Below, piece after piece: positions 1 through 64,000 of a stretch of DNA of 64,000 bases. The position numbers and the translations under genes are program-made. The notes beneath the pieces were generated by a model that worked only from the letters and a program-made list of their open reading frames with translations, ran no database searches and was not told the DNA's origin. This DNA comes from Euglena gracilis. Taxonomy: Eukaryota. The stretch covers positions 45,363,847-45,427,846 of the forward strand of contig CP154954.1 in assembly GCA_039621445.1 (NCBI GenBank), written 5' to 3'. Position 1 is the first letter of the stretch, and the number at the start of each line of letters is the position of its first letter.

Positions 1-23
1 CAACCAAAGTATTTAAGCTGATC

Positions 24-3000
24 ATGCAAATTTCGCACCTGCAAGACGAGACCGACAAAGAGGCCTTCGAAGCGGCGTGGAGCAACATTTTCTTACAAGA
101 ATCGCTGACAACAGCCTTCTTGCGAGATGCCGACGCTACCGCCGTGATGGCCACGATTGGTTCAGGTCAGAAGTGGACTGGAGCAGGGTGGGATACAACC
201 CGCTGTGCCCTTGCTGTACGGAAGCTCACTGGAGTGGCTATGGTGGAGTCTACCCTACAACCATATCTGGCGGCTTACCTCTACAGCTTGGCACTCACGA
301 AGAACGTCTCGATACCGTCATTGGAGCTAAGCGACAAGGCGTCGGACGTGGCCTTCAAGCTGTACGAGAAGTGGACGACGGCGACGACGACGACGACGGC
401 GGAGATGGATCGCGACGAGGAGGCAGCGCGCGCGGCGGAGGAAGCCCAGGACTTCCCCTGGCAGACGGCCGAGGAGGCACTGCCGGGGGACCTGGACACG
501 ATATGGACACAGGTACAGTCTGGGGACTTACGATTGGATGTACGAAGTTTGCTGGAACAGATACCCACCTGGAAGACCCTGAAGCCCAAAGCGGAGGAAA
601 ACAACCACCGTCAAGACGGTAAGAGTGGGTATGACCGCACCCTGCGTGCAGTCCAGCAGAAGTTCTTGAACATACTGCGTATCTTGGCAGCGCTGCACTG
701 CACCTTACAAGGAGCCCCTGAAGACGTATTGGGTTTGAGCCAACAATTGTTCGCATACGTGGCTGCCTGTGAAGGAGACATTGTCAAGGAGAGGAAGCGG
801 AGAAGCATCCCTCAGACCATACAACCAGGAAACGGCCTGTTCACCCCTGAAGACATTAAAATGGCCAAAGCCCAAGCTGGCATCAACAAAGAGGGTATCA
901 AATCCCCCTTCCAGGGTGAGTTCCCCATGTGGCATTTTCCCACCCCCACAGGTGGAAAAGGGTGGAATGGCCAACAAATTGGCAACCGAGACCATGGCGG
1001 TCTGGCCCCAAAGGGAAAGGCAAGTCCAAAGGAGGAAAATGGTTTGCCCAACATCTTGCCAGGAAGTATTGCTCCTTCCTTTTCAGATCAGAACTCATCA
1101 AGTCCCAAGAGGACATTGTGTCCTCCAGAGCTGGGCATTGCGCCGCAAAGTCCACCAGCCCTGAGGGGCAGAAACCAAGACATCTGCAGGCTGTGGGAAG
1201 CTGCATGCTTGAGATCTGTGGAACAGATCACCGAGGTGCTGCTGCTGACAGAGGAACACTTTCTGGGAGTGCCTCTGTTTCAGAGGCTTCAGGACCAGCT
1301 GCCATGGTGGCAAAAGGTTGCCCCCCCCAGGGTGTTGCAACTCATCACACAGGACAAAGGGGGTAACACCCCCTTGGGAGTCACCCCCCTCCCTCAGCAC
1401 ATGCTCCATACCAAAGTCAAAGGTGGAAATACAAAAGGCAAAAAGCATTTTACAGGACTATTTTCAGGCAGGAGCCATAAAACCAGTCCCCTGGGAGGGT
1501 ACCCAACACACCATCCCTTGGTTTGTAATCTCCAAAAAAGAGCCTCAGGGGGAAAAACATCGTTTAATCAGCGACTGTCGCCAACTGAACCAGCTTTTTT
1601 CCCCACACCCCTTCAAACTGGACAACATCCAGGACATCTTCAGGCACCTGAAAAGAGGACAATGGGGTGCGAAAGTAGACTTAAAGGACGCCAACTTTCA
1701 TTTCATGTTGAACCCAGCACTAAGACCCTACATGAGGATGACTCTGGAAGACACATGCTGGGAGTTCCAGAGTTTTCTGAGATGTCTCTTTTCTGGGAAT
1801 TCACTTGGATTTTCTGGCTTCAGCGCTTCAAATACCACTTTTTTGTAATCCTTCCGCTGGAACTTCCACCAGTAAAACCCAATGCAAGGCATCAAAAAAA
1901 AGTATTCCAAGACGTTTTGAACAAGGTATTCAGCTTATTGCCACCTACAAAGTGAAATGGCAATTTTTTCTGTGAATTAGGCTTTGCTCTTCCTAATTTT
2001 TGCTGTAGCCAGCCGCCCTCCCACACACCCCTCCCAGGCCAATGCCGACAACCCACGAAGTTGGGCGGCTGGCATTGATCTGGGGATTTTGGTCTGGGGG
2101 TGGTTTTTTTTTCAGGGGGGGGGGGCGCTGTCGAGGAGATAATGTACAAGAAAACCGATTAAAGCGTAAAGCAGCTGCTGCCAGCAATCCCAGCCAATAC
2201 AACACAATCCATGACCCCCCCTTGCCCACTCCTGGGCCCATTTGGGACGCCATCTGAGGAACCTGTGGTTTCCCCCCAGAAACCACAAGTTATCCCAGAA
2301 GGCCCCCCAGAAGCCCAGGCTGGCTCGGGTTGCCAATTGTGAATGCCAGGGCAGGGCCCCCTTGAAGCGGCACCCACAAAATGGCAGGGCCAGCAACCAA
2401 CATTTTCAAAATCCAAAACTGACATTTAAATTCTGACAATTGATTTTGCAAATCTTTTTTTGGCATTGACATGTTGAGCTTTCTTCTGCCCAAAACTGTG
2501 TGCATTGATCCGAGCCGAATCAGGTACCATTGACTGCCCAAAGGATTTACAACACAAATGGACAATTGAAACTGAGTTGCACAGTGTGTGGTGTGGCATA
2601 AGGGGCTGCTGGGCCCAAAAATGCTAAAGCATTTGCCTCCCAACATCACAGCAGTACAGAACTTTGGGACTGGAAATGACATGTACATTTTGCCTGGTGT
2701 GTCCTGGGGCTGCTGGGCCCAAATTTGCTTTTGGAAAGTGCCTCCCAACCCAAAATGGTGTGGCAAAAGGGGCTACGTGGCCCGAACTTTCCAGCAACGG
2801 ACTCCCAACCCAAACAAAAGGCACAAACTGCAGAAAACTGTCACAGAATCTGTTCCAACTGTTTTTCAACCATCCAACACCCAGCTGCAAATTACACATC
2901 ACCAATCTGCAGCATGAACAGGGTGTCCATCAGCAGTACATACCACAGCTTACTGCAGGTTCTGGAGGTTGTTGATCTTCCTCCTGCTGCTGCTGGCAGC

Positions 3001-3850
3001 TCCAGCTGCATTTCACTTCTAAATGTCCTTCTTCGATGGTTCATTCACTGATACTTGAACAACATGCCTTGGCAAACCAGAATACCCTGAGTTTTCTGAG
3101 ATGTCTCTTTTCTGGGAATTCACTTGGATTTTCTGGCTTCAGCGCTTCAAAATACCACTTTTTTGTAATCCTTCCGCCGGAACTTCCACCAGTAAAACCC
3201 AATGCAAGGCATCAAAACAAAGTCTTCCAAGACGTTTTGAACAAGGTATTCAGCTTATTGACCACTACAAAGTGAAATGGCAATTTTTTCTGTGAATTAG
3301 GCTTTGCTCTTCCTAATTTTTGCTGTAGCCAGCCGCCCTCCCACACCAGGCAGCTTGTTTTGGTTTAAATGTGCTGCCAGAAAAATTCATGAGTCTAATG
3401 AAATGCCTGGAAAAACGTTGGAGGGCCAAAGGCCTTTTATGTTTTGTGTACCTGGACGACATCCTCCTGATAGGAGACAGTCAGAAGCAAGTCAGCAACC
3501 ACCTGGCCATCATGCTAGCAGATTTACTGCAGGGGGGTTTCAAAATCAACAGCAAGAAATCAATCCCTCAACCCACCCAAAATCTCCCCCATTTGGGATT
3601 TCACCTCAATCTGGCACAGGTAAAATTACAGTTGGGGACAGAAAAGCTGAAAATGGTTCGGAGGGAACTGGGGAAATTAGTCACACACCAGTCCCTCAGT
3701 TGCAGGAAAATGGCCTCAATTTTGGGATGCATAAGAAGCTTCTTGGTGGGGCTGCCATTCCTCAGGGCATTCACAGACACTTTGGTAGGTTTTGTCAACC
3801 TACAAGAAAAATTTGGCTGGGATCATCAGGTTCCAATCCTGCGATTTTTC
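24..3850 (+). mobile_element. Truncated DIRS-type retrotransposon, array copy 1 (gag-like ORF + interrupted RT)
   Basis: RT N-half KHRLISDCRQLN...KVDLKDA (1318-1770) and C-half QAACFGL...VYLDDILL (3347-3850) match the DIRS RT at 47-49 kb. No RNase H, MT or recombinase follows. Confidence 0.85.
1771..3345 (-). mobile_element. Non-autonomous LTR element (TRIM-like) inserted in the DIRS RT; also at 6571-8141 and 11369-12943
   Basis: ~255-bp direct repeats (1771-2025, 3090-3345), 4-bp TSD CCAG, minus-strand PPT GGGAGGGG. Removing it restores RT WEFQ-AACFG. Confidence 0.85.
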
Positions 3851-4619
3851 GGCCATTTTCGGGGGAAAGTGAGTGGGTGGTTGGGTGGGGGTCCCGGTCG
3901 TTAAACCCCCCCATGGTCGGCAAGCAACGGTTTGAGGCTTTTTCGTGCAGCCCTTCCAGTGAATTCTTTGTTGTTTCTCACCAGATGCTTTTTTTTTGTT
4001 TGGGAGATGTTTCAACACCAAGAGATCCCAACACCATCATCGCTTTTGTGAGAATCTCACCACTGTCCAGAAGTGTCCAACCAGTCGGGAGGGAGGTTCT
4101 TGACAATCACATAAACTTCTGCCCCTGCCACTGTTTCTGCCCACGTCATCTGTCACATGAGAAGCAGGATAGTTACTTTGCAGAAAGGTTAAAAAGACAG
4201 TATTTGTTGTTTGAGAGAAATTTGTTTTTTGAAAGAAATTGATTTTCTGCAAGCAAAACCCTCATCATCACAATTTCAGGCATTGCCCAAACTCTCGGTC
4301 TTTGGCACAATTAGGCAGAGAGAAAAACGTTTGAAATGGTTTGGACGGAATTAGTTCACTAACATATGAACCCCATTTCCAGGGAAAAGAGGCCTGCGAC
4401 TCCTGGTATATTCGGGGGGCAGTGGGCCAAATAATTGAACTTCATCTTGTGCGGAAGCGTCCGCGGCAGACCACTGCTCAACACCTGTCCCACCCCCGGG
4501 GCCAATGGCCAAAAAGTGACCGGTTTTCCTGAGTGGCCGACCCCCCCGCCCCGGAGGGAATAAAGTGACTGACAAGTTTGGCCGAGAAAAGTGGCTGGCT
4601 GGTTTTTTCGGAGTGGAAA

Positions 4620-7600
4620 TCGGACTCCGGTGAAGAATGATCCAGGAGGAAGGGACAGCGAAGGCGGAGCACAAGACAACAGTGAGGTCCTGCTCTTCTT
4701 TCCGGCTGTTGTTTGTGTTTTTTGGTGTTGGTTGTGGTGTTTCTTACTGCTTTTCTTTGCCGGAGTAGGCGGATCATAACGTCCTTTTGGCACGGAGCTG
4801 CAACCAAAGTATTCAAGCTGATCATGCAAATTTCGCACCTGCAAGACGAGACCGACAAAGAGGCCTTCGAAGCGGCGTGGAGCAACATTTTCTTACAAGA
4901 ATCGCTGACAACAGCCTTCTTGCGAGATGCCGACGCTACCGCCGTGATGGCCACGATTGGTTCAGGTCAGAAGTGGACTGGAGCAGGGTGGGATACAACC
5001 CGCTGTGCCCTTGCTGTACGGAAGCTCACTGGAGTGGCTATGGTGGAGTCTACCCTACAACCATATCTGGCGGCTTACCTCTACAGCTTGGCACTCACGA
5101 AGAACGTCTCGATACCGTCATTGGAGCTAAGCGACAAGGCGTCGGACGTGGCCTTCAAGCTGTACGAGAAGTGGACGACGGCGACGACGACGACGACGGC
5201 GGAGATGGATCGCGACGAGGAGGCAGCGCGCGCGGCGGAGGAAGCCCAGGACTTCCCCTGGCAGACGGCCGAGGAGGCACTGCCGGGGGACCTGGACACG
5301 ATATGGACACAGGTACAGTCTGGGGACTTACGATTGGATGTACGAAGTTTGCTGGAACAGATACCCACCTGGAAGACCCTGAAGCCCAAAGCGGAGGAAA
5401 ACAACCACCGTCAAGACGGTAAGAGTGGGTATGACCGCACCCTGCGTGCAGTCCAGCAGAAGTTCTTGAACATACTGCGTATCTTGGCAGCGCTGCACTG
5501 CACCTTACAAGGAGCCCCTGAAGACGTATTGGGTTTGAGCCAACAATTGTTCGCATACGTGGCTGCCTGTGAAGGAGACATTGTCAAGGAGAGGAAGCGG
5601 AGAAGCATCCCTCAGACCATACAACCAGGAAACGGCCTGTTCACCCCTGAAGACATTAAAATGGCCAAAGCCCAAGCTGGCATCAACAAAGAGGGTATCA
5701 AATCCCCCTTCCAGGGTGAGTTCCCCATGTGGCATTTTCCCACCCCCACAGGTGGAAAAGGGTGGAATGGCCAACAAATTGGCAACCGAGACCATGGCGG
5801 TCTGGCCCCAAAGGGAAAGGCAAGTCCAAAGGAGGAAAATGGTTTGCCCAACATCTTGCCAGGAAGTATTGCTCCTTCCTTTTCAGATCAGAACTCATCA
5901 AGTCCCAAGAGGACATTGTGTCCTCCAGAGCTGGGCATTGCGCCGCAAAGTCCACCAGCCCTGAGGGGCAGAAACCAAGACATCTGCAGGCTGTGGGAAG
6001 CTGCATGCTTGAGATCTGTGGAACAGATCACCGAGGTGCTGCTGCTGACAGAGGAACACTTTCTGGGAGTGCCTCTGTTTCAGAGGCTTCAGGACCAGCT
6101 GCCATGGTGGCAAAAGGTTGCCCCCCCCAGGGTGTTGCAACTCATCACACAGGACAAAGGGGGTAACACCCCCTTGGGAGTCACCCCCCTCCCTCAGCAC
6201 ATGCTCCATACCAAAGTCAAAGGTGGAAATACAAAGGGCAAAAAGCATTTTACAGGACTATTTTCAGGCAGGAGCCATAAAACCAGTCCCCTGGGAGGGT
6301 ACCCAACACACCATCCCTTGGTTTGTAATCTCCAAAAAAGAGCCTCAGGGGGAAAAACATCGTTTAATCAGCGACTGTCGCCAACTGAACCAGCTTTTTT
6401 CCCCACACCCCTTCAAACTGGACAACATCCAGGACATCTTCAGGCACCTGAAAAGAGGACAATGGGGTGCGAAAGTAGACTTAAAGGACGCCAACTTTCA
6501 TTTCATGTTGAACCCAGCACTAAGACCCTACATGAGGATGACTCTGGAAGACACATGCTGGGAGTTCCAGAGTTTTCTGAGATGTCTCTTTTCTGGGAAT
6601 TCACTTGGATTTTCTGGCTTCAGCGCTTCAAATACCACTTTTTTGTAATCCTTCCGCTGGAACTTCCACCAGTAAAACCCAATGGAAGGCATCAAAAAAA
6701 AGTATTCCAAGACGTTTTGAACAAGGTATTCAGCTTATTGCCACCTACAAAGTGAAATGGCAATTTTTTCTGTGAATTAGGCTTTGCTCTTCCTAATTTT
6801 TGCTGTAGCCAGCCGCCCTCCCACACACCCCTCCCAGGCCAATGCCGACAACCCACGAAGTTGGGCGGCTGGCATTGATCTGGGGATTTTGGTCTGGGGG
6901 TTTTTTTTTTCAGGGGGGGGGCGCTGTCGAGGAGATAATGTACAAGAAAACCGATTAAAGCGTAAAGCAGCTGCTGCCAGCAATCCCAGCCAATACAACA
7001 CAATCCATGACCCCCCCTTGCCCACTCCTGGGCCCATTTGGGACGCCATCTGAGGAACCTGTGGTTTCCCCCCAGAAACCACAAGTTATCCCAGAAGGCC
7101 CCCCAGAAGCCCAGGCTGGCTCGGGTTGCCAATTGTGAATGCCAGGGCAGGGCCCCCTTGAAGCGGCACCCACAAAATGGCAGGGCCAGCAACCAACATT
7201 TTCAAAATCCAAAACTGACATTTAAATTCTGACAATTGATTTTGCAAATCTTTTTTTGGCATTGACATGTTGAGCTTTCTTCTGCCCAAAACTGTGTGCA
7301 TTGATCCGAGCCGAATCAGGTACCATTGACTGCCCAAAGGATTTACAACACAAATGGACAATTGAAACTGAGTTGCACAGTGTGTGGTGTGGCATAAGGG
7401 GCTGCTGGGCCCAAAAATGCTAAAGCATTTGCCTCCCAACATCACAGCAGTACAGAACTTTGGGACTGGAAATGACATGTACATTTTGCCTGGTGTGTCC
7501 TGGGGCTGCTGGGCCCAAATTTGCTTTTGGAAAGTGCCTCCCAACCCAAAATGGTGTGGCAAAAGGGGCTACGTGGCCCGAACTTTCCAGCAACGGACTC

Positions 7601-8650
7601 CCAACCCAAACAAAAGGCACAAACTGCAGAAAACTGTCACAGAATCTGTTCCAACTGTTTTTCAACCATCCAACACCCAGCTGCAAATTACACATCACCA
7701 ATCTGCAGCATGAACAGGGTGTCCATCAGCAGTACATACCACAGCTTACTGCAGGTTCTGGAGGTTGTTGATCTTCCTCCTGCTGCTGCTGGCAGCTCCA
7801 GCTGCATTTCACTTCTAAATGTCCTTCTTCGATGGTTCATTCACTGATACTTGAACAACATGCCTTGGCAAACCAGAATACCCTGAGTGTTCTGAGATGT
7901 CTCTTTTCTGGGAATTCACTTGGATTTTCTGGCTTCAGCGCTTCAAAATACCACTTTTTTGTAATCCTTCCGCCGGAACTTCCACCAGTAAAACCCAATG
8001 CAAGGCATCAAAACAAAGTCTTCCAAGACGTTTTGAACAAGGTATTCAGCTTATTGACCCCTACAAAGTGAAATGGCAATTTTTTCTGTGAATTAGGCTT
8101 TGCTCTTCCTAATTTTTGCTGTAGCCAGCCGCCCTCCCACACCAGGCAGCTTGTTTTGGTTTAAATGTGCTGCCAGAAAAATTCATGAGTCTAATGAAAT
8201 GCCTGGAAAAACGTTGGAGGGCCAAAGGCCTTTTATGTTTTGTGTACCTGGACGACATCCTCCTGATAGGAGACAGTCAGAAGCAAGTCAGCAACCACCT
8301 GGCCATCATGCTAGCAGATTTACTGCAGGGGGGTTTCAAAATCAACAGCAAGAAATCAATCCCTCAACCCACCCAAAATCTCCCCCATTTGGGATTTCAC
8401 CTCAATCTGGCACAGGTAAAATTACAGTTGGGGACAGAAAAGCTGAAAATGGTTCGGAGGGAACTGGGGAAATTAGTCACACACCAGTCCCTCAGTTGCA
8501 GGAAAATGGCCTCAATTTTGGGATGCATAAGAAGCTTCTTGGTGGGGCTGCCCTTCCTCAGGGCATTCACAGACACTTTGGTAGGTTTTGTCAACCTACA
8601 AGAAAAATTTGGCTGGGATCATCAGGTTCCAATCCTGCGATTTTTCGGCC
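4620..8650 (+). mobile_element. Truncated DIRS-type retrotransposon, array copy 2
   Basis: Begins with the DIRS terminal sequence TCGGACTCC...GTGAGGTCCTGCT, similar to 45702-45858. Same gag and RT pieces as copy 1 (4713-6755, 6118-6570, 8167-8700). Confidence 0.85.
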
Positions 8651-9417
8651 ATTTTCGGGGGAAAGTGAGTGGGTGGTTGGGTGGGGGTCCCGGTCGTTAA
8701 ACCCCCCCATGGTCGGCAAGCAACGGTTTGAGGCTTTTTCGTGCAGCCCTTCCAGTGAATTCTTTGTTGTTTCTCACCAGATGCTTTTTTTTTGTTTGGG
8801 AGATGTTTCAACACCAAGAGATCCCAACACCATCATCGCTTTTGTGAGAATCTCACCACTGTCCAGAAGTGTCCAACCAGTCGGGAGGGAGGTTCTTGAC
8901 AATCACATAAACTTCTGCCCCTGCCACTGTTTCTGCCCACGTCATCTGTCACATGAGAAGCAGGATAGTTACTTTGCAGAAAGGTTAAAAAGACAGTATT
9001 TGTTGTTTGAGAGAAATTTGTTTTTTGAAAGAAATTCATTTTCTGCAAGCAAAACCCTCATCATCACAATTTCAGGCATTGCCCAAACTCTCGGTCTTTG
9101 GCACAATTAGGCAGAGAGAAAAACGTTTGAAATGGTTTGGACGGAATTAGTTCACTAACATATGAACCCCATTTCCAGGGAAAAGAGGCCTGCGACTCCT
9201 GGTATATTCGGGGGGCAGTGGCCAAATAATTGAACTTCATCTTCTTGTGCGGAAGCGTCCGCGGCAGACCACTGCTCAACACCTGTCCCACCCCCGGGGC
9301 CAATGGCCAAAAAGTGACCGGTTTTCCTGAGTGGCCGACCCCCCCGCCCCGGAGGGAATAAAGTGACTGACAAGTTTGGCCGAGAAAAGTGGCTGGCTGG
9401 TTTTTTCGGAGTGGAAA

Positions 9418-12400
9418 TCGGACTCCGGTGAAGAATGATCCGGGAGGAAGGGACAGCGAAGGCGGAGCACAAGACAACAGTGAGGTCCTGCTCTTCTTTC
9501 CGGCTGTTGTTTGTGTTTTTTGGTGTTGGTTGTGGTGTTTCTTACTGCTTTTCTTTGCCGGAGTAGGCAGATCATAACGTCCTTTTGGCACGGAGCTGCA
9601 ACCAAAGTATTTAAGCTGATCATGCAAATTTCGCACCTGCAAGACGAGACCGACAAAGAGGCCTTCGAAGCGGCGTGGAGCAACATTTTCTTACAAGAAT
9701 CGCTGACAACAGCCTTCTTGCGAGATGCCGACGCTACCGCCGTGATGGCCACGATTGGTTCAGGTCAGAAGTGGACTGGAGCAGGGTGGGATACAACCTG
9801 CTGTGCCCTTGCTGTACGGAAGCTCACTGGAGTGGCTATGGTGGAGTCTACCCTACAACCATATTGGCGGCTTACCTCTACAGCTTGGCACTCACGAAGA
9901 ACGTCTCGATACCGTCATTGGAGCTAAGCGACAAGGCGTCGGACGTGGCCTTCAAGCTGTACGAGAAGTGGACGACGGCGACGACGACGACGACGGCGGA
10001 GATGGATCGCGACGAGGAGGCAGCGCGCGCGGCGGAGGAAGCCCAGGACTTCCCCTGGCAGACGGCCGAGGAGGCACTGCCGGGGGACCTGGACACGATA
10101 TGGACACAGGTACAGTCTGGGGACTTACGATTGGATGTACGAAGTTTGCTGGAACAGATACCCACCTGGAAGACCCTGAAGCCCAAAGCGGAGGAAAACA
10201 ACCACCGTCAAGACGGTAAGAGTGGGTATGACCGCACCCTGCGTGCAGTCCAGCAGAAGTTCTTGAACATACTGCGTATCTTGGCAGCGCTGCACTGCAC
10301 CTTACAAGGAGCCCCTGAAGACGTATTGGGTTTGAGCCAACAATTATTCGCATACGTGGCTGCCTGTGAAGGAGACATTGTCAAGGAGAGGAAGCGGAGA
10401 AGCATCCCTCAGACCATACAACCAGGAAACGGCCTGTTCACCCCTGAAGACATCAAAATGGCCAAAGCCCAAGCTGGCATCAACAAAGAGGGTATCAAAT
10501 CCCCCTTCCAGGGTGAGTTCCCCATGTGGCATTTTCCCACCCCCACAGGTGGAAAAGGGTGGAATGGCCAACAAATTGGCAACCGAGACCATGGAGGTCT
10601 GACCCCAAAGGGAAAGGCAAGTCCAAAGGAGGAAAATGGTTTGCCCAACATCTTGCCAGGAAGTATTGCTCCTTCCTTTTCAGATCAGAACTCATCAAGT
10701 CCCAAGAGGACATTGTGTCCTCCAGAGCTTGGCATTGCGCCGCAAAGTCCACCAGCCCTGAGGGGCAGAAACCAAGACATCTGCAGGCTGTGGGAAGCTG
10801 CATGCTTGAGATCTGTGGAACAGATCACCGAGGTGCTGCTGCTGACAGAGGAACACTTTCTGGGAGTGCCTCTGTTTCAGAGGCTTCAGGACCAGCTGCC
10901 ATGGTGGCAAAAGGTTGCCCCCCCCAGGGTGTTGCAACTCATCACACAGGACACAAGGGGGTAACCCCCCCTTGGGAGTCACCCCCCTCCCTCAGCACAT
11001 GCTCCATACCAAAGTCAAAGGTGGAAATACAAAAGGCAAAAAGCATTTTACAGGACTATTTTCAGGCAGGAGCCATAAAACCAGTCCCCTGGGAGGGTAC
11101 CCAACACACCATCCCTTGGTTTGTAATCTCCAAAAAAGAGCCTCAGGGGGAAAAACATCGTTTAATCAGCGACTGTTGCCAACTGAACCAGCATTTTTCC
11201 CCACACCCCTTCAAACTGGACAACATCCAGGTCATCTTCAGGCACCTGAAAAGAGGACAATGGGGTGCGAAAGTAGACTTAAAGGACGCCTACTTTCATT
11301 TAATGTTGAACCCAGCACTAAGACCCTGCATGAGGATGACTCTGGAAGACACATGCTGGGAGTTCCAGAGTTTTCTGAGATGTCTCTTTTCTGGGAATTC
11401 ACTTGGATTTTCTGGCTTCAGCGCTTCAAATACCACTTTTTTGTAATCCTTCCGCTGGAACTTCCACCAGTAAAACCCAATGGAAGGCATCAAAACAAAG
11501 TATTCCAAGACGTTTTGAACAAGGTATTCAGCTTATTGCCACCTACAAAGTGAAATGGCAATTTTTTCTGTGAATTAGGCTTTGCTCTTCCTAATTTTTG
11601 CTGTAGCCAGCCGCCCTCCCACACACCCCTCCCAGGCCAATGCCGACAACCCACGAAGTTGGGCGGCTGGCATTGATCTGGGGATTTTGGTCTGGGGGTG
11701 GTTTTTTTTTCAGGGGGGGGGGGCGCTGTCGAGGAGATAATGTACAAGAAAACCGATTAAAGCGTAAAGCAGCTGCTGCCAGCAATCCCAGCCAATACAA
11801 CACAATCCATGACCCCCCCTTGCCCACTCCTGGGCCCATTTGGGACGCCATCTGAGGAACCTGTGGTTTCCCCCCAGAAACCACAAGTTACCCCAGAAGG
11901 CCCCCCAGAAGCCCAGGCTGGCTCGGGTTGCCAATTGTGAATGCCAGGGCAGGGCCCCCTTGAAGCGGCACCCACAAAATGGCAGGGCCAGGCACCAACA
12001 TTTTCAAAATCCAAAACTGACATTTAAATTCTGACAATTGATTTTGCAAATCTTTTTTTGACATTGACATGTTGAGCTTTCTTCTGCCCAAAACTGTGTG
12101 CATTGATCCGAGCCGAATCAGGTACCATTGACTGCCCAAAGGATTTACAACACAAATGGACAATTGAAACTGAGTTGCACAGTGTGTGGTGTGGCATAAG
12201 GGGCTGCTGGGCCCAAAAATGCTAAAGCACTTGCCTCCCAACATCACAGCAGTACAGAACTTTGGGACTGGAAATGACATGTACATTTTGCCTGGTGTGT
12301 CCTGGGGCTGCTGGGCCCAAATTTGCTTTTGGAAAGTGCCTCCCAACCCAAAATGGTGTGGCAAAAGGAGCTACGTGGTCCGAACTTTCCAGCAACGGAC

Positions 12401-13450
12401 TCCCAACCCAAACAAAAGGCACAAACTGCAGAAAACTGTCACAGAATCTGTTCCAACTGTTTTTCAACCATCCAACACCCAGCTGCAAATTACACATCAC
12501 CAATCTGCAGCATGAACAGGGTGTCCATCAGCAGTACATACCACAGCTTACTGCAGGTTCTGGAGGTTGTTGATCTTCCTCCTGCTGCTGCTGGCAGCTC
12601 CAGCTGCATTTCACTTCTAAATGTCCTTCTTCGATGGTTCATTCACTGATACTTGAACAACATGCCTTGGCAAACCAGAATACCCTGAGTTTTCTGAGAT
12701 GTCTCTTTTCTGGGAATTCACTTGGATTTTCTGGCTTCAGCGCTTCAAAATACCACTTTTTTGTAATCCTTCCGCCGGAACTTCCACCAGTAAAACCCAA
12801 TGCAAGGCATCAAAACAAAGTCTTCCAAGACGTTTTGAACAAGGTATTCAGCTTATTGCCACCTACAAAGTAAAATGGCAATTTTTTCTGTGAATTAGGC
12901 TTTGCTCTTCCTAATTTTTGCTGTAGCCAGCCGCCCTCCCACACCAGGCAGCTTGTTTTGGTTTAAATGTGCTGCCAGAAAAATTCATGAGTCTAATGAA
13001 ATGCCTGGAAAAACGTTGGAGGGCCAAAGGCCTTTTATGTTTTGTGTACCTGGACGACATCCTCCTGATAGGAGACAGTCAGAAGCAAGTCAGCAACCAC
13101 CTGGCCATCATGCTAGCAGATTTACTGCAGGGGGGTTTCAAAATTAACAGCAAGAAATCAATCCTTCAACCCACCCAAAATCTCCCCCATTTGGGATTTC
13201 ACCTCAATCTGGCACAGGGAAAATTACAGTTGGGGACAGAAAAGCTGAAAATGGTTCGGAGGGAACTGGGGAAATTAGTCACACACCAGTCCCTCAGTTG
13301 CAGGAAAATAACCTCAATTTTGGGATGCATAAGAAGCTTCTTGGTGGGGCAGCCCTTCCCCAGGGCATTCACAGACACTTTGGTAGGTTTTGTCAACCTA
13401 CAAGAAAAATTTGGCTGGGATCATCAGGTTCCAATCCTGCGATTTTTCGG
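9418..13450 (+). mobile_element. Truncated DIRS-type retrotransposon, array copy 3 (most diverged)
   Basis: Same layout with extra indels and substitutions (e.g. DLKDAYFH here vs DLKDANFH in copies 1-2). Confidence 0.85.
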
Positions 13451-14284
13451 CCATTTTCGGGGGAAAGTGAGTGGGTGGTTGGGTGGGGGTCCCGGTCGTT
13501 AAACCCCCCCATGGTCGGCAAGCAACGGTTTGGGGCTTTTTCGTGCAGCCCTTCCAGTGAATTCTTTGTTGTTTCTGACCAGATGCTTTTTTTTGGTTTG
13601 GGAGATGTTTCAACACCAAGAGATCCCAACACCATCATCGCTTTTGTGACAATCTCACCACTGTCCAGAAGTGTCCAACCAGTCGGGAGGGAGGTTCTTG
13701 ATAATCACATAAACTTCTGCCCATGCCACTGTTTCTGCCCACGTCATCTGTCACATGAGAAGCAGGATAGTTACTTTGCAGAAAGGTTAAAAAGACAGTA
13801 TTTGTTTTTTGAGAGAAATTTGTTTTTTTGAAAGAAATTCATTTTCTGCAAGCAAAACCTTCATCATCACAATTTCAGGCATTGCCCAAACTCTCGGTCT
13901 TTGGCACAATTAGGCAGAGAGAAAAACGTTTGAGATGGTTTGGACGGAATTAGTTCACTAACATATGAACCCCATTTCCAGGGAAAAGAGGCCTGCGACT
14001 CCTGGTATATTCGGGGGGCAGTGGGCCAAATAATTGAACTTCATTTTGTGCGGAAGCGTCCGCGGCAGACCAGTGCTCAACACCTGTCCCACCCCCGGGG
14101 CCAATGGCCAAAAAGTGACCGGTTTTCCTGAGTGGCCGACCCCCCCCGCCCCGGAGGGAATAAAGTGACTGACAAGTTTGGCCGAGAAAAGTGGCTGGCT
14201 GGTTTTTTCGGAGTGGAAAGCGACCACCTCCCCCCCCCCCCCCGGTGCCGCTAAGCAATGGTATGGTCCGGGAGACGCGCAAGA

Positions 14285-16270
14285 CAGCAGTCGCACTATC
14301 CCGAGGAAGACCAAGGGGGCTGGGGGGGACACCGAGGGCAAAACATAAACCCCAAGGCGAAAGGAGGATATTTTTGGTAAAGAAACCATTCTCTCACACA
14401 ATTTTTGGCCCTTTGTCATTGTCTCTATTTTTTTCTCACGACGTTCATGGATGTGTGGAGGGGCGGGTGTGAGTGTGGCCATCATTCCAGGAAGGGTCGT
14501 ACGCATGGCCCATCCACCCGCTACCAAACCGCCAGGCAGGTCCCCCTTTAATAATCGTACGATGTGAGCTTCCTGTAATTTTACATGGGGAACGGCATCT
14601 AATAAACTTGAACACCGTTCATTCTGATGAATCTGACAATGTTGAGGCCAGATGCCTCAGCAGAGGCCAGGGATTCCAGAAAGCATCATATTTTTGAATG
14701 TTTTTGTTCCACACTTTTTTTTATGGATTTAAAAGGGGGTGAAATCTTATTTTCCCCCCAACCCCTGGTGGGAGTAATACACCAGAGTGGGCATTTCTGG
14801 CCTGTGTTTGGGAAACTCTGAACAATTGCACAACAGCATCAGCAATTTCATTAGATGATGCTTGGTGGGGGGGGACCCCCCCCTGCGTGAGGATGTTCCA
14901 CAGATGTGTAAAGCCACTCTGATGTCTATTCAGGCTGGGACTCCACCTTACAAAGTCATCAATGGATGCAGGTAGAATTTTTCTACCCTGTAAAATTGAC
15001 CTGAGCAGATCAAGCAAAGGAGGGGCCACCTGGGGAGTAAGATTTTTTTATCCCCAACAGCTTTGGAAATTCCGGGCAGGGGTTTACTCTGACACATGCG
15101 GTGTGGGGGGGCTTCACGTTTATTAATGGGGGCCACCATGCTGCTGAAGCCCAAAAGGGGACCACCACCAAAACGTTTTCTTTGGGAAAAAGCTGCAGCC
15201 TGACCGGAATTTTTTGAATTATGGACCGGGGGGGTTGGCATAGAGCCCCCCCGCCAGGTTTTCCAGTGGCCACCGCAGTGCATCTGTTGCCTTTGCCTCC
15301 CAATTGGGTCATCTGGACAAAAATCTGTAAGTCTTTTGTTTTCTGGCGAGGCAAACAGATCTATCTGGAGTGTGATGAAGGGCTGAAAAATTCTTTCCAG
15401 GTGATGAAACAGTTTTCTGTCCAGGGAGTAATCCTCCTTTCTTGTCCCGAACTGCTGAGTGGGTCTGCCAGCCATTGGCTGGAGCGGACCATTGCACCAG
15501 GGTGAAATTTTGGGTCAGCCAATCGAAAAATGGATGAAAAATTTTGTTAAAAGGGCTCTTTCTCCCCCCTGCTTAATTAAAAAAAGATTACTCGATTGTC
15601 CACACACAGGCAGAACTCTGTCGTTTGCTTTTGCCAGGGATCTGACTGCGTCTGTAGCAGCCAGGAGTTCTTTACATTTATGTGAAGGGATTGTTTTTCC
15701 CTCCAGTGCTCCTGGATGAACTTTCCTGATGCTCGGCACAGTCCCCCCCCAGTGCAGGGTGCTGCTGTCTGAGTGCAAGATTTTTGTGTTTTTTTGCACA
15801 AATGGTGTTCCTGACCAATTCCCCAGCAAATCTTTTACATTTTTTCCTCCTCTTTTTTACTTCCTGGGAGATGACTCCCAAGGGTCCTGGGAGTGATCTA
15901 CCAGAAAATTTGAGAGCACTCATGTGAAAGCCCTTAAAAAGGGCAGGGCCAGGAGATATGATCTCATTCTTCCTGAACTGGCCGCCACCTGCCTTTTTGT
16001 CATGATGTTTTTTGTGATGAACTTTCCTAGTTCTTTTCTTACCCCCTTTGAGGGGAAAGTTGCAGTTTTCCCTCCTGGAAATTGATGCAAAACCGAATGG
16101 GGCACCAGTTGGAAGGGCTGCAGCAGGCTTATCTTTACCTTTATTTTGAACCCACTGGCCATTAAATCCTCCAGGCTGAGATGTTTGGGGTAGGTACTGT
16201 GATTAGTATGTCGTCCAAATAGACATACACCTGAATTCTTCTTTGATGCCATCTTTTTTCGAATGCACAC
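14285..16270 (-). mobile_element. Degenerate DIRS-type element (RT end, RNase H, MT, recombinase N-part)
   Basis: LHSDSSTLHWGG (RNase H), EDYSLDRKLF...IDLFASPEN and VPFWASAAWW (MT), ARNAHSGVLL (recombinase N-region); terminus-like sequence near 14285. Confidence 0.8.
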
Positions 16271-16518
16271 GTGTTCCCGCCCATGAGTGTTTCATTTCGG
16301 CTTTTCGGCTTTTTGACACATTTTTTTTGCGACTTTTCGGCTTTTTAGCCGTTGTTTTTCGGCCTTTCGGCGATTATGCCGTTCACTTTTGGCGTTTCGG
16401 CTTTTTTGCCACTCATTTTTGGTAATTCGACTTTTTAGCCGTATACTGCTGCGCTTCTGCAATTCCCGTGGCCGCTAATTCCCGTGGCCGCTTTTTGTCT
16501 GCTGCTTCTTCCTTAACA

Positions 16519-18050
16519 ATGGCCCTCATTGGGAAACACCAGCATTTTAAGTTGCATGCAGTGGAGCGGTACACTCACTGTGCCCTTCTTCTGGGGACAG
16601 AAAGCATGGCTTCTGTGAAAGCCCTACTTCAAGGAGCTGGTTTTGATGCCGCTTTGGGACATTTAGAAGGCTTTCCCAGGGTGCTTTTCATTGATGTGTT
16701 GTTTGAGATGTTTGAGGACAAAAAAGAAAATATATGTAACCTGCTTGGCCCCAGACACCCCTTTGAAAGGCACCCTATTTGCAATAGCCACTGTTGGAGG
16801 AAAACAACTGCGAATACGAAACTTCTTCGTGGGTGATCACACGGTGGAATATAAAGTGACAGGTGCAGATGGACCCACACCAACCGCAGCCAGTCGGGAA
16901 ATTTGCCCTTTTTGTGCTGCACCACCCGCTGAGGTCACCAACTGGAATGCACTCCCACGAGAATTGGAGATAGCGTCACGGCCGTCAGCAATTCTCACAG
17001 CTCTTCCACGAACCCAAGTTTTTACAGATGCAATGCATGGTGCACACAACGTCCTCCACAACATTGGCAAACCACTCGTCTTACACCTACTTGACAGCAA
17101 GCTGTTTGCCACTGAAGCAAGACAATTAGCTTGGACGGGTATGACAAAAACAGACGGCGGTGACGAAGAAGAGAAGAAAGCAACTCCATTTTCACTGAAT
17201 TATTGGCGGCAGTCAAACTGGAATTACATGCTGCAGCGTTTGGGGCCTCACGTGCCACAATGGCAACGCCTGCATCTGCAGGCATTGCTTCAAGACGGTT
17301 CTGCCATGGTTAATTTTGCATATCTGGAAAGTGTTGGTGCTGAAGGCTGGATAAGATTCAAAGAAATATCCAAGGATATGCGGCAAATACTTGCTACGTT
17401 ACATGCACCAGCCACCGTTTGGGGTCATGTTTGGACTTCACACCTGCCCCTTGCAGGGTTCCTCCTCTTTGCAGTTTTTCTTTCACATTTATCGAACCCT
17501 AACCCTGGGGGTGGGGAGGGCTGGACGATTTGCCAGGTTTGCCAGCCAACTGCTTGGAGGGGATGATTTGCCGCGTTTCGCACGGGCTGGCAGCCGGACC
17601 AAATTTGCCGGCCGCAAGGCTGGGGCTCACTGGATTGCTGGATTTGTTTGCTGTTTACGCCATGGCGTTAAACCTCTGAGGTCAGTTTCTCGCGACTTGG
17701 TCAACACTCTTCCCATTTGTTGGTCATGGCCTTGAAGGTAAGCACAGAGTGTCCAAGGCAGATTTGCAGCTTTCAGCAGGAAACCAAATTCGAAATGGTT
17801 CCTGGGGATTTTCTCAAACATTGCAGCCAAGGATGTTTGGGTCAAAACCGCTTTCTTTTTGGATGACAAACTTTTTCCCAAACAGCTGTATTCACAACTG
17901 GACCGGATCCGATGGGAATTGGCCGAGCGACAACGGACAAGAAGCAAACGCAAGTCACGTTGTGCCAGAAACACATTCCAACAAGCAGCATACCGTGCCT
18001 ATGAATCTGAAATGAAGATGAAGGTCTGTGCACAAAGACAACCAAAAAAA
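16519..18050 (+). CDS. Transib/RAG1-like DDE transposase, intron-split, 5' part not seen
   Basis: Ordered motifs LLLGTES, FFVGD, ICPFC, DAMH, WGHVWTSHLP, GHGLEGKH. Frames join after removing 16674-16782 and 17451-17683. Confidence 0.6.
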
Positions 18051-20889
18051 ACAATCAGCATCTTAACTCCCACCCAGATTCGTGCTCTAAATGCCACCCA
18101 AGTTTGTGCTTCCCCAAGCACCTTTCCACCAGCATGGGGAGGTACTGGTGAAGAAGAATGGTACCTTGGTGGGCGGTTACCAGTTTGTTTCACAACTCAT
18201 ACAACAGCGGAACAACAAGGCCACACTTTTATTTCGACTGCGGTATAAGTGTGGCTCCCCTATTCCGGAAAGGAGGGATGTGTGGAAGACAACCCTAAAG
18301 GAGGCAACCAGGGTTCAGGCTGTGCTTCTTGGACAGGCAGTTCAAAACCGCACAGGGCCAGAGCACAGGTGGGCGCAAAAAAAAAATCAACGTCCCGGGG
18401 GATGGGGTGGTCTTACATCGGTTTCGGCCAGGTGGGGGCGGGGGCTGAAATGAGGGTCATGCCCTTTCCTCCATGGTCTCATCATGGTTTCCAGTCCGCC
18501 CACACCATAAAACACTCGATCTGCCTTTATTTCCCATTATTATGCCACCTGCCACTGTCACACGCTGAGGATTTGGCTTTGGATGTGGACATCGAAGTCG
18601 AAGAATCGACTGATGTCCAAGAACAAGAAGCAGTGCAGCCATCATCTTTATCGGCACAGGCACCAGCAGCTGTGGATGTGGATGATGTGTCTGAAGCTCA
18701 TTGCTCTCAACCCCAAAATCTGGTCGTCACTGGCCCACCAGCAACCCCAGCCAGCCAGCTTTCAAAAAGCGTGCCAAGGGAGTTGTTTCCCACTGAAGAG
18801 GTGGCTCCTGGACCTGCAGAGGCAGTTCCAGAGGAACCCACACTTCAACCCGGAGGAAGTTCCAGAGTTCCAGAGGAGCAAGAGCGGAGCGGGGCACCTG
18901 GGGGCGGTGGGGACCCGGACGGAGAAGGGCACGACGAGGACAGCGGTGTCTCAGACGACAGCAGCAGAGTTGCTGCTGATCGTCCAAGTGAACCATGCTA
19001 ATATTTGAACGTTGGATGGTTTTTGGTCGGCACATGATGTTTTTTTTGGTCGGCAAACGTGGCGATTCAGCCAGCCCCACTGCTCTTCTCGCAGATTTTT
19101 TTTTGGGCCGTCAAATCTGGTAATTCAGCCACCCCCCCCCCCCGAGGGTTTTTTTGGCCGGAAAAACTGGCAATTCGGCCAGACCCCCGCAGGAATTTTT
19201 TTTGGCCGGCAATTCTGGCAATTCCCCTCCCCCCGAAGGTTTTTTTTCTATTCAGCCACCCACCACCAAGAATTTTTTTGGCTGGCCAATCTGACAGTTC
19301 GGTCACCCCCCCCCCCCCAGCACTCTGACTTGACGTGACAAACCACAGTGCTCCCACCGACGCAACCCGCATCGCCAACGACTGCAGCATCATCAACGAC
19401 TGCTGAACTGGTGGGAGATGAAGCTCGCCGGCTGCGGGCTTTGCAAAAATGCCATTTGCTTTCTCTCCACTTTTTTTTTGGCCTTCCCCCCCCCCCCGAA
19501 TTTGATATTCAGCCAACCAAGTGTCCCCCCCCCCTGGCGATACTGGTATCCCCCCCGAATGACACAAACCACCCCGCCAAAATTACCCCTATTACCCCCC
19601 CCCACAGGCTGGGACTTCAGGCAAAAAAATGATACCTGGGGGTTCATTTGCGGGCTTGCTCTTCATTTGGCAACCTGCCTTTCCCACTCAGTTGTTTAGT
19701 TGCTTGCCGTGTTGCATTTTTGTTCACATGCTTGCCTGCCTTTCTGCGGCATTCAACATGTACGATCTGAGTCACAAACCAGGTTTTCCCCACTTTTTTT
19801 TGCCCTGCCCTCTTTCACTTTCTCGTTTCGTGACGTTGTTTGGGAATGCCTATGAACAGGCAAAAAAACCTGGGAGACCCGAACCACCCTCTTGCCCCCC
19901 GCGTCCCCAACACCCCCATGAGCCATTTTGGGGGCCGCCACCGTTTATGTTGGGGGGTTCCCCGCCTCCCCAACCTGCAGCTTTTTTGGTATTTTACGTG
20001 GCAAAACTGCCAAACGTGTTTATCAATTGGCTTTTGTTATCATCCCCTGAAACATGCATTCAATGTCCCGCACTGTGGCTCTGAATGCTCGGAAGACCGA
20101 GCAAAAGTTGTGCCTGAAGTTGCGCTGCACAAGCACTTCAACCTTCCGTGTTGAACATGCTTTTGCTTAAGGGATTGCGTACCCCCGGGGGGGGGGGGGC
20201 TGGACTGCAGCTAGTCCAAATTTGTGGAATTTTTGGAACAAAATCAGCCAAAGACCGATTAAAAACCTCATTTCCACCTCGGCGCGCAGCGTCGGAGGAA
20301 AGTTTTTTTTCCAGTTGGGGGGACCCCCGGACCGGGGGATGGACGGGGGTCTAGCAAGTCCATTTTTTCCCCGAGTCCAGCTGATTGCCCCCCCCCCCCA
20401 GGGGGTCCTTAAGCAAAAGCCTGATGTTGAACCAGCCGTTCTAGAATGGCCTATGGTCCCTGACCATGGGTTCCCCCACGAACGCAGGAGATTGGAAACA
20501 GGGTTTTTTTTTTAGTCTTGGACACCTCCCCGGGGGGGGGGGGAGGGGGGGAGGGGGGGGGGGGCCCTTAGACCCCCTGCCCCCCCACTGGGGGGGGGTG
20601 GGGTACGGGCTGGTGGGTTTATCTTTTCTGGCGCCGAAAGTTTTGAAAGAGGTGCAATTTTATGCATTTTTGGCCATTTTGGTGGGTGGCTGCAGATCCC
20701 CTCCCCCCCCCCGGTCTGAAAAAACCCCTGAATGTAAAGAGTTTGTTCAATTCCTTCCATCAAAGCTCTTAAAAAAATGCTTCCGTTGGATTTGGTTTTT
20801 CCAGTTTGGGATATTTCCTTTTTTGTGTTTTTTTCGCCCCCCCCCCTCGCCCTGGAGCACTTTAGGGCCATTTTTCTGCCCATGGTTGT

Positions 20890-21050
20890 CATGAGGTGCA
20901 TCACAACCCATGGCCATCAAGACCCATGACGCCCATCATGACGTGATGGCCATAATGACCCATGATGGCCATCATGACCTGTGACCATCATGTCCATCAC
21001 AACCCAGGATGGCCATCTGACCCGGGATGCCCCATGATGGCCACCATGTG
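20890..21050 (+). repeat. Degenerate minisatellite (CATGATGGC / GACCCATGA units)
   Basis: Repeated catgatggcc-like units read directly. Confidence 0.6.
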
Positions 21051-21849
21051 TGCAATGCATGTTTTGTTCTGGTTGTGAGCCTCATTCTGGACCCCTCTTT
21101 TTTGTAGAGGAATTTTTTTCCTGCCCGAGAGCTGAACGAGAAATGGTGCAATTCGGCCTGCAGGCACCCGATATATGCTTCTGCTTTTAAAGAGCTTATA
21201 CGGCACTCGTTACAGAACGAAGTGGCGGAGGCACAGCAGTGACAGCAACCCTTTCTTTGAGATGTCCCACACTTTTGCCCCAAAACTTCAGAACACTTTT
21301 GTCCCGCACTTTTGTCGCGAACACTTTGCGATGAGTTTTGCTTTTCCTTGTTAGTTGAGGGGTTGGCAAATATGCTGTCGGATCAAACGGGGAAAGCCAG
21401 ATGGGCGTTTTTTTTTTGCCACGTGCGCCGGCGAGAAGGAGCCACGTTAAAAAAAAAAGGCCACAGCAAAGAAAATGGGCGTTTTTTTTGTTTGCCACGT
21501 GCGCCGTTGAGGAGAAGGAGGTCCTCAGTTTTGATGAAGAGCCGGCTTCTGCGCCAGTGCTGCCAGGTAAACACGCTTTTCTGCCAAAAGGGCCCGGAGA
21601 AACGGCATCTTCGCCGTGCAACACGGCTTTTCAGCCGTTTTTCACGGCTTTTACGCCGCTCGCAGCGGCCAAAAAGCCGAAAAGCCGTTTTGAAATAATT
21701 CGGGCGCCCACGGGCGGGAACACACCTGAGAATCCTGGGGAACAATGTTTAGCCCAGAAGGGGCCGCTTGGTACTCCCAGACATGTTCTCCTACCCTGCG
21801 CCTTAAATAAGGCTTAACGGTGTCGTGCAGGGGTAGATGAAAATAGGCA

Positions 21850-23772
21850 CCGTTCAGTCTATTTTTGCCCCCCCCAGTGACGTTTCTGGAGGAGGGTGTA
21901 CATGCCCTGCATGTGATCCAGGGTAAACTTTTTTACATTGAAAAGCACATTTATTTCTCTTCAATCCCGAAATAAAACACCATTTTATTTCCCCTGAGGT
22001 TTCGTCTTTGGAAATGAGGGAACAGTGGGGCAGATGGGCTGTGCCATCTGCTTCCGCCTTTTTGACAGCCCCAGATTTCTGGTTATCTTCCAGAATATTG
22101 TTGGCTTGCTCCAAATTGGAGCCTTTTCTGCCTGTCACAGACAGGCTGGGTGGTTGATGTCACTGGGGTGTGAGCCCCTCCCTGATCAGTGTAACGCGGT
22201 GAGGACTGGCATGCTTTTCGTACCAGGGCAGACATATTCTCAACCATTGGGGAGTTGGTGTGCCCCCCCAGGCCCTTCCTGCAAGATTCACGCTTTCCTC
22301 TACTGGAATACTCCGGGAATGTGCATGAATGATGGGTGTGTATAGAGCTGGGATACCTTTGACTTGTGGGGGTGGCCAGGCCTCTGTGGCTCCTGCCATA
22401 GGGGCCCTGCTGCAGCCCACTGTGGGTGCTGAGCAGGTGGGGTTCTGGAGGTTTCCCCTTCCCTGAGCTGCTGAGGCAGCTGGGCAGGGCTTCCCTCTGC
22501 CTTTGCATTTTCCTCCTCTCTTCCAGCCCTCTTTGCCTTGTCCTTCTCCAAATCTTTACCATCCTCCTCCACTTTTTGCTTTTCCACACTTCTTGAACTT
22601 CAATCCTCCACCTGTGGAAAGTAAAGTACACAGCATTCCCTTCTGGGAATGACCAGTGATGGAGGGGGAAGCATTGCAAAAAAACTCCAGGGCTGGAGAA
22701 ACAACCTTTGGCTTTTCTGATCTACTCCACCGCTTGTTGAATCTTCAGGTAATCCGCCAAGAAAAACTTCTGCTCCTTCTGTTCCACCGACTTGGGCAGG
22801 GGCAGAGAGGCCTTCTTCCTCTCCGCCCACCAACCAGACGTCCAGTTACAACAGCAGGTAGAAGAACTACTGGTTCAATACCAGCTTGTCAGCCTGCACT
22901 CCTTCATGAACCATTGCATACGTCCTCAACTAACTAAATCAACTAACTCAAAATCTTTGCTGGCTGGCCCACAGCAGGTTGTCTACCTTGGAGGTGGAGT
23001 GCTAACAGTGGTTGTTGGCCTCTGGCTTGTCCTTAGGCCTTGGAACTTGGGGACCCCTTCGAATAAAGAACGGATATCCAAAGTCAAAGAGCCCGCTTGC
23101 TTCTGGAGAAGGACCTTGTCCAGGTCCGCCCACAGGCTCTGGCTGGTTTACTCCCACTCCAGGGGCTCTTCCTCGTCTTCCTCCGTCGTCGCGTGCGCTT
23201 CCCTGTCAGTGTCCAAAGTCATCGGCGCACCTTCAGGTGCTGCAGCTTCCGGGGAACAACTCCATCGCCGCTGAGCAGCGCCTGGACTTTCAGAGCTTGA
23301 AGGCCACGGAGGCCTGTTTGTCCGTCAGCTCAACGACGATACCATCTCCACCTCGCACGTGAGGGAGAGCGAGAAGAACCACGCTTCGATGTAGGCTTGG
23401 TTGATGCGGCCACCATGGCCTCTCCACACAGCTGCTCCACGGCTACCACGAACCTCATCGTAGTCCATTGAGGCGATACTCCAAATGGTTTTGCCACGAA
23501 GCTCGCAACAATATCTTTTAAGTCCCACAAAAAGACAACGGCAGACTCCCCGCGACAAGGAAAAAAATACCATTGTAAAGAGATTGTATCTCCGTAGGGT
23601 CTGGCGCCGAGATACTGCACCAGCACTTCTGCCATAGGGCAATTGAGAACAGTCAACTCCGGCAAAAAAAGAGCACTAAAGGGGCAATGATAACCTTCCC
23701 AAAAACATTCACCTTCAAAACTCTGGCAAATAAGGCATGACCTCACCTTAGGGAAGTGCGGAGCCCGAAGTG
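21850..23772 (-). mobile_element. 5' fragment of a DIRS-type element (left end, degenerate gag, RT start)
   Basis: Gag similar to the array gag (LTLDIRSL vs LRLDVRSL); RT start ISKDETSGEIKWCFIS; left-end motif AGTGCGGAGCCCGA at 23755. Confidence 0.75.
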
Positions 23773-23834
23773 TCGTGCTGCCTGACTTGGTGTTTGTGCT
23801 TTGTTCTAGTGTGACTACCCACTCTAATGTACTA

Positions 23835-24246
23835 ACCCCTCCCCAATAGAAGCCCCTGGGGGCTACTATTCGGAACGTTGGTCGAATCCGAGGAGGGTGG
23901 GGGCTTCTATTCGGGGGGGGGGGCTCACTATTCGGAAAAGTGGTCGCAAACCATGGGGTCCAAGAATTGTCGAAGAAAATTCTTTGTGGGTCCACATGTC
24001 CTATCTTTCCAAACCATGTCAAATTTGCTGCAAATGTTAATCTTGTGGATGCATTGAAACATAAAATCACCCAACCCCCGTTTAACCAATGCCTGAAGAA
24101 ACCAAATTGACATCCGTCTCAATTGACAGATCCACGGGCAGGCGCGTACCATTCGGGTGGGGGGGGGGCACTATTCGGAATTTTGGTCGAAAACCGAGGG
24201 GGCAGGGTTCTTTTCGGGGGGGGGGCACTATTCAGGGGGGAGGGTT
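23835..24246. mobile_element. MITE with TIRs, probable TA TSD
   Basis: ACCCCTCCCC-AATAG ... CTATT-CAGGGGGAGGGT ends, TA on both sides, internal CTATTCGG repeats. Confidence 0.6.
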
Positions 24247-26340
24247 TAGCTGATGACCGTTTGAGGTCGACCACCAGGCGGCGGAGCTTTTCCTCTTCAG
24301 AAGGCCTTTTTGGAGCGGTTTAGCTCCAATTTTAAGGTTTTCTGAACATTTTTGTTAAAATTTCCTCTCCTAAGGGGCCCGTGGGATGGTTGTGCAAGGA
24401 GAAGGATTGAGTGATGCTAGGTATTCCCAAATGGTGATTTTGGGCCGATTTAGCGTGCTTTAAGCTTTTTATGCATTTTTCCTTTGGTTTTCAGGGAAAA
24501 TGCTGGATTTGTTGGGGGTGCTTTCAAGCCCTTGGAATAGAATTTTCTGAGATTGGCGCCTGAATTCCCGCAGTTTTTGCAGGGGTTTGTAAGGCTCAAA
24601 AATGATGGAATTCAGCATAATTTATCAAAATCAAGGGGGAAACCTTAATTTGATTTGGGTTGGTTGATGCAAGGTGCAGAAATTTGGGTTTTGAGAGCGC
24701 TTAGGAATCAGCGCACTCAACCGAAATTTAACTGCCCATCAGCTGCATCAAAAACATATTCTCACAGGGTTTTCCTCTTTTATCTGTTCCATTATTGTGT
24801 TTTGTGTTGCAAATCAAATAAATCACAATCAAGATTTGGATTTGAATTCAATAATTCGAATCACAACTCAACAAGAAATTGACAGAAATAAACAGATTGA
24901 CGAAGGGCAGGTTTTCCTTCCCTTTACCTCCTCATCTCTGGAAAAAGGGGCAGGGGGGTGGGGCTCCCACACTCAGGCAACCACAGGGCAAATTTAACCA
25001 CAAACCCCCCTTTTTGGCCCAGAAACGTTGAGAAATAACACCCAGGGTGGTGTCATTTGAGGGGGGTGTTGGCTCCAAAGGCACCGCACTTCGACATCCC
25101 AGTGACACACCCCTCAGGGGTTGGGCATGGTTCACTGGGTGACTCATGCTTGGAAATGTGGCCCAGTTTCGGCCGCAGGGGGGACAAAATTGGGAAAAAA
25201 TTTCGGCACAGGTTGGCTGAAGGAGCCAGAAAAATATTCTACGCCGCTCACCGGCCCAGGGAGGGGTTTCGTCCGTTGTGGTAGGCAGAGGTCTTTCTTT
25301 CAGCCGTCTGGTGGAATTTTTGGGTTGGAAATCCCTGCTCAGGATGTTTTCTTTGATGATCAGCCAAAGGCCCAATCTCAGATGGTAAATCTGACGCTTG
25401 GAGTTTCAGGGAGTTGGGAACCGAAGCCAGTTTGGCTGAACTCAGAATCCCCACAAATACGAGACAAATGTTAAGGTTTCAGGATGGGAGTGGCCAGGTT
25501 GTCATTCACAACCACCGTGTTTTTCAGAGCCTTTTTCAGGGGTCTTTCCTTTGCAAAATATAGGGTACGGTTTTGTGCTGCCAGAGTTACAACCTCTCTC
25601 ACAGTTTTCGTTGGTGAAAACTTTAGGTAATCTGCCGTGGTTACCCACTTTTGCGTTGCCTTTGCCTCCAGCTGAACCAGTTTCTTCAACACCAGCCCAA
25701 AGGCCGGTGGCACTTGCTGGTTTATTTGTACCTGAACTCCCAAACCAGGGATGACCACTTCCCGTTACCGCTGATCGAGTACTTGATCACCAGACAATCT
25801 GATAACCGGTTGTGGTCAAGCTTTTAACTGGAAGACAGTTTCTATCAGATGCATTTACATCCTGATTTGCAGCTGTACACAGCGTTCTGACATCCAAGTG
25901 TGTGTACCAATGGACGGTACTCCCCATGAGTGTTAATAATCATAAATGTTTCAACGAACAATCCAGTGGGTTTTGCGTCATTTACCGTTTGCTGTGCTGT
26001 ACATTGACCATGTACTGATGGAAACCCAACCGCCATCCACGAAAACGAGCGAGGATACCCTCGATCTCCACTATCGCGATGTGCGGGCGCGTCATCCGTG
26101 TTTCAAAAGCATGTGGTTTTTATCAAGGGTTCTAAAATGGACGTGTTCAGGGAAATTATTAATTTTGCGGACACATCCTGAGCAAGAAGCAGCAAGCAAA
26201 GCAAAGCCGCACGTAGTAAACTGGAGGTCATCAAGAGATGGACTCCCGAGGTCATCAAGACCATAACATATTTAAAGGAATTTTTGGGATTAGCCCAATA
26301 CTAAGCCATTTACATGAAATATTTCGCAAAAATGGCGGTA

Positions 26341-26986
26341 AACCCCCCCCCATTTAAACCGACCCGTCGGTTTAGGACTTTTGGGTTGGCGGAAATCCTG
26401 GAGGGGGTCGGTTTAGACAGGGGGTCGGTTTCAGGGGGAGCACGCGGCTGGCCGACGGCGTGACGGAAGCGGGTTGATGTTAACAAGGCAATTTCAATTG
26501 GCAAATGCCCAATTTGGTCGGCCAATGCCTAGCTTTGAGTGACAAAATGCCTAATTTGGGAGGCAAATTCTTAATTTTCGGGGGCAAATGCTGAATTTTG
26601 GGTGTAATATCCAATTTTTGGTGGCAAACTGCCTAATTTTGGGTGCAAACTTCAAATTTTAGATAGAAAATGCCTAATTTTGTAATTTTTGGGTTCCAAC
26701 ACCAACTTTTCGGAGGAAAATGCCCAATTTGAGGTGCAAACTCCAAAATTTGGAAGCAAATGCCTAATTTTGGGTGTAAAATCTCAATTTTGGGTCATCA
26801 ACACTAACTATTCAATGAGCATGGTCGCACTTTCCGTTGGCGGCTTCCATTATGTTGCGCATGTTTGTCATCCAACTTGCCATGGGTCGGTTTATTTATT
26901 TTTTTGGTTGAAATTCTGCAATGGGTCGGTTCGGAAGGGTAGGTCGGTTTAGAAGGGGAGTCGGTTTAAATGGGGTGAGGGGGGGT
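26341..26986. mobile_element. MITE, TA TSD (Tc1/mariner-type)
   Basis: TIR CCCCATTTAAACCGAC / GTCGGTTTAAATGGGG. Removal restores the Gypsy reading AKMAV-ALTRKL. Confidence 0.8.
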
Positions 26987-27290
26987 TAGCCTTAACGCGA
27001 AAGCTGAAAAATCTGACAGCCGAAAATTCAAAAGCCAGTTGTGATGACCGGATGCGCCAGGCCGTGGATAAAATCAAGGTCTTGCTTTTGGAGAACGCGG
27101 TTCTGGATATCGCGGATCCAAACAAACCGTACATCCTCGAAGTCCGAAGCAGCGATTACGCTGTTGGCAGAGTTCTTAGCCAGTATAATGCGGGAAACGA
27201 GCTCTGGCCTGTGGCTTTCTTTAGCAGGAAGCTACGGGCCGAAAACAGGAAATGACAGGTGAAATGGAGTATTCGCTAAAAGGAGACATA

Positions 27291-30271
27291 CCATGCCCCC
27301 CCTTATAAGACCCCCCATCGGTAGCCAAAATCCCAAGGGGGGTCTCATATGGGGGGGTCTTATATGGAGGGGTCGGTCCCGGCCAAAGGGCCGGCCTTAG
27401 GCCGGGCAGGCGGGGTCTTATATGGGGTGGTTGCTGAGCTCTTATCCCTTTATGGGTAATAGCGAAGCTAACCCATGGCAAAACCACCCGCCGGCTCCCC
27501 GGCCCTCCCCCCGGTCGGGGCCACATCGGGAACCGACGGCTTATCACCATGGTCCCGGCCCAGTTCCCTAAAAATCTTTTTTTCAATCGCAAGCGACTGG
27601 ATTTCTAGTTTCTGAATCACCTGGGTTTGACCCCCAACTACCCGCCAGGCCCGAGTTATACACGAGCGAAGGGGCCCACACTGGGTAAGATCAGCCTGCC
27701 TTCCTTTTTAAGCCCCCCCCCTTGGACTCTTCAAAGTCCGAGGTCCCCTTACCACGAACCTGACTTCTGGAGCCCCTTCCTTTACTTGACATCCCTTTCA
27801 CTGAAATCTCTTTCCCAAAATCCCACTTCCAGCAGCAATGACCAAACTTGAAATAAACAAGCGCCGCAGACAAAATCAAAGAAATCCAATCTCCGGCAAG
27901 TAATCCCAGACAACAGAGTGAACAGTGTATGTTGACAGCCACCTACAGACAGCACCAATATTTTTTCTGTGAATTAAGGTCTGCCTGCTGGAATTAGACT
28001 TCAGCCTGTGATTTCCTGGTGACTATAAAAATGCACCTGGACCACTCACACCCCCCCGCTCAGGAGATCGCCCTGGTCAATCTGACCTGACTCCAAATTG
28101 GGCGAGTTGCAGCAAAAAGTTTTGAGGAGCCAGGAAAAAATGTGGTCCATTTGAAATTGTAATGGTACTGTCCTTGGTGACTGCCTTCACACCTGCCACC
28201 GACACACCACACAGCACACACGGGTGACACGATCTGAGTGACTATGTTACAGCCAATGAAGGATTAGCACCCAAATTGCAACACACTTCTACGGCATCAG
28301 GCCACATCGGATAAATTCTTTCGCAGCTGATCCACAGGTGTACACACGGTACCGCGGCGTCAGGCAACAGCCAAAGACAAATACCCAGCAGCCGACCACA
28401 ATCAAAGTTGCAGCAAATTGTAATTACCAATCACGATCTCTTTTCAATGTCCAATCTGGTCCCCAATCTTGTGCATCAATCTTGAACTCTTCCATTCTTT
28501 TTTGGTGGTCGATCCATCTTCGCTGAAACCGTCTTGCCTTTGTCCGCTTTTTGCCAGATGTCTGGCAAGCCGCGGATTCCAGTCTCAGAGAATCTGTCTG
28601 GCAGGCAACAGAACGACATTACACCAAATCTGGTTGAAAATCTCGATGGGGTCCGCTGTTCGAACTGGACTGGGACACTGTCCTGATACACTGTTCATGA
28701 AAGTCCGAGGTCCCCTTACCACGGACCTGACTTCTGGAGCCCCTTCCTTTACTTGACATCCCTTTCACTGAAATCTCTTTCCCATAATCCCACTTCCAGC
28801 AGCAATGACCAAACTTGAAATAAACTTGCGCCGCAGACAAAATCAAACAAATCCAATCTAAGGAAAGTAATCCCAGACAACAGAGTGAACAGTGTATGTT
28901 GACAGCCACCTGCAGACAGCACCAATTTTTTTTTCTGTGAATTAAAATCTGCCTGTTTGAATTAGGCTTCAGCCTGTGATTTCCTGGTGACTATAAAAGT
29001 GCACCTGGACCACTCACACTCTGCCATTTCGGCCAAAAAATGTCAATTTTCAAAATATCTCCAAAATGAAGCCAAATCAAAGGAAATGTCCGGAGACCTA
29101 ATTTGAAGCCCTTGGAACGCTCCATGTACCAGTATTTTTATTTCCCCGCAACTCACGCCTAAACCCCACCCCCAATTATAAACCTCCCCCACTTATAAAC
29201 CCCCCCCATCGGGGTGACCAACCAAACCGGATCCTATAACCCCCCCCCCCCTGGGGAAGAAAAATGCAAACCGCCGGGGACGATTTTTCCATCCCCAAAC
29301 CACCAAAAAACTGACTGTTTGGAAATGTTTTAAGACCCACCATCATCAAAAATGCCATTTTTGACCAAATCTGCCGAAAATTGCCAATTTGGGGGGGTTT
29401 CGGGGTTACTTTGGGGGGTCGGATTATCACAAACAATTCTGGATCCTACAAACCCCCCTTCACTTATAAACACCCCCCTTCGGCCGACCAACCAAACCGG
29501 ATCCATTTAACCCCGGGGGGTTTATAAGTGGAGGGGGGGTTTACCCGGAGATACGGCCGTTTTGGGCCCAGATGGCCGTTTTGTACAGTTTTCCCACTGT
29601 CCGACTTACTGGCCGTTTTCGGGGTGGGGGGGGTCAAAAAATCAATGTTTTCAAAATTTCTCGAAAATGATGCAAAATCAAAGGAAATGTCCGGAGACCT
29701 AAATTGAACCCCTTGGAACGCTCTATCTACTGCATTTTTGTTTCCTCGTGGCTCAACGCCTAGCCCGAGATACGGGCGTTTTCCGGCCAATTTGGGCCAT
29801 TTTGTACACCATTTCCACTGTTCGACGTAGCCGTTTTCGGCCAAAAAAGTCGAAAAAATATTTTTTTGCCCGAAACGATGTTTTTTGGCCTCCCGGACCC
29901 AGAAAAACTGTTTTTGAGCCGAAAATGAGCGTGTTTTGACCCGCCAGCGCCCCGTTTTGGGCCAGCCCATTGACCTTGGGTTCTTTTCGGGTCAAAAAAA
30001 GTCGAAAAAGTCGCAATTTGTTTGCCCGAAACAAGGTTCTTTGGCCTGCTGTACCCAGAAAAGGTGTTTTTTGAACAAAAAAAAGAGTGTTTTTTCGACC
30101 CCCCCCCGTTTCGCACACAAAACTCTTAAAGCTCAGTCAAAAGAGCTCCGTGGTTTCGGCCGGTCAATGAATGGGGGGGGGTCAATGAAGGGGTGGGTGC
30201 ACGCTTATTAAGAGCTCAGCACTATTCAAAACCTGTTCTTATATGGGGGTTCTTATATGGGGGGGGCATGG
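27291..30271. mobile_element. Composite TIR element, TA TSD, containing further nested inserts
   Basis: CCATGCCCCCC-TATAAGACCCCC ... GGGGGTTCTTATA-GGGGGGCATGG flanked by TA. Removal restores RNase H KET-YAIL. Confidence 0.8.
27731..29018 (-). mobile_element. TRIM-like non-autonomous LTR element
   Basis: ~320-bp direct repeats 27731-28050 and 28698-29018 (TG..CA in the second), 4-bp TSD CTCT, minus-strand G-run PPT at 28051-28057. Confidence 0.8.
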
Positions 30272-33200
30272 TATGCCATTTTGCTTATACTCCAAAAGTT
30301 CCGCAGCTGGATTGCCAGTGGCGTGATCCAAATACTCGTGTTGACAGATCATGAGAGCTTTCAAAGCTGGTATACCGAAGACCTGAACAAAGCCATGTCA
30401 TCAGTCGGCAGGAGATGCCGATGGCACGAGTTCTTGAGCCAGTTCCACCTGGTGGTGATTTATACCCCAGGTCACACGCAAAAATTGCGGATCCTCTCAG
30501 CCGGGCACCCTGGTATTATCCTGGGAACCTGGACGAGGGTGATGCGACTTTCCATGGCAGTCATGAGGATGACCAAATTGCGCGTCGAAGTGACGCTATG
30601 TATAACATGCGGGATTCGCTTCCCGTTTCCCTGGTGTATTGCACCTTTGCCGTTTCACCATTGCGTGGCAGGTGCCGGTGTGGACGCACGGCCGGCCCCG
30701 TCGCATTACGTGAACAGAATCTCCTTCCCCTTATTTTTCTGTGAATGGGATTTTTCGCGTGACCCTTTTTTTAGTGCCATTGTGGACAGACTGCGTAATG
30801 GTAAGTCTGCAGGTAATTACTCTCTATCACCGTTACGGCTTATTTTCCGGAATGATTTTGGTTTTACTCCAAGACAAGTGCTGTACAAGTACTAGAACTG
30901 TACAAGTACTGTATACTTCAAGGCCTGGTTGATGACGTGATTTTGAGCTATCACCACGGTCACCCTGGGGCCCACAAACTTCTTTCTCTGGTGGGTCGCA
31001 GATATTGCACAACCATGAGTGGAAATAATTATATTCTTGCTGTTTGCAAATTTTGAAACGGTGCCGAATTTGTCAGGCTGTGAAACCGCGCAGAGGTACC
31101 CCCCCTGGTATGATGGCCTTTTTCCCCGTACCACTGGACATTTTTCCGTCCCTCTGCATGTATTTCTTAGAGATAGAACCTTGCAATGCATTAGAGGACA
31201 AAGTTTACGATTGCATTTTTGTTGTCATCTGCCGCCTGAGTGGGTACATTGTAGCCATTCCATACCAGAAAGCAGGGTTGACAGCCCGAATTTTGGCATC
31301 CATATTGCTGGAGAAATGTATCTGCTGAATGGGCTGTACCGAAAAAAATGAAGAGTGATCAAGACCTCTTGATCTCTTCGCGGTTTTTCACAACTTTGTG
31401 CGGTCTCCTCGGCATTGAACAGCATTGTTCCATTATATGCCGGAAAGGAAATGGTAGGGCCGAGTGAAATCCGTTGTGAGTATGCTTCGCCTTTCACTGG
31501 CTGACTCACGTAAGGACTGGTTGTCAGATCTTCATTGGTGTTTGTTTTACATTAATACCTTTCCAGGGTTGGTGTTACCGCATTCACTGTAAAAAAAAAT
31601 GTTTTCGGAAGCGACCCTCCGGCCATAGGGGTTATCCCCTCGGAGAGACCCGCCCGAAGTAGTGTGAGGTGTAAAACGTAGTTTGCAGAAGTGGAATCAC
31701 TCCGCTCTGCAGTCCAATCATGTGTCACAGAAATTAATTCCAACAAACGGAAATCGTTTTTGCAAAATGTACTAGGCATATTAGGCGTATGCAAATTGGG
31801 CGTATGACCTCTGCCCTTCCAATGGGGAAGTTAGCATGATATCAAAGCCTATTAGGATTTTCTCAACCTTCTTCTTCTTTCTCTCTCCACAGGTGGTATT
31901 CTGTTGTACATTTTATAAACTCCGCACCAGAGACCCAACTCTGGTTTCTCCTTTTGTTTCCTTCCCTGTACTTTGCGTCCGCCGTGCGGGGAAGGTCAAA
32001 GGAATTTTTCTGTTTCTCTGATTTTCAATTCCCTAAGTAGGTGCGACAGGAGAAAGCGAGGCTTTTCCGGGGAACAGGGAAGATCAGACGTACAGCCAAA
32101 GCCACTTGGTGGGGGTCTTGACAAATGAAGTTGGGAAACTTTTTGTTTGCTGGGGGTGCAAGACGTGTCCACCTCGGGTTATGTCCGTTTTTAAAAAATT
32201 TGGGATCTTGTGAAGAAGTTTTTAGGTTTGGGGTATAATCCCCTGGGTCTTTCTGCTCCATGGTTGGGGGGTCTGCCAATTTCACGTGGGCGGGAACCGA
32301 AACCATTTGCAATTTGACTTTTTTTCTTGACAGTGGTACAGAAGGGGTTTTTTGGATGGCATTTAGAAATGGTTTTTTTTTGCATCCCCATTTTGTTAAA
32401 TAGCTTACAGCCACGCGGCTATCTACTGGGAGAACAACTGTTTCTTTTGGTTTTGCCACTGTTTTTACAAGGTCCACCGCAGAAATCGACTCTTTTTGGT
32501 TGATATGAAGGATATGCAGGCCTCTCCAAAAATCCTGCACCTTTTGACCGAAATTTTTTTCCAACACTCCACCCCCACTGCCAGGTGCTTCTGTCTGAAA
32601 AAGTTCCCCACAAGCCTTGTATTGAAATGTCCTGCCTATTCTTGGCTTTAAAGATGCTTTTAATTCCAGATTTTGATCCTTGATCCCCTGGGGAATGGTC
32701 AGGGTGTGTTCCCAACCCCACTTGGTGTGCTGATACACCATCTTGCAAAGTTGACCTGGCAAGACTATGAGATGGCATTTAAAACTAAGTAGCTTCTGAC
32801 TGGCCCACAATGGAACAGAGAAGTTTTATGCAGCTCATTGTTGTGCTGTCAGCAATTTTTCAAACTCCTTTCTCTGGCATTTTGTTTTTCTTGAAGAACT
32901 CCCACTTAGCCTTTGTCAAACTGATACACTGGCCAAAATACTCCGTTTCCTGTGTGTGTTCCAAATAGGATTTGGGGAGGTTTAGCCTGGAACCTGCCAG
33001 CAGGAGATCCTTTTACATATCTGTCATATGCAACGTTGCTGTCTTTTTGCTAGGGGCTAACAGCAAAATGTCCTCCACAAACACAAAAACTGCATTCCCT
33101 TCCTCTCTCCATTTTCCTTCCCAGACTCCAACGAGAATCATGAATTTTTGTAGCAGGCTGCTGATGCCGAAGGACGAAGCTTGAAACTGTCAGGTTTCCA

Positions 33201-33880
33201 CCCAACTGCATGCACACGTAATTTTCTAAGCTTCTGTGCAGATTTAAATGAACATAAGCATCTTTGAGGTCGATTTTTGCCACAGAACCATCTTTTATTA
33301 AATATGGGAGAATGTCTCCAATGTGTTCCATTCTGAATTTCTGGTGGGTGGAGTGGATATTTAATTGTCAACAGTGTCAAATTAGTCTTTCATTTGTCTT
33401 TCACCCTCTTTTCTTGGAAATGATGACATAAGAAAAAAAGAAACAAAAGAAAAAATGACATAGGGAAAAAATGCCTTCTCTGGGGTGATTTGTCTGGTTG
33501 CTGTTGAAAATCCTTTTTCCTTCAGAATTGTTTGAGCAGAAATTTTCTTGGGGTTATTTGAAGGGATTTTTTAAAGACATTTGAGGGGGAAGGGGAAGAT
33601 CTGCCACAACCCCCTCTCTGATGAGGTTTATTACCTCCTTGTTCGGCTTCTGCTTTCTCCCAATCGGGCCCTGTAGGGGGTCCACCCTGTTTGTAAAGTG
33701 TCTGGGTATTCCACATGCCCGACACTTCGGAGAGCCCTTCCCTTTGGGTGCCCCATCACTGGGGTCACTTCTGGCCCTACCAGAGGGTTGCTCAAAGACA
33801 GGATTTCCCTCTACGTTTTACCTACGGGGGAAAGTCTGTGTTGTCTGCAGGGGGGAGGTGTATATAAGGGTGTGGTAGTG

Positions 33881-34071
33881 TGCGGACTATTTACTAACCG
33901 CCTGAACCGAACTTTGTATTCCTAATTCGAACCTTTCCTCCTGTGCAGACTGCTGGCTCTGGTTATGTCTCAACATTGATTGTGTTACGTCGTTGGGGAC
34001 AATTGGGATATCAAGAAAAATTGGGAATCCGAGGATTTCAATAAAAACAAAAGAATATTCTGAGACGTCCA
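33881..34071 (+). repeat. 5' LTR
   Basis: Matches 40744-40934; I see only one substitution (CGTCG vs CGTCT). Confidence 0.95.
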
Positions 34072-34075
34072 AAGT

Positions 34076-34087
34076 TGGTCGCAGAGG
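34076..34087 (+). promoter_or_regulatory. Primer-binding site, initiator tRNA-Met-like
   Basis: TGGTCGCAGAGG just after the LTR; one mismatch from TGGTAGCAGAGG, the complement of an animal-type tRNA-iMet 3' end. Confidence 0.7.
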
Positions 34088-34514
34088 TTTGTTGTTCCAA
34101 TCGTCCAAGACGTCTTCGAGGAGATTCAACATTGTTTCACTGGTTATTGAAGTTCCAGAAGTTGGTGTTCCTGAAGGCAAGGTTAACCGAGTTGCTGGTA
34201 AAGAACAACACCTTCAACAGGAAGTTGACATTGAGGCTGTGGTGAACAAGTTCACAGTGGAGAGTTTGTCAACAGTTGTTGTATTGGTTACTTGGTTGAG
34301 GAAGTTTGTAAGTGGTGCTGTTCACCTTGCTGTCCAGAACAAGATCCTGGTTGAGGCAAGATCTTCATCATCTTGCTGACCTGGTCCTGAACCCAGTGGT
34401 TGGTTTTCTGTTCTGGTTTCTTCAGTTTTTGTTTGTTTTTTGGGTTGGCCAGTGTTTCTGTTTCTCCCAGTTTTCAGAGCCAGTGGTTGAGTTTTTTGAA
34501 AGTGATCTGCAGAA

Positions 34515-37500
34515 ATGTCCTCCATTGAAGATTTGGAAAGAAGGTTGCAAGAATTGGAAATCAAATCAGCCAGCAGCAGTCAGTCTGTGTTTACCCCTGT
34601 GAACCCCATCACCCAGGTTGAAACATTTCTGAAGCAAATTGTGGAACCAAATTCCAGCAACCCCAGCCAAAGTTCAACCCAAAGTTCAAGATTACCCCCT
34701 GTGAAATTGCCAGAGTTTGATGGTGCAAATTGGCCTGAGTTTTTGAAAGATTTTGGCAGATGGTTGAGGTTAACTGGTGCAGTTGCATTTGGAAATGTCC
34801 AGAAAAAGGATTGGCTGTTGGAATGTTGCACCCCCAAGGTGAAAAAACTGGTTGAAAAAGTGATGGATGAGAATGATGATTTTGAAAAAGTGCTGTTGGA
34901 AATTGCAAATTTGTTCCCAACACTGGAAAATGACATGACTTTGAGGTCTGCCATTGACAAATTGCCAGCACTTTCCCAGAACCCTGAACCCCAAGACATC
35001 AAAAAACTTTTCATTGAATTGGACAATTTGATGGCCAGGTTGAGCCCCCAGGCCATGAGTGAACAGGAAAAGTTTTTGGTTTTGCTGAGGAAATTACACC
35101 CCAGAATGTATGCAGACATCAGGGCAGACAGATTTTACAAACATCGTTCTGAGACATTCACAGATTTGAGAAAAACAATTTTGGAGAAAAGTTCTGAAGA
35201 TTGGTTGGAGAGGAATTTGCTGAAAAAAGAAAATCTCAGACCATTGATTGAAAGACCCCCTGATCAATCTGAAAAAGTTGGTGAAAGTGTCCCAGAATCT
35301 GGAAAAGGTGGAAAATCTGGTGGAAAGGGGAAAGGCAAAGGAAAAGGCAAAGGCAAGGGTGAAAGAAAAGTTGATGACACCCCAGCCCCACGATTTGGAG
35401 CCACAATTTTCTGTCGATTTTGTCACAAAAAGGGGCATTATGAAGACAGATGTTGGTCAAAAGAAAAGTTTGAAAAAAAGAAGGCAGCAGCCCAGAAGGG
35501 GGCAGGCAAAGGGACCCCTTCGGTTCAACCCCAGGGAGTGCAAACCCAGGTTACCCCCCCCCGGGAGAGAACCCCAAAAAGAAAAGCTGATGCTTTGCAG
35601 TTGCTCCAGATGGTGTGTAAAACTTATCTTTTGCCAGTAAAGGTTTATGGAAAGGAAATTCAAGCTATTTTGGACACTGGGGCCACCATAACTGCAGTTT
35701 CTAAGAAATGTGTTCCAGAGAATAAAATTCAGCGAAGTGCTGCGGTACCCCTGCAGATCGGCAACGGTGAGTACATCTTTTCCGAAGGAGTGTGTGAGGT
35801 GAGTTTGGAGTTGGGGCGAAAAACACTAAGACTTAAAGCGGTTGTGGTTGAAACAAATGCCTTCGAGGCAGTTTTGGGGACTGACTTTACTGAAAGTGAA
35901 TTTTTTGGTGGGTTGCTGACCAGACCCCCCAGAATCATCATTGATGGTGAGGAGTTTTTACTTCAGAGCCATGATGGGGACCACACCATCAAAAGAATTT
36001 TCAGACTTTTCAAGACAGAAAGCTACACTTTGGCGAAGCCAGTGAAGTCAAAAGCTTTGGATGAATTGAAGATTTCTGAGGGTCAGATTTGCATTGATCT
36101 TTTTGCAAACCACCTGAACCACACCCAGTCTTTGTACATGACAAAAGGGAATTCAGCCTACAGGTATTCATGGGAAAGGTTGTTGTGTGACATTGGTGCT
36201 TCCAAGTTTCTGTGGGCAAACCCCCCCTTCAGCCAACTAAGCAAAGTGGTGACAAAGTTGTGCATTGAAGAAACAAAAATGGTCCTGGTGCACCCAGACT
36301 GGGTGGACCAGTACTGGTCCCCCCTGCTGGAAAGGGTGACTGTGGCCAGGGTGAAAATTTCAAGTGGGGTTCCCTTGTTTGTGGGTGACAGGTGCAAAAA
36401 GGTGCTGCCCTCCCCCCTGTGGAACACTTTTGTGAGTGTGGTGGACACTGTGCAATTCAAAGTGGATTTTGAGCTTTTGGACCCCAAAATTGTCAGTTGG
36501 CTCAGGAAAGTTTCAAGGAATTGGAGTTTGGATGAACTGAGAGGTGAGATCAGGAAGTATCCCACAGTGGATGATGGAATTCAAGTGGATATCCCAGATG
36601 TTCCTGATGTTCCCCCCCTGCAGCAGGCAACCCAGCCTGCCAGCCCACCTGCAGACAAGCAAGTTTTTGAAAGTCCCAGTTTTCCTTTGGAGAATGTTCC
36701 CCCCAAGGAATCAGATGAAAAAGTGAAAGAATGGTTGGACAATGTGGTGGTGTTTGAACCAATGAATGAGCATGAAAACATCAATTTTTTGGCTGAGTTG
36801 ACCAAGGACATTGAAAGTGAGCTGAGTCTTTTTCAGGAGGTGAGAAAAGATGTGGAGGTGATGTTTTTCCAGCTGGCCCAGCCTGTGGAAGATGTTCAGT
36901 TTGCAAAACCTGTGAAAACTCCCAAGGCAACAATCAAGATGGATGAACTCAAAAGCATTTCCCAAGTTTTGCATGAAAAGATTTGGACTTTGGAGGCCCA
37001 GAAAAAGGCTGATGAAAAAAGCAGCAAATTGTTTACTGAGAATCTGAGTGGAGAGTTTGAAAAAGAAGTTGAGAAATTCAGAGACCACCCCAGATTGTAT
37101 GAGCTTTTGGTGAAATTTTCTGATGTTTTTGGACCATTGCCCACAATTTCTGAGTCCCCCCCCCCCCTGCCAGTTTTGATGGACATTGAGCTAAAGCCTG
37201 AATGGGAAGGTAAACCCCTAAGGCAAAAGTGTTGGCCCATGCCCCAGGAGGATGAAAAAGAAAATGACCTTCAGTGTGAAGAATTGCTAAAGTCAGGGTT
37301 GATTGAGCAGTTCCCAGTTGGTGAAATCCCCCAGGTGTGCAGCCCCACATTTTTGGTGGACAAAAAAGGGTCAAGTACCAGAAGGATGGTCATCCATTAT
37401 GGAAAATTGAATGCCAGAAGCAAGGCACATGCAGGTTATTTGCCAAGCATGGACGTTTTGATTGAAAGTTTGGCCAAATGTCGCTGGAAAAGTACCCTGG

Positions 37501-40457
37501 ACATGAGGAGTGGGTATTGGCAAATCCCAATCACAAAAAGAGCAGCAAATTTGTCTGCATTTTGCATTCCATCTGGGAGGTGTTTTCGTCCCAAAAGGAT
37601 GATGTTTGGCCTAAGTAATGCACCGGGTATTTTTCAGGAGCTGATGGAAATTCTAACCTCCCAATGCAAAACGGATTTGAGGGTGAGAGAGATTTTGAAG
37701 GATGGACACCTGGCTTCTTTTTTTGACGACACAGGGGTTGGTGCAAACTCTGAGGAGGATCATTTGTATCTTTTGGAAAAGTGGTTTGAAGTTTGCAGAA
37801 AGAACCAAGTGAGAATTAAATTGAGCAAATGTTCCTTTCTGAATCAGTCCATTGACTATTTGGGTTTCTCGTTGGGATGGGGAATGTGGCAGGCAAACAA
37901 AAGAAACATTGAACCAATTCTGAGTTTTCGAGTTCAGAATCAAAGGGATTTGAGGCGAATTTTGGGAGCCATGAATTTCTACCGCAGACACGTGAAAGGT
38001 TTTACTTTTGACTCAGCCCCGCTCACAGACCTTCTGAAAAAGAATGTGAAATGGAGGTGGACTGAAAAGGAGGAGAGTTGTTTGAATGCATTGAAAAGGA
38101 AATTGTCTTCTCTTGATGTTTTGGGTACCCCCAGGAGTTCAGGAGAGATTGTTTTGGTGACTGACAGTTCGGATTTGGGAGGTGGTTCAGCATTGTTTCA
38201 GTGGCAAACCCTCCAACAAACACAAATTCCTGAGAATTTTCGAACAAGTGGTGTGAAGGTGGATGGGACCCTGAAAAACAACTACCCCAGTGAAATGAGG
38301 TTGGTGCCCCTGGGCCACTACAACTGGAAATGGAGTGAGGCAAGAAAAAAATACACTACCTGGGAAAAGGAAATTTTGAGTGGTGTGCTGACCATTGCTT
38401 CACAAACGAGGATTTTGCAAAATCTGCCAATTGTGTGGATGACAGACAATGAGGCAGCCACCTCTTTCCTGAAGGGTGGACCCCCCCTCAACAAAAGATT
38501 GAGAAGGATGTATGTGTTTTTGAACCAGTTCAAACTGAATATCGTTCATGTGGCAGGTTGCAAAAATGAATTGTGTGATTTTTTGTCTCGTGCTGATTTT
38601 GAGAACAAATTTGAAATTCATTTTGAGGAAGAAGCAAGGAACGCTTTTCAGAAAATGGATGTGCAGCTTGACCTGTTTTTGCAGAAGATTTTCAGTTTGT
38701 CCCACCGAGTGCAAGTGTCAGAAAAGGATTATTCGAATTCAGAGCTGAAGGATTTTTGGGAAAAAGTGGAGGTTTCAAAACCCTGTTTCATTGACAATGA
38801 GTTTTGGTTCAGATCTGCCAAGGCCATGTATTGTGAAGGAAAATTGGTTGTTCCCTCTCATTTGTTGAAGGTTTGTTTGGATGAATGTCACAAGGCAAGC
38901 AACCATGTTGGTGCTGAAAGGACTTTGTTGTTCTTTTTGAGCCATTTTCAGTCCAAGGTTTCCAAGAAAGACATGTTGGAAATTTGCAGGGCCATTGTGA
39001 TGACATGTGAAATTTGCACCCTTTCAAAAAAAAACCGCCCCAGTGACCGTGGAAAGGTGGGTTCTTTACCGATTCCAACAGTGAGCAATGAAGTTTTGTG
39101 TTTGGATTTTGTGCAAATGGACCCCTACAATGGTTTTGACTATGTGCTGACTTTGGTCGACAATTTGTCCCATTTTTGCCAATTCATCCCCACACAGAAA
39201 ACGGTAACCGGAGAAGGTGTTTTGAGGCTTATTTTGGACCGGTGGATTTCTGTTTTTGGAAAACCGTCTGTTGTGAGGTCTGACAACGACGTGCGATTCA
39301 GACAGCCCAGTGGTTTTTACCAGACAGCCCTGAAAGCTCTCGACGTGAAATTATCGTTTTCTCTGCCCCGGAACCCCCGATCAAACGGTTTGGTTGAAAA
39401 TGTCAATAAAATGTTCTTGCAGAATATGCGAGCATTGAGTCTGTCTTCCAAGGACAAAAATTGGGTGCAGCTGATCCCGTGTTGCACATTTTTGATGAAT
39501 TCGCAGATTTCCCCCACAACAATGTTGTCACCCCATGAAATGTTTTTGGGCAGACCAGCTTGGAGGTTGGAATTACCCCTAGAACCGGTGACAAATCCAG
39601 AAACCCATTCTTGGCTTTTGACACAGATGGAAATTCAAGAAAAAGCTTCTCAGAGATTGAAAGAATTGAGGAAAAAAGATTTTGAGAGTGCCAACAAAGG
39701 GAGGGTACCAGCAAAAATTGAAGAAGATGACTATGTTTTGGTGCACAACAAAAGATGGCCAAACAAATCATGGCCCAAGCTTTCCCCCCCCTGGCAAGGA
39801 CCTTTTCGGGTTCTCAAATCGAGGTTCAATTCAGTGCAAATTGCAAGCAGTCCATCTTTGGGAGGGGTCATTGATGTCTCTTTGGGTTTGTGCAAAAAGT
39901 GGGAGGTTGCTTTGCATGAAGAAAGCCTTTTGGAAGAAGACCCAGACCTTTTGACCGGTGATGTGGTTGTGGGAGACCCAGTGGAGGGTGACACCCCCAT
40001 GCCAGACCAGGGAGGGGATCCCCCCCTTCAAATGTCGGAAGAAGAACAAGCACAATTGGGTTTTTACAATGTTTACAAGATTTTGAAGCACAAGTACCAA
40101 GGGGGATGGAAATTTTTGGTTTGGTGGGAGAATTTTCCGGCAAGCAGCAGTACATGGGAGCCTGTGGCTTCCTTTGTGCAACCAGGAGGCAGAATGAATG
40201 AGGTTTTCAAGAATTATTGTGTGGATCACAATTTACAATCGATCCTACGCCAGGCGCTCAGAATGTTTTGCGACGTTTCAGAATGCGAATGGGGGTTGGC
40301 ATCGCAAGAGACAGCCTGGCCTCCCCCCAAATGTTTTGATCGTGCTTTCAGTCACGCGGGAGGAAAGTCAAGCCCCCCAGGGGGCCTTTTGGATGGTTTT
40401 TCGGGTCAGGAGACACCAACCCGCCTCGCCATGGGTGGATTGTTGTCTAACCTTTGA
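34515..40457 (+). CDS. Gag-Pol polyprotein: Gag/Zn knuckle - protease - N6-adenine methyltransferase-like - RT - RNase H - integrase - chromodomain
   Basis: CRFCHKKGHYEDRC; ILDTGA; IDLFA...WANPPF; LDMRSGYWQ, MFGLSNAPGIFQ, FFDD; VTDSSD, EKE, TDN; H..H...CEIC with D,D,E core (LDFV, SDND, GLVE); WQGPFRV; FLVWWENF...STWEP. Confidence 0.95.
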   Translation: MSSIEDLERRLQELEIKSASSSQSVFTPVNPITQVETFLKQIVEPNSSNPSQSSTQSSRLPPVKLPEFDGANWPEFLKDFGRWLRLTGAVAFGNVQKKDWLLECCTPKVKKLVEKVMDENDDFEKVLLEIANLFPTLENDMTLRSAIDKLPALSQNPEPQDIKKLFIELDNLMARLSPQAMSEQEKFLVLLRKLHPRMYADIRADRFYKHRSETFTDLRKTILEKSSEDWLERNLLKKENLRPLIERPPDQSEKVGESVPESGKGGKSGGKGKGKGKGKGKGERKVDDTPAPRFGATIFCRFCHKKGHYEDRCWSKEKFEKKKAAAQKGAGKGTPSVQPQGVQTQVTPPRERTPKRKADALQLLQMVCKTYLLPVKVYGKEIQAILDTGATITAVSKKCVPENKIQRSAAVPLQIGNGEYIFSEGVCEVSLELGRKTLRLKAVVVETNAFEAVLGTDFTESEFFGGLLTRPPRIIIDGEEFLLQSHDGDHTIKRIFRLFKTESYTLAKPVKSKALDELKISEGQICIDLFANHLNHTQSLYMTKGNSAYRYSWERLLCDIGASKFLWANPPFSQLSKVVTKLCIEETKMVLVHPDWVDQYWSPLLERVTVARVKISSGVPLFVGDRCKKVLPSPLWNTFVSVVDTVQFKVDFELLDPKIVSWLRKVSRNWSLDELRGEIRKYPTVDDGIQVDIPDVPDVPPLQQATQPASPPADKQVFESPSFPLENVPPKESDEKVKEWLDNVVVFEPMNEHENINFLAELTKDIESELSLFQEVRKDVEVMFFQLAQPVEDVQFAKPVKTPKATIKMDELKSISQVLHEKIWTLEAQKKADEKSSKLFTENLSGEFEKEVEKFRDHPRLYELLVKFSDVFGPLPTISESPPPLPVLMDIELKPEWEGKPLRQKCWPMPQEDEKENDLQCEELLKSGLIEQFPVGEIPQVCSPTFLVDKKGSSTRRMVIHYGKLNARSKAHAGYLPSMDVLIESLAKCRWKSTLDMRSGYWQIPITKRAANLSAFCIPSGRCFRPKRMMFGLSNAPGIFQELMEILTSQCKTDLRVREILKDGHLASFFDDTGVGANSEEDHLYLLEKWFEVCRKNQVRIKLSKCSFLNQSIDYLGFSLGWGMWQANKRNIEPILSFRVQNQRDLRRILGAMNFYRRHVKGFTFDSAPLTDLLKKNVKWRWTEKEESCLNALKRKLSSLDVLGTPRSSGEIVLVTDSSDLGGGSALFQWQTLQQTQIPENFRTSGVKVDGTLKNNYPSEMRLVPLGHYNWKWSEARKKYTTWEKEILSGVLTIASQTRILQNLPIVWMTDNEAATSFLKGGPPLNKRLRRMYVFLNQFKLNIVHVAGCKNELCDFLSRADFENKFEIHFEEEARNAFQKMDVQLDLFLQKIFSLSHRVQVSEKDYSNSELKDFWEKVEVSKPCFIDNEFWFRSAKAMYCEGKLVVPSHLLKVCLDECHKASNHVGAERTLLFFLSHFQSKVSKKDMLEICRAIVMTCEICTLSKKNRPSDRGKVGSLPIPTVSNEVLCLDFVQMDPYNGFDYVLTLVDNLSHFCQFIPTQKTVTGEGVLRLILDRWISVFGKPSVVRSDNDVRFRQPSGFYQTALKALDVKLSFSLPRNPRSNGLVENVNKMFLQNMRALSLSSKDKNWVQLIPCCTFLMNSQISPTTMLSPHEMFLGRPAWRLELPLEPVTNPETHSWLLTQMEIQEKASQRLKELRKKDFESANKGRVPAKIEEDDYVLVHNKRWPNKSWPKLSPPWQGPFRVLKSRFNSVQIASSPSLGGVIDVSLGLCKKWEVALHEESLLEEDPDLLTGDVVVGDPVEGDTPMPDQGGDPPLQMSEEEQAQLGFYNVYKILKHKYQGGWKFLVWWENFPASSSTWEPVASFVQPGGRMNEVFKNYCVDHNLQSILRQALRMFCDVSECEWGLASQETAWPPPKCFDRAFSHAGGKSSPPGGLLDGFSGQETPTRLAMGGLLSNL

Positions 40458-40743
40458 AGGCTTACAGTCACAAACCTGCCATTGATGCGAGGAGTTTCGC
40501 CCAGGTTTGTGTTACTTTTGAATGGCAAGCCAACCACGAAGTGAAGGGACCACGGTGAACGTCGGAAGTAACCTCTTTTACCTTCCTTTGTGTTGACATT
40601 TGTCGTTCTGAACCTTTTTTGTGGACAATTCGTGTTGAACACCATTCATTCGTGCTTGAACCATAGTAAAGCCATTTTGTTTGTGGTGTGATGCCGTTTC
40701 GTCCTGTGCCTGTGGCGCCGCGTCCTCCGGCATGGGGGGCGTG

Positions 40744-40934
40744 TGCGGACTATTTACTAACCGCCTGAACCGAACTTTGTATTCCTAATTCGAACCTTTC
40801 CTCCTGTGCAGACTGCTGGCTCTGGTTATGTCTCAACATTGATTGTGTTACGTCTTTGGGGACAATTGGGATATCAAGAAAAATTGGGAATCCGAGGATT
40901 TCAATAAAAACAAAAGAATATTCTGAGACGTCCA
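40744..40934 (+). repeat. 3' LTR preceded by a G-rich polypurine tract
   Basis: Direct repeat of the 5' LTR; ATGGGGGGCG just upstream. Confidence 0.95.
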
Positions 40935-41394
40935 TAGTGCAATCATTTAGCTTCTGGGGGGCCCTGTCTGAAAGGCGCCTGGGCCTCCCACCCAAGAGTA
41001 CCTTGTACGAACCTGGTAGCCTTGTGCTTGAAATTGTTGCTGCAGTCTTCTGGCTTCATGAAGACGACGGCTGTCATGGCTTTTGATAGTGTTGGCTTAC
41101 ATAGCTTGAACCTGGAAATGATGGCCACCAGGGCCTTGACGTGAAGGGCTGATGCCCTGCCTGGATCTGCTGCCCTTGGGGAGTGTCTGTTGGACCTGTT
41201 GCTGCAGACTCCCTTCCTTTTGATATTGGTGGCTGACATAGCCCCAGTCTTTGTGATAATGCTGGCCATTGCCTTGGCCTTGGAAATTCGCTGTCTTTCC
41301 GGGGGGTGGGGGGTTGTGACGGCCACGGACTGGGGTTTTGCTGCTGCTACCTAAGGTTCTGTGACTTCTGCATTCCCCAGCGTCCGCTGCCCAC

Positions 41395-44300
41395 TCGTAC
41401 TCCCTCGAGGAATACCGAAAAGGGAGGAAGGGACACCGAGGGCGAAGCACAAAAAACTTGTGAGGCTATGCCTTGCTCGCCGGCGGTGTTGTGTGATTGC
41501 TCGCTGCGCTGGGTTAGGAGTCCCCGGTTGGCTGACGATGCTGCTCAGACGTGGCGACGTGGCTTCTTGCTCCTCGGGGGGGGGTCCCTCCCTTCTGCCC
41601 CCCTGGCCCCAATTTTCTTTTGACCTAGGGCTCTTGAAAACAAATTTTCTTTTACGGGTGGGCGGGTCGGGCTCACAATGTCTTTGTGGTTCGCCCTCTG
41701 TGTCCCTTCCTCTCTTGTCGGTTTTCCTCGAGGTAGTACGAGGCACCTCGGGCTCCACACTTTGCCATTTGTGAGGCCTGATTGTGCACTAGAATTAGGG
41801 GGGTCAGGGCATTTTCTAAGGAACCTTGGGAACCAAGTCGTTGATAATGGGCTGTAAAAGCCTCCACCCCCTCAGCTGGCCTATTTAACAAACTTCTTGG
41901 GCAGAAAGGCCCAATTTTTTGAGTAAACCAACTCCAGCCCCTCTGGTGCAGTGGGCCCCCCACACCTGGGGGGTACCTCTTTTTGGCCAAAAAATCTTCG
42001 GTTATTGAAGAAATTGTGTCAGCACTTATGGATTTGTAAGGGGGCTTTAGTGAAATTAGGAGGGGACCCCCAGGTCTGACGGATGAACGTGTGGCAGCCA
42101 CATAGGACATCATCAAATGAAAAGGGCTGATTTGTGGACATTGGAGAATTGTCACAAATCTCTCCCACTTGTGGAACTTTTGGCCTCTACACTAAATTTG
42201 GATGTTGGGCACCTTGCCCAACACGTTGGTTGTACGCTTGATTCTTTCCAAATGAGTAGATCGAGAAAAACAGAGGATTGGGGCACAAAAAAATGAGCTG
42301 TGTACGCAATGTAAAAATATCAGTGGGGAAGGGAGCTTAGGCCAGCCCTTGGAGGATTGGGAGGGGGTTTTGGGAGGGGGTCCCAAAATGCACCGTAATT
42401 CTCCAAGTTTTGGTTCCAAAGTCTTTTGTAAGGTGCTAACATGGTGTGGAATCTCAGTCCACCAAACCCAGGGATCAAAAGCATAGCACTGTGTGCATTA
42501 TGGGCCTGGGTTTTTGAAAATTAAAATATTTAGATCAAGGCGTCAGCCACTTGGTCTGTGGTGGCTTTGGGGGGGGGGGGCATTTTCTCCAAAATAGCCC
42601 AAAGAAGCGGAAAAACCCGCTTGGATAGCGCCTTAGGCTGGGATTTCTCCACAGGAAATCTTCAATGGTTTTATTTGTATTTGTTCCCCATCCAATATTT
42701 TCCTGCGCAAATCATGCATTTTCACGCAGGTGGTCCCTGGAACATTCATCTTTATTAATTGGGGCCACCACGTGGCTGAATCCCAAAATGGGTTGACCAT
42801 CAAAACTTCGGTCTGGGGGAAATTTTCAATCGTGGGAGGATTTTTGAATTACTGACGGGGGGGTTGGCACAAAGTCCCCCATGTTGTCCAGTGGGCTTTG
42901 GAGGGCAACCACTGCTGTGGCCTCCCAGTGGGACCATCTGGCTACAAAATTGGGCTGTTTTTTGTTGCCTGGGGAGGCAAATAAATATGGTTCCAAATTT
43001 ATGAAATCTTTGAAATGCAGCCTTAGACATTGAAAGAGCTGGGAGTGAGTAATTCCCCCCTGTCTGACTCCCACCTGCTTATGGGGTCTGCTAAGCATTC
43101 CTTTGAAGGAACCCATTTCACTCGTAGAATTAAAAAATTTTATATTGACATGAAAAATGGAGCTCTCTCTCTAAACTCGGGGACAATTCCTACAGTATGA
43201 ACGTCCAGCCCCCCCCCCTCCAGGAATGGGTGCTGCTGTCGGAGTGTAACTCCCTTGTTGCACTTTGGGGAAAACATCTCCCCCCAGGTGTCTAGTAGAT
43301 TTTATATTTCCATCAAATGGCCTTTTATGTTCTGTGACATGGAATGCTTTGAGTCCCATGGGTCTGCAGACTTTTTGACCAAAAAATGTTGTCAGGGAAT
43401 CTGTGAAAGCCCTTAAAAAAAAGTGCACGGACATGAGGTTGTACCTGATCTGGCCCGGCAGCCAACTGCCTTTTCGACATGAAATCTTTTTTCACTATTT
43501 TTTCAAGCTCTTTTTCTATTGTTTTCATCTTTCGGGGAGCAATTTGCAATTTTCCCTCTTGGAAATTTAACTGGAAGCCCAAGTGGTTTACAACCTGTGT
43601 GGGCTCCAAGGTTGACTTTTTGACATTTATTTTGAACCCGAATCGATTCGGTCACTGACAACCCTGTTCAAGTGTTTTTGCAATGTATTTTGGGTGGGGG
43701 CAACCAATAAAATGTCGTCCAGGTAAATAAAAACCTGGATTCCATATTTCCTCCGACGTTTTTTGAATGTCTGCATGACTGACATAAAAAATTGTGGCAT
43801 CACATTTCGGCGAAAACAGCCTGCCTGGAATTCCCAGGTTTGCCGCTCCACCTGATGCTTTAGAAAGGGTTTTGGGGCTGGGTTCACTGGAAGGTGAAAA
43901 TATGCGCCTTTTAAGTCCATTTTGGCCGCCCAGTGGCCTTTCTCCAAAACTGGGAAAATGTTTTGAATGTGATCTACTTTGAAAGATTTGAAGGGAAAAT
44001 TTTGGTTTATTTCCCTGCAGTCGCTTATGAACCTCCACTTCGTTTGCCCTCCTTCTGGCTTTGATATCAGGAACCAGGGAATTAGATGTTGGGTTCCTGA
44101 ATCCCGAACCATCTTTATGGACCCATTTCTTCGTAGTCCAACAGGTTTTTTTCTGCCTGTTTCAGGTCCAGGTTGGGTCTGTTTTTTGGATGTGTGGATA
44201 ATATTGGGGGTTTGACGCAAGGGGGGGGTGAATGCCATCTTTTATGAGTTGGCAGGTGGCTGGGGGGGCATTTTTCAGCCACAATTTTAGACTTTTTTTT

Positions 44301-45701
44301 TGCAGTCTCTGGTGCAAGGGGGTGTCCCCCACTTTTCTTCCATGGAATTTATACCCTTGATCAATTGATTTTCTGGGATATGGGTTGGGGCTTTGGAACA
44401 TTTCACAACCCTCATTTCCCCTGGGGTTTGATCTTTTCCAGAATGTAATCGATGGGGGGGGTGTTCGTGCACTCACCCTCTCTCTCACAGACTCTCTGGT
44501 CCTCCAACTATTCATTTGGGTAGTCTGCTGACATACCATAGAGGGGCCCTTCAAGGTGCCTCCCTTGATTTCCCCTTCCATGGGAATAAAGGATTAATCT
44601 GGGGGGTTGACCCCCTTTATCCTCCTTTGCCTTCTCTCGGGCATCTTCCTGGGGCTGCTGGAATTGATTGACATAATAAAGTTGGCAGCTTAGCTTCTGG
44701 GGGGCCATTTATGGACCACCCCTTTAGCCCCCATGGCCCTGTGAGTTCTGGCCATCTTGGTCCTGAAGATAATGGCCGCCATGTCCATGAAGATAATGGC
44801 CTCCATGGCCGCGCAAAAGAAAATGATTCGAATTCTGGACTCCTTGGCCATGATCTCACCTCCCTGGGGATGAGCTTGACGTTGGTCTCCAGCTCCTCTT
44901 GAAATCTGGGGGGGGCTGCTGTGCCCCCCCCCCCTCTTCCCCTCGGAGGGGTAGTTGTGTTAGAAAGTTTGGGGGGATTTGGCAGACCTTTTCTGCCCGT
45001 TCCTGAAGGTAATTTCTTTGGAATTGGCCACCATGGCCTCCACCTTGGCCTTTATTCCATCTTCTCCACTTCTGTTCAAATTGTGTTCTGGCAACTGGGC
45101 GCCATTGTGGAACATGTCTTTGGAATCCTGTGGTCCGCTTTTGTCCCATCTTGCTTGATTGGGCTCCAATGCCCAGGCGTTTCTGCTGCGCTGGGGGTTC
45201 CTTCTTTCTTCTGGTCTTTCTGGCCACTGTGGTCCACAGGCCGTGGCCGTCACTCGGTGGGGTTTTCTGCTGGGAAATTTCTGAAGGTGGGATCTGGGGG
45301 GGCCACGGTTCGCCACATGTTGTCTGCACCTCCAGGTCCTCCGGCTGCCGCGGCGACAGCTGCTCCAGGTAGTTCACGTCGACCGCAAAATTCCAGCTTC
45401 TTCCCCACTTCATTGTTCATTGAAGTCGAATTTGAAATTGATAATTGACTTGTCAATTGAAATTCGTCTAGTTCGTCTACTTCTGAATATTATTTTGACA
45501 CTGACTTTTCCTTTTGTGTTCTCCTGCGTTTGAAACTCAGTTCCTTAATTCTGGGTTGTCGAAGGGTAATTTAAAAATCAGCAACTCCGGCCAACAAATG
45601 GCAGTGACTGGGTACTCCTAACCCAGCGCAGCTAGCAATCACACAGCACCGTCGGCGAGCAAAGCATGGCCTCAAAAGGGCAAAGTGCGGAGCCCGAGGT
45701 G
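41395..45701 (-). mobile_element. Full-length but decayed DIRS-type element
   Basis: RT 43627-44238 (WRFISDCREIN, IYLDDILL); recombinase remnant 41700-42400; inverted repeats 41461-41530 / 45606-45673; ICR 41680-41780 complementary to both ends. Confidence 0.88.
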
Positions 45702-46996
45702 TCGGACTCCCACGACAAAGGAAGGGGGAGGAAGGGACCAAGAGGGCGAAGCACAAGAAGATGGTGAGGTCCTGCTTTCCTTGCCGGCTGTTCTGTTCTG
45801 GTGTGTTTGTGCGTGCGCGGGGGGTGCTTCTTACTGCGCCTTTGTTGCCGGAGTTGGCGATGATGAGGCCTCCTCCGACACCTTGGCGAAGCTGAACCCC
45901 CGTGGCCCCCCCCCCCCCCCCCCCCTCTCCCATGGTCGCTTGGTGGGCCCCCCCCCCCTGATGGGGATGGTGGTCTCTTTCTGTGTTTCTGGGTGGGTGG
46001 TTGGGGCTGCTTGGTTGGGGGTCCCTTTTCTGGTTGGGATGTTTTTCTGCTGATTTTTTGGGTGGGAGGGTTGGGCTCACCATCTTCTTGTGCTTCGCCC
46101 TCTTGGTCCCTTCCTCCCCCTTCCTTTGTCGTGGGAGTCCGAGACCATTCGGGCTCCGCACTGCGAGATGGTGAGGTACTGTGCACCCCCCTTTGGGCCA
46201 TAATATGTTGAATTTTTGACACGACTCCCAGCCTCAAATAATGAGCTTGGAAGGCACCAAAATTTTTCCACTGACCCAGCTGCTGGACTTCTTCCACTTG
46301 CAAACCAGCATTTTTCCACCATAAGACCCCAGCCCCTCTGGTGCTGTGGGGTTTCCAGTGGGTGGTGTCCACCCCCCCCTCCTGCAGAATTTCTTTGGTT
46401 AGGGAATTCACCCTTTCTGATGTCAAAGGTCTTTTACCATCCAAAGACCACAACAAATTATTTTTGTGCCCAACCATGTGGGATATCCTACCCACATACT
46501 CTTTCAATAAATGCCATGGGCTGATGAGGGGGGTGTGTGGCAAATTCAAAATCTCTTCCCATTTTGGGAATTGCCACCCTTTCCTTTGCAATAAAATGAA
46601 AATTTTTTCTCCCACGAAACTGATTTTTCGCTGTGTCCTGGCTAAATCAACCCCCCTGTGGAGGGCCAAAAGCCTCCAACAGATGATGAGTCTGTTTCTG
46701 AGCTCTTTCACAGATAGGTCTGAGAGGGGTGTGGAATTCCTCATGATGTTTTCTAGGAAATCAGTGGGGTCCCAAAAGTGGGCATACTTGCAGACATTGG
46801 CATTCCACTTCCTTTTCAATGGAGCCAGAAGGGGTGAAAATCTCAAAGACCCAAACCCTGGGAGTAATAAGGCTGCTGCATATGCATTTCGTGCAGTATT
46901 GATGCTATGAACAGCAAGATCAAGGATGGCTTCAGCCATCTTGGGGACTGTGCACTGCTGCAGAGGCACCCCTTTGTGCAATAATTGACCCACCAA
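45632..46996 (-). CDS. Tyrosine recombinase of the DIRS element
   Basis: Catalytic pattern HRGVDL (R), RK, PHSTRG (HxxR), GQW, FQAHY (Y). Confidence 0.9.
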   Translation of the reverse strand: MVGQLLHKGVPLQQCTVPKMAEAILDLAVHSINTARNAYAAALLLPGFGSLRFSPLLAPLKRKWNANVCKYAHFWDPTDFLENIMRNSTPLSDLSVKELRNRLIICWRLLALHRGVDLARTQRKISFVGEKIFILLQRKGWQFPKWEEILNLPHTPLISPWHLLKEYVGRISHMVGHKNNLLWSLDGKRPLTSERVNSLTKEILQEGGVDTTHWKPHSTRGAGVLWWKNAGLQVEEVQQLGQWKNFGAFQAHYLRLGVVSKIQHIMAQRGVHSTSPSRSAEPEWSRTPTTKEGGGRDQEGEAQEDGEPNPPTQKISRKTSQPEKGPPTKQPQPPTQKHRKRPPSPSGGGGPPSDHGRGGGGGGGHGGSASPRCRRRPHHRQLRQQRRSKKHPPRTHKHTRTEQPARKAGPHHLLVLRPLGPFLPLPLSWESDTSGSALCPFEAMLCSPTVLCDC

Positions 46997-47041
46997 TGCC
47001 CTGAAGGCTGAGTCATATCTTTTGACATTTCCCAGATTTTT

Positions 47042-49837
47042 TTATGTAAGTGTCGATACTGGACATCGAAACTTCCTGGGATTGTAATATTTGCCTGACA
47101 CAATCAAGCAGGCCAAATTCCACCTTGGGGGGGGCATCTCCTCCCCCAGCAGTTGGTGAACAGACCCCACTGGGGGGGTACTAGCAAAACCTTGCTGCCT
47201 GGCTGCCTGATTGACATTAATTGGCACTACTATGATGTTGAAGCTCAGTGGTATACAATCAACAGACAAATTAGGTCTGGGTTTAACATTAATCTCTGAA
47301 CCCATTGGGGAATGATGCTCCAGGGAGGGTTGGCATAAACTGGGGGGAGACCCCTTAAATCTGCCTTCAGAGCATCCACCAACAAAGCCCCTTGGTGGGG
47401 GTATCGACAAATGAACTTGGGGAATTTTTTGTTGCTGGGTGTGCAAAACATGTCCACCTCTGGGGTGATGTGGTTTTTGAAAAACTTCAGAATCTGGTGA
47501 AAAATGGTCAGGTTCAGGGTATAATCCCCTGGATCTTTTTGCTCCCTGGTCAGGGAGTCTGCCAATTGTTCTTTTGTGGGAACCCAAACCACCTGCAAGT
47601 TGATTTGCCTTTCTTGGCAATGGTACAGAAGGGGTTTTAGGATGGAATTTAAATATGGCTTTTTGCCTCCCCATTTTGTCAAATAACTGACTGCCACCTG
47701 GCTGTCCACATGAAGAACAATGGTTTGTTTTGGTTTTGCCAAAGCCTTTACAGTTTCCACTGCAGACATCAATTCTTTTTGATTGATGTGAAGGACATGC
47801 AGGTCCCTCCAGAAATCCTGGACCTTTTGACCAGACTTTTGTCCAGCCCCCCCCCCCCCATTGCCAGGTGCTGCTGTCTGAGAACAGTTCCTGAGAGGCC
47901 TGGGATTGAAAGGCTCTGCCCACACCTGGCTGCAAAAACGTTTTTAACTCCACAATTTGATCTTTGACCCCCTGGGGAATGGTCAGGGTGTGGTCCCAAC
48001 CCCACTTTGTGTGCAAATCCACCATTTTGCAAAGTTGATCTGTCAGAATTCTGAGAAAAGGCATTGAAACTAAATAGCTTCTGACTTGCCATACAATAGA
48101 GCTGAGTTTTCTGCAGCTCATCTTTTGTGCTGTCAGCACCTTTCCTAATTCCTTTCTTAGGGATTTTAATTTTTCCTGTGGAATTTCCAGCTGGCCTTTT
48201 TTCAAATTGATCCATGGGCCCAAATGCTTTATTTCTTGTGTTGGTTCCAGACATGATTTGGGGAGGTTTATTCTGAAACCTGCCAGTAAAAGATCTTTTT
48301 TCATTTCTGCCAAATGCTGGGCTGCTGTCTTTTTGCTGGGGGCTAACAGCAAAATGTCGTCTAGGTAGATGAAAACTACCTTTCCTTCCTTCCTCCATTT
48401 CCTTTCCCAGACTCTCATGAGAGTCATAAACTTTTGTGGCAGGCTGCTTAACCCAAAGCATGCAGCTTGAAACTGCCAGGTTTCTCCCCCCACTTGCATG
48501 CAGACATGCTTTTCCAGACTGCTGTGCAGCTTTAAATGGAAATAAGCATCTTTCAGATCTATTTTTCCACAGAACCAACCCTTTCTGAGATATGGGAAAA
48601 TGTTTCCCATGTGTTCCAGTCTGAACTTCTGGGGGGTGAAATGTTGATTTAACTGTCGACAATCTGAAATTAATCTTTCCTTTGTCTTTCCCCCTTCCTG
48701 TTTGGAAATGATAAAATAGGGGACAAAATGTTTTGCTCCCTCTGGGGTGATTTGCCTGGTTGCCCCTGCACATTCGTATTCCCTCAGGATTTTTTGGGCA
48801 GTCATTATTTCTTGGGGAGTTTTGAAGGGAATTTTTAAGGACATCTGAGGGGGGAGGGGAAGATCTGCCCTGACCCCTTCCCTTATCAGGTTTAATACCT
48901 CTGTGCTGGCCCCTGCCTTGACCCAATGGGGAATGCTGGCCTGCAGGGCCATGAATGGGGGCACCCCTGGGTGTAATGTGTCTGGGGAGTCCACAGGCCC
49001 CATCACTGGGGTCCCTTCCCCTGGCTGCCCCATCACTGGGGTCCTGCCTGGCTGCCCCATCACTGGGGTCCTGCCTGGCTGCCCCATCACTGGGGTCACC
49101 TCTGGCCCTGCCATAGGGCTGCCCAAAGACGGGCTTTCCCCCTGATTTTGAAAGATTGGGGAAAGTCTGTGTCTGCAATGGGGAGGAACATATATAGCTG
49201 GGGGGTTTGGCTTGATTACCTTCTGGGGGGGCCCTTGTGTAGCCAATCTTGGGCCTCCCCCCCCAAGGGCTGGTGTGATCTTGAATGCATTGGCCTCCAA
49301 TGGCCACTTGATTTTGATTGAAATGGCCTCCATTGGCCTTGAAATCTTGATGCTTCTCCTGGCCTCCATTGGCCTTTTGCATATAATGGCCTCCATTGGC
49401 CTTGATATTTCGATGCTTCCCCTGGCCCCCATTGGCCTCTTGCACATAATGGCCTCCATTGGCCTTCCCCTGAAGGGGGGGTTGCTTGCCTGGATGTGCA
49501 GCTCCTGAGGGGTTTGTGTTTGAGGGAGCTGTGGGGTAAGTTGGACATACCTTTCCCCCATGGGAGCTTCCCAGGTTTGGACACAGGCTGCCATAGCCTT
49601 GCTCCTGGGCCCACTGCCCTCTTGGATGATGGCTTCCATAGCCATGATTCTGGGCCCCAGGCCCTGTCCAATGATGGCTGCCATAGCCTTGACTTTGATT
49701 TGAATCCTTTGGATTGAGGCTGCCATAGCCTTTGCTTTTTCCCCTGAAAGGGGAGGAACTGAGAAAAAGGGGTGGAGTCTGTTGGACCTGTGATGGTGGT
49801 CCCCCTCTGTCGTCTCTTCCTGACCACAGTTGTCCAT
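47042..49837 (-). CDS. DIRS reverse transcriptase / RNase H start
   Basis: KERLISDCRQLN, KIDLKDAYFH, IYLDDILL, LFSDSS. The sensible frame shifts at the G-run near 47850. Confidence 0.9.
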   Translation of the reverse strand: MDNCGQEETTEGDHHHRSNRLHPFFSVPPLSGEKAKAMAASIQRIQIKVKAMAAIIGQGLGPRIMAMEAIIQEGSGPRSKAMAACVQTWEAPMGERYVQLTPQLPQTQTPQELHIQASNPPFRGRPMEAIMCKRPMGARGSIEISRPMEAIICKRPMEARRSIKISRPMEAISIKIKWPLEANAFKITPALGGGGPRLATQGPPQKVIKPNPPAIYVPPHCRHRLSPIFQNQGESPSLGSPMAGPEVTPVMGQPGRTPVMGQPGRTPVMGQPGEGTPVMGPVDSPDTLHPGVPPFMALQASIPHWVKAGASTEVLNLIREGVRADLPLPPQMSLKIPFKTPQEIMTAQKILREYECAGATRQITPEGAKHFVPYFIISKQEGGKTKERLISDCRQLNQHFTPQKFRLEHMGNIFPYLRKGWFCGKIDLKDAYFHLKLHSSLEKHVCMQVGGETWQFQAACFGLSSLPQKFMTLMRVWERKWRKEGKVVFIYLDDILLLAPSKKTAAQHLAEMKKDLLLAGFRINLPKSCLEPTQEIKHLGPWINLKKGQLEIPQEKLKSLRKELGKVLTAQKMSCRKLSSIVWQVRSYLVSMPFLRILTDQLCKMVDLHTKWGWDHTLTIPQGVKDQIVELKTFLQPGVGRAFQSQASQELFSDSSTWQWGGGGWTKVWSKGPGFLEGPACPSHQSKRIDVCSGNCKGFGKTKTNHCSSCGQPGGSQLFDKMGRQKAIFKFHPKTPSVPLPRKANQLAGGLGSHKRTIGRLPDQGAKRSRGLYPEPDHFSPDSEVFQKPHHPRGGHVLHTQQQKIPQVHLSIPPPRGFVGGCSEGRFKGSPPSLCQPSLEHHSPMGSEINVKPRPNLSVDCIPLSFNIIVVPINVNQAARQQGFASTPPVGSVHQLLGEEMPPPRWNLACLIVSGKYYNPRKFRCPVSTLT
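47245..47850 (-). CDS. DIRS RNase H C-part + N6-adenine methyltransferase domain (frameshifted continuation)
   Basis: HINQKEL, VDSQVAV, LADSLTR, then VDMFCT...YANPPW. Confidence 0.85.
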   Translation of the reverse strand, partial: GAGQKSGQKVQDFWRDLHVLHINQKELMSAVETVKALAKPKQTIVLHVDSQVAVSYLTKWGGKKPYLNSILKPLLYHCQERQINLQVVWVPTKEQLADSLTREQKDPGDYTLNLTIFHQILKFFKNHITPEVDMFCTPSNKKFPKFICRYPHQGALLVDALKADLRGLPPVYANPPWSIIPQWVQRLMLNPDLICLLIVYH

Positions 49838-50316
49838 GGTCCATGGCCATCATTGTTAGTGGGGGAGTCTGAAACCTTGAGTTTTGAAATCTCTGAAGCG
49901 TTGGGGGGTGGGGGGGTTGCGATGGCCACGGACTGACGAGCTGTTGCCGCCCCTCCAGCTGCTGCAGCTGCTGCTGTGTCTCCACCTTCCCCATCTTCAG
50001 TTGACTTCTTGGAAGTCCGTTGAAGTTCTTCTTGAAATTCAAAGGTTCTTTGAAATTCATTCTTCATGGAAGTCTCGTTGTTGATCTTCGAAAAGTTGAA
50101 TTCTTCCGTCAGGTAGTTGAAGTTCCGAAAATTTTCGTCCACTTGAGTCGTAGAAGTAAAATTCTTTCTCCTTGAGGTCGAAGGGCAGAAATAGGAATCA
50201 GCCAACTCCGGCAACAAAAAGCAGTAAGAAGCACCCCCCGCGCACGCACAAACACACCAGAACAGAACAGCCGGCAAGGAAAGCAAGACCTCACCATCTC
50301 GCAGTGCGGAGCCCAA
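47769..50316 (-). CDS. Gag-like low-complexity ORF(s) overlapping pol (47769-50060, 49216-50316)
   Basis: Position at the element's 5' end; GYGS/KANGGH repeats; no recognisable domain. Confidence 0.5.
48996..49100 (-). repeat. 27-bp tandem repeat inside the DIRS ORFs
   Basis: GGCTGCCCCATCACTGGGGTCCTGCCT-like unit about 4 times (TPVMGQPGR). Confidence 0.85.
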
Positions 50317-50329
50317 ATGGTCTCCCGAA

Positions 50330-50910
50330 AATTCTTCGACGTTCTTCTTGGCAGCTTGACATATTTGAACTGCATTTCTCGTGGGAGACCCGTGAAATTC
50401 GTCTTAGCAGTTCAAATACGCTGCGCAATTTTTTTTCGGTGAGCTCGCTGAGTTGAAAGTCTTTTGTCTTTAAATTTACGGGCAGAAATTAGAGTCAGTC
50501 GCCTCCGGCAAAAAAGGACAGTAAGAGGCACCCCCGCACGCACACAACACGCAGCAAAAAAGGAGCCCGCAAAGAAAGCAGCCGTCTCGATTTTCGGCGC
50601 CGCACTGGTTGCTGCGCTCCTCTCTGCTTGGCGTCGAAGGGCAAGTTCGGCGTCGGCCAGCCCCGGCGAGGCGGCACTGAGCGGGGCTTCCAAACCTATG
50701 GCACCAAGATCGCAGTCCCTCGAGGCAAACCAACAAGGGAGGCCGGGACACCGAAGCGCAAACAAGGCATGGTCTCGCAAGGGAAAAGTGCGGAGCCCGA
50801 GCGTCGGAATTCAAACAGAGCCGCCGGCGAGCAAGGCATAGCCTAGCAGGGGGAAGTGCGGAGCCCCGGGGTTCATCCAGAAAACACCGCAGAGGCAAAG
50901 CGTGGAGCCC
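50330..50910 (-). mobile_element. Stack of DIRS left-end remnants
   Basis: ITR-like sequence 50493-50590; AAGGCAT...GTGCGGAGCCC modules at ~50764-50800 and ~50833-50866. Confidence 0.7.
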
Positions 50911-51701
50911 GACAGGGCATTTGCGGAGACCTTTTTTAAATGCTGTTGTGCTTCCAATTGGTGGAGTCCACCCTTCCTCTTGAATTTCTTTTTTTTGAAT
51001 ACACCCCCGAAACGGTGACCAAGTACGGGGTGGTCCAGCTCTTTGGGTTTTTTTGTAAAGCTGATTGTTGTATCGGGTTTCCGATCCCTTCCCAAAGAAA
51101 ACTTCCGAATTGGCCAACTTTTCCGACAGAAAGCCTCAATCCATCATACTAAATAAACACCGCCGCTGGTGAAGCAGCATCTTCACAAGTCAAATTGTGG
51201 AGCCCAAGGTGTCTTTCTGCCCCAAAAATGCACCCGAGATACCGTTTCACTGGGCCAATTTTTTTTGGCTCAAAGCAGGTTGGAAAGAAATTGACCTTTT
51301 TGGGGCGCACGCACCTTCCCTTGTTGTTCCACCAAAGCGGCATCATCTTCTCGCTGTCTTCCCCTAGTTGTGGGCAGCACGGTGCCTGCCACGAGTGTGT
51401 CTGTGTTCGTCCCCTTCAGGGGGCGCACGGCCAGGAGAGTCCCAAGTCTTCTCCTCCCATCCTTGGGAACGGCGCCCACTGGCGCTCCGCCTTGCAGAGG
51501 TCCAATCTGGATCCCAGCAATGCCAATGCAAATGGACAAAACCCCCCAACAAACGCCAGGGGGGGGTGGACAATGGCAGGGGACAATGGGGGGACAACGG
51601 CGGGGGGGGGGGGGGACAATGTGGACCCTCAAGAAATGCAATGCAAAAAAAAACCCCAACAGAAGCACAAAAAATGCAATCTGCATGCAAATTCCTTCAG
51701 G

Positions 51702-52270
51702 AGCTCCTCCGGATGTACACTTTTCTGAGAAAGAGGACTGAGAAAAGTTTTAAAGGAATGTTTTTCATCCGGCAACAAGATTTGGGCGAAAAACCTTCGT
51801 ATCAGGGGAAAATCAGGCCAAAATGTGGAATTTTCCCCAAGGGATAAAAATATCTCAGCAAAAATCGCCAGCAAAAAATCAGAAAATCGCTGGGGAAAAA
51901 ACCACAAAAAAAAATAAATTTTGCAAAAATCGAAAACACAAAAAAACACGTTTGTGTTCCCCCTTGCAAGGTATCAAAAGAGGGGGGAGGCTCCTCCGGA
52001 TGTACACTTTTCTGACAAAGAGGATTGAGAAAAGGTTTAAAGGAATGTTTTTCATCCGGCAACAAGATTTGGGCGAAAAACCTTCGTATCAGGGGAAAAT
52101 CAGGCCAAAATGTGGAATTTTCCCCAAGGGATAAAAATTTCTCAGCAAAAATCGCCAGCAAAAAATCAGAAAATCGCTGGGGAAAAAACCACAAAAAAAT
52201 AAATTTTGCAAAAATCGAAAACACAAAAAAACACGTTTGTGTTCCCCCTTGCAAGGTATCAAAAGAGGGA
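51702..52270 (+). repeat. Tandem duplication, ~288-bp unit x2
   Basis: GCTCCTCCGGATGTACACTTTTCTG at ~51702 and 51990 with matching downstream sequence. Confidence 0.85.
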
Positions 52271-52352
52271 GGGTGGGGCAGTGTTCTTTTCAAGGAAGTG
52301 CGCACCCCCCCCTGGGGGCGCTTGGCCCCTTTTTGTCTGTGGAGGTGACTTA

Positions 52353-53782
52353 CAGGCATTATTATTTTTTAAGGCGCCTTAAAAAACCTTAAAAAACCTT
52401 AAAAAACCTTAAAATTTTTTTTGCCAAAATGCCTTAAAAAACCTTAAAAAACCTTAAAAAACCTTAAAAAAATCACCCCGGGGAAGTTTTTCTTCCCCGT
52501 GATGACCTTAAAAAACCTTAAAAATTTTCCCTGGGAATTTTTTTTCTTGCACCAAACAAATAATGGCATGTCTGAAACCCCGCATAAAGCCAGTCAATGC
52601 AGAAGCGATTGTGAACAAACAATATGAAAACCGGATTGTTTGCCAAGGTTTCTGGCATAGTTCGGTTGGCCTCGGTTCACCAATTGCTGTGACACACGGC
52701 AGAATAAGCAAAACTTGCAACCACATCTTTCTTGAGTTGAATTACTTGAGACATTCTTAGAGGAGTCAACCCAAATTGCTCAAAAGTGCAATTGCAGCAA
52801 AAGTTGCATGAACAACAAAAAAATCCCGTTTTGGGACAATTTACTACGCTGGAGCAGTTTCCCACACTTGCCACAGCATTTCAAGCAGCGAAACAGTGCG
52901 TTCTCCAATTGAGCGGTGATTCCGCGAATTTTCCCACAAAAAATGCAGGTCAAAAAAATGGGACCAAATTTTGGAACAGTCAAATTTTACTGACATTTTT
53001 TCCCTTGGAAATTTTTTGGATTTTCAGTGGCATTTTTTTGCTTCCAAAATCTCTCAAAATTAAAATTTTGAGAAATGTTGACTTTGACAAAAAAAAAACT
53101 CAAAGATTTCAGGGTTAAATTTGGTAGTTTTAGGAGGGGGGTGGAAAATAACGAAGGTCAAAAAAGGTGGACCAAATTTTGGCACAGTCAAATTTTACTG
53201 AAACTTTTCCTCTGTCAAATTTGTTGGATTTTCAATGGCATTTTTCTTGCTTCAAAAACCTCTCAAATTCAAAATTTTGAGAAAATGTTGATTTTTTTTG
53301 GAAGATGTGAAAAATGAGGGTTTGAGGGAGTTTAATGGCCATTTTTTGAGGAAAAAGTTCTAAAATAATTTTTTGTCATCAAAAAGTGACGTTTTTAGGT
53401 TTTTCCAGACTTTTTTGTTGTTGCGTTTTTTTAAAAAAACACATATTTTTAAAAAATTTGTTTTCTTTTTAAAAAATATATTTATAAAAAACTTGTTTTT
53501 TTAAAAAAGTTTTTTTTTATATAAAAAACATGCTTTTTAAAAAAAACATTTTTTGTTTCAAAAAAAAGCAGTCAACCTTGGCAAGCACCTATGGTCAAGC
53601 CCCAAAATTCGGGGTCCATCGGGCCATCTTCGGGGTCTGAGATTTTACCTGAGGAAAAAAATGCCTTAAAAAACCTTAAAATCTTTTAAAATTCCTCAAA
53701 AAACCTTAAAAAACCTTAAAAAACCTTAAAAAACGCCTTAAAAATTTTTGAGAAATCTCGCCTTAAAAAAAAATAATGCCTG
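52353..53782. mobile_element. Non-autonomous hAT-type element
   Basis: TIR CAGGCATTATT / AATAATGCCTG, perfect 8-bp TSD GTGACTTA, subterminal CCTTAAAAAA arrays at both ends. Confidence 0.88.
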
Positions 53783-56265
53783 GTGACTTACCTTGGGTTC
53801 AAGCTGGGCACTTTCGACCCCCCCGGGGGGGAGGGCAGGGTTTTGGGGTGGAGTGCAATAAACACCCCCAGCGCTGAAGGTGCCAGGGGCACAAAAATGG
53901 CTATTTTCAAGGGAGTTTTGCCTGGTCCCGGGGGGGGGGGGTGCACCACCAGCAAACACCACACAGCAAATTGGGCCAGCGAATTTAACACCGGCCATAA
54001 ACAGTCAAGAAACCTTAGTGCAAGTAGGGGGGGTGCCACCTGCGGGCAGGCACCCCATTGTACAAGGCACCCTCCCCGGGTTGATAAAGTTTGGCCAAAA
54101 AAAAAAAAACTCTCGGCACCTGAGCACTGGCATAATCCTGGCCATTGTCTGCAGATTCATCAACTTCAGGCACCACAAACATCCTCTTTTAAACAGAAGA
54201 ACACAAAAACAGGAGAGGATTCTTTTTTTGCGCTCTCTTTCACACTTGCATTTGGATGTCATGCTCAAGAAAGGGACGGATGTGACAAAATGCCCCTTGA
54301 TTTGTGGGGATCAGAGGGGGCGGTACACCCACCCACCCACCCATCTGCACGCTGAGGAACCTGGACAAAAGACCAAAATTTCCTTGGGCACTTGACAAAA
54401 CTGCCTGAAGCGGAGTTGTGGTAAATTATCTGGTAGGGCAAATCCCCTCAAAATGGCAGGTGGGTCCACGCATTCTGAGAGTTGGCTTGCTGGCTGGTCG
54501 AAATGCCAATTCCTGTGTCCATTTTGACACGAAAAACACAAACAGCTGTAAACTGAAACCGTCTTCAACACCTTGTGGGAGCATTTTTTCTTGTTTTAAA
54601 AAAGAAAACAGTGACAAACAAGCAAAATGGGCTGGAAAAAGGCAAACACCTCAGCGGCTGGGTCAATTCAATGTTGAAAAAAACAACCAAACCTTGGGTT
54701 TGTCAAAAAAACCAAACCTCCCAAAAACCCCTTTCCCTTCATTGCCCAACCCAATGAATTTTTTTGCTGTTTTTGATTTTTTTAAAATTCTTTTTTGAAA
54801 AAACAAAATTTGCATTTTTTTGGTTTTTTAAAAAAGATCCTGGAACCTCAACCCTCCTCATGGGTCAAACAAGCTCTTTTATTGGGCGCCTTGTGGCATG
54901 GGGTCGCATGCCCACAGCACTGCAGCTTGGGGGAGGGGCTGGGCTCGGCAGGGTGCAAAATACACACAAGGGCACTAAAACTGCACCCCAAAAAATGCAA
55001 GTGCAAAAAAAACCTGCACAAAACACCAACAAAAAAACACATGCAATCAAAATTACTTCAGAATTAACAAAATGCTGCCAAAAAGATTCTCACTTCCAGA
55101 ATAAACTGCAAAAACTGCAAAAGATGCGCAAAATTTGTCATGTGCAGTTTTTTCTCAGAGAAATACTGAAAAGAAGCATTCAAAAAAAATACTAATAATG
55201 AATAAAATCTCAATAAAAGCAATACTGCAAGAAATGCAACACACAAAAACTGCAAAAACTTCCCCCCTTGCGGCTCGGGGTGGGTGATGCAGCAAATCTT
55301 CCTCTTGAACCTCGGGCCCTGGTGCCAAACTCCCCCATCCCCCTCCCGTCGGTCAACCGCACAGGGGGGGGATGCGGGCCTCCCTGAGTGGGTGGATGCT
55401 AAGGCAACTTGGGGTCGGACCTTGGGGGGGGGGGTGCTACATTCCCCCCCTTTACGGGGAAAGTGCGGTTGACAGAGGGGGGGGGTGATGGACACGCCGT
55501 GTCATGTGCCCTGTAAACCCCCAAATATAAAGCCCCCCCAAATATGAACGAATATGAAGCCCCCCAGGCTGTTTGGTTTTGCTGCCCAAATATTAAGCCC
55601 CCCCATGTGGAACCAGACGACGGTGCCATGCAGGAAAAACAGAAAAAAATTGGGCGGATACAAAACTTTTTCTCCAGAAATCCTCCATTTTGGATAATAA
55701 TTGCACATAGGATAGCACAGTAATAGCACATAGGAAAATAAGCGGTGCGCAACAAAAATTTGCATAAAAATTGGTATTTGGCCACATTTGAAGGTCGCCA
55801 AAAGTCATAAAAGCCACCTAAAAAATTTGATTCCCCCCATCCAAAAAAGCCCTCCCAAATATAAAGCCCCCCCTGAGGGTCTTGAACTCCCGTCCAAATA
55901 TAAAGCCGACTTTATATTTGGGGGGTTTACCATAAAGAAGATGGCATTTTGGGTACAAGAAAAAAAATTGACACGGGGGGGGGGGGGCGGTGTCATGGAC
56001 CAGCCATGTCAAGGAACAGGGGGGGACGTACATTACAGTTCCCAGCGTGCATTATTTCTTTGCTTGAATTTTCAGGCACTTGAAAATCACAGCACACTTA
56101 TTTATGAAAAAAATTGTTGTGCCAATAAATCCAATAAAACTGCCAACCAGAAAAATGAAATAAGCCGTTGGTGGTCCAAGACTGTAATGGACCTTTGCAT
56201 GACAGGGACTCCCAACGCCGAGACCAAGAATTCACACGTCGGAGCTCAGGAGTTGCTGCCTGGGC

Positions 56266-59200
56266 ATAGGGCCGGCCATTCCATGGCTCCGGACCCCATC
56301 GCCAGTCGGGCTGCCGGCCCCGGCCGTCCCGCTGCTCCCCCCGGCCCTCCTCCCTCCGCTGCTCCCAGTACTGCTCACTGTCCAGGTCGCGGCGCTCCCG
56401 CCGCCGTTCCCGCTCCGGCCGCCGGTAGTCGTCGTACTCGTCCGGCGGCGGGGGCGGGGCATAGGCCCGTTTCGGTGGGGGAGTGGGGCTCCGGCGGCTG
56501 ACGTGTGGAGGACTATGCTCTCCTGAGAGGGGAACCCCAGCGTCTGTCATGGACAGAAAATACACCATAAAGACGCGGGCTTCTTTCTTGCGGTTCGAGG
56601 CACTTCAACATTCTCACAAATTCTTTTTGATCTTTGGTCCTGGATTGGGAGCTGGATAAAAAAGGACTTGCTGGGGTGGGTGTGCAAAGCTTCTCACACA
56701 GCACTGGCAGCAACCCCTCTGGTCTGGCACCCTTTTTGCCTTCCATTTTCCATTATTTTGCTACCGCAAAGCAAAGTGACACTACAATGTGGTTCAAGAG
56801 AATTCATAGCAGGAGGGCTTTTCCATGATTTATATTTGGATCCGCTGGACACCAATACAAACTGGGGCTCCACTTTGTATTTTTCCACTTTTTCCACTTT
56901 TTTACTTTTCCACTTTTCCACTTTTTCCATTTTCCACATTTCCACTTTTTATTTTGAACTGTGTTCTTGACATGGCGACACACCTCCCAAACTCCGGCCA
57001 TGGCGCTCTCGTTGTGGTTGCGGCAACTGTCTCTCATACTCCCTGTGCAGATAAATAATCCACTGGGTAAGACGTCAATCTCTCTGCGGATGCATCAGCC
57101 ACCCTCTCCTTCCGTTGGGGGAACTGGGTCACGGAATTTTTAAGGTCCACCGAGAAGAGGAAAAGAGGGGGAAACGGTCAATGTGACCAAAAAAAATCCA
57201 ACACAGCTGGATTTGTGTTCTTTTGCTGGCTTTTGGGTTCCAGCCAGGTCCAGCCCGGCAGCCGGCAGGCTCACTCAAAGAAAGGGGGGGTCCAGCTAGC
57301 CCCTTTTCCCGGCCGGCCAGCCAGACCCCTGGGCTGTGGCAGGCTGCCCCAACTTAATTTTCACTCGACTGGGCCCGCTCCACCCCTCGTGGGGGGGGGG
57401 GGGCGGACCCCTGCCCCAGATAACCAAACTTTTAAAAAATCTCTGATACGGGTTTTTAATTTCATGGGAGGGGCGACCCTTAAAAGATAGGGTCATGTCA
57501 TTTCCTGCATTTTTGTCCCGCCAATCTCATTCATTTTTTTGGGAGCACATAAGAATCCACTTTCTTTGAAAAGGCTAATCATCCTTTTTTCAACAGCAGA
57601 GAGAAAAAAATGTGATTTCAGTGCTGTTGACACTTATCACCTTTTTTCTGCAAAAAAAAATGCTGGAAATTGCATTTATCTCATTCCAACAGTTTTCTTT
57701 TGTTTTCTGGCTCTTCATAACCCCCCACAGTCAAAAAAAAAACAACTCTACGCTCTGTGCGAAGTCAAGGTACGTGAAAGCCCAGATGGCAACCTGTACA
57801 CCCAGCACCCTGTCCTGGGGGTTTTCAAATATTTCAAGAACAAACCGAAAAAAGCTTTGACCCAAAATTGTTCCCAAAAACCCGAGCCCCCCCTGGTCCT
57901 CAAGCCTCTGGGGGCTTCCTTCCTGGCGACTGGTCACTATTTCCTAGTGGGCACCCCCAGGAGTTCCTGGGACCCAGACCCCCCCCCCCCCCCCCCCCCC
58001 CCCGGAACCAAAAAATTCCATATCTTCCCCCCCAGTTTTTCACATATTTTGGCCGATTTTTTTTAAAAAAGCCCGAAAATGCAACGGCCAAAATTTTTCC
58101 GGCGCTTTGATCCACTCCCTGGGTTGGGGGGGGGGTTGGGGGGCATGCCTTACAGCCTGGTGGGTGGGTGGGTGTGTGGGTGGGTGAATGGCTCGACCCC
58201 GGGCCAGGCACCGGCGCATCAGGCTTTTTTTTTTTAAGTCAGAAGACCCCTGGGGGGGGGGGTCCAGGGACCTCCCCCCCAGGGAGGAAGTCCCAGGCGG
58301 AGGCCCAGGTAGGGTTTCAGTGCGAAGCCCCGAAAATTTTTTGGGGATGCCCTCAGTCCCTGTCCTGCCAGGGGGTCCAGGGGGTCCTGCGCCAGGCTGG
58401 GTGGGTGGGGGGGACACCCGGGGGGGGGGGGGGGGTAAAAAAGAAGCCTGCAGCCGGTGTGTCTTCACCAATGGCTTTTTGTCAGGCTGTCCACAAGAGG
58501 GGGCATAATGGAAACAGAACAAACGTAAGTTGCATGGAAAATCCTTCAGAGAAAAGATTGGACCGAAATATGCAATCTTTCCAAATCAAAAAAAATTCCC
58601 AGGAAAAATTAGGAAATCGGTGGGGGGAAGCGAAAAATCGCAACCCCCCCACATTTTGCCAAAATCGAAAAAGGCAAACAGAAATACACAAAAATATACA
58701 TTTGCCCCTCCCAGTAGAATGAGCATGCACAGCACGCCTCATGTATGGGTCCTGGGTTGAGGTTCTGCGGGCAGGCTGGTGGGGAGGCGACCAGGAGTAG
58801 GGGTCGGGCGCAGGGCTGCATGAGAAAGCCTGTTTGAGGGGGGGCGACCCCTACCTACCCCCCCCCACTCACCAAAACCCATGAGGTTTCTGGGGTTCTC
58901 ATTCAGCCCTGGTCATGCGCCATCCCGGCATCCCGCCGCGACGACGGAGGGGGGGCGGGGGGCGGCCCGGTGGGCCTCCGCAGGGGGGAGAGGGGGCCCC
59001 GACGCGGGGGGGAGGGGTCTGGGTAGCGGTCGTACTGGCCCCCGGTGGTGGGGACGGGGTATGCCTCTCCAGCAGGCTTTGCTTGACCCCCCCTTGGGGG
59101 GACACCCATCCACCACTTGGGGTGGCGTGCCTCACACGGTGGGCGCTTTGGACCCCCCCCCCCGGCCTGCCAGGGCCACCGGCGGCCGCCCGAAAACAAA

Positions 59201-61922
59201 GCCTCGTCGGGATCCTCGGCCCATTGGCTGCGGTGGTCGGCGTGGCGGCGCGGAGGGTCCGCCTCCTGTCTCTGCCGTGGCCGCTGCGGGCAGCACTCCC
59301 CGTGTGATGGCCGGAACGGAGGGTTGCCGGTGTGGTGCCAAAGGGTCCCTTGCAACGCGCATTGTGTGAGGCCTGTGCAGCCCAGACCCAACTCCAAAGA
59401 CATGATTCTTGTGTGCTATTCGCTGCTATCATTCCCTGGGGGTCCCCACTGGTTTTTGGCAGAAATATCGCCCGTTTTCAATTTCCATGTCTGGGCATTT
59501 TGTATTTTCAGTGTTCAGCTCTATCCTCCTCAGTCCACATGTATATCGGCACCCTGAAAAGGGGAGAAAAAAAAACAGGAAGGTGTGGAGGGCTTTGCTA
59601 AGATTGGAAATTCAAACCTTCACCAACATCCTACCCCTTGAGTGTTTCCCCCTAAATAATAATGATTTGAACACCGAATTCAGAGCCCAGGGGGGGGGGT
59701 TGGGGGGATGTTGGGCTAGATTATCAACCTCAAAAAATGACTGCAAAATTTCTTTCGCCAATTTCTCCAGGCCAATATTTTTTGTAACTTTTTGTGCAAT
59801 GACCACAATTTTTGAAATTCATACAGGCTCAATTCATCAATTTTTCTATATACCTTTTTTGGATGTACCTGGTGATTTTTCTGCCATTTTTGTTTGTCTT
59901 CACCAGTATGCAGCAGAGGGATCATTCTTTGGGAGATATCCGCTATGTGGGCAGTGACGAAGAGAAATGTCAGAAACAAGCACACGCAGTCCCACTTTCT
60001 CACCAAGGGGGAGGGCAACAACGGACCCCAAAATAAATAATATCTCCCCCTAATTAATGATAGGCACACAAATCTACTCACTAACTAACGCTCATTCGGT
60101 GGTCTCAAGAACACAGCAGGGTGGAGTGCTGGCCTTGGCGCACGTTCCCGGGGTGGAGGGTCATCCCACTCAGCGGGCTCCTCCGCAAAGGACACCGGGC
60201 CATCCCACTTTCCGCGGGAAGCCGCCGGCTCCTCGTGACGATGGCTGGGCCTCCGGTGCTTCGCGGCAGCGTCGGGTTGCACGTCGTCGGTCAACAGGCT
60301 TCTGCCGCTGGAGATGCCCAAAAAAAGAAACGCCGCTGGAGAACGTCAAAAAAAGAAACGCCGCAAAACCCATCAGGATGGCCAAAATGACAGTTGTGCC
60401 TATTGTGTCAGGCTTTGACCAAATCTGCTCGTTTTGCTATGGTGCCAGCACATACATGGTCCAAGCTAGGCCCCGTCCGAAAAAAACATGGTTCGAATTG
60501 TTTTCATGTTCCACCTGCCCCAAAACACAACCCCTTCCATGTCAAAGCTCTGTACCACTATTCATGCAAATAGGAAACACCCTGCCAAAAAAACTGCACC
60601 CCTGGCACCAGAGGTTTTTTAGGACCTGGGGGGTACGGACCCATCCACCCCACCCCTTAGAGGGGGACTCTCAGGGGGAGCACCCACTTTGGGGGGGGGG
60701 CAATTTGGAGTTCAAAAAAAATTGGGGCTGTGCAACGAAAATAGAGGGAAACCCCTCCATGCACCCACTCTGCCATCCCCCACATTGGGACCTTGGGGGG
60801 GATTCCAGCAAAATTGCCTTTTTTGTGATATTTTCAAAAAATCGGTGTTGCAGAACCGTTTGAACCTTGATTTGGTGGGAGGACATTGTGGATATCTCAA
60901 ACCAAGCACCTTTGGAACACATTTCATGCTTTTGGCAGCAAGCAGAAAATTTTTTCCAATTGGTGACCTGGGGGGGGGGTGCTAAAAAGAAGTCTGTTTT
61001 CAAAAGGTATCCTTGGCCTCCGTTTCAAATGCTGAAGTCTGTCCCCAATCTTCCTCGGGGGGCGGAGGAGGAGGCGGAGGCTTCCGCCCTCTTGGTGCAT
61101 CGGATCCGTGCATCCACTTGACATCTCCCAAACAATTCTTCGCTTGGCATCCACCTTCGCACCCACATCGTCATCCCTTGCCATCAAAAATAGGAAACCC
61201 ATGAAATTAGGTGGATATTTCAGGTCCAAGCAGGCACTTTGATCCCCCGAAGGGTCAGGTTTGGGGTGGGCAGTGGGTAAGCCCGAAAACGACTTTACCT
61301 GGGTCAACCCCAGTCTGGACCAGCGGTGCTTGCTATGGTCAGGCACCCCTGCATACAAGGTACACCCCTGGGATTATTAAAAAAAATACCCCCCCCTGCC
61401 TGCACACACCACCCAGGGGGGGGGTGACCTTCCTTAAAAGAAGCCTGGATCCAAAACTCTGCGTTAAGAGGGAACACAAGAGAATGCAAAAGCTCTTCAT
61501 ATGGTCTTTTCCCCAAACAAGAAGAAATCGAGGAAAAAAAGGAATCCTCCAAAAAGACTATTTTGAGGGGGAAACACGCAAAACAATGTTCGAAAACTTT
61601 TCCGCCGCCACCGCTCCCATCTGGCCTCCTTTGGCCAATCTGCGGGGGGTGCAAGTTTCCCCCCCACGGCAAGGAGATGCCCGGGCGGGGTGGGACCGCT
61701 CCTTTCCGTCGCCCTGCCTCTCCCTTCCCCGCTGGGCTGCGGCCTTGGTGGGGGGCCGCCCCGGCGGGGGCCCCACAGGGGGCGGCGGGGGCTCCCAGCC
61801 GGGCGGCGGGTGGGCCTGCGCCTCGCGGCGGGTCGCGGTGGACAGCTTCCGGGGCACCGGGTCCTTGTGGGGCCCCGGGGCGGCTTTCCGCTTGGCCGCC
61901 TCCCGCTCCTGGGAGTCCGCCC
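56266..61922 (-). CDS. Candidate multi-exon host gene, Pro/Arg-rich low-complexity protein (exons ~61922-61720, ~61110-61020, ~60305-60140, ~59320-59173, 59067-58915, ~56500-56266)
   Basis: CpG-rich islands with protein-like minus-strand frames (DEYDDYRRPERERRRE; EAYPVPTTGGQYDRY). Several edges fit nnnCAG / CTGnnnnn intron ends. Confidence 0.5.
56878..56950 (+). repeat. TTTCCACT microsatellite-like array
   Basis: Read directly. Confidence 0.75.
58220..58450. mobile_element. MITE-like element with CAGGCTT...AAGCCTG ends
   Basis: TIR visible, no matching TSD; similar ends recur near 20420, 58825, 59073 and 61440. Confidence 0.55.
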
Positions 61923-62743
61923 TGGGGCAGACAGGGTGCCAAAGAGGGGGAGAGGGGAGGTATGTCGGCTCCCCTCTCCCCTAACAAACAACTTTCCAAT
62001 TTCCAACTTGCACAAAAAAACAAGCGCCAGAAAAATAGATTTGGGTGTGAAAATCAAAGTTTTCGATATGACTTCCTTCCATAATATTTGACCCCCACCC
62101 AATTTCAAGTCCAAGGAAAAGCCTCACTTCGACCACAATCCTAAATCCAGGGAACACCCTCACCAGGCTGAATTTGACCAAGTGCCCTGGAATGCCTGGA
62201 CAGGCAGGCACCATCCCCCCCTGCTGGTCATGTGCCAAAAAGTGCCCCAAAATGGGCGTTTCTGGGCTTCCGGCGTCTTTGGCGCCAGAAGTGCCTTGCC
62301 CGAGCGCCCAGGCACTTTTGGCAACATGCCCTACCCCCCCCCCCCCCGCCCGGCCTTGGAGTGCCTGCCCAAGCACCCTCCCCCCCCCCCCGGCAGGGGG
62401 TCGGCGCCGCCTTTCTTCCCTCTGCACCTTTCAACACCTCCTTGAGCCAAGGCGAATGAAATCCTCAAATGCCATACCAGGCCAGTCATCAAAAGCAGCC
62501 ATCATCGGTGTATGATATTTGCGAGTGACTCATTTTTGAGCAGTTTGCTCAACCACACTTCGGGGAAAAGGGTTTTCTGGCTGCAATGTGGTCTGAAAAA
62601 GATTTGGCACCGGATGAAAAATTCATTTTACCCAAAAAAATTCACAATCAAAATACTCCCAAAATATTGTTCCCATGATATTTTCACCCAGAATCATTTG
62701 CAGTGATTTTTCCCTTGGACTGCAGATGAAAATGGGTCCCAAC

Positions 62744-63094
62744 CATACAATTGCTTACCGACCCCCGGGGGGGGGGGGGGGCACTCCACTTTTTTAAAAA
62801 CCAGTCAGTCACTCATTTTCAAAAAACCAGCCAGTCACTACCCCCCCCCGGGGGGGGGGGTCGGCCACTCAGAAAAACGGCCACTTTCCAGTCACTTTAG
62901 GCCATTTTAGGACCAAAAATTTTTTCCGGCGCCTTCGGCGCCGGGGTCACTCAAGCCACTTTTGCCCACTCCTGGCCGACCCCCCCCCAGGGGGGGAGGG
63001 GTCCGGGCCAAAACCAGTCAGTCACTCTGAAAAAACCAGTCACCCCCCCCCCCCGGGGGGGGGGGGGGTTGGTCAGTGCTTAAGCAATTGCCTG
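62744..63094. mobile_element. hAT-type MITE
   Basis: TIR CA..CAATTGCTTA / TAAGCAATTG..TG, 8-bp TSD GTCCCAAC. A related copy ends at ~14264 and is truncated in array units 1-2. Confidence 0.85.
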
Positions 63095-63762
63095 GTCCCA
63101 ACAAAAAAATAGTATACCGCAGAACCAGTGATGGTTCATGACAGCAAAACCACAATAGATGCTTGTCTTATTCCAATGCATCGCAGAAGGTATTTGCCAG
63201 CACCATGAACCTATGCCAACTCAACAAAATCTCAAAAACAAGCAGTTGTCCAGAAAAAAGCACACCTGCGAGCCTTCTTCGGGCTGCGGCTCACCTGGCT
63301 GGGGCTGCTGGACCGCTTCTCCCTGGCCCCCTCGGCCTTGGGGGCCAGGGACGGTTTTAAGACCGGGGGGAGGTCCCCCATACCAACCCAGAAGGTACCC
63401 CTACCCCCCCCTGGGGGGAGGGGTCCGGGGACCCACTTTTGGGGGGCCAATTCTGGGGTCAAAAAAAATTCGCTTCGCGCCAAAAAAGGCCAAAAAGTGG
63501 CCAAAACCCACCAAGCCCTTTGGAGGAACTCCCCTGGGGGGTGGTAGGGAAGGGGAGGTAGGTTCGTAGGAGGTAGGGTCGCGCCGCCCAACCATTTTGC
63601 TGCTTTGGTTGGACCGCAGCCGGCCGCGGCCCGACCCAAAAAAATCTTGGTTGGGCTGCGGGCCAACCATTTCCGATGCTGAAATCATGAAATTCGGTTT
63701 GGTTGGACCGCGGCCACCCAACCACAACAGACCCAGCGAACTGCATCGCACAATGGCGGTTA

Positions 63763-63918
63763 AATTGGCTCCTACAGGGTACTCAGCGAACCCAGAAGGC
63801 CGCCCAACTAGGGTTAATACACATGGGGGGACCCTCGCTCGGCGCCTTCCGCACTGCTCAGGTCCCCCCATGTTTTTAACCCTCTTTGGGTTCGCTGAAT
63901 ACCCTGTAGAGGCCAATA
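63763..63918. repeat. ~35-bp imperfect inverted repeat (small MITE or hairpin)
   Basis: TACAGGGTACTCAGCGAACCCA vs TGGGTTCGCTGAATACCCTGTA. Confidence 0.65.
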
Positions 63919-64000
63919 TACCGAAGTTGAGTGGGAAGGTTTGAACTGTTTGCATGAGAATCTTAACCCTAACCCTATTCCTTCAAATAATGTCATAAAA

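Follow-up and report, generated by a model that had tools for sequence, protein, structure and literature searches.

The locus at 16489-18248 of the window (the whole 64-kb stretch of DNA analysed here) raises the question of whether several short plus-strand reading frames are the remains of a single transposase gene and, if so, of which superfamily, with what kind of interruptions and in which host. The matter is of wider interest because RAG1, which assembles antibody and T-cell receptor genes, descended from Transib-type transposons, and transposons of this type are rare and patchy in distribution. A preliminary description made from the letters alone had joined three short frames into a RAG1/Transib-superfamily transposase, possibly domesticated, interrupted by non-canonical introns in a probable euglenid. 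Our analysis indicates that the locus very likely holds the transposase gene of a cut-and-paste transposon that survives as a damaged copy, is structurally of the RAG1/Transib group and resides in a euglenozoan host.

Four successive plus-strand frames between 16489 and 18248 are collinear with a single protein family. Frame A (16426-16836) contains LLLGTESMASV, frame B (16667-17566) carries RNFFVGD, ICPFC, FTDAMH and WGHVWTSHLP, frame C (17680-18015) includes QFLATWSTLFPFVGHGLEGKH, and a fourth frame, D, extends over 17742-18245. All the peptide strings first quoted are thus found on this strand where they had been placed. The proposed joining of the frames into one protein also stands, the pieces being collinear with the family, whereas their number rises from three to four with a third interruption at about 17821-17894. 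When a profile of seven full-length relatives was compared with all six-frame ORFs of the 64-kb window, frames A to D matched profile positions 116-174 (E = 3e-9), 171-414 (E = 4e-50), 415-462 (E = 4e-16) and 462-509 (E = 0.004), respectively; these matches are collinear and abutting, and every other ORF of the window gave an E value of about 3 or worse. Since the profile matches them in order and end to end, the four frames are not chance ORFs.

The family itself emerged from an HMMER search of 1.84 billion representative proteins with the exon 2 piece (16784-17449, 222 aa), which returned 39 relatives at E <= 1e-3, including 17 at <= 1e-10 and one at <= 1e-30. The best of them, P0002 (553 aa, E = 4e-45, 42% identity to exon 2), and the other long relatives maintain an unbroken ORF across each of the breaks seen in the window. 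The relatives are encoded on short contigs assembled from metagenomes or sequencing runs, some of about 2 kb that could be mRNAs, and the only name given to them in cluster look-ups, where there is one, is 'hypothetical protein'. No paralogue was found within the 64-kb window by blastn or tblastn, and scanning of metagenome contigs for related loci yielded no relative.

Guided by these relatives, the gene can be laid out as four plus-strand exons. Exon 1 (16489-16673) is truncated at its 5' side and bears the LLLGTES motif; similarity to relatives begins at 16489, at about residue 164 of P0002, and exon 1 aligns by tblastn with residues 164-224 of that protein at 48% identity. The ATG at 16519 does not start the gene and encodes a methionine internal to the family's sequence. 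Exon 2 (16783-17450) holds the second catalytic Asp (GDH), the CxxC, DAMH and the HxxxxH, whereas the catalytic Glu (in GLEGKHR) lies in exon 3 (17684-17820), which is 75-77% identical to P0002, P0049 and P0045 by tblastn. Exon 4 (17895-18248) covers the C-terminal helix region (LDRIRW... AYRAYE...), shares 55-56% identity with P0045 and P0009 (tblastn) and ends at a stop codon in 18246-18248. Joined together, the four exons amount to 1314 nt; the only stop comes at the end, and no exon is interrupted by a stop or frameshift.

The exons are separated by intron 1 (16674-16782, 109 nt, TCC-CAG ... CTA-TTTGC then A), intron 2 (17451-17683, 233 nt, TTG-CAG ... CTG-AGGTC then A) and intron 3 (about 17821-17894, TTG-CAG ... 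CTG-TATTCA then C), all on the plus strand. The borders of the first two are exactly those of the preliminary description, which had set them from protein similarity alone, and we favour them because they restore both the length of the relatives and the conserved Gln of HLPQFL, a residue that is Q in 11 of the 12 alignment rows covering the column. The borders of intron 3 (74 nt) were picked with the Euglena code in mind; an alternative intron of 71 nt, starting from 17824-17827, fits the relatives better by one residue but does not match the code.

According to PMC12501133, nonconventional introns of Euglena follow the code 5'-N3-CDG ... CH'G-N5-6 with a purine next, and the two trinucleotides pair with each other. 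Compared with it, all three interruptions have non-GT-AG borders and the 5' motif N3-CAG (CAG at +4 to +6), and two of the three, introns 2 and 3, have CTG as 3' motif. Intron 2 fits the code, as given there, in full. Intron 1 is one base off, with CTA-N5 for CTG (A where the code has G) and A as the next base, and in intron 3 the CTG-N6 is followed by C, a pyrimidine in place of the purine. In its predicted minimum-energy fold, each intron has a terminal helix in which the side with CAG is paired to that with CTG or CTA: that of intron 1 counts 13 bp and stops exactly at the A replacing G, and that of intron 2 pairs CAG with CTG, leaving overhangs of 3 nt (5') and 5 nt (3'). When intervals with the lengths of these introns are drawn at random from the same window, 2.0% of them have CAG at +4 to +6 and 4.4% have CTG at the 3' position, the two being combined in 8.9e-4 (0.089%). 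The agreement of introns 1 and 2 with the code is an independent test, their limits having been fixed beforehand by protein similarity alone. Taken as read from the sequence, these features support the view that the three interruptions are Euglena-type nonconventional introns. According to the abstract of PMC6221363, such introns are known only from euglenids and marine diplonemids, which makes a euglenozoan host very probable and a euglenid the likeliest candidate. This agrees with the non-canonical introns and euglenid host first suggested. Rfam and tRNA scans of the 64-kb window gave no match and no host marker.

Two observations concern intron 2 itself. Its interior (17509-17613) is 70-76% complementary to a 48-50-nt tandem repeat of the same element (19048-19318), and the intron may share or derive from this downstream repeat unit. 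In addition, one contig of run X2, one of the public runs considered below (depth 110), joins 17461 to 17689 and skips 227 nt between CTC repeats; the join is in frame, differs from the predicted splice junction and may represent a deletion variant of the family.

Which superfamily the protein belongs to is a question on which sequence statistics and structure part ways. None of 40 family members matches a RAG1 family of Pfam, even at E <= 10, nor did a separate Pfam search with 10 relatives yield one; no Pfam family matches frames A to C of the window, and no RAG1 chain was found among PDB sequences at E <= 10 by phmmer or by hmmsearch with the family profile, which returned chance-level rows only. 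The structure comparison with the RAG1 core and Transib that had been suggested at the outset gave a different picture, since the models of both P0002 and exon 2 match structures of the RAG1 group. For the full-length fold, P0002 was used as a stand-in for the window's protein; its AlphaFold2 model (40-row alignment, pLDDT 82.5, pTM 0.81) has 49 Foldseek matches in the PDB at E <= 1e-3, and those listed among the 49 are all RAG1, HzTransib or BbRAGL (best E = 8.5e-13). The model of the window's own exon 2 reached a pLDDT of 94.2, and those listed among its best 31 matches in the structure search are all RAG1 chains. RAG1 clusters also scored 0.93-0.95 in a protein-language-model atlas, and identity in the structural alignment to RAG1 is about 13-14%.

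The predicted model displays the architecture of the RAG1 core, i.e. DDBD, pre-RNase H, RNase H, a ZnC2/ZnH2 insertion and CTD. In P0002, the candidate catalytic triad is formed by D160, which is part of a strand, by D243, which directly follows one, and by E470, which opens a helix (kept in 12/12, 29/29 and 14/19 of the rows covering the respective columns), and C266/C269 together with H445/H450 are candidate zinc ligands. The corresponding residues of mouse RAG1 are D600, D708, E962, C727/C730 and H937/H942 (PMC4914335). With intron 2 removed, the second Asp, CxxC, HxxxxH and Glu are all in place in the window, and the Glu lies 20 residues past the second His in the window, in P0002 and in RAG1 alike. 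Position 12 of the exon 2 model was aligned to RAG1 701/702 and position 222 to RAG1 944, which places the Asp of GDH at RAG1 707/708 and the two His at 937 and 942; these equivalences are deduced from spacing and from where the aligned ranges end, and not from a printed residue-by-residue alignment. The modelled fold and the motif spacing, as opposed to the sequence profiles of Pfam and HMMER, support membership of the transposase in the RAG1/Transib structural superfamily, in line with the initial proposal.

The first catalytic Asp, by contrast, is present in relatives within a GxDGVP motif (D160 of P0002) and absent from this copy, in which it had not been found at first either. Profile positions 1-115, which include this residue, have no match anywhere in the 64-kb window; about 160 N-terminal residues are missing, and only repeats extend from the left end of the element to 16489. 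The lack of a complete DDE triad in the window is thus a defect of the copy and not of the family. One segment on the plus strand (22363-22458) was considered for the missing Asp and rejected, given its tblastn E values of 0.02-0.24, an internal stop, SGG in place of VDG and a position outside the element; the match is probably due to chance. Because the N-terminal part with the first Asp is lost and intron 1 ends in CTA, this copy should be unable to make an active enzyme, and it is non-autonomous. Regarding the latter defect, a knock-in changing CTG to CTA kept the intron in the transcript, according to PMC12501133.

The gene lies in an inserted element of about 5.46 kb (16269-21725, plus strand), which itself sits within a gene for a DIRS-like reverse transcriptase. 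The interrupted gene (14948-16268, minus strand; ORFs with a YLDDILI motif) loses its reverse transcriptase frame at 16268 and picks it up again at about 21726. Contigs of the DIRS family diverge from the window past 16268, and contigs of the element begin at 16272 with dissimilar flanks (agreement 0.37-0.38). Terminal inverted repeats, which had not been noticed at first, exist at 16271-16289 and 21705-21723, the left one being identical at 16 of 19 positions, including the first 12 nt, to the reverse complement of the right one, although they are not RSS-like on this copy. They are followed inwards by subterminal repeats, which Tandem Repeats Finder resolves on the left (16291-16492) into five copies of a 30-nt unit and then two of a 16-nt unit; those on the right (21613-21695) are inverted relative to them, and the left repeats match 21619-21695 in inverted orientation with 87-88% complementarity. 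The remaining 3.4 kb (18249-21612) contain no recognised gene; a unit of 48-50 nt is repeated in tandem at 19099-19247. The 11 ORFs tested in this part all stay below the curated cutoffs of Pfam, and no RAG2-like or kelch match was found among them. One ORF (19563-20081) has a weak, sub-threshold match to DUF2062 (E = 0.019), its 15.4 bits falling short of the required 27.4.

At the insertion site, the DIRS target lacks about 10 nt and no clean target-site duplication is seen at this single, decayed insertion; for a CACAC repeat to exist, the right end would have to be set at 21720. The trinucleotide CAC occurs at 16268-16270, just outside the left 19-nt inverted match, without a counterpart at the right end, and no A-rich nonamer was found at either end of this one decayed copy. 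The copy number was approached by placing contigs of four public runs on 16200-19100 (2.9 kb) at >= 85% identity: 859 contigs matched in X1, 1020 in X2, 17 in X19 and 27 in X20, and 212 of the 859 from X1 were at least 99% alike. Contigs of X19 and X20, for which an RNA origin was a guess, continue across introns 1 and 2, which is uninformative as to splicing. The element family is therefore high-copy, with many near-identical copies in those runs. The suggestion of a possibly domesticated gene does not survive these observations of a high-copy repeat within an insertion bounded by inverted repeats.

Several other explanations were weighed against this set of data. The breaks could be three random insertions in a decayed transposase pseudogene instead of introns, and the clear damage to the copy, with its N-terminal part gone, goes in that direction, as do the contigs of all four runs, in which the introns are included in the repeat, and the finding that no run on record as RNA contains the stretch. 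However, introns that belong to the family are expected in many genomic copies anyway, and a decayed pseudogene accounts poorly for exons that are free of stops and frameshifts, for N3-CAG in 3/3 insertions, CTG-N5/6 in 2/3 and a predicted terminal helix in 3/3, or for two motifs whose chance of coinciding in one interval is so small (8.9e-4). We consider this explanation very unlikely. Ordinary spliceosomal GC-AG introns (16670-16787 and 17453-17685) in another protist, e.g. a dinoflagellate, are a slightly poorer prospect. In-frame and stop-free GC-AG pairs are indeed available for introns 1 and 2, but the first costs three residues relative to all relatives, the second replaces the Gln conserved in 11 of 12 rows, and reading of the sequence by eye disclosed no GT/GC-AG pair at the homology-guided borders of intron 3. 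Moreover, the homology-guided borders of introns 1 and 2 agree with the Euglena code of PMC12501133, intron 1 being one base off.

A single-copy, domesticated RAG1-like host gene would be consistent with the open exons and with relatives on contigs of about 2 kb that could be mRNAs. It is at odds with hundreds of contigs per run at 85-100% identity in X1 and X2, with the inverted ends, the subterminal repeats and the nesting in another transposon, and with the missing first catalytic Asp, which together make it a shade less credible again than GC-AG introns. The least probable of all, and highly improbable in our opinion, is that the protein belongs to another superfamily with an RNase-H fold, such as P element or hAT, and merely resembles RAG1. 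The P element transposase is the next Foldseek match of the P0002 model, at 1.7e-3, and the predicted fold is far closer to the RAG1 core, to the transposase of Transib and to amphioxus RAGL than to any other transposase. The transposase gene of a damaged RAG1/Transib-type transposon with nonconventional introns hence remains the preferred explanation.

Comparison with known systems helps to delimit this assignment. Transib elements in the sense of Kapitonov and Jurka (2005) are characterised by a transposase of about 700 aa with a DDE triad in conserved motifs, by termini in which a spacer separates a 5'-CAC heptamer from an A-rich nonamer, and by 5-bp target duplications (PMC1131882). Their transposase cuts by a nick-hairpin route, and the elements are devoid of a RAG2-like gene (PMC4840297). 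Hosts named in the text of PMC1131882 are insects, sea urchin, hydra, hookworm and soybean rust, and a broad screen recovered only 35 Transib transposases (bioRxiv 10.1101/2021.09.26.461848). In contrast to Transib (e.g. HzTransib of Helicoverpa zea), to which HMMER and Pfam detect no sequence similarity, the present copy has neither 5'-CAC heptamer/nonamer ends nor a visible 5-bp duplication, as far as a single decayed copy can tell, its gene carries euglenid nonconventional introns and its host falls outside the groups named in that text of PMC1131882. RAG1, whose core comprises residues 460-1007 in mouse, is domesticated, single-copy and works with RAG2, whereas here the gene is part of a high-copy mobile element without a RAG2-like gene and shares about 13-14% identity with RAG1 in the structural alignment. 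Amphioxus ProtoRAG/BbRAGL differs in the same respect, since ProtoRAG carries a RAG2-like gene and none was found in 18249-21612. We file the element under the RAG1/Transib structural superfamily on the strength of its fold, the triad of its relatives and its zinc ligands, although a sequence profile does not place it there; strict Transib membership is not assigned because the ends and the duplication are judged on one decayed insertion.

If the proposed mechanism is correct, full-length members of the family would bind the inverted ends, excise the element by the nick-then-hairpin route of Transib and RAG with their DDE triad and one structural zinc, and then reinsert it. The family mRNA would need nonconventional splicing by the host before a transposase can form. 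The copy in the window would yield no active enzyme and, at best, could be mobilised in trans if a full-length copy supplied the enzyme.

As judged from models, the element would be a broken representative of a new and highly divergent family of RAG1/Transib-fold transposons hosted by a euglenozoan. In a limited literature collection, no Transib or RAG1-like transposon was found described from euglenids, Transib and Euglena being associated in a passing mention only. A broader proposal, which we advance tentatively and with slightly more doubt than conviction, is that euglenids carry a deep-branching RAG1/Transib-fold lineage out of reach of sequence profiles, with thousands of copies, recent activity, a splicing-dependent transposase and maybe termini and target handling unlike those of Transib. 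If true, the RAG1 fold would extend to Discoba, and this transposase type would either have a much greater age than its record in animals and fungi implies or have crossed between eukaryotic supergroups. A high-copy family with the complete RAG1-core fold in a euglenozoan would broaden the host range and provide an outgroup for reconstructing the evolution of the RAG1 core. Such families slip past Pfam and HMMER and are found by structure only. Besides, a DNA transposon gene with host-specific nonconventional introns bears on how these introns spread and offers a case in which host splicing may constrain transposon activity.

Copies of the family vary in further ways. A few contigs part from the window at 16450 and 16479, where a full-length copy is expected to enter N-terminal coding sequence. 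At 17124-17178, one X2 contig swaps 53 nt of exon 2 (encoding the acidic GGDEEEKK) for 18 other letters, a length variant among copies. The rest of the window is rich in other elements. Several DIRS-like retroelements, many with broken frames, occupy 1-16268 on the plus strand and 41600-50400 on the minus strand. Those within 1-14000 form near-identical units of about 4.8 kb arranged head to tail, with reverse transcriptase ORFs (YLDDILL), and a minus-strand copy combines a 935-aa reverse transcriptase ORF (47042-49849) with a tyrosine-recombinase-like ORF (45632-47041). The intervals 19100-21000 and 55000-64000 abound in long G and C homopolymers, one of them with 33 G at 20532-20564, and in GC-rich low-complexity sequence. 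Finally, an apparently intact retrotransposon of the Ty3/gypsy type is found at 34506-40457 (plus strand), where an unbroken ORF of 1983 aa includes a gag zinc knuckle, protease, reverse transcriptase, RNase H, integrase and a chromodomain-like tail.
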